DNA from: Mobula hypostoma
Lineage: Eukaryota
NCBI RefSeq assembly: GCF_963921235.1
Contig: NC_086097.1
Span: 99,822,001-99,886,000 of the forward strand
Direction of reading: 5' to 3'
Length of the DNA: 64,000 bases
Below the pieces are notes generated by a model. The model made no database searches and had not been told where the DNA came from. It saw only the letters and a list, made by a program, of their open reading frames with translations. Positions 1-64,000 of the stretch are shown piece after piece. The position numbers were made by a program, and so were the translations under genes. How positions within the stretch are numbered: the first letter of the stretch is position 1; each line of letters starts with the position of its first letter.

Positions 1-446
1 TGATTTCAGACCTCTGCCGCTTTGCGGCTGTACCCACTCATGGGGAAAGCTTTGGGAGTAAAGGCCGAGGAAAAATTCAAGGCTGGAGTCCTACGTTCAG
101 TTCAACGCTGACTGGCAACTCCTGCAATGATAGTGGTGTCAAACTGTATTGGTCTCTGCCACTACTTTGGAGTCATCAGCTGTGTGGAGAGGGGGAGCCT
201 GCTACATGGGCAACACCTGCTCTCCATATCATCTTGCCCAGGCTTGTCTATCACGTAGACAGCTGGGATGCAACATCCACGGTCAACCCCAACCAATGGA
301 GGGCCCCAATTCAAGAAAGGCCAGACTTAAGGCTGTATTCTCCTCTCACAGCTGAGATCGCTCTCCAGTACTCCCATTGTTCCAAGTTGAACCAGTTCCG
401 TACATTTTCCATGGATCCTACCACACTCCTCAGGAAAAGACCACAA

Positions 447-1625
447 GTCCATAAGATACAGGAATAGAATTAGGCCATTTGGCCCATCGAGTCTGTTCTA
501 CCATTTCACCATGGCTGATCCAATTTTCCTCTCAGCCCCAATCTGCCTTCTCCTCGTATCCCTTCATGCCCTGACAATCAACAATCAACTTCTGCCTTAG
601 ATATAAAGACTTGGATCCACAGCTGCCTGTGGCAAAGAATTCCACAGATTCACCCACTCTCTGGCTAAAGGAATTCCTCCTTCTCCGTTTTAAAAAGATG
701 TTCTATTTTTCTGAGGCTCCTCTGCTCTTAGATTCTTCCACCAGAGGAAACATCCTCTCCACATCCACACTATCAAGGCTTTCCACCATTTGATGGGTTT
801 CAATGAGGTCACCCCTTATTTTTCTGAATTCTAGTGAATACAGGCCGAGCCATCAAATGCAACAAGCCATCAATTCCGTCATCCAAATCATTGACATATA
901 ATGTAAAAAGAATCAGTCCCAACACAGACCCCTGTGGAGCACCACTATTCATCGGCGGCCAACCAAAAAGGAAGGGAACGTCCAGGGAGGGAGCGAGGGA
1001 ACGTCGACTCAGACCATGAGAGGCCTGCGTTGGGCATTTTCACGCCTTACAAGGCGCAGATTGGAAGTCTATGTGGGGCGCCACTCCTCGCACAGACTAG
1101 AGCAATGTGTGATTAAGTGCCTTGCTCAAGGGCACAAACACTCTGCCACAGCGGAGGCTCGAACTAGCGACCTTCAGATCACTAGACGAAAGCTTTAACC
1201 ACTTGGCCACGTGCCCAACACAAAAAAGGCTCCCTTTATTCCCATGCTTTGCCTCCTCCCATTCACTGACTGCTTTATGCATGCTAGAATCATTTTTGTC
1301 ATAGCATAGGCTCATAGCTTAAGCAGCCTCACGTGTGGCATCTTGTCAAAGGCCTTCTGAAAATCTAAGTACACAACATCAACCGATTCTCCGTTGCCTA
1401 TCCTGCTTGTTATTTCTTCAAGGAATTCCTATTTTACCACATACTTCCAAGTACCCAGAGTCCTCATCCTTAATAATTAACTCCAACATCTTCCCTACCA
1501 CTGAGATTAGACTAATTAGCCTATAGCCTCCTTTCTTTTACCCCTCTCCCTTCTTGAGAGTGGACTGACATTTGCAATTTCCAGTCTTTTGGAATCATTC
1601 CAGAATCTAGTGATTCTTGAAAGGT
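447..1625 (-). mobile_element. Degraded CR1/HER1-type LINE 3' part, interrupted by a SINE
   Basis: Reverse complement of the CR1 3' UTR and RT segments also seen at 55973-58071. Confidence 0.8.
972..1222 (-). mobile_element. tRNA-derived SINE with CORE-like segment
   Basis: Minus strand box A TGGCCAAGTGG, box B GTTCGAGCC, then GTGCCCTTGAGCAAGGCACTTAA; flanked by AAAAAGG direct repeats (965-971, 1223-1229). Confidence 0.8.
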
Positions 1626-2254
1626 CCAGTGCCAAGGTTGATTTTGGCCTCTGTTATTGTGACTGAATGCAGCTGTTTTGAACTGAGTGGATTTTCACAC
1701 CATTACAGCGGACAGGCAAGAGCTGATCAACTGGTATGCACCTGGAATTACAATTAAGCCAAACTGATTAGAGCAGATTTCTTTTTCCTCTGGGAACATG
1801 AGTGAGTAAAAATGGCTTTTAATAAGCCGTTATATAGTGCACATACACTAGCAGTTATAAACAAATCCACACTTTTAACCTAAATTTAATTTCCACATCT
1901 GCCACATTGGGATTTATAATTGTCTCGCAAGTTAATTCAAGCCTCTGGATTCTTTACCCAGTAATCTAACCACAGTGTAAAATTTGGTATTATACATAAT
2001 GCTTATTTAATACCACCATAATGCATAATTACACAGAACCCAATCTTATTGCACTTTAAATTTATAAATATTATCAAGTTCTGATGAAAGGTCATTCACA
2101 CCATTTCTCTCCTCACAAACATTGACTCACCTGTTGAATATCTACAGCATTAACTTTTTCAGTTCAAATATCAAGTCAGCATTTTAAAAAAGAACACTTC
2201 AAATATTGCTTAAGTTTTTGAATATAAATGGGAAAAAATAAAAATCCAACCTAC

Positions 2255-2415
2255 TCCATTGACTCCTTTCTTTTTGGCCTTCCATTCATCCAGCTGGGCT
2301 TTGGTCTTTGCATCTACTTTTACAAGCAGCTTTTTGTCTCCTACTTGGAGTTCATGCAATAACCTTAAAGCTCGCAGAGTAGATTCTGGCTCCTTATACT
2401 CACAAAATCCGAATG
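2255..2415 (-). CDS. RBM25: RBM25 exon 6: AFGFCEYKEPESTLRALRLLHELQVGDKKLLVKVDAKTKAQLDEWKAKKKGVNG
   Basis: CTAG| acceptor, |GTAGGT donor, 161 nt; RNP1 motif AFGFCEY; later exons lie outside the window. Confidence 0.95.
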
Positions 2416-2727
2416 CTAGAGAAACAACAGATGTATTAACACAAGCAATATATGACATTTGGATTTTAAGTTGTTAAAACTACAATAATTTCACTGCCCA
2501 GTTATCCGCAGTACCTCCAAAAAGTTTCTGAAATCACAGAATTGAAATGAGAAATGCACACTTTTCATATCAAGATTAAACAGCAATCCTTTGATATTTT
2601 GATATAAGAAAGTTCAATTAATGCATTTCCACAATAACTGAATCTCTGGAGCACATCTTTGATTTACAAACCTATTTGTCATCCAAGCAGCATTTAATGG
2701 AATACACGGGAACAAAATCTTCAACTG

Positions 2728-3600
2728 AGGGTGACTTGGATAGGTTGGGTGAGTGGGCAAACTCATGGCAGATGCAATTTAATGTGGATAAATGTGAAGT
2801 TATCCACTTTGGTGGCAAAAATAGGAAAACAGATTATTATCTGAATGGTGGCCGATTAGGAAAAGGGGAGGTGCAACGAGACCTGGGTGTCATTATACAC
2901 CAGTCATTGAAAGTGGGCATGCAGGTACAGCAGGCGGTGAAAAAGGCGAACGGTATGCTGGCATTTATAGCGAGAGGATTCGAGTACAGGAGCAGGGAGG
3001 TACTACTGCAGTTGTACAAGGCCTTGGTGAGACCACACCTGGAGTATTGTGTGCAGTTTTGGTCTCCTAATCTGAGGAAAGACATCTTTGCCATAGAGGG
3101 AGTACAAAGAAGGTTCACCAGATTGATTCCTGGGATGGCAGGTCTTTCATATGAAGAAAGACTGGATGAACTGGGCTTGTACTCGTTGGAATTTAGAAGA
3201 TTGAGGGGGGATCTGATTGAAACGTATAAGATCCTAAAGGGATTGGACAGGCTAGATGCGGGAAGATTGTTCCCGATGTTGGGGAGGTCTAGAACGAGGG
3301 GTCACAGTTTGAGGATAGAGGGGAAGCCTTTTAGGACCGAGGTTAGGAAAAACTTCTTCACACAGAGAGTGGTGAATCTGTGGAATTCTCTGCCACAGCA
3401 AACTGTTGAGGCCAGTTCATTAGCTATGTTTAAAAGGAAGTTAGATATGGCCCTTGTGGCTACAGGGGTCAGGGGGTATGGAGGGAAGGCTGGGTTCTGA
3501 GTTGGATGATCAGCCATGATCATAATAAATGGCGGTGCAGGCTCAAAGGGCCGAATGGCCTACTCCTGCACCTATTTTCTATGTTTCTATGTTTCTATGT
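2728..3600 (+). mobile_element. Young 5'-truncated CR1 LINE (end of ORF2 plus 3' UTR)
   Basis: Open frame with LVRPHLEYCVQFWSP and RRLRGDLIETYKI; (TTTCTATG)n tail; near-identical to 55973-58071. Confidence 0.95.
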
Positions 3601-5193
3601 AATGCACAAAACTGGAAATAATGTTTGTGTCACTTGAAGGAAGATACAGGTGCTGCACCTGGGATCAGTACTGGAATCTGTGCTCAAAATATTACACCTC
3701 CTCGTTGACAGCAAGCCAAAAGATTGTGCACATGAATACAAACCTGGGCTGACACTTCAATATGCTGTTGTAGGAAGTACTGTCTTTTAGATGCAGCCTA
3801 TCATATAATTTTAACCAATTATTTGCTCAATTTGCTAAATGACAGGGCTTGGTAATTAAACACCAAGATGTGGTTTAAAGTGAGTAACCTAGATGTCACT
3901 TAATTTAATGTTAACATTTGCAAGTAACACTAATTTCATAACACAAATGTTAAAATCAAAACATGAGTGAAGTAACAAACTCCAGCTGTCAGACACATGG
4001 CAGATAAAAGTATGAACCAAGTTATTATGGTGAGGAAAATAAGAAAAAGCTTAAATAGTACAAAGTGGAATGAAGCTGCAGAAAGACCTACTTGATTCTA
4101 AAAAGAAAAGGCAATCCAAGAAAGCTATTGAAACTATATGGAATTCTAGGCTATGCTAAGATTTTCATAAAATATCTGACCTCAGGCAGAGCATTCGCTC
4201 AATTTTTTTGAGTACCGCCATCAGAAAGGGTACAAAGGAGTTTTCCTGTTTTGCTACCTATTAGCAGCAACTGGAGAGGTTCAGAGCAAATGAGCTTCTG
4301 ATAAAAATATGTAATGTGCAAAATCATTTAATTTTAACAGTGTAATAATGTAGAAATATTTCCAGTGGCAAGAGTTGGGAACCAAAGCAGGAATAAGAGG
4401 CAACAAGAGAAAAAGTTTCTCAAGAGATTTTTCTCAATTATGATCTGAAATGCAAAAAGAGGGATAAGCACATTTTTAGTTCTAACACTCTGAAGTAAAT
4501 GGGAGGGTTGAAATCTACAGAACTAGAGGAACTATGCAGGGACGGCATAACAATGTTATACCTTCTTTACAAATTCCACACATTTTGCTTCACACAGAAA
4601 CGAAGATAAATTACGGATAATATTTTCCACTCTATTTGCCAGTAATTAAATTTGCCCTTCGCCATAGGTTATACTTTGCTTATTAAGTTGCTGACAGACA
4701 TTCTGAGAAGGCAACTGGATCTAACCAACAGCATTTGACATTGAAATTAAAGTCTTGCGTACACATTTCAGTGAAGTACTTTTTAAAACAAATAATAAGA
4801 TTCCTATGGTAGAAATATAGCTATTAAAACCTGATATGAGAAACATTCAAGCTGGTGAAACGTTGGTTCGAGTCACTGCCTCTGAGTTCCAATGCTCTTG
4901 GAGATGTTATCGAAATTCTGAGATTTATGGATTGGACTGTAGTTCATTGGCCTCTTTTAGTTCTATTTTTTCCCCCGTGTTCATTGTTTCTGTGGCCAAT
5001 TGGGGTTTGGGGTTTGATGTTTCTCCATGTGGGTTTTGTGCACGGAAGGAGGTTTGGGGGAGGGGGGATGAATGTCTTTATTTCAACTACTATTCTGGTG
5101 CTCTGCATTTTATGACTGTCTGGAGAAGACAAACCTCAGATCTATTCTCCATACATACTTAAATAATAAAATGAAACTTTGAACTCTACTTAC

Positions 5194-5251
5194 CTTGCAA
5201 CTTGCCTGAAGCTCCTTGTACTCTCTTCCAACTTAAAACCAAGCCACATTT
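5194..5251 (-). CDS. RBM25: RBM25 exon 5: KCGLVLSWKRVQGASGKLQ
   Basis: CAG| acceptor, G|GTAAGT donor, 58 nt; matches the RBM25 RRM segment. Confidence 0.96.
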
Positions 5252-5614
5252 CTGTAAATTGGGAGAATTATTGCAATAAATGCCACAAAGTAAATTCAAT
5301 TGAATGTTTGTTTGTTTTTAAATAAAATGTCACTAAAGATGAACAGTGACACACTTTAACATGACCAGCATAAAAAAACAGAACACAAGCACTGAAAAAG
5401 TTGAGATGGGCGAGTGGGGAAGAAGGAAGGTGGGAGAACCAAGCATCAGAGAAAAGAGCTATAGGATTAAATGCTCATATTTCCATTAGAGGCTGCTGAA
5501 GACCTCCAGATATGGTTCTAACCATTGTATAATTTTGTATGTTTCACCACTTTTTAGGGCTGAAGCTGAGTGAAGCAGTTGGTATACAACTAGCTGTGGT
5601 GTGTAATGAGACTG

Positions 5615-5698
5615 CAGACATCCCGCCCTGCAAAAACTGATTTCAGGGAGGTAGCACCATCAATTTGCGGGAGACTTCCGGGAGAGGTAGGATGTCTG
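5615..5698. mobile_element. 84-bp MITE
   Basis: TIRs CAGACATCC / GGATGTCTG; AGACTG direct repeat at 5609-5614 and 5699-5704. Confidence 0.7.
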
Positions 5699-6989
5699 AG
5701 ACTGTGAGGAAAGTCAGGCAGTTGATAGGACAAATTCCAGTCAGGGGATGAGCTGCAGTGTGTAAGTGTGGGGGGAAAAAAATCGAAAAGGGTGACGGAT
5801 ACAGGACTGCAGGCGTTACATTTGAATACACGCAGCATACAGAATAAAGTAACAGTTATGATAGGTATGACATTGTAGGCATCACTGAGATGCGGCTGAA
5901 AAAAGATCTTAATTGGAAGCTTAACATCCCAGAATACACATTGTATCAAAAGGACAGACACGTAGGCATAGGGGGTGAGGTCACTATTGGTGCCAATTGA
6001 ACTCCCAATCCAACTATTGGTTAATTGATGAAAGTAGGCCTTTTTCTTACCTTATCAATCACAATGAAGCAATTAAGTTCTTTGACACTTGCCAAGCTGC
6101 TCTTCCCACAGGTTAGAAGCAGCACAGATTACCTGGTCAGCCTATCTGAATGATATGGAATAGAAAGCTGTTGAGCACTGGCCCCAAGAAAGGCAAGTGG
6201 CTGGCGGACAGGCAACAGGCAGAGCACTACAAACCCCAGAGAAAGGGACTCCCAGAGACAGGCAGGAGGGGGACAAGGAGAGATGGGATGGGGAAATTCG
6301 TGAAATTGTCAATAATCTTGAAAGCACATAAAAGTAAACTTTTCTTCAGTTAATCAGAAAGCTGATGCAAGCAAGTTCACAGAAGTAGCCATTGAGGTTG
6401 TCAGAGCATGATGTGCATGATATAACATGGATTTACTACATTGACCTTCCTGATCTGGTTAAAAGAACATGCCTCTTTGGATGCTAATATACACATATCA
6501 GGGCAAGTCCTCCATGATGCTGAGCTCTATACCCATGTCAAAACAAAAATTTCCTTGCATCCTCTACTTTAAATGGTTTAACTCTCCATGTTCCAACCTA
6601 CATCCCTGGTGTGGGTCTGAAACAAACTGTTTTAAAGCATGAAATATCTTTGCAACATGCACACACCCACCCAAACACTTCATTTAGTTTGAATGATGAC
6701 TTGCCAGACTGGCAGAGATCACTGAAATATACTGCCCAGACTTTGTGCCCACTACCTTCTGCTATATGCTTCACAGACTAATTTGCAAAGCACCCATATT
6801 AACAACAAATATTCTGTTATACAGCTCACCAACAATAAATATTTAGGCTCATAAATAAATAATTTACCTAGACCAAAGACTGTGATGTTGAATCATACTC
6901 CACCACATTAAACCAACTTAGAAAGGAAGGAAGGAAGGAAAAATATTTAGAAGTTACATACATTACAGAAGGATGAAATGCAAACTTAC

Positions 6990-7160
6990 CGCCAGTAACT
7001 GCCTGATTAACATATCAGAAGCTTTCTCAGAAATGTTGCCTACAAAAACTGTTGTAGTCGGACCACTGCTTTCATCACTTTCACGATTCCTTTGAGCAGC
7101 ATGGTCCTTCCTTGGTCCAATGTGCTTTCCAACCAGAGGCACAGAGGTTGGCACCAATAC
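6990..7160 (-). CDS. RBM25: RBM25 exon 4: VLVPTSVPLVGKH...PTTTVFVGNISEKASDMLIRQLLA (start of RRM)
   Basis: TAG| acceptor, |GTAAGT donor, 171 nt; RNP2 motif VFVGNI. Confidence 0.96.
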
Positions 7161-7934
7161 CTATGTAAAACACTGGAATGTTTTAATCCGTTATCCCAAA
7201 TAAGAAAAGTGCTATAGATGACCCTGTTGTATTCTTGCAAAGCAACAGCATTAGTTGAGTTCATTATAAACAGAGATGCCAGTAGTATGGAGCTATTGAT
7301 CTTGCAAAGTCCACGTGAGATTATGTTCCTGTTCAAATTTCAATGTTATATTAACATAATCTGTGTTTTTTTTTCATTTAAACATTACACTAAACCACAA
7401 CATACTGTAAATAGGGAAGTTTACACAAAATGGTGGAAATGTCAAAAAAATGTCAATTTGACAGCCAAACACGATAAAGTTCACGATGTAAACATAGATT
7501 CTATTGATCTAAAATTAACTTTAGAACATGGCAGAACACAGCCGTGCTCAAGTAGTTTCTATTGAAATGGTTGCTATTGTCAATCACACAAAGCTTTTTT
7601 CTTTATCACAAGACCCACTGCTGTTTGCACACCAGCATGGATGCTCCATTCTTTCTCAACTCAACAATCCAGAGTTGCAGAAAAGATATTAACAAAAACA
7701 AAAGAAAATAAATAAAAGAATACCAGAAGAAAGATGCAGAGTGGAGAGGAAGTGACAAAGCCAAAATTTGAAGGGAGAAAATAAACTGAAGGCAGCAAGC
7801 AAAGTGAACAAGTGAAACAGAGGAGCTAAATGACAACAGGCAAAGGATTAGGAAACAGGTATTCACGAACTGAATTATCACAAGAATGATGTGGCAAATG
7901 GTTGAGAAAAAAATATTAAGGACCACAAATTGGA

Positions 7935-9300
7935 GGTGCAAAAAAACTGCAGATGCTGTAACCTGTAACAAGAATTCAGTAGTTCAGGCATTATCCACAG
8001 AGGCAGAGATCGACAGTATTTAGACACTGAATCAGGGCTGAGAGGGTATAAGGTGAGGGGAAGGAATGAGGTAGAAGGCAGATGATAAGTATGAACAAGA
8101 GAGGTAGTGGTGGTGGTGGTGGGCTGGTGCAGCCAGTTGGGGAAGGTGGAATGGAATCAGGAGACAATGGTTAGTGGGTAGGAAAGTGAAAGGGCTGCAG
8201 AAGGACCCGATCAGAAAGGAGAGTGGACCATGGGAGACAGGGAAGGATGAGTGTACTGGGGAAGGTGACAGGCGAAGAGATGAGAGAAGAGCCAGAGTGG
8301 AAAACTGAAGAAGGGCTAAATTGAGGATAAACTGTTTATTGAGGATAAATAAATTGGAAAAATCAATGCTCATGCCATCAGGTTGGAGTCTACCCAGATG
8401 GAATACAAGTTGTTGCTCCTCCACCTGATAGTAGCATGATTGTGTCAAAAGAGGCCATGGACCAAGATGTTGGGATGGGAATGGGGATAGGAATTTAAAT
8501 GGTTGGCCACCGGGAAAATCCACTTTTGGCAGATGGAGCTGAGGTGTTCGACAAAGCAGTTCCCCACCTTACGCTGGATCTCACCAATGCAGAGCAGGCT
8601 AGCTTGGGAGCACCGAATACAATAGATATGCAGGTGAAATGTTGACTCACCTGGAAGGACTGTTTGGGGTCCTGAATGGTGGCAAAGGAAGAGGTGAATG
8701 GGCAGATGTAGCATTTCTGTAACTTGCAGGTTAATTTGCCAAAGGGGAAATTAATGGGAAGGGCCAAATTGGCGAGGGTGTCATGAGGGAGTGATCCCTG
8801 TGAAAAGCAGAGAGTGGTGGGGGGAGAAGATGGGGTGAGCGCAGATGTCTGGGAAATGGAGGACATGCAGGTGAGGGCAGCATCAACGGTGAAGGAAGGG
8901 AAACCCCATCCTTTGAAGCAGAACATCTCTGATTTCCTGGAAAGGAAAGCCTCATCTTAGGAACAGATGTGGCAGAGGTGAAGGAACTGAGAAAAGGGAA
9001 TAGCAAAAGCTGCAGATTTTGGAATCTTATCGATCAAGCTGTTGATAAGTGGAATCAGACAAGGGAGGGATGATGGGCAGATGAAGCTAGTTGGGAAAGA
9101 TAGGAACCAGCGAGCAGTGTGTGGTAGATGGGTAGAAAGAATCGGGTGGGGGAGGAGAACAAAACTGGGATTGTGTGGCATTAGCAGAGTAGAGGTTATC
9201 TGGACTGGGAAGTTGATGAGCTGGAATAAGAGATGAGGTGCTGTTCTTCTAATTTGTGTTTGGCTTTGAAACAGCAGCAAAGGCCAAAAGGTAGTATACC
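7935..9300 (-). mobile_element. Degraded Penelope-like element fragments (GIY-YIG region and pyrimidine-rich tail)
   Basis: Translation IYCIRCSQASLLCIGEIQRKVGNCFVEHL; homologous to 42200-43290. Confidence 0.85.
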
Positions 9301-10585
9301 CCTTGGAGAAAAAAAAACTGTGCATCTCAACCAGCATGACATCTTAATTCCAAAGGTTAACATACAAAGAATGCTTATGCAAAGTATTGCCTTTGCAGAT
9401 TATGGAGCAATAGGTTTCCAGGGTATTAACAGGAGCATAGAACAAAAACTTAAAGGCACATCTTTTGAGAGTAAAGTTCGAAAGTACATGTTAAGATGGT
9501 GGAAGCATAAAATTCTTCCACATACAGTATTTGATACAAGATCATATTTACACAGATTTGCTAACATACTTAATAGAGTAATGGTAAACAGAAATGGGTT
9601 ACATCAGCCACGGTCTCATCAAATGGTGCAACATGTTAAGAGGCTTAATGGCTACCCGTTCCCTCCACTAGATGCAAGTATATGCAGCCAGCTTAAGTCA
9701 ATAGTGTCTATAAAACATTCCCAAAAAGAACATAATATTTCATAAAATATGGGAAAGGGAGAAATCAGGATGACAAATTGTTGTGGCAAAAAAAAGTTAC
9801 AATGTAATGTTTCTAGTACAAAATTAGCTGTTCATTGCTAGTGCAGATGGTCATGCTGTCCCAGGTAACAACATTGCAGACTGTAGATAATCAGGAACTA
9901 AACATGCAGGCTTCCAATTCTAGCTATAATGCCAATGACCCATTAGAAACTGCACAGCTGTGGACATTAGGCAACTGCAGGGATGGATTTAGTAAAGTTT
10001 TCCATTATATTACATACTCCCATTAAGAGAAGTGTTTATACCTGCACAATAAATCAAAATAAAGTCATGGCTACCATTGTAAAATAGAGAAATGTGCTTA
10101 AAATAAATAGCAAAAATATAACATTTGTTTCATTTGGATTTACATTATTGCAACTTTTAAAATGTAATTTTAAAATATGGTGCCATCAGGTTCTCCACCC
10201 TATTGTCGTATTTTGAAGTTAAAACAGTACTTTTTTTCCAATGACTGATTACACTACTGCTGCTAAATCTGTTCTTCCAGTTGCTGTAATCACCGAACTC
10301 ACTTATACATGCTTAAATGCTCCCTGCTTCGCTCATTCACTTCGTAAGCATACGCAGCTAGAAAGCCCACTGTTTTTTTTGTAGATTAAACATATTTGGC
10401 ATAATGCTATGGGATGCTCATAACCACCATGTGAATTCTCCAAATTCAGCATGAGTGTCTGGGATAGCACTGAAAATTAATGGCAAGCCTTGGGACACAG
10501 GAAAAGAAAATATGGGAAATGTTTTCATATAATTCTTAATGTTTAGTTATATACTGCCACTGGCAGTGGTCCCATAACAGGTTAC

Positions 10586-10633
10586 CTGTTTGCCCTCTGT
10601 TGGGCAACGGTTCATGGTGTACAGCATGGAGAC
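10586..10633 (-). other. RBM25: Candidate alternative cassette exon in RBM25 intron 3 (48 nt, in-frame VSMLYTMNRCPTEGKQ)
   Basis: Long polypyrimidine acceptor ending TTTTCAG| and donor CAG|GTAACC, in repeat-poor intron sequence. Confidence 0.55.
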
Positions 10634-10769
10634 CTGAAAAGGGGGAGGGAGACAACAACAGTAATAAATACATCTTACAGAAACATGGGATTCAGTTGTC
10701 ACATATGGAAGACACTTAAAAATGACACTTCAATTTTAAATTTAATGTTTCTAATTTTCATGCACTTAC

Positions 10770-10869
10770 AGATGAAGGAATACGCCAAGCAAAAGTCCCA
10801 GATAACCCACACTGAATTTGGAACCATCTCATGATGGTTATAGGCTTATTTTGAAGCAAATATTCTTAA
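10770..10869 (-). other. RBM25: Candidate 100-nt poison exon in RBM25 intron 3
   Basis: TTTTTCACAG| acceptor, |GTAAGTGCATG donor, in-frame TAA at 10846-10848. Confidence 0.4.
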
Positions 10870-12859
10870 CTGTGAAAAATTTACAACTGTTTTATGTTGG
10901 ACTTCAATATCATTCTTCACAAAAACATTTTTGGTTGAACACTTACACAAGTTTGGACGACCAGATTTTATGAGAATTTGTTTTAAGAAAAACACTTTAA
11001 ACCTTAAACAGTAGGCCACACAGCTCTCCTATTCATACAATCATGGCTGAACTTCAAAATTAATTCAACATTCTCACTGTCCCATCATCCCTTGATATGC
11101 CCAGAGCTTTCAGGTTTATTCTTTGCACTGAATACATTCCATAAATGAACACCAACACAAAACCCTGAAGCAAAATATTCCCAAAACACTTCACTGAGAA
11201 ACCTTGACGAGCTGTTATGAGAAAAAGCAATACTGAAACTACCTGGGACACTATTTTTTAATACTTCCCCAAGTCCTTCAAGAATTTAGTAACTTAACAA
11301 TTTTCCCCTCCCTATCTTGATACTTCAGACAATAAAGACGTCATTAAAAAGCCTTCTTGCTCCAACATGATTATTTTAATTTCAGGATTACTTAAAATAA
11401 AAACAATGTGCTTTGCATTTTTAGTTTAATGGCTAAATATCAGTCATATGCACCAGCTTCAGTTTAGATTAAATCTAAGTATTTTTTCCTCGAACTAGAT
11501 GATGCAAATCCCCTCAGGAACAGTAGGATATCCTAATACCAATTATAACTGCATGTAAGCATTTTATGATCAAACTGCTGCAAGGAGCAACAATCCAACA
11601 AGGATTCAATGCTTTCAGAAGAGGCAAGAAAATGGTTGCAAAAAGAAAACAATTATTGCTACCTCTCAAAAGTAAGAGATAACATTATCCCTGGGTGAAG
11701 TTTATCATTAATTTTCTATGCCTGGATCAGATAAATTCTCCACAAATAAACATTAGCACTGTCCAAAAAAAAACCTGACATTTTGTTTTGTATATCCCTT
11801 GTAAATTTTTGTGTAGCGGCATTATTTGAAATGACAACCCAATTAATACAGAACAAACATCACTTTCTAAATATTGGTCAACATGAAATGGTGACCCTCA
11901 CTAAATACCTATAAACTTATGATCTACTACAAACCAAATCATGCAAAAATAAGCTTATTAATAGCCAACAAGATTTTTATTCACAAGTTTATTAAAAAAA
12001 ATTTGCGCTAGCAGAGCTGGATTTTTAAAATCTTGATTAAAATTCTCACATTAATTGGCTTGAAGGAATATTATTAGCTATCTCTACAGAGCTGGAGGTA
12101 AACATTCATATTCCCTACATGGAGAACTGAACATAACCTTTAAAATGGTGGCTGAAGCACGAGTGTTCCTCAAAAGCAGTTTAAAAAAAAAAATCACTCA
12201 GCAGATGATGATTTTATTCCTACGTTACCACAGTTGGGAAGGGAGGGCTGTCAACTGGAAATTTCAAAAGTGAAGGCTTGAAATACAGTAATTTTCCACT
12301 ACCATTTTGATGCACATGTTCATTCAGTTCTGAACAAAAGTATAAGGCTGAACTTCAAGCATTTTCACTATTTGTCTTTTAAAGAAATCTGAAAAGAGGT
12401 ATGTTTTTGTGTTCGTGAATGTCAAACATCAACAATTAATATCTTTTGATTGTCTGGATGTTCAGGGCAGGGCCTATTTTGACACAATGTAATTGGATTG
12501 ACACCGAAAAGGCACAACATTTGGGATGTAGGCATTCAGCTGCAGTACAACAGTTGCAGACGCTGAGTAATGAGCACCTCAAAGTTTTGGGCCTGATATA
12601 CACAACTACAAGTGTGGATGGCTTCCTGCAGCTAGCTGGATTACAGAGATCTGGGGAGAGATTAAAGAAGACCTCAAAAACATATAATATCTATTTACTG
12701 CTAGTGCCTATCTTTGTGAGATTGACAAAGAAAATTTACTTCACAGCTGACAAATAATGCAGGAGGACAATTGTTGATTGACTAGGAATTGGCATTAGTC
12801 TTCGGGAAGGTGAACCTCTACAACTGAACTTCATCAAAACTGTGATGAACTGCTTTATA

Positions 12860-13110
12860 AGAAATCACAGACACAAAGTGCTGGAAGAACTCAGTGGGCC
12901 AGGCAGCATTTACAGAGGAAAATGAAGAGTTTGAGTTTTGTGCAATGATCAGGACTGGAAAAGGAGGGGCCCACAATAAAAGTAGGGGGAGGAAGAGGAT
13001 CAACAACTGACTGGCAGGAGGACAGAGCAGGGGAGTAAAAAGGGAATAATGTGAGAAGCTAGGTGATAGGGTGGGAAGGCAAAGGGCTGAAGGAGGAATA
13101 TGATTAAGAG
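12860..13110 (-). mobile_element. PLE 3' tail fragment
   Basis: GTGCTGGAAGAACTCAGTGGGCCAGGCAGCATTTA, reverse complement of the PLE tail. Confidence 0.7.
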
Positions 13111-15660
13111 AGCTGTCATGTCACCCTTATAAGGAAGTTTCCTGTTGTATATTTAATCTAGACTGAACAGAGAACAAGTCGTCCAAATCTTTATTTTAAA
13201 TGGAGAGAGATTTGTAAAGTTGGATGGGGATTAATTTGTTATGGTTGAGAAGCAGAGGAAATAAAGACCGGGAAAAAGGCAACCACTGGATATGTAATAG
13301 TTTACAATGAAAACAAGTAGTCATAATAAAGAATGGCAGGATCCCTACATTCAGACAAGGGAAGATTTAAAAAGGCAGATAATCCCCGGGTTACAACAGG
13401 GTCCCTGACCACTGTTTGTAACTCAGACCATCCATAAATTGAAAACAAAACATGTGGGAGAGAGGGCAGGCACAGGAAGAGAGGCTGTCAGCTGGCCTCA
13501 CCATCTCAATGACTGAGTGAGCCTGCAGTGCTCCCAGCTCTGCCTAGAGCAGAGAAGGCATGTAGAAATGACCTGCTTCCACCTCTCAGAAGATACCTGC
13601 AGCAGCCAGCAAATTCATCTCCATCCATGTTGCTGATCTCCCAAACGCCTGTTCATATGTATGGCTGTCCATAAGGCACACATTTGTAACCTGAGGAGGA
13701 CCTTTAGTAGTAATATTAGTTTAGGAAATGATCACCATTGTGTGGAACAATGACATGCTAAAAATCAATCAATGAGGTAAACAGATTGCGCAGAGGAATT
13801 ATGAGCAGTCCACTGCATAGAAGGTTACTGAAAGTCACAGGGAGCCAAAAGACCAAATTTGCAGGCAAATTTCTCAGATATAAAACAATAATATCCTAAC
13901 AACAGGATTCTAAAAGTGCAGCATTGGGACAGAAACAGTGCAAAGTGTAGAATGCACAGAATACACAAAAGGCTGGCAACTGGAAAACATTTGTACAGCA
14001 TTTATAACTCAGTTAGAATTAGGAATATTGGAGAAAATATAGACCCACAGTCAGTGTTGAGATATGATTCAACTGAAGTGAATTGGAAACTATTCCTAGA
14101 CAGAAAGTCAATGGAAAGAGCTGGAGAAAACGAGGACAGAGCATATATACGCCCGTCTCAAGAAATGGACTACAAGCATGTGATGCAAGGGAATATGAAA
14201 TAAAGAACAGAGCTTACAAAGTGAGCTCTTCACCTCAACAGCTGGGGTGGCGGGGAGAGAAGGTTAGTTAGCATGCAGCAAAAAAAAATGGACAGGTAGA
14301 GAGCTTAATGGAGGAATCTGAGTAATGAGAGGGCAAAATTTCTTTTAAAAAATCAGGAACCTGTAGAAATTGCATAAAAGAACACTTTGTAAAATCAAAG
14401 GAAGTAGAAGTCATTTCTAATCACCAAAGGGAAATGGGCTAAAAATGGTATCTCATTGTGAGGACAAAAATCAGGTATGGTTCTAAACAAGTACTTTGCA
14501 AATGTCTCCATCAACAAGAATTAACAATACGCAACACAGGCCATGGAGAATATTACAAAAATCTAACACCTTTAATCACTATAACCTAAAAAAGCAATTC
14601 ATGGCCTCAACGCAGAGATGAAATTAGAGGCTCTTACCACCATTTTACAAGTCTCTTCAGTAAAAGGCTTGGTGCCACAGTATGAAGACAGCTAATAAGG
14701 TCTCCTTAGTTCAAAAGGTACATACTGACAAACCAGAAATTATAGACCAAACAACCAACATTAATTTGTAAATTATTAGAAACATTTCTTCAGTGCAGTA
14801 CACATATTTAGAAAGACAGTTAAGGACAATCAGAATTAATTAGAAAGAACTGAATCTTGCTTGGATGTTTTTTTGAAGTGATATCAAGCAGAGTTGAAGC
14901 GGTAAGCCATTTGGTGTAGTCTACTTAGGTTATTAGCAAGGAGTCTGGCAAAATTTCTCATAGCACATCAGTATAGAAGCACATGGCAACCACGGTAAAA
15001 TTGAAAGAATAATAGGACTATGCTAATTAATTCAGCAAAGGCAAGAACTTTTCATGCTGTAAAAAGTTATTCGTTAAGATAGCAGAACAGACAGATGAGG
15101 TTAAGATACACGAGAAACACCTCAATAGCACAAGGCATTGCATTGAAAAGGAGGAAAACTGAGAGTTGCACAGCAGTAATAGTTTTGGTCTCCATACTAC
15201 TGGAGCAATTAAATAACTTGTGTATAATTCTGGTCAGCACATTCCAGCAATTGGAAGTACTTATGAGCTAGGGCTTGAGAATGATAGTTATAAGACAACA
15301 CTGGAATGTGTAGGATGTTTTCTTCAGAACAAAGTTGGCTTAAGAGTGATTCAACTGAGGTGAATAAAATTCTGACAGGACAGGACTAGACTCACAGGAA
15401 AACCTATTTCCCCTCGTAAAGGAGTCAATAACTAGAGGACAGGTTAATATAAAAGTTGAGGAAAAAAAAATCTACCTGGAGTGGTGGGTGCCTGTAACTT
15501 GCTGCCTAAAAGGGAGGTGGAGACAGAAACCCTCATTACCATTTTTAAACATCTAGACAGTTTTCTACGACAACGACTTAACAGAGCAAAGGCCTACGAG
15601 CTGGGAGGTGGATTGGCCTAAATATCATTTTAGTTGGCATCAGTAATAGTAGTATCTATG
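13110..15660 (+). mobile_element. Old, heavily decayed CR1 ORF2
   Basis: Scattered CR1 RT and 3' motifs in colinear order, no open frame. Confidence 0.6.
13376..13705. mobile_element. Possible Tigger/pogo-like MITE
   Basis: Degenerate TIRs CAGATAATCCCCGGGTTACAA / TTGTAACCTGAGGAGGACCT. Confidence 0.4.
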
Positions 15661-16438
15661 ATTCAATTAAAATATCAAGCATGCTAGCTCAGGATGAATG
15701 ACTGCAGATGAATACCAAAGTACTGTACTGAAAAGTTTTCAGTAAATTCATTAGTAGTTGCACATTCCTGTTTAGTATCATGAAGCAGCAGGTGGCATTG
15801 ACACATAGCCCTCTGAACCTTTTGAGGAGCACACCACCTCTGAAATGCAATTCAAAGCACTATGTACTTCCAACTCTGCTTCCAGATCTATCTACCAGCA
15901 AAAATAAAACAATATTGGCATCATCTCCCGGGCCACCATTCCTAGGACTGAAGCTCTTATCCCTCATGAGCAGGCCACCAGTGCAAGCATGGATGATAAC
16001 AGACTCCTACAACAGCACTATATTCTAAGCTTTGTCATCGTGAGATTGTCAAGTCAGAGGAACAATTTAAAGATGTTCTCAAAGCCTCCTTGATAAAGTA
16101 TCCATCAACTTCTAAAACTCCCTGGCCCACGTTTGCTCAAAATGAACTAGCGGCATGGGAAACCCTGAATCCCCACTATTGGGATTCATGCAGCAGCTCA
16201 GTATAAAACCACCAGGAGTGCATGTCACCTAATATAACCCACCCTTCTCATCAAGGATCTCTTGCTAGTCTAGAGTCCCCACAATGGCCTTGTCAATCAA
16301 CTCAGAACCCACAGGACTAGAATGGAAAAATCAGTGACCCCCCCCCCCCGGGACTGTCTGAAAATGTGGTAGAGTCACTAACCCTGGTACAAACATGCAT
16401 TGGTTCTTATAAATGCAATTTAATTATATCATACTTAC

Positions 16439-16488
16439 AGTTGTGGCAGGAGTCATTATCCCCATAGGAACAGGAATCATAGGTGCTC
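16439..16488 (-). CDS. RBM25: RBM25 exon 3: (G)APMIPVPMGIMTPATT
   Basis: TTTTTAG| acceptor, |GTAAGT donor, 50 nt restores phase 0; similar to RBM25 TPMIPVPMSIMAPAPT. Confidence 0.93.
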
Positions 16489-16629
16489 CTAAAAATAAAG
16501 AAAAGAGTAAACATGTCAAGTAGATCACTGCTCTAAAGTACAGATTCAACAAAGCTACTTATTCATAACCGGTACTAGGCAAACAAATGCTTGTGAAGTT
16601 CCCAGGGTCTGCATCTTGGTGTCTTTAAT

Positions 16630-18090
16630 AAAGTGGCAGCAGAGATAGTGAATTTTCCCCAAAGTGCCATATATTTTTCAAAAGGTCCCAATGAAATGGA
16701 AAATTAGAAATGTAATGTCCCTTATAGGAAGGGGGAGACAGAAAGTAGAAAACTGTAGGCTGGTACTGGAAAATACTGGAATCCATTAAATAGCAGAAAA
16801 CTTTGAAAATCGTAACACAATTAAGCAGCACCAACAGCTCTGAAAATGAAAATCTGTGCAAGCATAGTATATAGTGTATTTGCTTTCCAAAAGATATTCA
16901 ATATAGGGTGCTACATAAAAAGGTCATGGTACAAGGTAAGAACTAAGAGCCCAAGGCATTCAAGGTCACTCTAAAAACAGATGGAATAAAAAAAAAGTTT
17001 TCAGATTGTCAGGCTGCAGCTAGTAAGGTGCCACAGGGTTTAGTCCTGTGGCCTAAACAATTTACAATCTATACCATTAAATGAGTTGAGTGCATTGCAG
17101 CCAAACTTGCTGGCGACACAAAGAAAAGTCAGAAGCAAGTCAAGATGGTGCAAAGATTGGTTAAGTTAGTGGGCAAAAATGTGGCAGGCAGAATACATAG
17201 TGGGGAAAGGTGAAGTTATGCTCTTGGTGAAAGAAACAGAAAAGCAAAAAGTGTTGTCTTAATAGAGACCGCTAATCGCATTTATTGTAAAAGGGTGGAG
17301 CATATATATATAGATGAAATCTTGACACAACTTCACAGGGTATTGTTGAGATCACCCTGGAGTCCTGTGTTGCTTCGGTTTGCTTACGTAAGATACAAAG
17401 TATTAACAGTTAAGAGGTTTGCAGGTTGATTCACAGGATGCAAGGATGACTGTGAAGGAAGAACAGTTTGAGACCTTTCTTTGATATATATTCAATCATG
17501 GGAATTATCAATGTTTATTGCCCATTCCAATTGCCTCTCAGCCAAGGATACAGTTAAGAATCAACTGTATTGGTGGGTCTTGAGTCACGTGCAGGATGGA
17601 GATTCCCAATGGCAACCTGGTAATTTGCCTTTTTTGTTTTAAAATTCCAGATTTATATACCAGTTGATTTTTATTCCTGACTGCCATGCAGAATTCAAAT
17701 TCACTTCTCTGGATCAATGGTTCAGAATCATGACTGTTTGCCCAGTAACTTAACAATTACGCTGCTGTAGCTCCTACGCTCATTGAAGTTTAGAAAAATG
17801 AGGTGATTTTATTGAAACTTACGATTCTGAAGGGGTTTGACACAGTAGATGTTGAGAGGATGTTTCTCATGGGGGAAACTCGAACCTGGGGGGCACAGTT
17901 TCAGAATGAAAGGTCACTTATTTATGATGGATATCAGGAGGAATTTCTCTCAGGGAATCTAGAATCCTGGGAGGCTGGCTAAATGAACTTATCTAAGAAC
18001 GAAAGATATTTTTGAACTATAACGGGTGTCAAGGGTCAAGAAGTTTCAACGAACCACATGGCATACTCCGGCTCCTTTTACTAATAATTC
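16630..18090 (+). mobile_element. Decayed CR1 RT region with a SINE-like insertion (~17480-17770)
   Basis: GGTGCCACAGGGTTTAGTCCTG (VPQGS-like) and AAACTTGCTGGCGACAC (FADD-like) remnants. Confidence 0.65.
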
Positions 18091-18521
18091 TTACTGTATT
18101 CACAACCAGCTCTCAAGGATGTAACTAATGTAGCCAAATATCCCAATAATCAATAGATCATACTCCAACACAATATTACTCATTTAGTAGGAAAGCGCAT
18201 CAAAAAGGAGTAGCAATACCCAACTAATTTCTTTGAGAATTAGAATTCAGTTAATGCTCTTCTACTTTATATATCAAACCAGTTTCTCTTCATTATTTTC
18301 CTTAAGCATTCCATGCAGTGAAGTTTGTTGTTAACTCCTTCCTGGATTTACTTGAGCTAATTTCTTCATGGCCCCTTCAGCATAAAATCAATTTGAAAAC
18401 CTTTGCCTTTCCTCTCCCATCCAATCCCCTCAATTTTAACACAATAGATGTAACAGTTTATAGAGACTTGTACTAATAAGCTTCCGCTACAGCTTACTTA
18501 ACAAATATCAAATTTACATAC

Positions 18522-18627
18522 CAGGTGGCACAGAAGGTGGGAAGCTTGCAAACTGTGGAGGAGGAATACCCGGCGGCAATGGGGGTATCCCTAAGGGAGG
18601 ACGATTCATATGCGGTGGAAATGACAT
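18522..18627 (-). CDS. RBM25: RBM25 exon 2, first coding exon (exon 18522-18642 includes 15 nt UTR): MSFPPHMNRPPLGIPPLPPGIPPPQFASFPPSVPPG
   Basis: Matches the RBM25 proline-rich N-terminus; acceptor TTTCAG|G at 18643/18642, donor G|GTATGT; 106 coding nt, phase 1. Confidence 0.95.
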
Positions 18628-19249
18628 TTCTCGAGCACCAACCTGAAATAGGCAACACTGATCAAAGTTAAAACTTGTAAACTTTGGTATGTTTTGAGGG
18701 CAATACTTAAAGAACAATTCACGTTGTAAAAAGCACATTTTTAATTGTCTCAAAACTAATTCAGGCATGTTGGACTTTAGTGTTAGTCAATGATGAGATG
18801 TTAGCAATCTTACCTGTCAAGCTGTGGGAAATCCTAGTCTGGATATGTTATCACAAAAAACTATACTGCTCCTACAATTCCATGGTGTCCACTTTTATTT
18901 TAACCTTCCATAAGGAACTTATTAGCACCTCAGTGACTTTGTAAAGATATTATTGTTAAACCACGAGGTCTGGTTTCTATAGCACAAGAGGGTATGGAAG
19001 AACTGGAGAAAACACAGTGATGAATCTATATCTGACAGGTTAAAATCACTGGGAAAGAGTGAACAGGCTGGGTTCTGAATAAGGATCAGGGCTGACCTGA
19101 TGAATTATGAATATTTAGTAAGACACTAACAAACTCAGGAGATCTAACAAATTCTGAATTGCATTGAAAAGAGGACGAACTTAAAATTGGAGTGGTCAAG
19201 GCAAATCACATAGCTGCAACTGAGGGAAGCAAGGGTTATATACTCGATG

Positions 19250-20075
19250 TTCAATACCATTATCTCCTCAGTATTAATCACAAGATTCTAAACCCAAGCC
19301 TCGATACCACCAACTGCAATGGGATCTTCAATGTTCTCATCGGGAGACCACAGTCAATACAGACTGGTAGTAACATCTCCTCCTCGCTGACTATCTAGAG
19401 GCGTCACAGTAACAATCTCTCACACTCAATGTCAAGACCAAAGAATTGTTTGTGGACTTCAGGAGGGAAGTTGGGAGAACACACACCAGTCCTCATTGAC
19501 AGGTCAGCAGTGGACAGGTGAACAGCTTTATGTTCCTGAGTCTCAGCGTCTTAGAGGATCTATCTTGGCCAACACATTGATAAAAGTAGGCACGCCAATG
19601 ACTGCATTCACCAGCAACTTTGATGTGTGTTACGCCAATGACTGCTTTGTTAGCGCTTGAGGAGATTTAGGATGTCACCAAAGATCTTGAAAATCATCGC
19701 TCTTACTGTCTGTATCACAGTCAGGTATGGAGGCTCCAAAGCACAGGATCACAAGAGAATGCAGAGGGCTGTACACTCAGTCAGTTCCATCACAGGCACA
19801 ACACCCAAACTCCCCACCTCTGAGGTCATCTTCAAGATGCAGTGTCCCAAAAAGGTGGCATCCATCACTAAAGATGCTTACTATTTGGGACATGCCTTCT
19901 TCTCATCATTAGAGAGGTACAATTCAGAAACAGATTCTTCCCCTCTGGCAACAGATTTCTGAACAGTCCATGAAGCCATGAATACGATCTCCTTACTGCT
20001 TTTTTTTTGGGAGTATTTACTTTATTGTGTTGTACCACTGCTGCAAAATATCCGACAGTGATAATAAGCCTGATC
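19250..20075 (+). mobile_element. Decayed Rex1/Babar-like LINE 3' part
   Basis: Homology to 34668-35650 (KTKELFVDFRR-type segment) and GTGATAATAAGCCTGAT tail. Confidence 0.65.
19606..19631 (+). mobile_element. 26-bp micro-insertion of the PLE-derived short element
   Basis: ATTCACCAGCAACTTTGATGTGTGTT between perfect 14-bp repeats ACGCCAATGACTGC (19592-19605, 19632-19645). Confidence 0.85.
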
Positions 20076-20739
20076 CGGAGAAAAGATGTGACTTATCTTG
20101 AAATGTACCTTAAATGTACTAAAGCAGCAATGATTCACTGTACATCAGACTAAAAACTGAGATCATTGTTTAAACTACTGAGATTGTTATTTGAACTACT
20201 CATGAACACCAAACATGCAAATCATACAAGTCAAAGTTAACTTGCAGGCACAACAAGCAATTAGGAAGGCAAAAGGATTCTAGGAGTATTCAAGTACAGG
20301 AGGAAAAACACAGCCCTGCTAAGATTATGTCTGGTCCCATCAGCTGGAAGCCACACGGAGACTGGCAATAACTGCAGAAGTGTCGAGAGCCACATCCAGG
20401 AGGAAAGCCCTATAGAATGGGAGTATCCACTTTGTGACAGGCTGTCCATTTTTTAGATCAAAGTCAGGGCTTTGGTAAAATGGTGAGTAGTGATTCACTA
20501 AGTTTTTTTTATATTGTTTCTCTTAGAAGAGACTTGTGATATGGGAGATTAGGGATATTTCCATTGTTCATGTTGACTAGGCCTGCAGAGAGCAGTGCAA
20601 GTTGTAACTGGGCTAGTATGGAACATCCATAACCAGTCAGTTCAGTGAGTTAGTTACACTAAAAGAAACGAAGAAGGTGGGTGGCCACCAGGAAGAACAG
20701 CAAGGAAAGAGCCCGAGGCCATTTCCCATGTCAACCAGG

Positions 20740-23638
20740 ATTGCTGGTGGGGTGGGAACCGAACTGAAGAGACAGTTAGCTCACAAATAGAGAAAGCTTG
20801 GAGACAGTGCGAGAGAGAGGATAGGCAGGTGATAGAGAAGGGACATGCTCAGACTGATGGTTTGAGATGTTTCTATTTTAATGCAAGGAGTATTATGAAC
20901 AAAGCGGATGAGCTTAAAGCATGGATCAGTACTTGGAGCTATGATGTTGCAGTCACTACAGAGACTTGGATGGCTCAGGGGCAGGAATGGTTACTTCGAG
21001 TTGCATGCTTTAGATGTTTCAGAAAGGACAGGGAGGGAGACAAGAGAGGTGGAGCATGGCACTGCTGATCAGAGATGGTGTCACAGCTGCAGAAAAGGAG
21101 GAAGACATGAAGGGATTGTCTACGGAGTCTCTGTGGATGGAAGTTAGGAACAGGAAGGGGTCAATAACTCTATTGGGTGTTTTTTATAGAGCACCCAAGA
21201 GTAACAAGGATATCGAGGAGCAGATAGGGAGACGGATTCTGGAAAGTTGAAATAATAACAGGTCTGTCATGGGAGATTTTAATTTCCCCAAATATTAATT
21301 GGCATGTCCCTAGAGCGAGGGGTTCAGATGGGGTGGAGTTTGTTAGGTGTGTTCAGGAAGGTATCTTGACACAATAGTAGATAAGTCTACAAGAGAAGAG
21401 GCTGTACTTGATCTGGTATTGGGAAATGAAACCAGTCAGGTGTCAGATCTCTCAGTGGGAGAGCATTTTGGAGAAAGTGGTCACAATGCTATCTCCTTTA
21501 CCATTGCATCGGAGGGATAGGAACAGACAAGTTAGGAAAGTGTTTAATTGGAGTAAGGGGAAATATGAGGCTTCAGACAGGACCTTGGAAGCATAAATTG
21601 GGAACAGATGTTCTCAGGGAAATGTACAGAAGAAATGTGGGAAATGTTCAGGGGATATTTGTGTGGAGTTCCGCATAGGTATGTTCCAATGAGACAGTGA
21701 AAGGATGGCAGGGTACAGGAACCGTGGTGTTGTTAATCCAGTCAAGAAGAAGAGCTTATGAAAGGTTCAAAAAACTAGGTCATGATAGAGATCTAGAAAA
21801 TTATAAGGCGAGCAGGAAGGAATTAGGAGAGCCAGAAGGGGCGATGAGAAGGCCTTGGCGGACAGGATTAAGGAAAATCCCAAAGAATTCTACAAAGATG
21901 TGAAGAGCAAGAGGAAAAGACGTCAGAGAATAGGACCAACCAAGTGTGACAGTGGAAAAGTGTGTATGGAACCAGAGGAGATAGCGGACATACTTAATGA
22001 GTACTTTGCTTCAGTATTCACTATGGAAAAGGATCTTGGCAATTGTAGGAATGACTTACAGTGGACTGAAAAGCTTGATCATGTAGATATTAAGAGAGAG
22101 GATATGCTGGAGCTTTTCGAAAGCATCAAGTTGGATAAGTCACCGGGACTGGACGAGGTATACCCCAGGCTACTGTGGGAGGCGAGGGAGGAGATATTTG
22201 AGCCTGTGGCGATGATATTAGTATCATCAATAGGGACAGGAGAGATTTCGGAGGATTGGAGGGTTGTGGATGTTGTTCCACTAATCAAGAAAAGGAGTAG
22301 AAATTATTGACCAGTGAGTCTTACTTCAGTGGTTGGTAAGTTGATGGAGAAGATCCTGAGAGGCAGGATTTATAAACATTTGGAGAAGCATAATATGATT
22401 AGGAATAGTCAGCATGATTTTGTGAACCTGATTGAAATTTTTTGAGGATGTGACTAAACACATTGATGAAGGTAGAGCAGTAGATGTAGTGTATATGGAT
22501 TTCAGCAAGGCTTATTGAGAAAGTGAGACGTGGGATCCAAGGGGACATTGCTTTGTGGATCCAGAACTGGCTTGCCCACAGAAAGTAAAGACTGGTTGTT
22601 GACAGGTCATATTCTGCATAGAGTTCGGTGACCAGTGGTGTGCCTCAGGGATCTGTTCTGAGACCCCTACTCTTCGTGATTTTTATAAATGATCTGGATG
22701 AGGAAGTGGAGGGATGGGTTAGTAAATCTGCTGATGACACAAAGGTTGGGGGTGTTGTGGATAGTGTGGAGGACTGTCAGAGGTTATAGTGGGACATAGA
22801 TAGGATGCAAAACTGGGCTGAGAAGTGGCAGATAGAGTTCAACCCAGATAAGTGTGAGGTGGTTCATTTTGGTAGGTCAAATATGATGGCAGAATATAGT
22901 ATTAATGGTAAGACGCTTGGCAGTGTGGAAGATCAGAGGGGTCTTGGGGTCCAGGTCCATAGGACACTCAAAGCTGCTATGCAGGTTGACTCTGTGGTTA
23001 AGAAAGCATATGGTGCACTGGCCTTCATCAATCGTGGGATTGAGTTTAGGAGCCAAGAGGTAATGTTGCAGCTATATAGGACCCTGGTCAGACCCCACTT
23101 GGAGTACTGTGCTCAGTTCTGGTCACCTCAATGCTGGAAGGATGTGGAAACCAATAAAAGGGTGCAGAGGAGATTTACAAGGATATTGCCTGGACTGGGG
23201 AGCATGTCTTATGAAAACAGGTTGAGTGAACTCGGCCTTTTTGCTTGGAGCAACAGAGGATGAGGGGTGACCTGACAGAGGTGTGTAAGATGACGAGAGG
23301 CATTGATTGCGTGGATAGTCAGAAGACTTTTTCCAGGGCTGAAATGGCTAGCACGACAGAGCACAGTTTTAAGCTGCTTGGAAGTAGGTACAGAGGAGAT
23401 GTCAGGGTTAATTTTTTTTTTAATACACAGAGTACTGAGTGCGTGGAATGGGCTGCCAGCAACAGTGGTGGAGGTGGATACAATAGGGTCTTTTAAGAGA
23501 CTCCTGGTCAGGTACATGGAGCTCAGAAAAATAAAGGGCTATGGGTAACCCTAGGTAATTTCTAAGGTAAGGACATGTTCGGCACAGCTTTGTGGGCTGA
23601 AGGGCCCGTATTGTGCTGTAAGTTTTCTATGTTTCTAC
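20740..23638 (+). mobile_element. CR1 LINE with near-complete but frameshifted ORF2 (APE endonuclease plus RT)
   Basis: FYFNARSIMNKADEL, TETW, KSPGLDEVYPRLLWE, LVRPHLEYCAQFWSP; TTTCTATGTTTCTA tail. Confidence 0.92.
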
Positions 23639-23639
23639 A

Positions 23640-25150
23640 TCAAACAAACATACTATTTTAGATAATGTTGGAGAGGACAGCCTCTCAGAAGAAAGCAGCA
23701 GCCAAGCTTGTGGCACCATGAGCAATAGTTGTGGGGAATTACTAGGGAAGGGTAATGGGATAGGCATTTATATGCCTGAAAGCAATACTCCAGACTTGTT
23801 TGTTGCTTTTCTGGTACCAGGGTCAGGAATGTCTCAGAGGTTATGGAACATTCTGAAAGAGAATAGCTGGATGCTATGGTAAACACTGGTACATACCAGA
23901 CAGGTAGAAAAAGGTTCTGCAGCATGAATTTTGGAAGTTAGGCAGAAAAGCAAGAGCTCCAGGGTCAAAATTTTGTGAGTACTCTGTGCCAGTAAAAGTA
24001 AAAGAAAAGATAGGACTGACGAATTTATGGCTAAGAGCTAGTGCAAGAGCAAGGGCTTTAGAGTCACTGCTGGGCCAAATGGGACCAGCACGAAGAGGAT
24101 GGATTACACCCAAACTGAAACTGAAACGGGACCAACATTGTAGGTGGGAGGTTTGCGCACACTCCTAAGGGAGGGTTTAAACTCATTTGGCAGAGGAATG
24201 GAAAGAGTGCAGCACATGGGGAGTTTGACTCAAATGCAGAGGATTAATCAAGTCCAGCAAATTCAGTGAGCAGAGGTTAGGGCCGTGGGGACGAGCGGCT
24301 AACAAGCTCAACTAAGTCAGCTTTAACATACCACAGCTAAGTAATATGAACTTGGAGCATGATTAAATGGAATTATAATACAATTACAACGTGGGAATAA
24401 GGTTGAATGAAGGGAAGCTTAACAGTCCAGGATATAAAAGTTTCAGATGTGACAGAGTGGCATACAAAGTGGAATCACAATTCTGATTAGAGAGAACATC
24501 ACAGAGTTATGTAGAGAATATACCTAGGAGGGATCATCCAGCTAGGCTATTTGTGTAGAACTTAATACCTTTCCTCTTAACAATTAGCTAGAGGAAGTAT
24601 AGGTGGGGGGAGGGGGGGTAGAACACATTTGGAACCGTGGAAATTTTTCTGAGAGTTTCAGGGTAATCACAGAAAGGAATGAGCTCGGTCTTCAAATTAT
24701 GATCATAACTTGGAGGAAAAATGATTTCAACGGCATAAGAGAACACCTGGTGAAAATAAATTAGGCCTAGATGCTTGCAAGTAAAATGACATCTGACAAG
24801 TGGCATAAGACTTCAATGCCAGTACATTCTGGCAAGCATGACTGGAGAACATTGGAATGATAAAGGATATTAAAGGTTTGATCAAAATAAAGCACATGAC
24901 AAGTATTGGGAACTACAAACAAGCATGTCCCTATGGGGAACACAGAGGGTTCAAGAGAGAACTTGAGAATTTAGGAGGGCAAACAGGGGCCATGAAACAT
25001 CATTGGCAAGTAAAATTAAGGAGAATCCCAATGTAGATTATGTTATCAAGATTAAGAGGGAAGCTAGGAAAGAGCAGGTTCCCTTACAGACCGAAGGGCA
25101 ATCTATGTGTGGAGTCAGGTGATCTGGGCATGGTCCCTATAAAGTTGAAG
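23640..25150 (+). mobile_element. Older CR1 (ORF1 esterase-like region and start of ORF2); probably continuous with ~20500-20740 before the younger CR1 inserted
   Basis: TGCTTTTCTGGTACCAGGGTCAGGAATGTCTC (C.PGARV-type ORF1 remnant) and decayed APE segment. Confidence 0.55.
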
Positions 25151-26039
25151 ATGGCAATGGGTACAGCAGTCATGTTGCGTGCTCTGAATCGGCATTTTCA
25201 GCTTATTTCTACTTTTTCTACACTTCTCATACAAGAAGCAGAAAGTTACATCAGGTATGATTGACTGACTATGACTATACATACATGTACACAAAACAAT
25301 CATGTATACAATCTTAGTGTTTGGGCAATATCTTCCCACATTTCCCCCCTTCATTGCGTGTACATTGCGACACAAAGATTTTTACTCCCTTGGATGTACG
25401 AGAAAGAATTAATTTTAATGAAAAAATTAAACTTCTCATCTGCATTCAAAGGGAATAACATGGAAAATTGAAAGGGATAGGCTGGTAGCTTGGGACATTT
25501 CAATGTTAAGGAGCAATCTGGCCATCAGTATCAGCCAACAATCATACTACTGCTAACTCCTACTTTTATCTTTTTCTTCCCTGTTCCCTTTGCCTTTTTC
25601 TTGCATTGGTAAATGTAATTTCTTGTTCCAAATAGTCCAGATACAGAATACTATTGACTGGTTACTCCATAGTAAGCTTTTAAGCTTCTACTGTTTTGAA
25701 TTTCCAACATTTATCCTAAAGTTTTGTCCTTCAGATTGAAATGTTAAAGAAATCTCTTCCCTGGTGAACAACAACGATCCACAGCAAAACTGCAGGGTCG
25801 ATACTATACTTCAGTCCAAACTATTATTTACACACAAGCACAAGACATTTTGCAGATGCAAGAAATCTTCAGCAACAGATGCAGAAAATCTTCAGCAACA
25901 GATGCAAAATGGTGGAGGAACTCAGAAAGATAGGCAGATTCTATTGAGGAGGATAAACAGTCAAAAATTGTAGGCCTTTATGAAAACATTTTATCAGAAT
26001 TTTCATTGACCTTTTTGTCAAGCATTTTGTTCTTGTCTT

Positions 26040-26625
26040 CAGCAAAATGCAGGATCTTCCAATAGCTCCCCATTTCAATTAAATTTCACATTTAATTCTG
26101 ACATGTCTGTCCACAACCTTCTCTACTGACAAGATGAAACCAAACAGATTGGAGCAGCAACAACTCGTTCTACCTGGGTAATCTCCAACCTGACAGCATG
26201 AATATTAATTTCCTCAGCTTCTAGAAATTTCCCCCCAACCTTCCTTTTTTCTATTCCCCATTCAGGATACCCTCTCACCCCTTCTCCTTACCTGCCCATC
26301 ACCTCCCTATGGTTCCCCTCCTCCTTCCCTTTCTTACACGGTCCACTGCCCTCTCCTATTAGATTCCTCACCAGTCCTTTACTGCTCCCACCTATCTCCT
26401 CCCAACTTCACACCCTCTCTCTGATCAATCCACCTTCCCCCTCACCTAGTCTCATCTATCACCCGTCAGCGTGTATTCCTTCCCCTTTCCCCACCCTCAT
26501 ATTCTGGCTTCTGCCCCCTTCCTTTCCAATCCTGATGAAGAGTCTTAAACCAAAACATCAACTGTTTATTCCCCTCCATTAATGCTGCCTGACTTGCTGC
26601 ATTCCTCCAGCATTGTGTGTATGCT
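26040..26625 (+). mobile_element. PLE 3' fragment with decayed hammerhead motif
   Basis: GIY-YIG C-terminal remnant, pyrimidine-rich tail, CCTGATGAAGAGTCTTAAACCAAAACATCAACTG at ~26531. Confidence 0.8.
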
Positions 26626-26689
26626 CTGTTCAGACTATTTAAATTTTAATCATAATCAAGGCAAGTCTTTGGAACCACTGGAAGTCTCC

Positions 26690-29560
26690 TCTTGGCAGCT
26701 CATGGAGTAAAAGGTTTTTATCATAGCTCCATCTTTCACAACTTACTTTCTACTGTTAGATTCGTTTAAAGTTTGAAGATTTATTATTTTTGCTGAAGGA
26801 TCTACGATTTAATTACGATGGCTGATACTCGATCTGGAATCAAATTAAGAGGTGGCAAAACTCTTCCTGAAGTTGAACAAAGAAATCAGAGCAGAAAGAG
26901 TGCTCTCTTTAATAGAAGCTATTAATGCGAAGATCGGAATGGTGGACACCAAGATCGATAAACTGACGAACGCTCATGAAAAGCTGGAAAAAAAATTTTC
27001 GCTGTTCAGGAATCTTTGAAGAACCTGGAAGTTCAATATCAGACACTTAAACAGAACAATCACAGAACTGAAAGAGAACAGGAGTTAATGAGTCAAACTA
27101 TTAAAGAACAAGAATTGAAGTTGTCTTTTATGGAAAAGAAAATTAATGAGGCTGCTTCAGAGTTATCAAGAATTAAGAAGAAAATGATCGATCTGGAAAG
27201 CAGAAGTCACAGGATGAATTTACACATTCTAGGTTTGTCTGAAAATACAGAAACTGGTCAGGCATTGAAGTTTTTTTCGAACATGTTATATTCACTTTTT
27301 AGTGACATTCTCAAAGCCTGTCCAATTCTGGACAGAGCCCACCGAATTCGATGCCCTAAACCTTCAGCCGAAATGAAACCATGTCCTGTGATTCTGTGTT
27401 TGCATTATTTTACAACCAAAGAAGCTATTCTTCGGGATGCAAGGAAAAGGGATAAGCTAATTTATAATGAAGTAAAGATTCGTATAGTTGAAGATTTTAC
27501 CCCAGAGATTTATGCTGAAAGAATTATATATTGAGAAGTTATGGCTGAATTTTATAAGATTAACTGTCGTCCCTTTTTGCATTATCTGGCTCGTCTGATA
27601 GTTACTCTACCTAATACTCGTCCAAAACGGTTGGAAGACGGTTGGAAATCTATAAAGGAGTTTAAGTCCACCTTGCAAGCAATTTGAAAAGTTAATCCTT
27701 AGCTGGGAGCTGTTTGTTACGGTTTCGATGAATGTCCGCTCCACGTTTTATGAGTGCCCAGACATGGATTTGGTTGACTTACTTAGATCTATTGTTGTTT
27801 GCTTTAATAGTTAATATATATATATACTCTTTGATTTGTAAGTCTTTAACATTAGTTGTAGTATATTAGTTGGTTGGATTTATCTTTTTCTGAATACATG
27901 GGTACGTATTTTAAATGGATTTAAGATGGCCGTTGTTAGTTCCCTGTTAACTATTGTTAGACATAATATGAACATATTTGGAGTTTGTTTATTTCTTTAT
28001 GTACTCTTTGTTATGTTTTTTTTGGTGGTGGTAACGTATACTTTGTAAGCAAGGGCTGCTATCTGGAAACAGGGGTCAAGGGTCATTAGAGTAGCATGCT
28101 GTCCATCTATTGGATGGTTTCCGGGTTTTCAGGATAGAGGGGTGGGTCTATTAGACTAGATTTTTTTTGACTGGGCAGTCCTGGGAGGTTCTTTTTGTCA
28201 ATTATCTTGCTTTTCTTTCTGATCGAGTCATGCTTTTTCCTTTCTTCAGATTTAGTTTGCACCTGCGCATTAGCTTACTTTATAAACTTTTAAAATTCAA
28301 CTTTAAATATGGATCTTAATAAAATTAATATAATATCTTGGAATTTGAACGGTATGAACCAACCTATTAAGCGCAGAAAGATTTTTAAGAAATTAAAAAC
28401 ACCATGCAGATATTATTTTTGCGCAAGAGACTCATATCCGCAGGCATATCCGTAGGCAGAATGAAAATCAATTTTTAAAAAAATTTTGGTAGGGACCCTT
28501 ATTTCATTCTTTATCAGTAAATAAAATAACAGGGGTATCTATTTTTATTAATTCTAAAATCCCTTTTGTTCATTTTAATACTGTTACTGATTTAATCGGA
28601 AGATATTTAATTGTTACTGGTCTGTTATGTGGTCAAAAGGTGGCTTTGGTGTGTGTCTATGCACCTAATATAGATAGCCCTGAATTTTTTAAGAAGCTAT
28701 TTTCTGTGCTGCCAAATTTAAATGAATATAAGTTGATTATGGGTGGTGACTTTAACTGCCGTCTCAATCCGTCGATTGAGAGATCGTCCACCAATCCTTC
28801 ACCTCCTAATAAAGCTGCGACTTGTATTAATTCTTTTTTATTAGAATACAGTTTGGTGGATATTTGGAGATTTAGACGTCCTAAAGAAAAAGATTTTTCT
28901 TTTTTTTCACATGTATACCATAAATATTCAAGAATTGATTATATTTTGCTGGAGATGCAATTGGTGCCCTCTGTTGCTAATTGTTCCTATGATGTGATTG
29001 CGTTGTCGGATCATGCACCTATGAAACTAATTTTGAAGTTTTCTGATAATATTCTGAAGTTACTTCAGTAGAGATTTAATGTTTCATTGCTACAAGATTC
29101 AACCTTTGTAAATTTTTATTAAAGAGCAAATTCCTCAATTTTTGAATTAAATACAACTGAGGGAATGTCAAATTTGGTTATTTGGGATACGAAGAAATCT
29201 TTTCTTAAGGGACAGATAATTTCATACTCAGTAGGTTTAAGGAGGAAGACCAAGGCGGAACTCTTAGCGATTACTAATAGGATTAAAGAAATAGATAAAG
29301 TTTATTCAGTAATGCCTAGTGAAGATCTCTTTAAGGAAAGGGTGGAACTCCAAGCACAACATGATTTGCTTTTGACTTTTCCCAATGAGCAGCAACTTCT
29401 TAAATCTAAAGTCAATTTTATATACATGGAGACAGGCCAGGCAAATTATTGGCTGGTCAATTAAAAGTAAATATGGCTAAAGACAGATCCTAAAAATACG
29501 AAGACCTGATAGAACTGAAACAGTAGATTCTTATGAAATTAGTAAGGTATTTATAGATGC
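26690..29560 (+). mobile_element. L1-clade LINE, 5' half: ORF1 (~26818-27686), spacer, ORF2 APE domain (from 28309); disrupted and 3'-truncated
   Basis: ORF1 coiled coil plus LDRAHRI...IRIVEDFT; ORF2 IISWNLNG, QETH, YAPN, GGDFN, SRIDYI, SDHAP. Confidence 0.9.
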
Positions 29561-31014
29561 ATGCATTTATATAGATGCCAAAGCTAGACAGAATGATATT
29601 CACATGGATTGCCCCTTGCAGATGAGTGGCATAACTCCACTCACAATGTAGGGCTGGGAGAAAATTGGGAAGCACAAGGAAAAACATTCTCAGTTAAATA
29701 ACTTCTCACATGAACTCCAGGGAATTAAGCTAAAAGGTCAGCCACAATGAGTACCAGAGTATTAATAACAGCTGTTAAAAATTATAGTTCTGTTGTATGG
29801 AGCTTCAGAGATCCAAACCTACCAAAACCTTCATCTTGGCCAACTACTGAAGCACACCTTTTAAATTAAGCTCTGGTAATTCAACAGTGTCTCCCAAAAT
29901 CAACACCATCGATCATGAAAAAAGCAACACATACATGGAAGCAATTCACCTCACCACTGAAAATATATTACCATCCATTCATCACTATCGGGTAAAATAC
30001 TGAAACTCCTTACATAAAAGCACAAATTAAAGGAAAAATGTATTAATAAACCTTTTCATTGGTTTCAAGGGCAACCTGATATTTACCACCCACTGATTCA
30101 CTGTTTACTCCACTTTTGTTCCTAGCTTCCACATCCCTGCACACTACTACCTGCAGACATACGCCCTACTAGTTAACACTAAGCATTGCAAAAAAGATTT
30201 CTTAGTTTCAATCCCAGGTCACTGGTAGATTATTTGAAGTCCAGGATCATTATAGAAAAACAAATTTACAGTACCCAGCAAGATCATTCAATCCATACTG
30301 TGCTTCACTGCCAAAAAGTACTAAGATGATCCCAACTCCCAATTTTCATTCCATAGCTCCTGAGGCAATGGCTAAGTGCTCATCTAGATAATTTTCTAGG
30401 TTTCTCCTTCCACCACTTTTTTAAGCAACGAGTTCCAGAGCCCAACCAAAGGACCATCTGCAAAACAGAGCTCAGAGTTAAACCGGTGCAGGTAACTTCT
30501 GTTTGCAACCAAGTCAGAGCAAACTCTTGACACATTCAAACTTCAACTTCTAATAAAATAAGGAGAAGAAAACAATGAAACAGAAAAAGTCACTTTTAAG
30601 ATCATGTTAATGAAACTGAGGTTTGGGGATTTTTGCTGCAGATATGGAATATTACAAGCTATGATGGTAAAATAATGTAAGAAACCAATGGAGCCTTTAG
30701 AACATGGCCATCTGCACAGTCACCTACTTTACAACATGTTACAATTCTAACCTTTCATTTTTCCAATTAAAGGTCACTGATCTTAAACATTTATTCTATT
30801 TTTCTTGCTCCTCAAACCCTGCCTGAACTTTTGACTACTTCCAGTATATTATACTTCTGATTTGGCTCATTTTTATTCCCTATCTTGGTCTTTCCAAACT
30901 TACTCAGTTTAGAAAAATTGAATTGTCTTGCAGTTTTCAGCAAGGAAAATAATTCTAGATCAAAATGTTTGTAAAAACACACCCCAATTTCACCATGGGC
31001 TATTGACAGCTTGG

Positions 31015-31630
31015 CAGTGGTGCAGTTAGTAGAGCTGCTACTTTGTAGCTCAGGGATCTGGGTTTAACCCTGACTGTGGGTGCTGAGTGCAGTTTGCACA
31101 TTTTTACTGTGATAACATGGACTTCCTTCAGTTGCTGAGAAGATGACGGCATACTTGGTTGCAAACAGCCTTTCTGGGGCAAAATGTTTGCCTTAAACAT
31201 TTTTCTTGTGATCATAAGACCCTGATGGATTTAGTAATACAAAATACTGTAAGTCCAGTTGATTGGCAAGACCAAGGGCAGAGGAACTGCGTGGCCTCAG
31301 TTGTTGACTGAGGACCAGGCCCTCAAGCTGCAGCCAACCAGAGGAGGAAGCGCCAGTGGCAGTATGGGAGAGAACAGAGGCATCCATGCTGAGATGGGGG
31401 TTGGCCCTGCAGCCCAGCTCTCCCAGTGTTCACTCCCTAGAAGACAAGCTGCATTTTACATTTGGTTGCAAGAGATGAGGAACTGCTGCGTGCTTGTTCT
31501 TTGCGAAACGTGGCTCCAGGACAACATCCCATGCAGCTATGCTTCATTTAGCTGTATGCACGTCTAGGGTTGAATGACAATTAAACTTGAACTTCAGCTG
31601 CTCTGGTTGCTTCCCACATACCAAATATGC
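31015..31630 (+). mobile_element. HE1-type V-SINE interrupted by a short Rex1-like derivative (31137-31591)
   Basis: tRNA-like head GGTGCAGTTAGTAGAGCTGCT and GCAGTTTGCACATT V-domain; insert flanked by CTTCAG(T/C)TGCT. Confidence 0.65.
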
Positions 31631-32140
31631 ACCTTATGCACGTCCAGCTAACTTGCTGATGCATTCCTCCACCACATTCATTTCAAGTTTCAATTAGGCA
31701 GATATGATTAATTTTAATACAGAACCATGCTAATCAACTTAAGTCACTCTATTCCCAATGAGGGATTCTTCTGGCTTTCCCAAAACTGACAGGCATATGG
31801 TATTCAAAATTCTCTGTCACCTTTCGTGTACTATATTAGTAATTTGCATGTTTAATTATGAGCTGTGAAAGACCACAATTCTAAGTAAGTTTATTAAGTC
31901 CCAAGGTTTTAACTTTTGTTAGCCTTACTATATCTTGAATATTAAAAAGTACTCACCCACTAAATTACCTTAAATGAAAGTCAAATACTTCAGATGCCGA
32001 AAATCTGAAACAAAAACAGAAAATGCTGGGAACACACAAATCAGGCTGCATCTGTGGAAAGAGAAACTGACTTGTTTTAAAAAAGTAAAAAACCTCTTGT
32101 GTGAACTGGAAGAAAATAAAAAACAAATCCATGGCATACA

Positions 32141-32353
32141 AGAGGAATTCTGCAGATGCTGGAATTTCAAGCAACACACATAAAAATTGCTGGTGAACGC
32201 AGCAGGCCAGGCAGCATCTATAGGAAGAGGTACAGTCAACATTTTGGGCTGAGACTCTTCGTCCTGACAAGGGTCTGGTCCGAAACATTGACTATACCTC
32301 TTCCTATAGATGCTGCCTGGCCTGCTGCGTTCACCAGCAATTTTTATGTGTGT
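32141..32353. mobile_element. Fold-back PLE-derived short element with decayed hammerhead motifs
   Basis: Inverted arms around ~32260; 13-bp TSD TCCATGGCATACA (32128-32140, 32354-32366). Confidence 0.9.
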
Positions 32354-33416
32354 TCCATGGCATACAGGTCGGGTTACACGGTGATTACACTTTTGTTTGT
32401 GTAGTATTCTGCAAGTTGCAGGGCTGTGCTACATGCCCAGCACAATCAGATTATTAATGGAGAGAAGAAAACCAAGCCATAACCACAAACAGATGACGTA
32501 CAACAGAAATGACAATAGTAACACACAGAAAGCAAACTACCCAAAGCTAGACGATTGCGTCTCGAAGGTTGAAACATGCCTCCATAGAAGACGAGGTGTT
32601 AATCTACAAACCTTCACTGGGCATTATATGGTTAAGTCAGAATAGGTGGAATAGAAAGTTAACATGGCAGGCAACAGGAAGGTTAAGGTCTCCCTTGCAG
32701 ACAAGTTGAGAAAATCACTGTGATTTTACCAAATGTAATACACCAGCTTGGAAGTGCAAATGATTAGCTGTGTCATATGGAAAGGCTGTTTGAGTCACTG
32801 GATGGTGGCTAAGGTAGGGGCAAAAGGACGAGCATGACATGAGAGTATCATAAGATAGTGAGCACAGTGAAGACTGGTAACAGAAACATGTATGCTTCCT
32901 GCTTAGAGAACTCAAAAACTTATTTCATTCATGCCCAATTACCATGCTGATCCCACCTTTACAAGGTCCATTTTGATTCCTTCCAGAATCCCTGTCTTCA
33001 TCTCAGAGAATAAACACCTATTGCTGATCTACGGGCTCCCACAGTCACCTTCACCATACTTCAACCAATCTCCCCAAAGACTACCATTCCATTTGCCCAG
33101 TTCTTCTGTCTGCAATGTATCTGCTGAGGAGTTATTTTGCACAGGCGCCTGTTTTTAAATGGTCAATTTGCCACTACCACAGAGTGCAGAGCCCCTGACC
33201 ACAATCTATTTCCTATACTTCTGCTCCTAATTCCTTTTTGTCCTGGGCAGAGTAAGAAAAGCTCCCACTATCACCAGCCTTCACATTCAACTAATCATCC
33301 TTTGACACATATGGGTTTTAACAAACAGCAGTCTCCACCAGCAGACATACTCCACCCTCAGCATTGAAGGACCCCCCCCCGATAAAGTTTAAGGGAATGG
33401 GGGATTCTCAGATCAC

Positions 33417-34148
33417 TGTAAACAATGAATTAAGTACTGACCATGTCTGTGACTGCAGTGTGTTTGAATAATGTCTCACAGCTGCCTTCTTTGGAGCAAG
33501 ATAAGGGTTAAAGTACGCCCAGATCCACATAGATCTCTCTGGGCTTTTCACACCTTTTGATTTTGACAAAAAGCAGTACCTGATGGAAATTGGACAGAAC
33601 ATTCCTTTCTTAATTAAAGCATAAATTTGACAGATGTTCTCATCTTTGTAATTAAGTTGTGGCTCCAGCAAACCAGGTAGGACATTCTTTTCTTTAATTA
33701 AGGTGGCTGGAGTGTCTAAAAAAATTGATTGTACTTTTCTATCAATAGTCCATTGACTTGGCCGGAATAGTTATCAAATTGATTGTTCTTTGTATCAATA
33801 GTCCATTGACTTGGCCGGAATGGTTATCAAACTGATTGTTCTCTGTATCGAATCCATTGACCTGACCGGAACAGTTATCAAACTGATTGTTCTCTGTATC
33901 AATAGTCCATTGACTTGATCGGAATGGTTATCAAACTGATTGTTCTTTTGTATCAGTGGCCTTATAACTTCTGACAATTCTGACATCGGGCAGTGAACTT
34001 GTAGAACCACCGGGGAGATGAGAAAGGGTCTTTCCCTGATGTCGGGTGCGAGTTCACTCGCCCGCTGAGCTCGAAGAAATAAACGGGTGAAAAGATAAGT
34101 AACGATCTTTTTGTGCTGTCGTTATTTGATCTAGTAGTTACGTTTACA
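33417..34148 (+). mobile_element. Probable solo LTR with internal ~53-bp tandem repeat
   Basis: Ends TGTAAAC...GTTTACA; TATAA ~33963 and AATAAA ~34078; TSD not evident. Confidence 0.7.
33722..33957. repeat. 51-54-bp tandem repeat, ~4.3 copies
   Basis: Unit (T/C)TGATTGTTCTCTGTATCAATAGTCCATTGACTTGGCCGGAATGGTTATCAAA. Confidence 0.92.
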
Positions 34149-34667
34149 CCCTGAGACTCCCTGGTCAAAATAGGAGAAAATCGGCAGGCACCTAACTGAA
34201 GCCAGCCTTGATCAGCAATGATTCAATGAAATCACTGATCAAGGCTACCCCAGTTCCTCTGTACCAACTTTCTAAAAGGCCTTGATCCTTCAAAATATGT
34301 ATCTAAGTAGTTCCACTGATCTACCTTCCACATCTTACAGGGCAGAGAACCACAACTACTGCAAAAAGAAATTTCTTCTTCTGAATTTCAAAGATCACAG
34401 ATCCAAACTGTTCAGACTCCATCACAGGAATTAGCTTCGTTAATTTTTTTGGATTGCTTCCAATGCAAGTCCATCTTTTTTTTTAAATATATGGGACCAA
34501 ATCTGGGCTCGATATCCCAGGTGTGTACCTTGTTTGTACAACTGTAACAAAACCTCTGTAATTGTAAGCTCCAACCCACTTGCAATATAGACAATAATGC
34601 CATTTGTCTTAACTACCTGCTGGACTGTGAACTTTGAGATTCATCTACTAGAATACTCGGATCCCTC

Positions 34668-35650
34668 TACGTGCTCAGTCCACTGCTGTTCCCTCTGCTG
34701 ACCCACGACTGTACTGCAACACACAGCTCGAACCACATCATCAAGAACGATGAGTCAGCATACAGAGACGAGGTGCAGCGGCTAACGGACTGCTGCAGAG
34801 CCAACAACCTGTCTCTGAACGTGAACAAAACAAAAGAGATGGTTGTTGACTTCAGGAGGACACGAAGCGACCATTCTCCACTGAACATCAACTACTCCTC
34901 TGTACAGATCATTAAGAGCATCTAATTTCCTGGTGTTTACCTGCTGGAGAATCTCACCTGGTCCCTCAACACCAGCTCCATAGCAAAGAAAGCCCAGCAG
35001 CGTCTCTACTTTCTGCGAAGGCTGAGGAAAGTCCATCTCCCACACCCCATCCTACTACATTCCACAGAGGTTGTATTGAGAGCACCCTGACCCAGCTGCA
35101 TCACTGCCTGGTTCGGAAACTGCACCACCTTGGATCGCAAGACCCTGCAGTGGATAGTGAGGTCAGCTGAGAATATCAACAGGGTCTCTCTTCCCGCCAT
35201 TACAGACGTTTACACCACACACTGCATCCGTAAAGCAAACAGCATTATGAAGGACCCCACGCATCCCTCATACAAACTCTTCTCCCTCCTGCCATCTGGC
35301 AAAAGGCACCGAAGCATTCGGGCTCTCACGACCTGACTATGTAACAGTTTCTTCCCCCAAGCCATCAGACTCCTCAATACCCAGAGTCTAGTCTGACACC
35401 AATCTACTGCCCTCTACTGTGCCTATTGTCTTGTCATTATTTATTGTAATGCCTGCACTGTTTTGTGCAATTTATGCAGTCCTGGGTAGGTCTGTAGTCT
35501 AGTGTGGTTTTTATGTTGTTTTACGTAGTTCAGTGTAGTTTTTGTATTGTTTCATGTAGCACCATGGTCCTGAAAAACGTTGTCTCATTTTAATGTGTAC
35601 TGTATCAGCAGTTATGGTTGAAATTACAATAAAAAGTGACTTGACTTGAC
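34668..35650 (+). mobile_element. Rex1/Babar-like LINE 3' part
   Basis: [40 protein letters not shown]; (GACTT)n tail. Confidence 0.88.
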
Positions 35651-36836
35651 ATCACTCACTTGCAGTCCTTCTCCATTTAATAATAATCTGTATTTTGAAA
35701 CCTGTTATCCAACAGCAAGATCTCACTTCCCCAAATTGAACTCCATATGCTAAGCTTTTCCTCCATTACTTAATTCATGATATATCATTCATGATATGCT
35801 CACAACATGCTCTATTTTGCATCATTAGCATGCTTGGATATCTTACATTTCCCCTTTCATCAGAGTATTTATAAGTACTAATACTTGGGATACGAGTTAT
35901 ATCTTCACTTTAGTCTCCATCTTATAGCACACACTCATGCAACCATAGTGATGGAAACCCTGGCTTTCCTACTATCCAAGCATCGAAACAGTCTTTCCAG
36001 TTGAAGCAGCAAATCACTTGCTCCAGTCTTGTGTAGAGCATGTGGTGTTCTCAATGTGATCTACAAACAGAGAAGCCAGACACAGGCTCAAGGGTTGCTT
36101 TGAAGAGCAGCTTTATTCAGTCCACAGGCGGTTCTTGCTATTGACTATTTTAATTCTGTGCCCAATTCTCATCAGTCTGTACCCTCCCACATGACTATGG
36201 CAAAACCCAATTTCAGCACGTAGAGCAACACTATTTTCAGGGGATATCATTACCTTCCAGGCTTGATGTCAAATTCTCCAACTTAAGGTAATAGCTTTCC
36301 TGTGACTAAAACAAAATTGACCATCTCTGTTCACTGTTATCCCAACCGTGAAACTAGGCACTTACTGTAGCCCTGTTATTAGCCAAATCAGACAGGAGCA
36401 CAAATCACAATCCTACTGCTCCCATTAACCCATTTGACCCAGCCATATTTCAAATAGTCCTTTCTTTTGCCCATTTTTCTCCCACACCTCCCCAACCCCC
36501 ATTTTTTCTCAACTTAAGCCATTCTCTCTTTTCCAGTGATGGCGAGGAGGAGCTTTGATTTGAAATGCTATTTAACTTTCTACAGATTTGACCTGAGTGG
36601 TTGAATCTTCCCAGCATTTTCAGTTTTCATACTAAATTAGCTTGGCAGCCATTAACACAATAGGTTTTCACTTCCTTTAACCTTAATCTACTTGAGAATT
36701 TTTCCATTCCAAACTTAATTTGCTTCACTAACTGTCTTTTGTAACATACATCTTGCTAAATTGCATAGCCCTTTGGAATACCATTTGCTGGAATGTATAT
36801 ATTTGGCATTCCCTTCATGGATAGGCTGATGATAAA

Positions 36837-36872
36837 AGTCCTGACGAAGGGTCTCGGCCTGAAACGTCGACT
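36837..36872 (+). ncRNA. Minimal type-I hammerhead ribozyme motif
   Basis: AGTC-CTGACGA-A-GGGT/CTCG/GCCT-GAAA-CGTC-GACT: stem I AGTC/GACT, intact CUGANGA and GAAA cores, GUC cleavage triplet ending 36868. Confidence 0.75.
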
Positions 36873-36970
36873 GTGTCTCTTCCTATAGATGCTGCTTGGC
36901 CTGCTGCGTTCACCAGCAACTTTGATGTATGTTGCTTGAATTTCCAGCATCTGCAGAATTCCTGTTGTTT
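36838..36970 (+). mobile_element. 133-bp PLE-derived element starting at a hammerhead ribozyme
   Basis: 13-bp TSD GCTGATGATAAAA (36825-36837, 36971-36983); homologous to the tail of the long PLE. Confidence 0.9.
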
Positions 36971-37231
36971 GCTGATGATAAAACTGATGGTTTGTCTTGT
37001 TCTTTACCAATGCAACCTGAAATGTACTAAACATTACTTTGCAAGTGCCACTCAGTGGGCTTGGCTCTCACATCTCAATATTTTGACACAAACAGCCCAA
37101 GTATTTCACATATGAATGCTTTTTAAGAATATAATTTACATTTCAATATACATTCGTAAATGTTACGGAAGGACAGTACTAAAATTTTCCTTGACAATTA
37201 TCATACTCCAAACAAGGGAACAGCTTTCTTT

Positions 37232-37454
37232 AAAAACGCAAACATGAGGAATTCTGCCGATGCTGGAAATTCAAGCAACACACATCAAAGTTGCTGGTGA
37301 ACGCAGCAGGCCAGGCAGCATCTCTAGGAAGAGGTACCGTTGACATTTCAGGCCAAGACCCTTCGTCAGGACTAGGGTCTCGGCCTGAAACGTCGACTGT
37401 ACCTCTTCCTAGAGATGCTGCCTGGCCTGCTGGGTTCACCAGCAACTTTGAAGT
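37232..37454. mobile_element. Fold-back PLE-derived element (minus-strand unit 37232-37373 plus inverted partial copy)
   Basis: 14-bp TSD GAACAGCTTTCTTT (37218-37231, 37455-37468); minus-strand AGTCCTGACGAAGGGTCTTGGCCTGAAATGTC. Confidence 0.9.
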
Positions 37455-38289
37455 GAACAGCTTTCTTTGTGGACATGAGAAAATTTGCAGATGCTGCTGG
37501 AAATCCAGCATTTTGTGCGTGTAGCTTTCTTCATGGGATTTTCAGGGCCGTAAACATTGATATCCATGACCAGTTTTTTCCACTCCTAATTGTGGTCTGG
37601 ACTCTGACAGCTACAGGTAAGAACAGACTTGGAAGAGTTCAGCCTGCCAGTTATTATTATCTATTATAGAGTGAGCAACACAGGCATCTTTGCAGTCTAC
37701 TACTCCAAAAATATAATGTAAGAGATGCTAGTGCCTTGATTATGGGTATTTACAAGAGGCCTTGTGTTTGTGTGACTATACTTTAAGATTAAATTTCAAG
37801 TGTTTTATCAGGATAAGGACTTCATTTAACTTCCTCTTCCTAGTTAAGCAACCCTCTCCAAGGGATTATGTTCTTTCCAAACCTAGCACTGAATTCAGAG
37901 GATTAATTTCTCTCCCTCTGGGACACAAGCTAGGGCCTTTCTTCAAGGTCAAAGCAGAGGTCTTCCTCAGTCTCATCTACTGCTGCCAGGGCTGGAGCTC
38001 GCATCAATTACCATGCGGTGCTGGCTCTGTGTGAGATATGCACTTATCCTACAGCAAGAGTTGTTGGGACACCAGAATCTTAATGGAAAATCTCAACTGA
38101 AGGTGATGACATTGCTCTTCCAGCCTTGCAGAAGGTGATGCAGCCACTGCCTTGCACCAAGTACATCATTTTCTGCCATTTAGATGCCACAATAGCAGTG
38201 AGAAAGAGCCTGGGTTCCCAAATTGTGACTGAGTGCAAAATAGTACAGCAGATTTTCCAGCCCACCACATCTGCATCAACCTTTATGTC

Positions 38290-38720
38290 AAATTGAGCTA
38301 ATCACATCTGCCTACACATGGTCTGTATCCTTCTACTTCTATGTCCAAACACCTCTTAAACATTGTTATTGTGTCTGAATCTACCATCTTCCCGAAAGCA
38401 CACTGCAGGCACCTACTACTGTTATAAAAAAAAAAGCTTGCCTCCAAATTTCCCTTAAATATTTCCCCTTTCATCTTAAAGATATTCCTTCTAGTATGAC
38501 ATTTCCACCCTGGGAAAAAGATCATCTACAGTATCGAAACCTCTCATTATTTTATATACCTCATCACACACCCCACCTCAGTCTCTACTGCTTGAGAGAA
38601 AACAAACCAATTTTGTCCAGTCTCTCTTTCAGGCAAATCCTGGTGAACCTTTCCAAAACCTCCACATACTTCCTTAGTCTGTGAACCAGAACTACACACA
38701 ATATTTGAAACATGACCTAA
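38290..38720 (-). mobile_element. Decayed CR1 3' fragment
   Basis: Reverse-strand CR1 C-terminal motifs (TMFKRCLD). Confidence 0.6.
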
Positions 38721-40626
38721 CAGCTCTGGCAGTTGTATAAAACATTCTACAAATTATAGCAAGCCTATGTGAAATAATACAACGTGAGTAGCTATAAAAG
38801 CAGATGTTTCTAACCGAAGGAGAAATAGGCTTACCAACAATTGTCAGGAACACTGAGACTGCCAATCATCTCAAAAAATGTAGCATCTCACACTTGTCTG
38901 GAATACATACCATTAGCCATTTCTTAATCCAAACTTCGAACTGATCTATATCCTGCTGTATCCATTCACAACTGTCTATAACTCCAATTCTCATATCAGC
39001 TACAAATTTCCATTCAAGTGTGTGCATGGGCATGGGATCCCAGCACTAAATCCATGCGAATCACCATTGATCACAGACCTCCAGTCAGAAAAGCATCCTT
39101 CCACCTCTACCTAGTCTTCAAAATTCAAGTGAATTTTGGAACTAATTTCCTAACTTGTGACTTAATTTTTTGAACAAAAGTCTTGGGAATAAATGACAGA
39201 AGAAACTTAAGTCTATTATTGTTGAGGGTGTCCACGTATATCCTGGTCTTTAGTGTAAATTATCTGGGTCCAACTTGACTGGAAACCATACTATATTACA
39301 TTGTCACTGCACAAATACGGGTGGACCTGCCCATCAACATTTGCCATCATGTATGCACTTCCACATACATATTAAGCTCATGCTCACATCCTTGCTGTCT
39401 CTACCTTGTCCTTCCATTTGAACCTTCTTTACTTAGACTTCTCATTTCTCCTTGTTCAATATCTCTCCCTACCCAAGTTTCTCCCAGCTTCCGATTAACC
39501 CTTACCCTTCTTGCCCTCTTTCTTGTATCCTGTCATTTGGTGCAAATTATTACAGAAGAGTAAGGAAGGATGAAAGGCAACATCTCTGTACACTCTTGGT
39601 CACTCTGAGATCATCTTTATTGACCACAATGGTTGGAAAAAAACAGCCATCTTACAGCCTGCAGATTCAACAGTACCCAAGTCCAGCTGAGCAACTTCTC
39701 TCCAGTCCCAGTTCTGCGCAGTCTGAAAAACAGCAGAAATCCCTTCAGGTTTCCCCATGTCTGGGCGAATAATGCCTGTAGCTTTCAAAGAAATCAACCA
39801 TGGGCTTGTCATTAGTACAAGTGAACAATTCTATTCCACAGCAAACCACCCAAAATTATTCTATGCTGTCAACCTTGACCAAGAATGTTGAAGAGGCCTT
39901 GTGACGAATGAAAAACAAAAAGGCCTGGCAGGTGGTATCACTAGTAAGTAAGAGGTGTCAGAGAGCTGCTGTTTGGCCTCAGTGAGGTAGTGGTCCGTCC
40001 ACCAGACTACTACGGCGCCACCTTTGTCTGTGGGTTTGATGGTGAGGTTGACTAAGTTCTAACATTTAACAGAAATGAACTTGAATATCAACCCACAAAC
40101 TCATCTCTTATGTCTTTGATGAGGAAGACATGGCTCATGTCCTCAATCACAACTGCAATCATCTTCAAGAATGGTAACAAATCTGAGTGTGCCAACTAGG
40201 AAGAAGCTGTGCTGCTTTCTGTAAAGGGGAAGATTGTTGCCACGAATGCTGTTCCAGTAAAATACAGCTACACGGATGGATCCTGTCCATCTGGAACACT
40301 GGTACATACAATATACACTTTGCAGCCACATTCACAATAACCAGGAGACACATGACTAGTGTATGCCCTTCCAAAATCACAAATACAATCAAACTAAATA
40401 TCAAAGTCAAGTTTAATTTCATATACACAAGTATGCATATGCACAGGTGCACTAAAAAACTTTCTTGCAATAGCATCACAGTCACATTACATCATATAAG
40501 CAGCATTCACGAGAAAAATAAATTATACACAATTTTTACAAAAAATTCATTTTAGTGAAAAGTGGTTAAAGCGCTGCTTAAATGCTGTTTAAACTTTTAG
40601 TGCAGAAATGGTGCCGGTAAGTGGTG

Positions 40627-43287
40627 CGCACAACACCACTCTATCCCTCATTCCCCCCCATTCCTCTAATTCCTCATCCTCCCCTAACCCTGCTCTCCCT
40701 GAACATCCTAACCCCCCTCCCTCCTGAGACCTCCAACTTTTTACCCTACTCTGACCCCAGCCCCAACCCATGCCGTGTCTTCACCAACCCCTCTGACCTT
40801 CCCCTCTCTGAGGTAGAACATTCTGTCCTTAACAAGGGCCTCACTTTTGTCCCCCTCCGTCCACACCTCAGTGAGTTCCATGCCCACCATGACGCTGAAC
40901 TCTTCTTCCATCGCCTACGTCTCCAAGCCTACTTCTTTGGCAAGGATTCCCCTCCCCCAACTGATAACCCCCTTCTCCCGTCTTCAACCCTCCTCCTCCT
41001 GGACACCCCGCCCAGGCCTTCTACCTGCCCTCAATCTTTTCATCTCCAACTGTCGCCGAGACATCAACCGTCTCAATTTCACCACTCCTCTCTCCTGTTC
41101 CAACCTCACTCCCTCCGAATGCACTGCCCTCCACTCTCTCTGCACTAATCCCAACCTCACCATCAAACCTGCAGACAAAGGTAGCACTGTAGTAGTCTGG
41201 CGGACGGACCTCTACCTCACTGAGGCCAAACGGCAGCTGACACCTCCTCTTACTTACCCCTGGAACAGGACCCCACCAAAAAACATCAAACCATTGTCTC
41301 CCGTACCATCACCGCCCTTATCAACTCCGGAGTCTTTCCATCCTCCGCCGCTAATCTCATATTTCCCACACCCCGTACCGCTTGGTTTTACCTCCTCCCC
41401 AAGATTCACAAGCTTGACTGTCCTGGAAGACCCATAGTTTCTGCCTGCTCCTGCCCCACTGAACTTGTATCTGCCTATTTGGACTCCATTTTGTCACCCA
41501 TAGTTCAGTTCCTCCCCACCTACATCCGGGATACATCCCATGCCCTCCACCTCTTCAATGACTTCCAGTTCCCCGGTCCCGACGGCTTCATTTTCACTAT
41601 GGATGTCCACTCCTTATACACTTCCATTCCCCATCAAGAAGGCCTCAAAGCCCTCCGCTACTCTCTGGACAATAGACCTCACCAGTTCCCCACCACCACT
41701 ACCCTCCTCTGGTTGGAAGAACTGGTACTCACACTTAATAACTTCTCTTTTGGCTCTTCCCACTTTCTTCAGACCAAGGGTGTAGCTATGGGCACTCGCA
41801 TGGGCCCCAGCTATGCCTGCCTCTTTGTTGGTTATATGGAACAGACTATGCTCCAAACCTTTACTGGTACTGCTCCCCAACTTTTCCTTCGCTACATTGG
41901 TGCTGCTTCCTGCACCCATGCTGAGCTCGTCAATTTCATCGACTTTGCTTCTAACTTCCACCCAGACCTCAAATTCACTTGGTCCATCTCGGACACCTCT
42001 CTCCCCTTTCTCAATCTCTCGGTCTCCATCTCTGGAGATAGACTGTCCACTAACATCCTCTATAAGCCCACTGACTCTTATAACTACCTCGACTATACCT
42101 CTTCCCACCCTGCCACATGCAAAAATGCCATTCCCTATTCCCAGTTCCTCTGTCTCCGCTGCATCTGCCCCCAGGATGAGACTTTCTGTTCCAGGACATC
42201 TCAAATATCCTCTTTCTTTAAGGATCGTGGTTTCCCTTCTGCCGCCACCAATGATGCCCTCACCCGCATCTCCTTCATTTCCCGCACTTTGGCCCTCACC
42301 CCATCCTCCTGTCACCACAACAGTGACAGAGTTCCCCTTGTCCTCACCTACCACCCCACCAGCCTCCGGATCCAGCACATTATCCTCCACCACCTTCAAG
42401 AGGACCCCACCGCTAAGCATATCTTTCCCTCTCTACCCCTCTCCGCAGGAATCATTCCCTCTGCGACTCCCTGGTCCACAGGTCCCTCCCCACGGATCTC
42501 CCACCTGGCACTTATCCTTGCAAGCTTAAGTTCTACATCTCCTTTCTCACCACCATTCAGGGCCCCAAACAGTCCTTCCAGGTGAGGCAACACTTCACTT
42601 ATGAGCCTGCTGAGGTCACCTATTGCATCCGGTGCTCACGGTGCAGCCTCCTCTACATCGGTGAGACCGGACGACGATTGGGGGACCGCTTCGTCGAGCA
42701 CCTCCGCTCCATCCGCCACAACAGACAGGATCTCCCGGTTGCCACCCACTTCAACTCTGCTTCACATTCCCATTCAGATATGTCCATACATGGCCTCTTT
42801 TACTGCCATGATGAGGTCAAACTCAGGTTGGAGGAGCAACACCTCATATACTGTCTGGGTAGTCTCCAGCCCCTTAGCATGAACACTGAATTCTCCAACT
42901 TCTGGTAATCCCCTTCCCCCATCCGTTTCATTCTGCCCCCTCCCCCAGCTGCCTATCACTTCCCTCATGGTTCCGCCTCCTTCTACTACCCATTGTGCTC
43001 CCCCCATTCCTTCTTCACCTTTCCTGCCTACCCCCTCCCTGCTCCCCCCCCCCACCCCTTGAACTTTCCCTTTACTGGTTTTTCACCTGGCACCTACCAG
43101 CCTTCTCCTTCCCACCCTCCCCCCACCTTCTTTATAGGGCCCCTGACCCCTCCCTCTTCAGTCCTGACAAAGGGTCTCCGCCTGAAACGTTAACTGTTCG
43201 TTTCCACGGATGCTGCCCGACCTGCTGAGTTCCTCCAGCGTGTTGTGCATGTTGTTTTGACCCCAGCATCTGCAGAGTATTTTGTGT
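40627..43287 (+). mobile_element. Penelope-like retroelement (RT plus GIY-YIG endonuclease), frameshifted
   Basis: IKPADKG, FTMDVHSLYTSIPH, QTKGVAMGTRMGPSYACLF, YCIRCSRCSLLYIGETGRRLGDRFVEH; hammerhead-like tail 43159-43196; 15-bp TSD with one mismatch (40612-40626, 43288-43302). Confidence 0.95.
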
Positions 43288-43974
43288 TGCCGATAAGTGG
43301 TGACTGTTTGCTTGCAGCTCCGATGGGAATCATTAAGACCTATTTAGGACTACTACAGTTAAATCCACTATCACAGCCATGGGTACTTCAGTAAGCACAT
43401 CGTTTTAAGATGCTAAAAACATCTATCAATACTCAAAATCAGTGAATCTTGGACTGCATTCTTGGGTTGCGAGTGCAGCTCATCTTGACAAAAATGGAAG
43501 CGGGGAAGGTGTGCTGGTCTATAGGTGCGATTGAAATGCAGAAGCCTTAAACTTGCACTCCTGACTCCAGAGGGACATCAGGAACTGCTATGTACATTGC
43601 CTCACAGAGACATGGCTGACCACCATTTTAGATGCAGCACTGAAGCCCAAAGGCTTCACAATTGTCTGCAGACTCTAAAGGTGAGTTTTCTACAGGTAGA
43701 GGAGGTGGAATGTTGAAAGGCCTTGATAATTTGGATGTGGAGATGATGTTTGGAAGAGCCTAGGACCAGAGGGCACAGCCTCAGAATAGAGGAGTGTCCT
43801 TTTACAGCAGAGATGAGGAGATATTTCGAGTGGTGAATCTGTTGCCAAAGGCAACTATGGAGGCCAAGTCTTTACGAATATTTAAGGAAAAAGTTGGATC
43901 AGCCATGATGAAATGGCGGGGCAGGCTCAAAAGGCCAAATGGCCTAATTCTGCTCCTATATCGCATGGAATATG

Positions 43975-46100
43975 CTTTATGATGAACTCAGAGGTGCACA
44001 GACGTGGTGGTTCTGCCTCAATTCTGTTCACCTGAACTGAAACATCTAGCAGCCAAGTGTCATTCATTTTATCTGCTCAGAGTGATTTCTGACATCACCC
44101 TGGAGCGGAGTATATTCCACCTCTGCCCAACCTCATGCAGGTACTGGAGGAGTTGAGCACTGATCAGCAGTAACTAAACTGTGCACCTGGATGCTTTCCT
44201 TAACATTGCGGGAAATCTCAACCAGGCCAGCTTGAGGAAATCTCTGAACAACTACCAACACATTAACTACCATTACACCAAAAATCATGAATGTTTACTG
44301 TACCACCCCACACCCACACTTTGGAAAGTCTGATCACCTGGCTGTACTTCTACTCCTGGCGTATAGGCAGAAACTAAAATCCATAGCACCAATGGTGAGG
44401 GCCACGGTATGGTGAAAGGAGGCAGAGGAGTGCTTATAGGACTGCATTCAGTCAGTGTTCTGAACAATATTCAAGGACCCATCTTTGAATCTGAATGAAT
44501 ATGACACAGTTGTCACATCAAGACCCGCGTGTATGAGTGTGTGCCTTCGAGAACAAGCAGACAGAACCAAAACAAAACCAGATCTGTAGTCTGCTGAGGG
44601 CTAGATATGTGGCATTCAAGATCTGTGATCCAGAACCAAACAGGAAGTCCAGGAATGACCTATGGGAGGCTATTTTAAGAGCAAGAAAACAATTCTGATT
44701 TAAGTTAGAGATGGAATTGGATGCATGTCAGCTCTGGCAGGGTTTGCAGGCCATTACTTCTTACAAGGCGAAACCTAACATCATAAATGCCTGTAATTCT
44801 TCATTCCCAGGAGCACACTGCCTTTTATGCACACTTTGAAAGGGAGAATAAAATGACACTAGTGCAGATCCCTGCAACATCCGATGACCGTGATCTTTGT
44901 CTCAGATCCTGATGTCAGAAGAACTTTCAAAAGGGTAAATCCTTATAAGTCGTCAGTCTGTGATGGTGTACATGTAAAGGCACTGAAAACCCGAGTGTTC
45001 AAGGACATCTCACTGCTGCATTCAAAAGGCCCACCTGCTTCAAAAGGGTGACAATCATACCAGTGCCCAAGAGCAGGGTGAGCTGCCTCAACAACTATCA
45101 CATCTACTGTAATGAAGGGCTTTAAGAGGTTGCCATGGCCAGAATAAACTCCTGCACTCTGGCCTCAGCAAGGACCTGGACCCACTGCAATTTGCCTATC
45201 GCCATAACAGGTCTACAGTGGATACAATCCCACTGGCTCTCTGCTAGGCCTTACATCACCAACAGCAATACCTACATCAGGCTGCTGCTTATTAATCACA
45301 GTTCAGATCATACCCTCAGCTCTAATCAACAAGCTCCAAAACCTGAGTTTCTGTCCACAAATGGATCATTGACTTCCTCACAGGGAAACCAGCCACATCT
45401 CCTCACTGACCATCAACACTAGCGCACATCGAGGATTATTGCTTAACACACTGGTTTACTCCCTTAACACTCACGACTGTGCAGCTAGACATAGCTCAAA
45501 AGCCATCTAGAAATTTGCTGATGACACAACCATTGTTTACAGAATTTCAGATGGTGATGAGGCAACATACAGGAGTGTGATAGATGAGCTGGTTGATTGG
45601 TGTGGCACCAATACCTTGCACTCAATGCCAGTAAGACCAAAGAATTGATTGTGGATTCAGGAAGGGGGAAACACACACTCTCTGATCGAGAGATCAGAGG
45701 TTGAAGGGGGTGAGCAGTTTCAAGTTCCTGGGTGTCAACCTCTCTGAAGATCTATCCTGGGCCCAATATTTTGATGCAATTACAAAGAAGGCATGACAGC
45801 AGCTATATTTCATTAGGAGTCTGAAGAGACCAAAGACAATCACAATTTCTACAGATATAAGCTGGAGAGCATTCTAACTGGTATGGAGGGGCCATTACGC
45901 AGGAGCAGAAAGGCTTCAGAAAGTTGTAAACTCCATCATGGGCACTATTCTCCCCAGCATCCAGGACACCTTCAAAAGACGATGCCTCAAAAAGGTGACA
46001 TCATTAAGGACCCCACCACCTAGGACATACCCTCTTCTCATCGCTACCATCAAGGATTTTAGGAACAACTTCTTCCTCTCTGCCATCAGATTTCAAAATA
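43975..46100 (+). mobile_element. Decayed, long Rex1/Babar-like LINE ORF
   Basis: APE remnant, LDPLQFAY-like and KFADDTT segments, colinear with the other copies. Confidence 0.8.
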
Positions 46101-47277
46101 GACAAAATTTCCAACAAGAAACGAGGACAAAGAGCTAGAAACCATATGCAAAAAGCCACAAATGGCTTGAGATCCTCCACTGAGCATCAAAGATCAATGC
46201 ACACAATGGAAAAAGATCTTCAACTCCAGCTCCACAAAGGAGGAACATCAATTGCCTCTCTTTTCATCTCCAAAAACCTTTGGCTGAATCAGGAGCAACT
46301 TATCCTTCTCAAATTCAGCTGCCTCAGAACTTTATTCCCACAATACGTTGCAATGCACAAGCCACAGATTTCATTAACGAGTTCACAAATAAATCTCAAG
46401 GCAGACTGGTGTTTAGTTGACCAAATATCCATCTCACTATTGTTTCTATATTGTACCTTGCTTCTAAATTTCCAACTGCAATGGAAAAACTAGAAACTGT
46501 TCAATTTCAGCACGTCCACACAAGAAATGTTTCTCCACTCTTGGTCACTGAACTGACAGACAGGCCTCACTGTTCACACCAAACATACACTCTACTTTAG
46601 GCTCCAGGCAACAGATTTCCAATTTGACAGAGTGGAAGTCTTCACATTGGTCTCATCAGCCATTTTTCAGGACTCAAAAACTGCAGAGGAAGCCAGTCAC
46701 CCTCAAGGATGAAGGTCATAAATTTGATGCACTAGAACTCTATATTTGTTACTTCTACTGAAACACCATCTTGAAAATCATTCCCCAATGCAGCCTACTT
46801 TCCTGTAATATTTTATAGATCAAGCTCTGCTCTTACAAAATTATGATCTCATTTATCATCTACAATCCTGTTTCCATACTCTCAGTGATACAATGGTATA
46901 AATGTTCACGTTGATCAAATTAACCAGAAACAACACAAATTTCATTTCTCTCCCTCTCCCGTCACTGAATAAAGTTAATTTGTAAGGACTAGTCTGTTTT
47001 TCTTGATGTAGACAAAAGCGAAACATCTGACAAAGCAATTCACATTTGTTGCAGTAAATCGTTCTCCACTGCCATAAACTTTTACTCCAGCGTATCATTC
47101 GTGTGTGATACGTTTGAAAAGTCTGACTTGGGTTCACAAATGACACTTCGTCACTCACGTCTTATTATATGTAAATACTGACAAAATAATGTGGGGAAGG
47201 ATAGGGATCGAATTGAGCCAGGTTTCACCGTAGGAACGTTAATTCCGTGAACCTTTCAATACTGTGGCAACAGCAAA

Positions 47278-47287
47278 CAAAATGGCG
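47278..47287 (+). promoter_or_regulatory. YY1-like motif CAAAATGGCG in intron 1
   Basis: Close match to the YY1 consensus, ~0.6 kb into intron 1. Confidence 0.4.
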
Positions 47288-47858
47288 AAATGCTTAGTCC
47301 CAATTAGGGGAAAAAAAACTTTTCTGTCGCATTAAAGAGTGCGGGACTAAAAATACAAAGCACTTTTAATCGAGTTCTAACTACAATTAAAATGAATGTT
47401 TATATTGTTTTTATAAGACAAGTAAGGGCAGGCACACCGGCAAGAAAAAAAACTAATATGTAAGTAAGGGCAGCCACGGCTCTGAAAATAAGCGATACGT
47501 CTGCAGACACCCGCATCCCTGACCAAACCTTGTCTCGAATGAACCGACAAGCAGTGCCGCTGTCGGTCAGGACGAAACGTTTTTTTGGGGTGGGGAGTTC
47601 ATTCCCCGGCGGCCGGGAGTCGCGAGGCCCATTCTCCGCCAGTTTAGCGGTGCCTCCTCAGACAGTAGCCACTATGGAAAAGCTGTTCGTCGGGCTTGAG
47701 GAGGAGCCTGGGCCTGAGGCCGAGTTCGGGCCCGGGACTGCAAAGCCCATCCCCCACGACTCTTCGCACTCGCGGCTCCAACCCAACCCTCAGCCCGACC
47801 AGGAACCCAGCTCGTAGCAATACAATCACACCATCTCTACCCCCACCGCCAGACTTAC

Positions 47859-47980
47859 CGGTGCGGACTGACCCGATCTACGAAGAAAGTGTGGCTGCTG
47901 CAACGATGCAGTGGCCTGTTCACGGTGTGCAGCGGCGCCACTCCCGGCCTTCGCACTGCCTCGCTCCCGGAACAACAGCG
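47859..47980 (-). other. RBM25: RBM25 putative non-coding exon 1 (5' UTR); TSS approximate
   Basis: Strong donor CCG|GTAAGT (intron starts 47858) inside the only CpG island in the window; no ATG in the exon; nearest plausible first exon upstream of the ATG exon. Confidence 0.7.
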
Positions 47981-48196
47981 CCAGCCCGCGCACGTAGCCG
48001 AACGCCTGCCGCACGCCTGCGTCACGCCGCCAGCCCGCGCGCGTAGCCGCACGCCTGCGTCACGCCGCCAGACCGCGCGCGTAGCCGCACGCCTGCGTCA
48101 CGCCGCCAGACCGCGCGCGTAGCCGCACGCCTGCGTCACGCCGCCAGACCGCGCACATAGCGGCACGCCTGCGTCACGCCGTCAGCCCGCGCACGC
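47979..48196. repeat. 38-bp GC-rich minisatellite, 5 copies plus a partial, in the proximal promoter
   Basis: Unit GCACGCCTGCGTCACGCCGCCAG(A/C)CCGCGCGCGTAGCC starting at 48011, 48049, 48087, 48125, 48163. Confidence 0.95.
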
Positions 48197-49239
48197 AGAT
48201 TGCGTCCTGGTAGTAGTCCGTGACTCCAAGTGGTATTCGCTGTCTCCTTGTTTTCTTCGCGCCCGTTTCTCTCATGCTTTGATTTATTTTGCTGTTCGCT
48301 CTACGTCGTGAGCGGGGACACAGGGAGAAGGGTTTGTTTCATTACTTGGGCAACGTGCATGCACCCCTTCAAAATTCCAGATGTTACTGCCATTAATACT
48401 GAGGTTATCCTAAACCTGACACCCACCATGACCCCAAATTTGCACATTCACACCTTCTTCCTAAAAGCCCCATCAACCTCAGCCCTCCCTTACCTCTGTT
48501 ATCGCCTCTCCACCCCCAGGATTTCCCGCATGAGGTCTGCAAACCTCATTCCTTCAACCCTCTTTTATATTGCTATGAATTATTATTCCAATTACTTCAG
48601 TTCGGCAGTCACATCCCAATTGTCCACATATGGAAACTTGTAGCTCAGTAATGAGAAATCTATCAGTCAAACGTTGGTTTGACCCAAGAGCATTGAGCAG
48701 AGGAGTCCTGGCTAATACTCCACTCTGCGTCTGGCACTCAGCTGCAGTGAGCATCCCATTAGAGTGCCAAACTCTTGTGAACAAACTCATTCAGAATTGC
48801 CAATGGCTCTGCTCCAGGAAAGTTGAGTGGAATCCTTGGGTGAAGGAAATATAAGAGCAGATGTATTCCCTCACTGCCAATCACCCACATATAAGTTAGG
48901 ACCATACATATCGAGAAAAGATAGCTCGCAACACGGTTAAATTGTGCCAAGTCTTCAATCAGCTGCAAATTATAGTGACAGTATTAAAAAAAATACAGGA
49001 AGTACCAACTTAGGCAGAATTTGTGGGGACACAGAATTAACATTTTAGATGGATAACCTTTTATTGGAAACTTTAAATTCTGTTTCTCTTTTCCTTAGTG
49101 CTGAATGATCATCTGATTATTTTCAGCATTATTCATTTTATTTCAAATTTCCAGCATCTTCCATAGAATTTTCCATTCTAATTTTCTTGCCTTTGAAATC
49201 CAAAGTCCATGATGACTGATCAATTATTGGGATAGTGGG

Positions 49240-49755
49240 CATTGTAACAAATTGGATAGTGACAGGTTGACTCTTTGGGTTTTGGCAGGTTCAGTGTCAC
49301 TGTTTGGTTAATGTCAGGTTTGGTGTTTATGGATTGATGTTGACAGATTCATTATTGATAAGTTTGGTGTTTGCAGGTTCAATGTTGGCAAGTTGAGTGT
49401 TGACAGGTTGGGTTTTGACAGAGTGTTGATTGTTGACAGGTTGGTGCTTATGGGATTGGGTGTTTACTGGTTAGGTGTTTACCGGTTGGATGTCGACAAG
49501 TTGGATGTTTATGGGATTGGGTGTTTACAGGTTGGGTGTTGACAGGTTGGATGTTTATGGGATTGGGTGTTTACTGGTTGGGTGTTTACCGGTTGGATGT
49601 TTACTGGTTGAGTGTTTTGGGTGTTTATGGGTTGGGTGTTGACAGGTTGGATGTTTATGGGATTGGGTGTTTACTGGTTGGGTGTTTTGGATGGGTTGGG
49701 TGTTGACAGGTTGGATGTTTGTGGGTTTGGGTGTTGACAAATTGGGTTTTGACTG
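49240..49755. repeat. G/T-rich degenerate minisatellite with 15-16-bp units
   Basis: Alternating GGGTGTTTACTGGTT / GGGTGTTGACAGGTT / GGATGTTTATGGGATT units. Confidence 0.85.
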
Positions 49756-49759
49756 TTGC

Positions 49760-50910
49760 GTTTTAAAACTAATCAGTAAACTGCAAGACCAGGGGTTTAA
49801 TACCCCCTTGTGCAATTGGATCCTGGATTTCCTCATTTGTAGACCCAGTCCATTCGGACTGGTAAAAGCGTTTCCTCCACAGTCTCCATCAGTACAGGAG
49901 CACCGCAGGGATGTGTACTTAGCCCCCTGCTCTACTTGCTTTACACCCATGACAGTGTGGCTAAGTACAGCTCCAATACCATATACAAGTTTGCTGATGA
50001 CACTATGGTTGTGGCTGTATCAAAGCTGGTGATGAATCAGCATACAAGAGGGAGATTGAAAATTTGGTTGAGTGGTGTAATAACAACAACCTCTCATTCA
50101 ATGTCAGTAAGACCAAGGAACTGATTGTAGACTTCAGGAGGGGGAAACCAGAGTCCATGAGCCAGTAATCATCAGAGGTGGAGAGGGTCAGTAACTTTAA
50201 CTTCCTGTGTGTCACTATCTCAGTGGACCTGTACTGGACCCATCATATAAATACAAAAGTATAATTGCGAAGGAAACACAATAGAGCCTCTACTTCCTCA
50301 GGAGTCTGCGGAGATTCGGTACGTCATCAAAAACCTTGGCAAACTTCTATAGATGTGTGGTGGAAAGATTGGCCGCAGTACAGCCTGGTACGGGAACACC
50401 AACGTCTTTGAGTGGAAAATCCTACAAAAGGTCGTGGGTTTGTCCCAGTACATCACAGGTAAAACCCTCCCAACCACTGAGCATGTGTACATGAAAAATT
50501 ACCATAGAAAAGCAGCATCGCATCCATCATCAAAGATCCTCACCACCCAGGCCATGCTCTTTTCCCACTGCTGCCATCAGGTAGAAGGTACAATTGCCTC
50601 AGGACTCACACCACCAGATTCAAGAACAATTACTACCCTCAACCATCAGGCTCTTGAACAAAAGGGTATAACTACACTCATTTAAGGACTCTTTTATCTT
50701 GATATTTTATGTTCATTATTTATTGCTATTTATTCACTATCTGCATTTGCACAGTTTGTTTACAGTTTCTGATGTTTACAGTTTACAGATGCTGTTTATA
50801 GTTACTGTTCTATAGATTTGCTAAATATGCCCATAGAGAAAGAATCTCTGGGTTGTATGTGGTGACATGTATGTACTCTGATAATAATTTTTACTTTGAT
50901 CTTTGAAATT
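49760..50910 (+). mobile_element. Rex1/Babar-like LINE 3' part
   Basis: LCNWILDFL, YTHD, YKFADDT; CTGATAATAATTTTTACTTTG tail. Confidence 0.85.
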
Positions 50911-51079
50911 TGAAACAAGACATTACTCACACAACACACACCCATATATTCATTGTATTCACACACAAACAGAAATATAATCACGTGCTTAAAAAGTACG
51001 TGTATACTCATCCACACTCACATACATGCACAGAATGTGCACACATGCATAAAAGTACAAACAGAGACTACATACACAC

Positions 51080-51670
51080 TCTGAGCCTGTTCTGCTGTCA
51101 ATGGTATCATCTCATTGAGGGGTCGGGTGAAAAGGGTAACCAGCTTCAAATTCCTGAATGTCAACATTTCAGAGGATATTTTCTGGGCTCAACACAGTTG
51201 ATGCTATCATAAAGAAGGCATATCATTGGTTCTATTTCATTAGGAGTCTGGGGAGTTTTGGTATGTCACCAATGACTCTTGGAAATTTCTGTAGATGTAT
51301 AGTGGAGAGCATTCTGATTAGTTGCATTATAGACTGATATGGAGACTCCAACCCCCAGGATCACAAGGGGCTCCAGAGAGTTGTAGATTCATCCAGCTCC
51401 ATTCTTCCTCACCATCAAATACACCCTTAAAGAAGTGGTGTTTCATCTCTAAAGACCTTTGCCATCCTGGACATATCCTCTTCTCATTACCACCATCAGG
51501 AAGGAGGCATAGCGGCCTGAAGACCCACAGTCAATGATTCTGTAACAGCTTCTTTCTCTCTGCCATCACTTTTCTACCTCTTTTTTTACACAATTTATTT
51601 TTGTAATTTATAGTACTTTGCCACAAAATAACAAATTTGATGCAAGTCAGTGATAATAAATCTGATTCTG
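51080..51670 (+). mobile_element. Older Rex1-like 3' fragment
   Basis: Same 3' motifs; GTGATAATAAATCTGATTCTGA tail. Confidence 0.65.
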
Positions 51671-52624
51671 ACTGATCAGATTTTTGCCTCAACTCCATCT
51701 TCTTGCTGTTCCTCTAAGTCCTTGACTCTCTTGGAGACTAAAAAATGTCATCTCAGCTTTGAGAATAACTTCAATAATTCCATCTCCATAGTTCACTGGA
51801 ATGGAGAATTCTAAGATTCTAGATCTATGAAATTCCTCCTCATCTATAATGTAAAATAATTACCCCACCAAACCCCCCAACCTGTGATAGACAGTGATGT
51901 TCTCTATTCATGGATATCCAATCTAAATTTTCAAGATCAAATAAAGTTTAAAGAAATGCTTGGAAATTGGGAACCGCAGTGATCGACTGCAAGAGGTGAT
52001 ATGTTAGATTGGCAGAATGAGAAGTCATGAGACAGGTGAAATTAAGTACAGACGTGTGTGACATGGTAGCATTTCTTAACATGAAGAAATAGCAATGACA
52101 CAATTCTGTAGAATGAACGAGAATAAAACTCCCCGGGTGTTTACGTAACTGTCAAAGTGACAGACTGCATGAAGAGCATAAAAAATTTTTGGGATTGTGG
52201 GATTCATAACTAGAGGCACAAAGGACAAAAGTATGGAAATTATATTGGACTATACCCAACACTGGTTGGACCTAACTGGAGTATTTCATCTGACTTAAGA
52301 AGAATGACTGTCATGGAGTAGATGTAGAAAAAAATTGCTGAAATGTTTCTAGGGTTGAAGAGTTTCAACCCCGAGGTTAGACTGGAGAAGTTTGTGTTGT
52401 TCCCAGATTTGGATTAGTGTAATGGTAAGGTGCAATGAAAATTTTTGCTCATGTGAAGTTCACAGCCTGAACAGTACACAAAGACAACAATAAATTCAGC
52501 AATAAGTGCAAAACAACACTGATGTAAAGTACAACCTAAGACTGGAACAACAGTAATGCGAGCTAAAGTCATGCAAAATAAAAGCTAAACTTTTGAGAAT
52601 GAAATAACGAAAGGAGGTAGAATT

Positions 52625-53888
52625 ATGAGGTCGAAGGATGTAGACAAAAGGCAGGTAATTATAGGCCAGTTAGTTTTAACAACAGTAGTTGAAGCTTTCA
52701 TTTAAGAAGAAATAGCAAGGTATCTGGAAAGAAATGGATCCATCAGGCAGATGCAGCATGGAGGCAGATCTTGTTTGACAATCTTACTGGAGTTCTTTTG
52801 AGGATATAATGAGCGCAGTGGATAGAGGAGAACAGATAGATGTTATTTGCTTGGATTTCCAGAAGGCATTTGATAAGGTGCCGCATAAAAGACTTATCCC
52901 TAAGATAAGGATGCATAGAGTTGGGGGTGATATATCAGCATAGATAGAGGATTGGTTAACCAATAGAAAGTAGAGTTGGGAGACATGGGTGTTACTCTGG
53001 TTGGCAATCAGTGGTGAGCGGTGTGCCACAGGGCTTGGTGCTAGTTCCGCAACTGTTCACAATATACATTAACGATCTGGAAGAGGGGACCAAGTGCAGT
53101 GTATCAAAGTTTGCTGATGATACTAAATTGAATGGAAAAGCAAATTGTGCAGAAGATATGGAGAGTCTCCAGAGAGATATAGATAGGTTAAGTGAGTGGG
53201 CAAGAGTTTGCAGGTGTATCAGGCTATCAAGAAGGCAAATGGGATGCTGGCCTTCATTGTTAGAGGGATTGAATTTAAGAGCAGGGAGGTTATGCTGCAA
53301 CTGTACAGGGTACTGGTGAGACCGTACCTGGAGCACTAAGTGCAGTTCTGGTCTCCTTACTTGAGGAAGGATATACTGGCTTTGGAGGCGGTGCAGAGGA
53401 GGTTCACCAAGTTGATTCCAGAGATGAGGGGATTAGACTCTGAGGAGAGATCAAGTCGCCTGGGATTGTACTCGCTGGAACTCAGAAGAATGAGAGGGGA
53501 TCTTATAGAAACATATAAAATTATGAAAGGGATAGATAAGTTAGAGGCAGGGAAATTGTTTCCACTGGTAGGTGAGACTAGAACTAGGGGACATAGCCTC
53601 AAGATTCAGGGAGTAGATTTAGGACAGAGATGAGGAGGAACTGGTTTTCCCAGAGAGTGGTGAATCTGTGGAATTCTCTGCCCAATGAAGCAGTGGAGGC
53701 TACCTCAATAAATACATTTAAGACAAAGTTGGATAGATGTTTGCATAGTAGGGTAATTAAGGGTTATGCGGAAAAGGCAGGTAGGTGGAGATGAGTCCAT
53801 GGCTAGATCAACCATGATCTTATTGAGTGGTGGAGCAGGCTCGATAGGCCAGGTGGCCTACTCCTGCTCCTATTTCTTATGTTCTTGT
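52625..53888 (+). mobile_element. CR1 LINE 3' part, internally deleted
   Basis: SGVPQG...KFADDTKL, QFWSPYLRKDILALEAVQRRFT; CR1 3' UTR. Confidence 0.9.
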
Positions 53889-55479
53889 GATGTCTTAAAT
53901 GAAACTAGGAGGATTGGATGGAGATATAAAAGATCTTAGCTGGTTTAGAGAGGGTACTTACTGATTGTTATGCCACTGGCGTGTACGGAAGCAATGAAGG
54001 TCCTCCAACTCTGCCTGCCCTTGGGCACTCATAAGTAGAAGGAGTCTTCACTGGTGTTCCTGTAACAGTTTTGTTTTCCCCCTCACAGTTGTTCATCCTG
54101 AGCTGAATGCCCAAAACTGGAGGACCAGTGGACCATGCTTGTCTGGCCCCTACCCTTGGACCCATTTGGTATGGGTGACCCTACCAAGAGCTGAAGCATA
54201 AAGCCCTGACTCCAGCCAATATAGCTCTCCGGGTCATTGAGTCGCACAAGCCTCCAAACTACAGTAGATTGTGGTCCTCCTGGAGGCTAGAAAGGGTAAA
54301 GAAAGGAAACTATTTCCAAAAGTGGCTGTTTCAAGGTCACAGATTTTAAAACTTGTCTGAAAGATACAAAGGGGATGTGAGGACTTTCATTTTCACTTGG
54401 AATAGATATGAATCCAGTGCTTGATGGGTGGTGGAAACAGGATCGGTCTCTTCAATTGGAATTGGCTAAGCTCTTACAAATTGCTGTAGATGTATGGTAG
54501 AGAGCATTCTGGCTGGTGGCATAACAGACTAATATCAAGCCTCCAATGCACAGGAGCAGAAGGGGCCCCACAGAGTTGTATATTCAGCCAGACCCATCAT
54601 GGTACAACCCTCCCCATCCCAAGGACACCTTTAAAAAAGAGGCATTAAGTGTTGTGTATTTAATATTTCAGTAATGTTTGATAATCTTGTATATAGTTTG
54701 ATTGAGGGTTCATGTTTAAATAATTAATTACAGGTTATGTGTAAAAATACACCAATTGCATATGTCATCATGCTACCACGTGATACATACATGTCTCGCT
54801 TAAAGTAAAAGACGCAGTTAAACCTGCATTCTCGGACTCCTGGGTTTTCTCTTGAATTAATTTAATGTTTTAAAGTTACAAAATGTAACATATAGAAAAA
54901 CACTTTACAGAGTTAATGGGGAAAGAGTGGAATAATGGTATTGATTGTATAGTTCCATGAGGATCTGGCTCAGACTTGATTGGCCAAATGTCCTCTTTTT
55001 AGGTCTTTGTACGTCTATGGTTCTGCAATTCTACCGTAAGAACTCGACCTATTGGAGCATTTCTAGACACCTCTAATAAATCTCAAATGAATACAGCACC
55101 TAATATCACACAAGTTAAGGAATATGTAATACTGAGATAATAGTCTCAAACCAATAAATGCTAGAAATAATGCAGCACATTAATCTTGTGAAAAAAAACC
55201 TTCTACCAGTATCACAAACCAAACCTTGAATTATTTAAAACCAAATCTCAACCCATTATAATGCATTGAATTAATCCAACTAAACAAACCCTTTCAATCA
55301 CTGAGACTTGCAGCACTTTAAACTATCCACAGCAAGGGCACTAGCGTGTCAAGTCACTCCACATGAGATAGCCTCCACACAAGGGCAGTTGACCAATAGT
55401 AAGTCAAATGACAGGTTTCCTACAACATATGAGATTGAGTTGAATTAGTTGGGACAGGAAGTTTGCCCAAATCCAATGG

Positions 55480-58290
55480 GACCCTACCACTAAACACATC
55501 TTTACCTCATCCCCCACTCTCTGCTTTCTGCAGGGATCACTCTCTGTGATTCCCTTGTCCATTCATTCCTCCCCATTAATCTCCCTCCTGGAACTTTTCC
55601 CTGCAGGTGGAGGATGTGCTACATCCGCCCATTCACCTCCTCCGCCACCTCCATTCAGGGCCCCAAACAGTCCTTCAAGGTGAGGCAACATTTCAGTTAC
55701 GAATCTGTCAGTGTCATCTACCATATCCAGTCCTCCCAATACAGCATCCTCTGTATCAGTGAGAGACAATGTAGATCAGGGGACCACTTTGTCGAGCACT
55801 TTTGCTCCAACCATGACAAGCAGTATTTCCTGGTGGCCAACCATTTTAATTCCAATCCCTTTTCCCATTCCAACATGTTCATCCATGGCATCCTCTACTG
55901 ACACAATGAGACCACTCTCAGGTTGAAGGAGCAACACCTCATATTCCATCTGGGTAGCCACCAAACTGATAGAAACATAGAAACATAGAAAATAGGTGCA
56001 GGAGTAGGCCATTCAACCCTTCGAGCCTGCACCGCCATTTATTATGATCATGGCTGATCATCCAACTCAGAACCCCGCCCCAGCCTTCCCTCCATACCCC
56101 CTGACCCCTGTAGCCACAAGGGCCATATCTAACTCCCTCTTAAACATAGCCAATGAACTGGCCTCAACAGTTTGCTGTGGCAGAGAATTCCACAGATTCA
56201 CCACTCTCTGTGTGAAGAAGTTTTTCCTAATCTCCGTCCTAAAAGGCTTCCCCTCTATCCTCAAACTGTGACCCCTCGTTCTGGACTTCCCCAACATCGG
56301 GAACAATCTTCCTGCATCTAGCCTGTCCAATCCCTTTAGGATCTTATACGTTTCAATCAGATCCCCCCTCAATCTTCTAAATTCCAACGAGTACAAGCCC
56401 AGTTCATCCAGTCTTTCTTCATATGAAAGTCCTGCCATCCCAGGAATCAATCTAGTGAACCTTCTTTGTACTCCCTCTATGGCAAAGATGTCTTTCCTCA
56501 GATTAGGGGACCAAAACTGCACACAATACTCCAGGTGTGGTCTCACCAAGGCGTTGTACAACTGCAGTAGTACCTCCCTGCTCCTGTACTCGAATCCCCT
56601 CGCTATAAATGCCAGCATACCATTCGCCTTTTTCACCGCCTGCTGTACCTGCATGCCCACTTTCAATGACTGGTGTATAATGTCACCCAGGTCTCGTTGC
56701 ACCTCCCCTTTTCCTAATCGGCCACCATTCAGATAATAATCTGTTTTCCTATTTTTGCCACCAAAGTGGATAACTTCACATTTATCCACATTAAATTGCA
56801 TCTGCCATGAGTTTGCCCACTCACCCAACCTATCCAAGTCACCCTGCATCCTCTTAGCATCCTCCTCACTGCTAACACTGCCGCCAAGCTTCGTGTCATC
56901 CGCAAACTTGGAGATGCTGCATTTAATTCCCTCATCCAAGTCATTAATATATATTGTAAACAACTGGGGTCCCAGCACTGAGCCTTGCGGTACCCCACTA
57001 GTCACCGCCTGCCATTCTGAAAAGGTCCCGTTTATTCCCACTTTTTGCTTCCTGTCTGCTAACCAATTCTCCACCCACACCAATACCTTACCCCCAATAC
57101 TGTGTGCTTTAAGTTTGCACACTAATCTCCTATGTGGGACCTTGTCAAAAGCCTTTTGAAAATCCAAATATACCACATCCACTGGTTCTCCCCTATCCAC
57201 TCTACTAGTTACATCCTCAAAAAATTCTATGAGATTCGTCAGACATGATTTTCCATTCACAAATCCACGCTGACTTTGTCCGATCATTTCTCCGCTTTCC
57301 AAATGTGTTGTTATCACATCTTTGATAACTGACTCCAGCAGTTTCCCCACCACCGACGTTAGGCTAACCGGCCTATAATCCCCCGGTTTCTCTCTCCCTC
57401 CTTTTTTAAAAATTGGGGTTACATTAGCCACCCTCCAATCCTCAGGAACTAGTCCAGAATCTAACGAGTTTTGAAAAATTATCACTAATGCATCCACTAT
57501 TTCTTGGGCTACTTCCTTAAGCACTCTGGGATGCAGACCATCTGGCCCTGGGGATTTATCTGCCTTCAATCCCTTCAATTTACCTAACACCACTTCCCTA
57601 CTAACATGTATTTCACTCAGTTCCTCCATCTCACTGGACCCTCTGTCCCTTACTATTTCTGGAAGATTATTTATGTCCTCCTTAGTGAAGACAGAACCAA
57701 AGTAATTATTCAATTGGTCTGCCATGTCCTTGCTCCCCATAATCAATTCACCTGTTTCTGTCTGCAGGGGACCTACATTTGTCTTTACCAGTCTTTTCCT
57801 TTTTACATATCTATAAAAGCTTTTACAGTCCGTTTTTATGTTCTCTGCCAGTTTTCTCTCATAATCTTTCTTCCCCTTCCTAATTAAGCCCTTTGTCCTC
57901 CTCTGCTGAACTCTGAATTCCTCCCAGTCCTCAGGTGAGCCACTTTCTCTGGCTAATTTGTATGCTACTTCTTTGGAATTGATACTATCCCTAATTTCTC
58001 TTGTCAGCCACGGGTGCACTACCTTCCTTGATTTATTCTTTTGCCAAACTGGGATGAACAATTGTTGTAGTTGATAGTATGAAGGTCAATTTCTCTACCT
58101 TCCAGTAATTTTCCCCTCCTCCTTCCCTGTTTCATTTCCCACTCTGGTTCCCCTCTTGCCTCTTCTCTTCACCTCACTTGCCTATCACCTCCCAGGAGCG
58201 ACCCTCCTCCTTCCCTTTCTCCCTTGTTCCACTGTCCTCTACTATCAGATTCCTTCTTCTTCAGTACAGACCTTTTCCACCTATTCCTTT
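55480..58290 (+). mobile_element. PLE GIY-YIG remnant split by the CR1 insertion (55480-55972 and 58072-58290)
   Basis: IQGPKQSFKVRQHF...GDHFVEH; sequence resumes after the CR1. Confidence 0.8.
55973..58071 (-). mobile_element. Young 5'-truncated CR1 LINE with an uninterrupted 664-aa ORF2 portion (complete RT, no endonuclease)
   Basis: [51 protein letters not shown] (55967-55972, 58072-58077). Confidence 0.97.
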
Positions 58291-58932
58291 TGTGAGGGGA
58301 TCCAGGAGTGCCCCTATTAACTGTTTGAAGAGAGACAGAGAGAGACATTCATCAGTGATGGTTTGTTTGGAAAAGAGAGAGAGACGAAGATTAACGGTTG
58401 GACTGTCATTTTAAGGCATTGGAAGTAACTTTGGATTTTTACCGAGTTTGGAGTTGGAGACAGCACTGAGCAGCTCGTAAGTTGCTACGGTGACCGAAGG
58501 CGGTGTTATTTAATGGAGACTCAATGTTGTGATTTTCAGCAGGTTGTTGATGTTACTTTCAAGGACTGGTTGCCTGCTTGTGCATTTCTTTGCAGACAAA
58601 GGAAGGAGGGACTCTTTGAATGACAGGTGATGCTCAGCCTGGTGAAGTAAATGGGAGGTCAGATGATACAGACCTCAGACACATGATCTGGACACTGAAT
58701 GAGCAGTGTTGTGCCCGCAGAGAAAGTGGATTTTGGAGGATTGATCCAACTTGCTATTCCACCGCTGATGAAGGGGTTGACTGGTGGGGAGTTGTCTATG
58801 TGTCCACCCTTGCCTGGGTGATAGCTCCACCACAGGAAAACCGGTCCCCCTGGTTAAAGTCACAGTCGGTGACCTGTAAAGGATTTCGGAGGACGACGAG
58901 AAGATCGACGGCATCAGCTCACCTGAAGACTC

Positions 58933-58967
<35 letters not shown>

Positions 58968-59250
58968 CATCGCTACTCAACTAAATACCACGAACTGAAC
59001 TGAACTGAACTTTACTCAACATCGTAAGTCTATATCTTTTTACCCCTAGACTTAAAAAAGCTTGGTTTTCATACATATATATTCCACACTTACTTTTATA
59101 TATAATCATTGCTAACCTGTGTGATTTATTTACATTGATATTACTGTATTGCATAGTTACTAATAAATATTGTCAGTTTATAGCAATACTGGACTCCAAA
59201 GTGTTTTCCATCTCTGCTGGTTCTTTATTCCCGTCACGGCGTACGTGACA
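58291..59250 (+). mobile_element. Solo LTR, 960 bp (Gypsy-like by its 4-bp TSD)
   Basis: TG...CA ends, CTTT TSD (58287-58290, 59251-59254), AATAAA ~59162, internal (CT)n ~58936-58965. Confidence 0.8.
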
Positions 59251-59539
59251 CTTTCCTTTCCCCACCCCCACCTTCTTAGACCATGAGACATAAAAGCAGA
59301 ATTAGGGCATTTGGCCCATTGAGTCTGCTCCACCATTCAATCCCTGCTGATTCTTTTTTTTGCCTCCTCAGCTCTGAAATTACTACAAAAAGGGGAGCAG
59401 CTACATAATTGTCAGACTTGAAATTGCTATTGGCCTGCCATACCTCATTTGATTATTTTTCTCTCTGCCAAAAGTATAAATGCTTTCAACAAATCAGAGC
59501 AGACTCACTTATGGTGAAAAAGCAAAGTGCAAAGTTTGT

Positions 59540-60190
59540 TAAGACAATAAGACATAGGAGCAGAATTAGACCGTTTGACCCATCGAGTCTGCTCCGCCAT
59601 TTAATCATGGATGATCCTCCCCTCCTTAGCTCCACTCCCCAGCCTTCTCCCTGTAACCTTTGATGCCGTGTCCAGTCAAGAACCTATTAAGCTCTGCCTT
59701 AAATACATCCAATGATCTGGCCTCCACAGCTGCCTCTGATAGTAAATTCCACAAATTCTCCACCTTCTGGCTAAAGAAATCTGCTTCTCTATTTTAAATG
59801 GATGCCCCTCTATCCCGAGGCTGTGCCCTCTTGTCCTAGACTCCCCCACCATGGAAAACATCCTTTCCACATCAACTCTGTCTAGGCCTTTCTAGATTCA
59901 AAAGGTTTCAATTAAGTCCCTCCTCATCCTTCTAAATTCCAGTGAGTACAGACCCAGAGCTATCAGACATTACTCATATGATAACCCTTTTATTCCTAAA
60001 ATTATCCTTGTGAACCTCCTCTGAAACCTCCCCAATGCCAACACATCTTTTCTTGGATGAGGAGCCCAAAAGTGTTCACAATACTCAAGGTGAGGCCTCA
60101 TCAGTGCCTTATAAAACCTCAGCATCACACCCTTGCTCTTGTTTTCTAGCCCCCTTGAAATGAATGCTAACATTGCAATTGTCTTCTTAT
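59540..60190 (-). mobile_element. CR1 3' fragment
   Basis: LMRPHLEYCEHFWAP, GESRTRGHSL. Confidence 0.85.
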
Positions 60191-60506
60191 TCTGGTGTCT
60201 TGTCCCTTGGTCCAACACGGCAATTGTTTATTCCTTTCCATAGATGCTGCCTGACCTGCTGAGTTCTTCCAGCATTTTGTGTGTGGTACCTTGTGTTTTT
60301 GACCTTTTACAGCTAAAGATATAATCAATTATGCAGTGATTAATTCCTGAGAATTTGAGCCATTGATTGTTAAGTACAGAAACAGGTCTTTTTGGCCCAT
60401 TATGTCATTATTTGTCTGCTATTTCCATTTACCACTGCTTGGTCTGTAGCCTTCTGTGCTTTGGCAGTTCAGTATTCTTCTTAAATGTGAGATCTTTTTA
60501 ACAGAA

Positions 60507-61040
60507 TATAACACCCTGGGAAAGGTTTTACTGCTAACGTGATGGTCTTTCTGTAGAAGCAGTGTTTGGGTTATGGTGAGAGATAACGGGTGCTTTGGAA
60601 TGTGAATGGTCCAATGACGGGAGGGTGTTATCGTGCCGTGTGCCTGACACCAGGGTGGTCTGGATCTTTTGTTCGGCAGGAGATGAAGAGAGAAGATGCC
60701 GGAGCGAGTCCATGACCCAACAAGGGCTGGGGAGACCGAAGGAGGATCAGCGAAGGGGAAACCGTGAACTCCAACTTGTGCACATTAGACTGTGCCCTTT
60801 TCTTTTTTTTGCTTTTTCTTCATTAACGCTGTAAATTATAAAGCTAAATCATTTAATTTTATGTGTCGTACTGTTTGTTATTTTGTGGTACTGATTTGTA
60901 ACAGGAACAAATCACGCAGCATCCACACAAACGGGGGGGGGTGGGTTTCAGGGTGGACTTGCATCGCAATCTCACCCATTTGGCAGGGCCAGAGATTGTC
61001 TTCCCTAGACTTTCACAGCCGACAGAACACGAGGGTTACA
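60507..61040 (+). mobile_element. Probable solo LTR, 534 bp
   Basis: T(A)TAACACCC...GGGTTACA ends; AGAA/TGAA near-TSD. Confidence 0.55.
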
Positions 61041-61194
61041 TGAAGATAATTATATCATAAAGTTAATAAAGCTATTGGAAGAGTAAAGTAACTGGGAGGT
61101 GGGAAGGATTGAAATCAAGGTGAAAATTTTATAATCAAGAGTTTGATTAACCGGGAACCACCCATTGTGGGTCACCAAGAACACACAGAACCGT

Positions 61195-63140
61195 TCAAAG
61201 TTCTAAGTAAATTTACTCTCAAAGTAGAAATATGTCACCATATCCAACACTGAGATTCATTTTCTTGCAGGTACACTCCATAAATCCAATAACCATAATA
61301 GAATCAATGAAAGACTGTACCAACAGGGTGGATAATCAGTGTGCAAAAGACAACAAATTATGCAAATACAAAATAAAAGGAAAAAAAACATAATAAATAA
61401 ATAGAAAGCCAAGCAAACAAACGGAGGGATAGGAAGATAAGCAGGCAAGCAATAAATATTAAGAACATGAGATGAAGAGTCTTTTGGAAGTGAATCTATA
61501 GGTTGTAGGAACATTTCCGTGATGAGGCAAGTGAAGTTATCCCCTCTGGTTCAAGAGCCTGATGGTTGAGGTGTCATAACTGTTCCCGAACCTGGTGGTT
61601 GGTATGAGTCCTGAGGCTCCTGTCCCTTCTTCCTGATGGCAGCAGTGAGACGAGAGCATGGTCTGGGTGGTGAGGTCTCTGATAATGAATGTAGCTTCGC
61701 TGCAAAAATGCTCCATGTAGATGTGCTCAGTGGTAGGGAGGGCTTTAACTGTGATTGACTGGGCTGTATCCAGTACTGTTTGTAGGATTTTCCATTAAAG
61801 GACATTGGTGTTTCCGAACTGGGCTGTGATGCAGCAGTCAATTCCACCCCACATTTATAGATGTTTCTCAACTTTAGATGTCATGCTAGTTCTTCACAAG
61901 CTTCTAAGGAAGTAGAGGCACTGTCATCCTTTCTTCAGAATTACACTTACATGCTGGGCCAGGACAGGCCCTCTGAAATGCTAACACTGAGGAATTTAAA
62001 TTTGCTAGCCCTTTCTACATCTGATGCCTCAATGAGGACTGCCTCATGGACCTCCAGTTTCCTCCTCCTGAAGTCAATAATCCCACAATATCAAGATCGG
62101 AAATACAAACATCAAACAAGTCAACAAATTCAGATATCTTGGCAGCCTAATAACAAGTAATGGCAGGTGTGACACAGATATCAAATACAGAATAGCAATG
62201 GCGAAAGAAGCTTTCCAAAAAATGAGGACCATATTAACAGACAGAAAGATGAGCATGTACACTAAAAACAGAATACTGCAGTGCTACATTTATTCTATCC
62301 TGACTTATGGAAGTGAGTGCTGGATCATTTCTCCAGCAATGGAAAAGAGACTAGAAGCAGCTGAATTATGGTTCTACAGGAGAACATTAAAAATATCATG
62401 GACCACACACACATCAAATGAAGAAGTTCTCAGAAGAGCCCAAACAGTTCGATCACTCATACCAACAATAAGAGAAAGACAACTCAGATTCCTAGGACGC
62501 ATCATGTGGAAAGATGAGCTAGAAAAACTCATACTCTCTGGAAAGATTGAGGGGAGTAAACCTAGAGGAAGACCTCGGCTTATGTACATCAAAAGCATTG
62601 CCAGGTGGCTACACATTGAGGAAATGGAAGTCATCCAAAAAATGAAGGATAGATCTATATGGAAAACCATGGTCACCAGATATGGTACCTAGACAGACAG
62701 ATGGAAGTCAATAATCAGCTCATTGATCTTGCTGACATTGAGTGAGAGGTTGTTGTTGTGGCATCACTCAACCAGCATTCCAATCACCCAAATTGTCCAA
62801 TGGCAGCGGTGTCATCAGCAACTCAAATATGACATTCGAGCTGTGATTAGCTCACAGTCATGTATAAAGTGAGTAGAACAGGGGGCTAAGAACACAGTCT
62901 TGTGGTGCACCTGTGTTGATGGAGATTGTGGAGGAGATGTTGTTGCCAATCTGAAATGACTAGGTCTGTGAGTGAGGAAAATAAGGATCCAATTGCACAA
63001 GGAGGTATCAAGGCTGAGGTCTTGAAGCTTATTGATTAGTTTTGAGAGGATGAAAGTATTGAATGCTGAGCTGTAGTTGATAAACAGCATCCTGATGTAC
63101 AGATCATTGCTGTCCAGATGTTTCAGGGTTGAGTGAAAAG
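61195..63140 (-). mobile_element. Rex1/Babar-like LINE interrupted by an RTE
   Basis: YIRMLFINYSSAFNT...LCNWIL on the minus strand; 3' tail ~61195. Confidence 0.85.
62083..62703 (+). mobile_element. RTE-clade LINE 3' fragment
   Basis: RIAMAKEAF...YSILTYGSECW...GKIEGSKPRGRPR; (AGAC)n tail; 13-bp TSD GAAGTCAATAATC (62070-62082, 62704-62716). Confidence 0.9.
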
Positions 63141-63940
63141 ACAATGGGGAGATGAATAGGTTGCTTGAACCCGCTCTGACTTTTAATAATGAATGACCTG
63201 ATATATGGTCTGAACTCCAGCCCATAATCAATTATTCCCTCTAGTTTTAAAGTACACTGCTTTACTGTCTTATCCCCTTGTCTGTTGTTTCTCTAACATC
63301 AGAATCTAGTGATCTTTGTTTTGAACACAATCAAGGACTGAGCCACCATAGCCCTCCGTAGTACAGAATTCTAAGGATTCACTACCCTAAGAGTCCTGAA
63401 TGTGGACTCCTTATTGACCCCTAGTTCTATAGTCATCATTCAAGGGAAAATATCCTTTGAGTATCTACCCCGTTCTGCCCTTTAGTGATTTTGTGTGTTT
63501 CAAATCACACCAGCTCCCATTCTTCCTGACTAAAGTCTTTAAGTCAGTCAATTCAATCTCCCCTCATATGACAGACCTGCTATGCCAGGAACCAATATCA
63601 CTACACTCTACCTAAAATAAATATAAACTGGTTTTAATTAAGGAAACATAAATTGTACACAATTCTCCAGATCCTGTGGAATTGTATAAGACATTTTTTA
63701 CTCAAATCGTCTTGTCATTAAATCATGGAGGCATACAACATGGAAACTGGGATGTTAGCCCAACGCATCCATGACAATCAAATTACTTACCAGTCCCTGT
63801 TGCTTGCTTTTAGCCCAAATCCCTCTGAATCTTGCCTACCCATGCATCTGTCCAAATGCCTTTTAAATATCACAATTGAACCCACTTGTATCACTTGCTT
63901 TGGCAATTCTTTCCACGTACCCAGCATCCTTTGTGTGGAC

Positions 63941-64000
63941 AACACACACCAAAGTTGCTGGTGAACGCAGCAGGCCAGGCAGCATCTGTAGGAAGAGGTA
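63941..64000 (-). mobile_element. Another copy of the short PLE-derived element, cut by the window edge
   Basis: AACACACACCAAAGTTGCTGGTGAACGCAGCAGGCCAGGCAGCATC. Confidence 0.85.

Follow-up and report, generated by a model that had tools for sequence, protein, structure and literature searches.

Two short insertions in the analysed window (64,000 nucleotides of Mobula hypostoma contig NC_086097.1), E1 (32141-32353) and E2 (37232-37454), are head-to-head hairpins of 210-220 bases, each lying within a single TSD. Judged from its sequence, the unit from which they are built corresponds to the 3′ pseudo-LTR terminus of a Penelope-like element (PLE) and includes a minimal hammerhead. With moderate confidence, we attribute the inversion to two cDNAs that were primed at the nicks on both target strands, began at different RT start sites and were then joined, a reading drawn from these two dissected hairpins and two less clear cases in the window. 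Unit positions are counted from the start of a plain copy, U3 (unit 1 = window position 36837).

32128-32140, unstranded: E1 left TSD, 13 bp, exact
32141-32263, minus strand: E1 left arm, tailed, the 3′ unit of the PLE pseudo-LTR from unit ~127 to 7/8
32261-32268, plus strand: E1 turn, a 2-nt loop flanked by 3-nt inverted microhomology, the loop sharing the polarity of the tail-less right arm
32261-32353, plus strand: E1 right arm, unit 2 to 96/97, tail-less
32354-32366, unstranded: E1 right TSD, 13 bp, exact
37218-37231, unstranded: E2 left TSD, 14 bp, exact
37232-37373, minus strand: E2 left arm, unit 142 to 1, tailed, owner of the 11-nt loop 37363-37373
37374-37454, plus strand: E2 right arm, unit 12 to 92, tail-less
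37455-37468, unstranded: E2 right TSD, 14 bp, exact

The initial annotation, which is partly supported as a whole, had described a minus-strand unit joined to an inverted partial copy at both loci and one 13/14-bp TSD around each structure, and both descriptions hold. The inverted arms span 80 nt in E1 (32168-32247 and 32280-32359) and 82 nt in E2 (37281-37362 and 37374-37455), with 93% identity in each. An exact flanking repeat of at least 12 bp occurred in 0 of 1500 random boundary pairs spaced 200-250 nt, the longest being 11 bp (2 of 1500), which rules out the TSDs as chance repeats. The DNA fold z-scores were -20.9 for E1 and -17.7 for E2, and none of 200 shuffles of either folded equally well. 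The turns lie at 32260-32263 and 37373/37374; the junctions first placed at about 32260 and 37373, inside or beside the hammerhead, thus keep their positions, with the refinement that they fall at its 5′ edge and that neither hairpin holds an intact hammerhead.

Each hairpin has one arm ending in the 30-40-nt PLE 'tail' (unit 127 in E1, 142 in E2) and one tail-less arm (unit 97 in E1, 92 in E2), the E2 right arm stopping at 92/93 and so missing the ends at 97-98 by 4-5 nt. The loop belongs to the tail-less arm in E1 and to the tailed arm in E2. The two insertions differ in turn, in both termini and in diagnostic variants. We take them as genomic rather than as assembly artefacts because of their TSDs and the separate CpG decay of their arms, different CpGs being hit in the two arms of one hairpin.

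The identity of the unit was established from U3 and from a decayed long PLE in the same window:

36825-36837, unstranded: U3 left TSD, 13 bp, ending in a base that fits unit position 1 as well
36837-36970, plus strand: U3, plain non-inverted tailed copy starting at the hammerhead 5′ edge
36837-36872, plus strand: minimal type I hammerhead motif in U3, matching the descriptor, with the architecture given in the excerpts of PMC4209133
36971-36983, unstranded: U3 right TSD
40612-43302, plus strand: decayed long PLE of an older subfamily, with RT and GIY-YIG remnants and a 15-bp TSD (one mismatch)
40627-40636: inverted tail-less mini-arm of the long PLE, 10 nt, 9/10 match
43160-43287: tailed hammerhead pseudo-LTR end of the long PLE

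The U3 motif comprises a 4-bp helix I, the core, an unpaired base, helix II, GAAA and a palindromic helix III, with a predicted cut at 36868/36869 (unit 32/33). It was the only descriptor match in the whole window, so E1 and E2 lack an intact minimal hammerhead; their motifs are adjoining, clipped and decayed. The PLE feature of a minimal type I hammerhead in the pseudo-LTR is therefore carried by the U3 match. Rfam at gathering thresholds gave no matches. The minimum-energy structure that RNAfold gives for U3 (z -0.24) does not contain the hammerhead; a dimer-type motif is expected to behave in this way, and this fold was not used as evidence. The U3 site appears to be empty in three related organisms. 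In longer copies, a pyrimidine tract and AG precede the first base of helix I, resembling a 3′ splice acceptor of the kind reported for the D. virilis intron.

The four arms and U3 gave 73-81% blastn matches to the 3′ end of the 40627-43290 element, whose end repeat is 76% identical. This element contains a GIY-YIG domain above the cut-off (E 4.9e-5) and a weak RT match below it (E 1e-3). It is an older subfamily and not the direct parent of the E1 and E2 units; a direct autonomous partner is absent from the window. Only 0.4% of 20000 random 10-mers equalled the 9/10 match of its mini-arm. TSD lengths of the five insertions are 13, 14, 13, 14 and 15 bp, variable and unrelated in sequence. Homology to the end of an element with RT and GIY-YIG remnants, a tail on one arm and variable TSDs thus place E1 and E2 among EN+ PLEs, in agreement with their initial annotation as single retro-type insertions of a PLE terminal repeat.

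Two further copies of the same subfamily were found:

19590-19643, plus strand: tiny plain insertion, tail-less end at unit 97, 14-bp TSD, read by eye with approximate limits
63940-64000, minus strand: copy truncated by the edge of the window, its tail-less end at unit 98

The outer ends fall into two classes. The right arms of E1 and E2 and the copies at 19.6k and 64k end tail-less at unit 92-98, and U3 and the left arms of E1 and E2 end with the tail at unit 127-142. The long PLE at 40.6-43.3k likewise pairs a tailed end with a tail-less inverted arm, of 10 nt. TSDs were searched around the copies at 12.9k, 26k, 55k, 58k and 60k and none was found, so an inverted pair at 25.9-26.6k is only tentative. 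For the exon near 18.6k, a search of the PDB found no matches.

The family is very abundant in sequencing runs (70277 contigs in run X1). A scan with the unit pattern gave no loci in viral contigs, metagenome contigs or prokaryote genomes, in none of which the unit is expected. The run survey covered the 15 best-supported of 42 joints, 12 of 68 rows with letters between and 24 of 820 loose-end rows. In two opposite-strand joints among those 15, from runs X1 and X6, unit 2-3 meets unit 90 or 97; from their coordinates, they read as a second arm consisting of the tail only.

According to the mechanism that we favor, each hairpin would be one 5′-truncated insertion, made in trans by a PLE RT/GIY-YIG protein. 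The endonuclease would nick both target strands 13-14 bp apart and a cDNA would be primed at each nick, one from a distal RT start site giving the tailed end (unit ~127-142) and the other from an internal one giving the tail-less end (unit ~92-98). Both would extend toward the usual 5′ limit of the template, the hammerhead 5′ edge, and be joined head to head through 0-3 nt of microhomology, gap filling leaving a single TSD. The hairpin shape would be a by-product, the inverted PLE layout resembling a fold-back if both cDNAs are short and nearly equal, and the turn would not be set by ribozyme cleavage. Such an origin would agree with the initial proposal that the inversion is made during integration, which appears the best explanation.

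In vitro, the PLE protein of Poseidon from Anolis carolinensis nicks and extends both strands, is predicted to dimerize, starts RT at two tail-delimiting sites and does not need ribozyme cleavage (excerpts of PMC11167929). A hammerhead in the pseudo-LTR is common to both systems; Poseidon is another PLE family, for which these excerpts describe no inverted products, whereas E1 and E2 are known from sequence alone. More tentatively, and with considerable doubt, the template 5′ limit of the present family could be the first base of helix I, with a dimeric RT/endonuclease priming both nicks from two RT start sites. If so, short fossil products of this kind would number in the thousands in the genome, and the polarity of their loops and the ends of their arms could settle how inverted pseudo-LTRs form.

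Self-priming is a possible but rather improbable alternative. In this case, the 3′ end of a cDNA or antisense RNA would fold back near the hammerhead 5′ edge and be copied into a hairpin, one end of which would be trimmed by endonuclease or repair before integration. Palindromes at the junctions of inverted PLE copies led Arkhipova et al. 2013 to infer self-priming, for which they favored an antisense template (PMC3846280, in excerpt), and the 3-bp stem and 2-nt loop of the E1 turn pre-exist in the unit. However, the simple cDNA fold-back initially proposed cannot build E1: the loop is owned by the tail-less arm, therefore the tailed arm cannot be its self-copy unless the loop owner was later trimmed to unit 97, a point that is also a plain-copy end. 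This argument hinges on a 2-nt loop, and two 1-nt deletions lie nearby in the right arm, within the hammerhead motif. E2 alone fits a fold-back, because its tailed arm owns the loop, but pairing at its join is 0-1 nt. The arms of the 40627 case (10 nt) and of the joints with unit 90 or 97 overlap barely or not at all.

Comparison of the arms, suggested initially as a check, bore out a closer identity within an insertion (7/79 and 6/80 differences) than between insertions (10-11 of 79-80). Arms of one insertion have common diagnostic variants and are concordant at all four sites separating E1 from E2 (unit 24, 50, 84 and 88); the unit 84 variant is a minor one, accounting for about 3% of the depth in run X1. 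This concordance would favor self-priming, but it is also expected if, as seems likely, each insertion came from one source subfamily and element.

It is quite unlikely that the hammerhead fixes the inversion point, either by cleavage or by RT stalling or template switching at its fold. Both turns do fall in the opening 12 nt of the motif, but they lie 21-31 nt upstream of the predicted cut, and the initial view of the ribozyme as turn site is rejected as far as cleavage is concerned. An RT moving 3′ to 5′ would presumably first reach the fold at unit 36, whereas the four arms end at unit 1, 2, 7 and 12. The hammerhead 5′ edge is also where the plain copy U3 starts, and 5′ clipping at unit 2, with long, near-random flanks, is among the six loose-end sites listed in three of four runs (290, 270 and 173 contigs); therefore ribozyme cleavage does not appear to set the turn. 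No loose-end site at the cut 36868/9 occurs among the 24 of 820 rows listed. In other inverted junctions (40627; unit 90 and 97), one arm stops well away from the motif. In addition, cleavage-dead mutants insert normally in vitro (PMC11167929) and Naiad PLEs, which lack canonical hammerheads, still form inverted structures (PMC8557442), according to the excerpts of both papers. On the other side, unit 31-38 is linked to unit 0-4 in several listed rows whose kind is unstated, and another such row joins the tail end (36972) to unit 33 (36869), exactly at the cut site, with a depth of 69; therefore cleavage may shape a minority of products.

Very unlikely, too, is copying of E1 and E2 from hairpin masters multiplying as units, as a retro-mobilised fold-back family, or their origin as a DNA-transposon MITE. 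Their size and turn position are alike and the arms agree within each element, but their turns, both termini and diagnostic variants differ. A high-copy fixed junction should rank first among the joints, therefore the absence of E1- or E2-type joints from the best 15 of 42 counts against a master, although near-palindromic joints may escape detection. The MITE-like hairpins of the initial annotation thus stand as hairpins made by a retro mechanism, with no sign among those 15 joints of a multiplying MITE-like family. DNA MITEs share the hairpin shape and have fixed terminal inverted repeats and a transposase-type TSD. Both features were looked for and neither is present, in line with the initial exclusion of a DNA transposon: the one-sided tail makes the termini asymmetric and non-inverted, and the TSDs (13 vs 14 bp; 13-15 bp and unrelated in sequence across the insertions) are not of a fixed type. 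The abundance of the family might suggest an assembly artefact, a rearrangement after integration or a pair of independent insertions. All of these are highly improbable given one exact 13/14-bp TSD outside each structure and none inside, and arms with common subfamily variants but different CpG decay, unlike an artefactual fold-back read.

L1 twin priming likewise starts cDNA synthesis on both strands of the target and leaves a head-to-head inversion within a single TSD. Its arms come from different parts of one RNA, whereas those of E1 and E2 overlap over about 80 nt. Our literature search listed no paper applying twin priming to PLEs.

The pattern itself is already known: E1 and E2 are the shortest form of a described PLE integration mode, whose inverted layout and self-priming explanation have been published (excerpts of PMC3846280 and PMC8557442). 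Like the inverted-pLTR EN+ PLEs of Adineta vaga shown there (Pen2a_Av etc., PMC3846280; overall scheme in PMC8557442 Fig. 2), they have a 5′-truncated copy inverted head to head within one TSD, a junction that overlaps or is palindromic, and a 30-40-nt tail confined to one of the arms. They differ in that their arms are reduced to the terminal 80-140 nt and enclose no ORF, the turn lies at the hammerhead 5′ edge, and the TSDs are 13-14 bp, compared with 8-10 bp in the rotifer PLEs (PMC3846280). Metazoan PLE minimal hammerheads share the short helix I, the unpaired base before helix II and the palindromic helix III, and in Schistosoma hammerhead pairs occur on opposite strands 100-700 bp apart (PMC4209133, in excerpt); the E1 and E2 motifs, by comparison, adjoin and none passes the descriptor. 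Non-LTR retrozymes, according to the excerpts of 10.64898/2026.07.22.740005, are likewise short non-coding hammerhead-bearing PLE derivatives. This class was rejected for E1 and E2, which are head to head and lack both an intact motif and a head-to-tail tandem of complete type I hammerheads.

A search of the literature on PLE MITE-like hairpins, self-priming, pLTR/hammerhead/intron and cartilaginous-fish PLEs, with subscription papers and bioRxiv supplements outside its coverage, listed no paper on such short hairpins, and the origin of PLE tandem and inverted structures is called still undefined in the excerpts of PMC8557442. E1 and E2 are useful here as a test case, since the E1 loop polarity distinguishes self-priming from two-nick priming by sequence, in a family abundant enough for a census. 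Such hairpins are open to mislabelling as MITEs in annotation. One lying in a transcribed intron would be expected to give rise to double-stranded RNA of about 80 bp.

The head-to-head hairpins E1 (32141–32353) and E2 (37232–37454), described in the initial annotation as fold-back copies, were borne out by their exact TSDs, by arms with 93% complementarity across 80–82 nt, and by strong folding (z-scores of about −21 for E1 and −18 for E2). As a chance control, none of 1500 random boundary pairs with similar spacing carried a flanking repeat of at least 12 bp. Both hairpins are real features of an already known kind. Their boundaries and arms, together with U3, a plain copy of the same unit, are as follows.

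Hairpins E1 and E2 and the plain copy U3 (unit numbering starts at 36837)
32128–32140 and 32354–32366: TSD of E1, 13 bp, exact
E1 left arm: unit 127 to 7, minus strand
E1 right arm: unit 2 to 97
37218–37231 and 37455–37468: TSD of E2, 14 bp, exact
E2 left arm: unit 142 to 1
E2 right arm: unit 12 to 92
36837–36970: U3, plain copy of the E1/E2 unit, between E1 and E2, with its own 13-bp TSD

The 5′ start of U3 is a minimal type I hammerhead motif, the sole descriptor match in the window, composed of a 4-bp helix I, the conserved core, one unpaired base, helix II, GAAA, and a palindromic helix III stub, with a predicted cut after unit 32. This architecture matches that of metazoan Penelope-like elements (PLEs) in PMC4209133; a search of Rfam at gathering scores gave no match. 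A decayed long PLE (40627–43287) contains a GIY-YIG domain that passes the Pfam cut-off, together with a weak RT match that falls below it; its terminal repeat, in the same orientation as the ORF, shares 76% identity with U3. Since this GIY-YIG/RT element ends in a U3-like repeat, the unit is the 3′ pseudo-LTR terminus of a PLE that carries an endonuclease. The long PLE is of an older subfamily, and the direct parent of the unit is absent from the window. The repeats suggest a cartilaginous fish, probably a ray, as the host. A piece of the long PLE (41152–41257) recurs inverted at 39944–40050 with 86% identity.

Outer ends fall into two classes, tailed at unit 127–142 (E1 left arm, E2 left arm, and U3) and tail-less at unit 92–98 (E1 right arm, E2 right arm, and copies at 19.6k and 64k), the tail being a PLE extension of 30–40 nt. 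Plain copies show both classes, and each hairpin combines one end of each. The same pairing is seen in the long PLE (40612–43302 including its TSD of 15 bp with one mismatch), where the tail-less end region is represented by an inverted 10-nt segment at the 5′ end, directly inside the TSD; this mini-arm matches at 9/10 positions, a score equalled by 0.4% of 20000 random 10-mers. The arm-to-arm comparison suggested in the initial annotation revealed that arms are closer within insertions (7/79 differences in E1 and 6/80 in E2, over unit 13–92) than between them (10–11 of 79–80), and with CpG sites excluded the values were 3 (E1) and 2 (E2) within versus 5–6 between, of 70. Four sites distinguishing E1 from E2 are common to both arms of each hairpin, and the CpGs of the two arms decayed independently; each hairpin therefore derives from one source subfamily and aged in place.

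The four inner ends lie at unit 1, 2, 7, and 12, and U3 likewise starts at unit 1–2. The proposed position of the turn beside the hammerhead is retained, but that the ribozyme sets it is not supported, since the turns are 21–31 nt upstream of the predicted cut. In three of four sequencing runs, the six loose-end sites listed included one before unit 2 (290, 270, and 173 contigs), where the clipped flanks were long and close to random; most clipping before unit 1 comes from longer copies. No cut-site clipping occurred among the 24 of 820 loose ends listed. Among the best 15 of 42 joints, three switch strand and none is of E1 or E2 type; two of the three pair unit 2–3 with unit 90 or 97, which we interpret as a complete tail-less arm joined to an arm made of the tail alone. 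Among joints with intervening letters, of unstated kind (12 of 68 listed), several connect unit 31–38 to unit 0–4 and one connects the tail end to the cut site at unit 33 (36972 to 36869). A joint going back 35 nt across the whole hammerhead (36837–36872) was present at low depth in each of the four runs; this and the tail-to-cut-site joint are possible tandem ribozymes or circle junctions. Because of these joints, cleavage may have a role in forming some products, though not in forming E1 or E2.

The hairpin architecture and the fold-back idea of the initial annotation are already in print, as three papers attest. An inverted pseudo-LTR overlapping a direct one, a 31-bp tail confined to one of the arms, a single TSD enclosing the whole structure, and palindromes at the junction are described in PMC3846280. 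The inverted arrangement is given as the typical PLE layout, of undefined origin, in PMC8557442, which also reports it in Naiads, elements devoid of canonical hammerheads, and hammerhead pairs on opposite strands are mentioned in PMC4209133. Among the open-access papers listed by our searches, none dealt with these ORF-less mini hairpins or with a loop-polarity test. The remaining value of these hairpins lies in a simple test of two-nick priming versus self-priming, and in the unexplained 5′ limit of the unit at helix I.

At the E1 turn, a 3-nt inverted match flanks a 2-nt loop that has the orientation of the right arm, so the tail-less arm reached furthest and owns the loop. The E2 turn has an 11-nt loop owned by the tailed arm, with 0–1 nt of pairing at the join. 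We moderately favor a model in which cDNA synthesis would be primed at both target nicks, from a different RT start site at each, and the resulting pair of cDNAs would then be joined head to head. This model accounts for both hairpins, for plain copies with either kind of outer end, for the 10-nt mini-arm, and for the tail-only joints. It is in keeping with in vitro results for an anole PLE (PMC11167929), where both target strands are nicked and extended, RT begins at two sites delimiting the tail, the protein is predicted to be dimeric, and ribozyme cleavage is dispensable. A fold-back copy of the tail-less E1 cDNA would be without a tail, yet the left arm has one, and this tailed arm cannot be copied from the tail-less, loop-owning arm unless the latter was trimmed later. 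Self-priming followed by trimming is unlikely, and would be most plausible on antisense RNA, a hypothesis put forward in PMC3846280.

Regarding the 5′ limit, a pyrimidine tract precedes unit 1 in the three longer, older copies examined, two of which have CAG there and the third CAA.

Pyrimidine tract and first bases of the hammerhead, resembling a 3′ splice-acceptor site
43135–43162
26504–26531
12945–12985

The Drosophila virilis intron is reported in PMC4209133 to terminate at the 5′ edge of helix I, which makes a splice acceptor a candidate for this limit.

At 80% likeness, 70277, 43509, 15659, and 14467 contigs were placed on U3 in the four public runs, counts that represent contig fragments including related subfamilies and not copy numbers. 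In the three runs from other organisms, contig depth is equal on both U3 flanks, and one piece begins exactly at the right TSD copy. We infer that the U3 site is empty in these three related organisms, the skip joint being absent among the joints listed; the U3 TSD would therefore be genuine. U3 reads as a recent, lineage-specific insertion. Most CpGs of U3 are intact (36825–36983).

Two further PLE arrangements were observed. At 25850–26620, an eroded older-subfamily pair consists of a minus-strand tailed pseudo-LTR end, reaching approximately the 5′ edge of the hammerhead, followed by a tail-less PLE end that is longer and on the plus strand; a TSD was sought for this pair and not found. A minus-strand remnant at 7942–9300 resembles a partial tandem, in which another tailed end lies near 9005.

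A coding exon that is rich in proline and flanked by splice signals (18518–18644, minus strand), which presumably resembles the start of RBM25, had no match in a PDB search. A candidate donor at 47861 (minus strand) lies within a GC-rich island that also holds a GC-rich 38-bp tandem repeat (47959–48197), and E1, U3, and E2 may be inside a first intron of about 29 kb. Two LINE 3′ ends (2728–3598 and 55969–58085), 52 kb apart in opposite orientation, are 98% identical, and the latter contains an open RT frame of 672 aa, which we take to be CR1-like. Other tandem repeats are of about 52 bp (33696–33946) and, TG-rich, of about 15 bp (49363–49766).

Follow-up and report, generated by a model that had tools for sequence, protein, structure and literature searches.

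A 133-bp insert in Mobula hypostoma matches the terminal module of a Neptune-type Penelope-like element and probably marks an RNA start at its hammerhead motif

The window, a 64,000-nucleotide stretch of the Mobula hypostoma genome (contig NC_086097.1, positions 99,822,001 to 99,886,000), contains a 133-bp insert on the plus strand that shares 98.5% identity with each end of a 4.26-kb, full-length Penelope-like element (PLE) of Neptune type in the same genome (L196). The insert probably arose by retrotransposition as a short copy of this autonomous element's terminal module, made when copying began about 135 bases inside the RNA and ran off at the RNA 5′ end, likely the first base of a hammerhead motif. 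The insert (36838–36970) is flanked by exact 13-bp direct repeats (GCTGATGATAAAA); the chance of a 13-bp match abutting both ends is about 1.5e-6, allowing three bases of slack on each side. Element positions are numbered from the G at window position 36838 (+1), with no position 0, and the predicted ribozyme cut falls between +31 and +32. Because the A at 36837 is both the last base of the target-site duplication and a base of the element itself, the insert starts at −1 or +1. The features of the insert and its relatives in the window are as follows.

36825–36837, plus strand: left target-site duplication, 13 bp (exact direct repeat)
36838–36970, plus strand: insert, positions +1 to +133 of the terminal module of a Neptune-type PLE (98.5% identity to L196:3503–3635 and L196:7016–7148)
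36837–36840, plus strand: 5′ strand of stem I, (A)GTC, at which short copies most often begin (end counts)
36841–36848, plus strand: core CUGACGA plus an extra nucleotide before stem II (sequence; defining features in PMC4209133)
36849–36860, plus strand: stem II GGGU/GCCU with a CUCG loop; G·U at 10.1–11.1 in the young subfamily
36861–36868, plus strand: core GAAA, loopless palindromic stem III ACGU (36864–36867) and GUC triplet; predicted cut after 36868 (sequence)
36869–36872, plus strand: stem I 3′ strand, GACU
36935–36970, plus strand: ‘tail’, bounded by the two clusters of family 3′ ends, the putative reverse-transcription start sites (end clusters; PMC11167929)
36971–36983, plus strand: right target-site duplication, 13 bp (exact direct repeat)
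37232–37454, unstranded: same-family fold-back, minus arm −2 to +139 head to head with a plus arm from +11; 14-bp duplication GAACAGCTTTCTTT
32138–32354, unstranded: same-family fold-back, arms +6 to +131 and +1 to +96; 13-bp duplication
19602–19631, plus strand: same-family 30-bp stub (+67 to +96); 14-bp duplication
63940–64000, minus strand: same-family arm, cut by the window end
41224–43276, plus strand: sister-family PLE in pieces (reverse transcriptase 41224–42585, GIY-YIG 42417–42908, hammerhead module 43161–43276, the last 76% identical to the insert)

The hammerhead motif reads GTC (36838–36840), CTGACGA (36841–36847), A (36848), GGGTCTCGGCCT (36849–36860), GAAA (36861–36864), CGTC (36865–36868) and GACTG (36869–36873). 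All core residues of a minimal hammerhead are present (C3, U4, G5, A6, N7, G8, A9, G12, A13, A14, A15.1, U16.1 and H17), as are the additional nucleotide that separates position 9 from 10.1 (A36848) and the palindromic 15.2–16.2 segment (ACGU) without a loop 3. The exception is the stem II pair next to the core, where G10.1–C11.1 is expected and the insert has G·U. This wobble occurs in 127 of 149 family motifs; G-C is found in 19 of these 149 and in 36 of 82 other motifs. The responsible position, +23 (window 36860), is T in the young subfamily and often C in older and sister families, and the T converts the usually conserved pair to G·U. While the family is spreading, its ribozyme may be in decay. 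Energy minimisation predicts, in place of the hammerhead, an extended hairpin in which GACG of the core pairs with CGUC (−10.7 versus −6.7 kcal/mol for the hammerhead; hairpin pair probability 0.98), and the predicted minima of monomer and dimer are both off-folds. The region folds no better than shuffled sequences (z −1.66, −0.39 and −0.77). No Rfam match reached the gathering score in the window, and the loose core pattern alone occurs there 13 times against 7.35 expected, so identification of the hammerhead depends on its full anatomy and context. The earlier note had described a 133-bp insert between perfect 13-bp duplications, beginning at a minimal type-I hammerhead of Penelope type; the insert is confirmed by its exact repeats, and the motif has the anatomy described, qualified by the G·U pair, the predicted fold and the Rfam result.

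Within the M. hypostoma genome no compensatory stem changes were found, and variation is mostly CpG decay. Among look-alike motifs from other organisms with a 13-base helix II, which represent other, mutually related families, stem I is paired with changed pairs in 34 and 35 of 40. Public metagenome contigs (L416–L495) yielded 40 minimal hammerheads, all distinct, that share this core and the GGG...CCC-GAAA-CGTC frame; they differ in their stem I pairs and many are preceded by T-rich tracts. As the search pattern specified a helix II one base longer than in the family of the insert, these matches represent other families only.

Hammerheads have been known in Penelope-like repeats since 2014 (Cervera & De la Peña, PMC4209133). 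According to the accessible text of that survey, the minimal hammerheads of metazoan PLE pseudo-LTRs (pLTRs) share with the insert a full core, an extra base before stem II, a palindromic loopless stem III and a short stem I; they too lie in both flanking repeats and are mostly single motifs ascribed to truncated PLEs. They carry G-C at 10.1–11.1, in contrast to the G·U of the young subfamily here, and the 5′ ends of truncated copies, mapped in the present work, are not mapped in the same portions of the survey.

The parent element, L196:2889–7149, is arranged as pLTR–ORF–pLTR, with the 133-bp unit at 3503 and 7016, 3,513 bp apart. Its ORF is an unbroken 1,043-codon frame encoding a reverse transcriptase (RT) plus, at the C terminus, a GIY-YIG domain. 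The RVT_1 and GIY-YIG matches lie below the Pfam curated cut-offs (E values of 1e-4 and 1e-3); the translation carries the DKG (ADKGG) and YIDD motifs and, in the linker, CX4CxxC (CKRNKCYTC), which conforms to CX2-5CxxC. The likely start codon is the ATG at +170 and the stop lies at −294, so that the unit forms the element's 3′ end as well as the ORF leader. This terminal module consists of the pLTR end plus the tail and was found in both flanking repeats of all four full-length elements fetched. The parent has in common with the Neptune EN+ PLEs (Craig et al., 2021, PMC8557442) a single ORF with RT and C-terminal GIY-YIG, the CX2-5CxxC linker, pLTRs, an adjacent inverted truncated copy and a 30–40-bp tail; the assignment to Neptune is set by these motifs and not by a tree. 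It differs in being a new family with a very high copy number and a strong two-base hotspot of 5′ ends.

Most of the 30 best genomic matches to the insert extend past its upstream side into element sequence, and two reach the locus edge at 1.5 kb. This extension enters RT and GIY-YIG coding DNA, and walking further 5′ led to the four full-length elements. From 52 arms in twenty arbitrarily placed 50-kb blocks, the family is estimated at about 180,000 arms in the 3.48-Gb genome, and an exact 25-mer from the tail occurs 11,569 times genome-wide. Short (n = 107) and long (n = 58) arms share variants in similar proportions and are about equally close to L196 (0.945 and 0.950, respectively); this sample contained no separate short-copy lineage and no private variants.

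The window also contains a LINE-type RT frame of 672 codons at 56067–58085 on the minus strand (RVT_1, E value 9e-34) and, in the opposite direction at 2622–3598 on the plus strand, an 877-bp 3′ piece 97% identical to it; these represent a young LINE family. A frame with a weak endonuclease (Exo_endo_phos_2) match at 28493–29071 (plus strand) is probably a LINE 5′ piece. Self-comparison showed tandem repeats at 49266–49753 (units of about 110–130 bases) and 33722–33955 (units of 50–110 bases).

The ends of family copies are not distributed evenly. The 3′ ends cluster at about +96 to +100 and +133 to +143, some 36 bases apart, and the duplications of solo copies are mostly 13–15 bp long (19 of the 27 that measure 10 bp or more). 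At the 5′ side, 88 tail-bearing copies taken from the first 100 matches in genome order (one contig, 86 loci) include 32 with ends past −100, scattered across more than 1,800 bases, and 31 with ends between −16 and +22. Among solo copies, with fold-back arms removed by eye and the window copy excluded, 20 start within −29 to +11 and none within +12 to +42 (p = 1e-5); solo starts at +13 to +18 and +31 to +41 do occur in targeted sets. Genome-wide 5′ ends were counted with a pattern asking for non-native bases 21–22 positions upstream of an anchor. The raw counts were 2,333 (−41 to −21), 14,009 (−20 to +1), 7,607 (+3 to +23) and 2,411 (+24 to +44), which became 5,900, 43,700, 23,300 and 9,800, respectively, after filtering and anchor correction. 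By eye, the first 100 rows of the −20 to +1 bin held 57 starts at −1/+1, six at −2 and four from sister families. Single-position starts numbered 5,310 (−1), 3,826 (+1), 2,376 (+2) and 245 (+32) before correction and about 7,300, 6,000, 2,900 and 900 after removal of point mutants of long copies and of sister families (30, 17, 35 and 13 of 100 rows by eye, in the same order). The corrections depend on base-composition filters and on sets of 100 rows classed by eye, with an error factor of perhaps about 1.5; since the sum over the bin and the totals for single positions disagree by as much as 1.8-fold, only the ratios are trustworthy.

Read as ratios, starts at −1/+1 are 7- to 8-fold commoner per position than at the cut site (+32), 31 bases downstream. 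The profile has a sharp 5′ edge and a shoulder on its 3′ side, as expected when RT runs off the end of a template, and the window copy sits on the peak. Minor clusters of 5′ ends lie at −16/−15 and −29 to −27. The earlier proposal of a recurring size class with 5′ ends that are not scattered is borne out by the 4- to 7-fold excess in the −20 to +1 bin. Its companion, that the ribozyme may set the RNA end, is not supported: the two bases at the start of stem I account for some 7,300 and 6,000 copy starts and the predicted cut site for about 900, so the ribozyme does not define the end. A cut-site spike was considered separately and rejected; eight of 90 inverted arms in a sample lie at +30 to +34, the genome count there is modest and GAC/GTC microhomology explains several of the cases.

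Judging from the DNA sequence around the peak, the RNA of the element most likely starts in an initiator-like site, on the hammerhead's first base. The initiator consensus is YYANWYY, and the TTAGTCC at the 5′-end peak matches it with its A at −1. Matches to the consensus within −120 to +40 lie at −1, −16, −29 and −61, and the end clusters at −1/+1, −16/−15 and −29 to −27 coincide with them. Sister families diverge upstream of −1 yet retain a pyrimidine tract and YCAGTCC. At another locus (L255) two arms both start at −2, one of them running to +206 in the ORF, which fits initiation in the 5′ module of an ORF-bearing RNA followed by run-off. An extra G was found by eye at 12 of 25 solo starts at −1 (p = 0.056) and in four of 12 fetched loci, where one G is a base of the duplication; the cap signature this suggests is weak. 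Initiator matches can come easily in a pyrimidine-rich tract, and microhomology with AT-rich targets can inflate A-rich starts. In assembled RNA contigs from eight runs chosen by guess there was no site at which many molecules begin and, among the joints listed, no GT..AG joint to +2 or −3, a result that speaks neither for nor against the proposed start. For the D. virilis Penelope, the available portion of PMC2377424 describes a TATA-less promoter with an initiator in the pLTR.

We propose the following origin. Most transcripts would start at the A of TTAGTCC (−1) and a minority farther upstream. The GIY-YIG endonuclease would nick both strands of AT-rich DNA, and RT would start internally at about +97 and about +135, steps already established for the Anolis element. 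Synthesis on the 5′ module would stop at the RNA end and yield a product of 100 or 135 bases, which would be joined to the second nick to leave a 10–15-bp duplication. Priming at both nicks would give two products joined head to head, the common fold-back copies. The resulting stub would likely be dead, because it has neither the upstream pyrimidine-rich region nor anything beyond the tail. The hammerhead would be carried along, and any cleavage by it would require a partner copy or the PLE protein. In the Anolis carolinensis element, Poseidon PAc (Frangieh et al., 2024, PMC11167929), RT starts internally with priming on both strands and the tail is the stretch between two RT start sites; in vitro, its protein needs RNA about 55 bases beyond those sites, product length follows the RNA 5′ end and hammerhead mutants insert normally. 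Like PAc, the M. hypostoma family has AT-rich targets; it would share with PAc a tail delimited by two internal RT start sites, priming on both strands and a hammerhead dispensable for insertion. The PAc ORF starts inside the hammerhead; the start codon predicted here lies at +170, so the terminal module is a non-coding leader.

The sharp end could also have been made by RNA processing or an RT stop acting on the same kind of stub: a 3′ splice site (AG/TCC), a branch point for a lariat at −16 or new cDNA folding back on stem I. We consider this unlikely, even though textbook acceptor anatomy lies just upstream in the family of the insert and in sister families, and this sequence could just as well be taken for a branch point with a pyrimidine tract and 3′ splice site. 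Specifically, element positions −24 to +1 (L196:3479–3503) and their sister-family counterparts carry a branch-point-like CTCAC/TACTAAC, a pyrimidine tract and AG directly before stem I; at the copy number of the family this tract may provide cryptic splice acceptors within host introns. In the D. virilis Penelope, as given in the accessible part of PMC4209133, an intron ends at helix I and separates it from the start site, 121 bases upstream. A small end peak at −15/−16 beside the branch-like A (five of 100 rows of the −20 to +1 bin; three of 88 tail-bearing copies) also agrees with processing. However, the ends include the AG (−1/+1) and also fall at +2, most solo copies have no first exon or host exon between duplication and element, none of 280 arms is a spliced copy joined to an upstream element exon, and a direct stem-I fold-back junction was seen by eye in only one of 100 rows of the −1 start set. 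Ordinary random 5′ truncation, with the start at the hammerhead by chance, would agree with PLEs being known as heavily 5′-truncated (PMC8557442) and with long copies truncated anywhere from −34 to beyond −1,800. It is highly improbable given that the −20 to +1 bin stands 4- to 7-fold above the −41 to −21 and +24 to +44 bins and is concentrated on two bases; these counts refute it unless the pattern filters are grossly biased.

The earlier note had read the insert as a PLE-mobilised, retrozyme- or SINE-like parasite. Mobilisation by a PLE holds; an independent parasite is not supported, the unit being the terminal module of an autonomous element. An independent non-coding element, its RNA cut out by the hammerhead and spread from its own master copies, would account for a sharp size class with its own duplications and thousands of copies, and copies starting at +32 exist (245 raw, with two solo examples). 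The insert nevertheless matches both coding-element ends over its whole length with shared variants, so that neither a lineage nor a head of its own distinct from its partner, as a SINE would have, is seen. Its start lies 31 bases from the cut site, and starts at +32 are at most about 2-fold above their surroundings. Non-LTR retrozymes, in the portions of PMC7229834 and bioRxiv 10.64898/2026.07.22.740005 available, are like the insert short, non-coding, PLE-derived or PLE-moved, with a type-I hammerhead and long duplications. As described there and in the accessible text of PMC6155905, they are head-to-tail repeats with a hammerhead per unit that yield circular RNA, with unit ends set by self-cleavage; the insert is a solo copy with DNA ends at −1/+1 rather than +32, and the family is mostly solo or head to head. 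The independent reading is already largely refuted, and we regard it as very unlikely. Tandem hammerhead repeats derived from PLE pLTRs are described in the available part of the bioRxiv report, and five small partial tandems were seen in M. hypostoma (L208:1754–2418, L231:1845–2401, L255:224–537, L173:1348–1814 and L236:386–800), all among the 88 tail-bearing copies (about 6%). These are two-unit structures with units of about 210–470 bases that join the first 40–160 ORF bases (+206 to +327) to pLTR sequence (−139 to −2); all five joints differ, and three of the five hold two hammerheads in the same direction. They come closest to retrozyme seeds here and could cut as cis dimers.

Run-off from an RNA beginning at −1 would account for the stubs. 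About a third of arms (58 of 186) reach past −100, so longer or circular templates or template transfer must also exist. Candidates for making long copies from such an RNA are transfer to the 3′ module, a hammerhead-made circle, proposed as a template in the accessible text of PMC4209133, and longer transcripts. A tentative extension treats the 133-base module as the terminal redundancy (‘R region’) of Penelope RNA. The stubs would then be integrated strong-stop DNA made by RT that starts within the 5′ leader and runs off the cap; normally, RT would move on to the matching 3′ copy, or use a hammerhead-made circle, and so copy the ORF and regenerate the pLTR. The cap-proximal hammerhead might switch the RNA between messenger and template. 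Junction-specific errors expected of strand transfer were not raised in long copies (one of 96 at −1, none of 102 at +1). Linkage in 75 long copies gave a mean r2 of 0.21 upstream, 0.10 across the boundary and 0.09 downstream. Within +37 to +92 of the same copies, variants 10–50 bases apart have a mean r2 of 0.09, below that of the upstream pLTR, which suggests frequent template switching or gene conversion in the module. The openly accessible main texts searched contained neither a map of a 5′-end hotspot at the start of a PLE hammerhead nor a strong-stop model for PLEs.

The element itself is ordinary, another Penelope family with a known ribozyme motif, and the useful part is the map of its ends. 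The function of the PLE hammerhead and the rebuilding of the pLTR are stated as open in the accessible portions of PMC8557442 and PMC2377424. The roughly 180,000 arms show that hammerhead-cut RNA rarely templates short insertions, and they point to one base pair as the RNA start. The start-site and strand-transfer questions are thereby made directly testable, with an unbroken ORF (L196) at hand for in vitro work. If the strong-stop reading were true, it would provide a retrovirus-like answer to pLTR regeneration, readable from some ten thousand genomic stubs.
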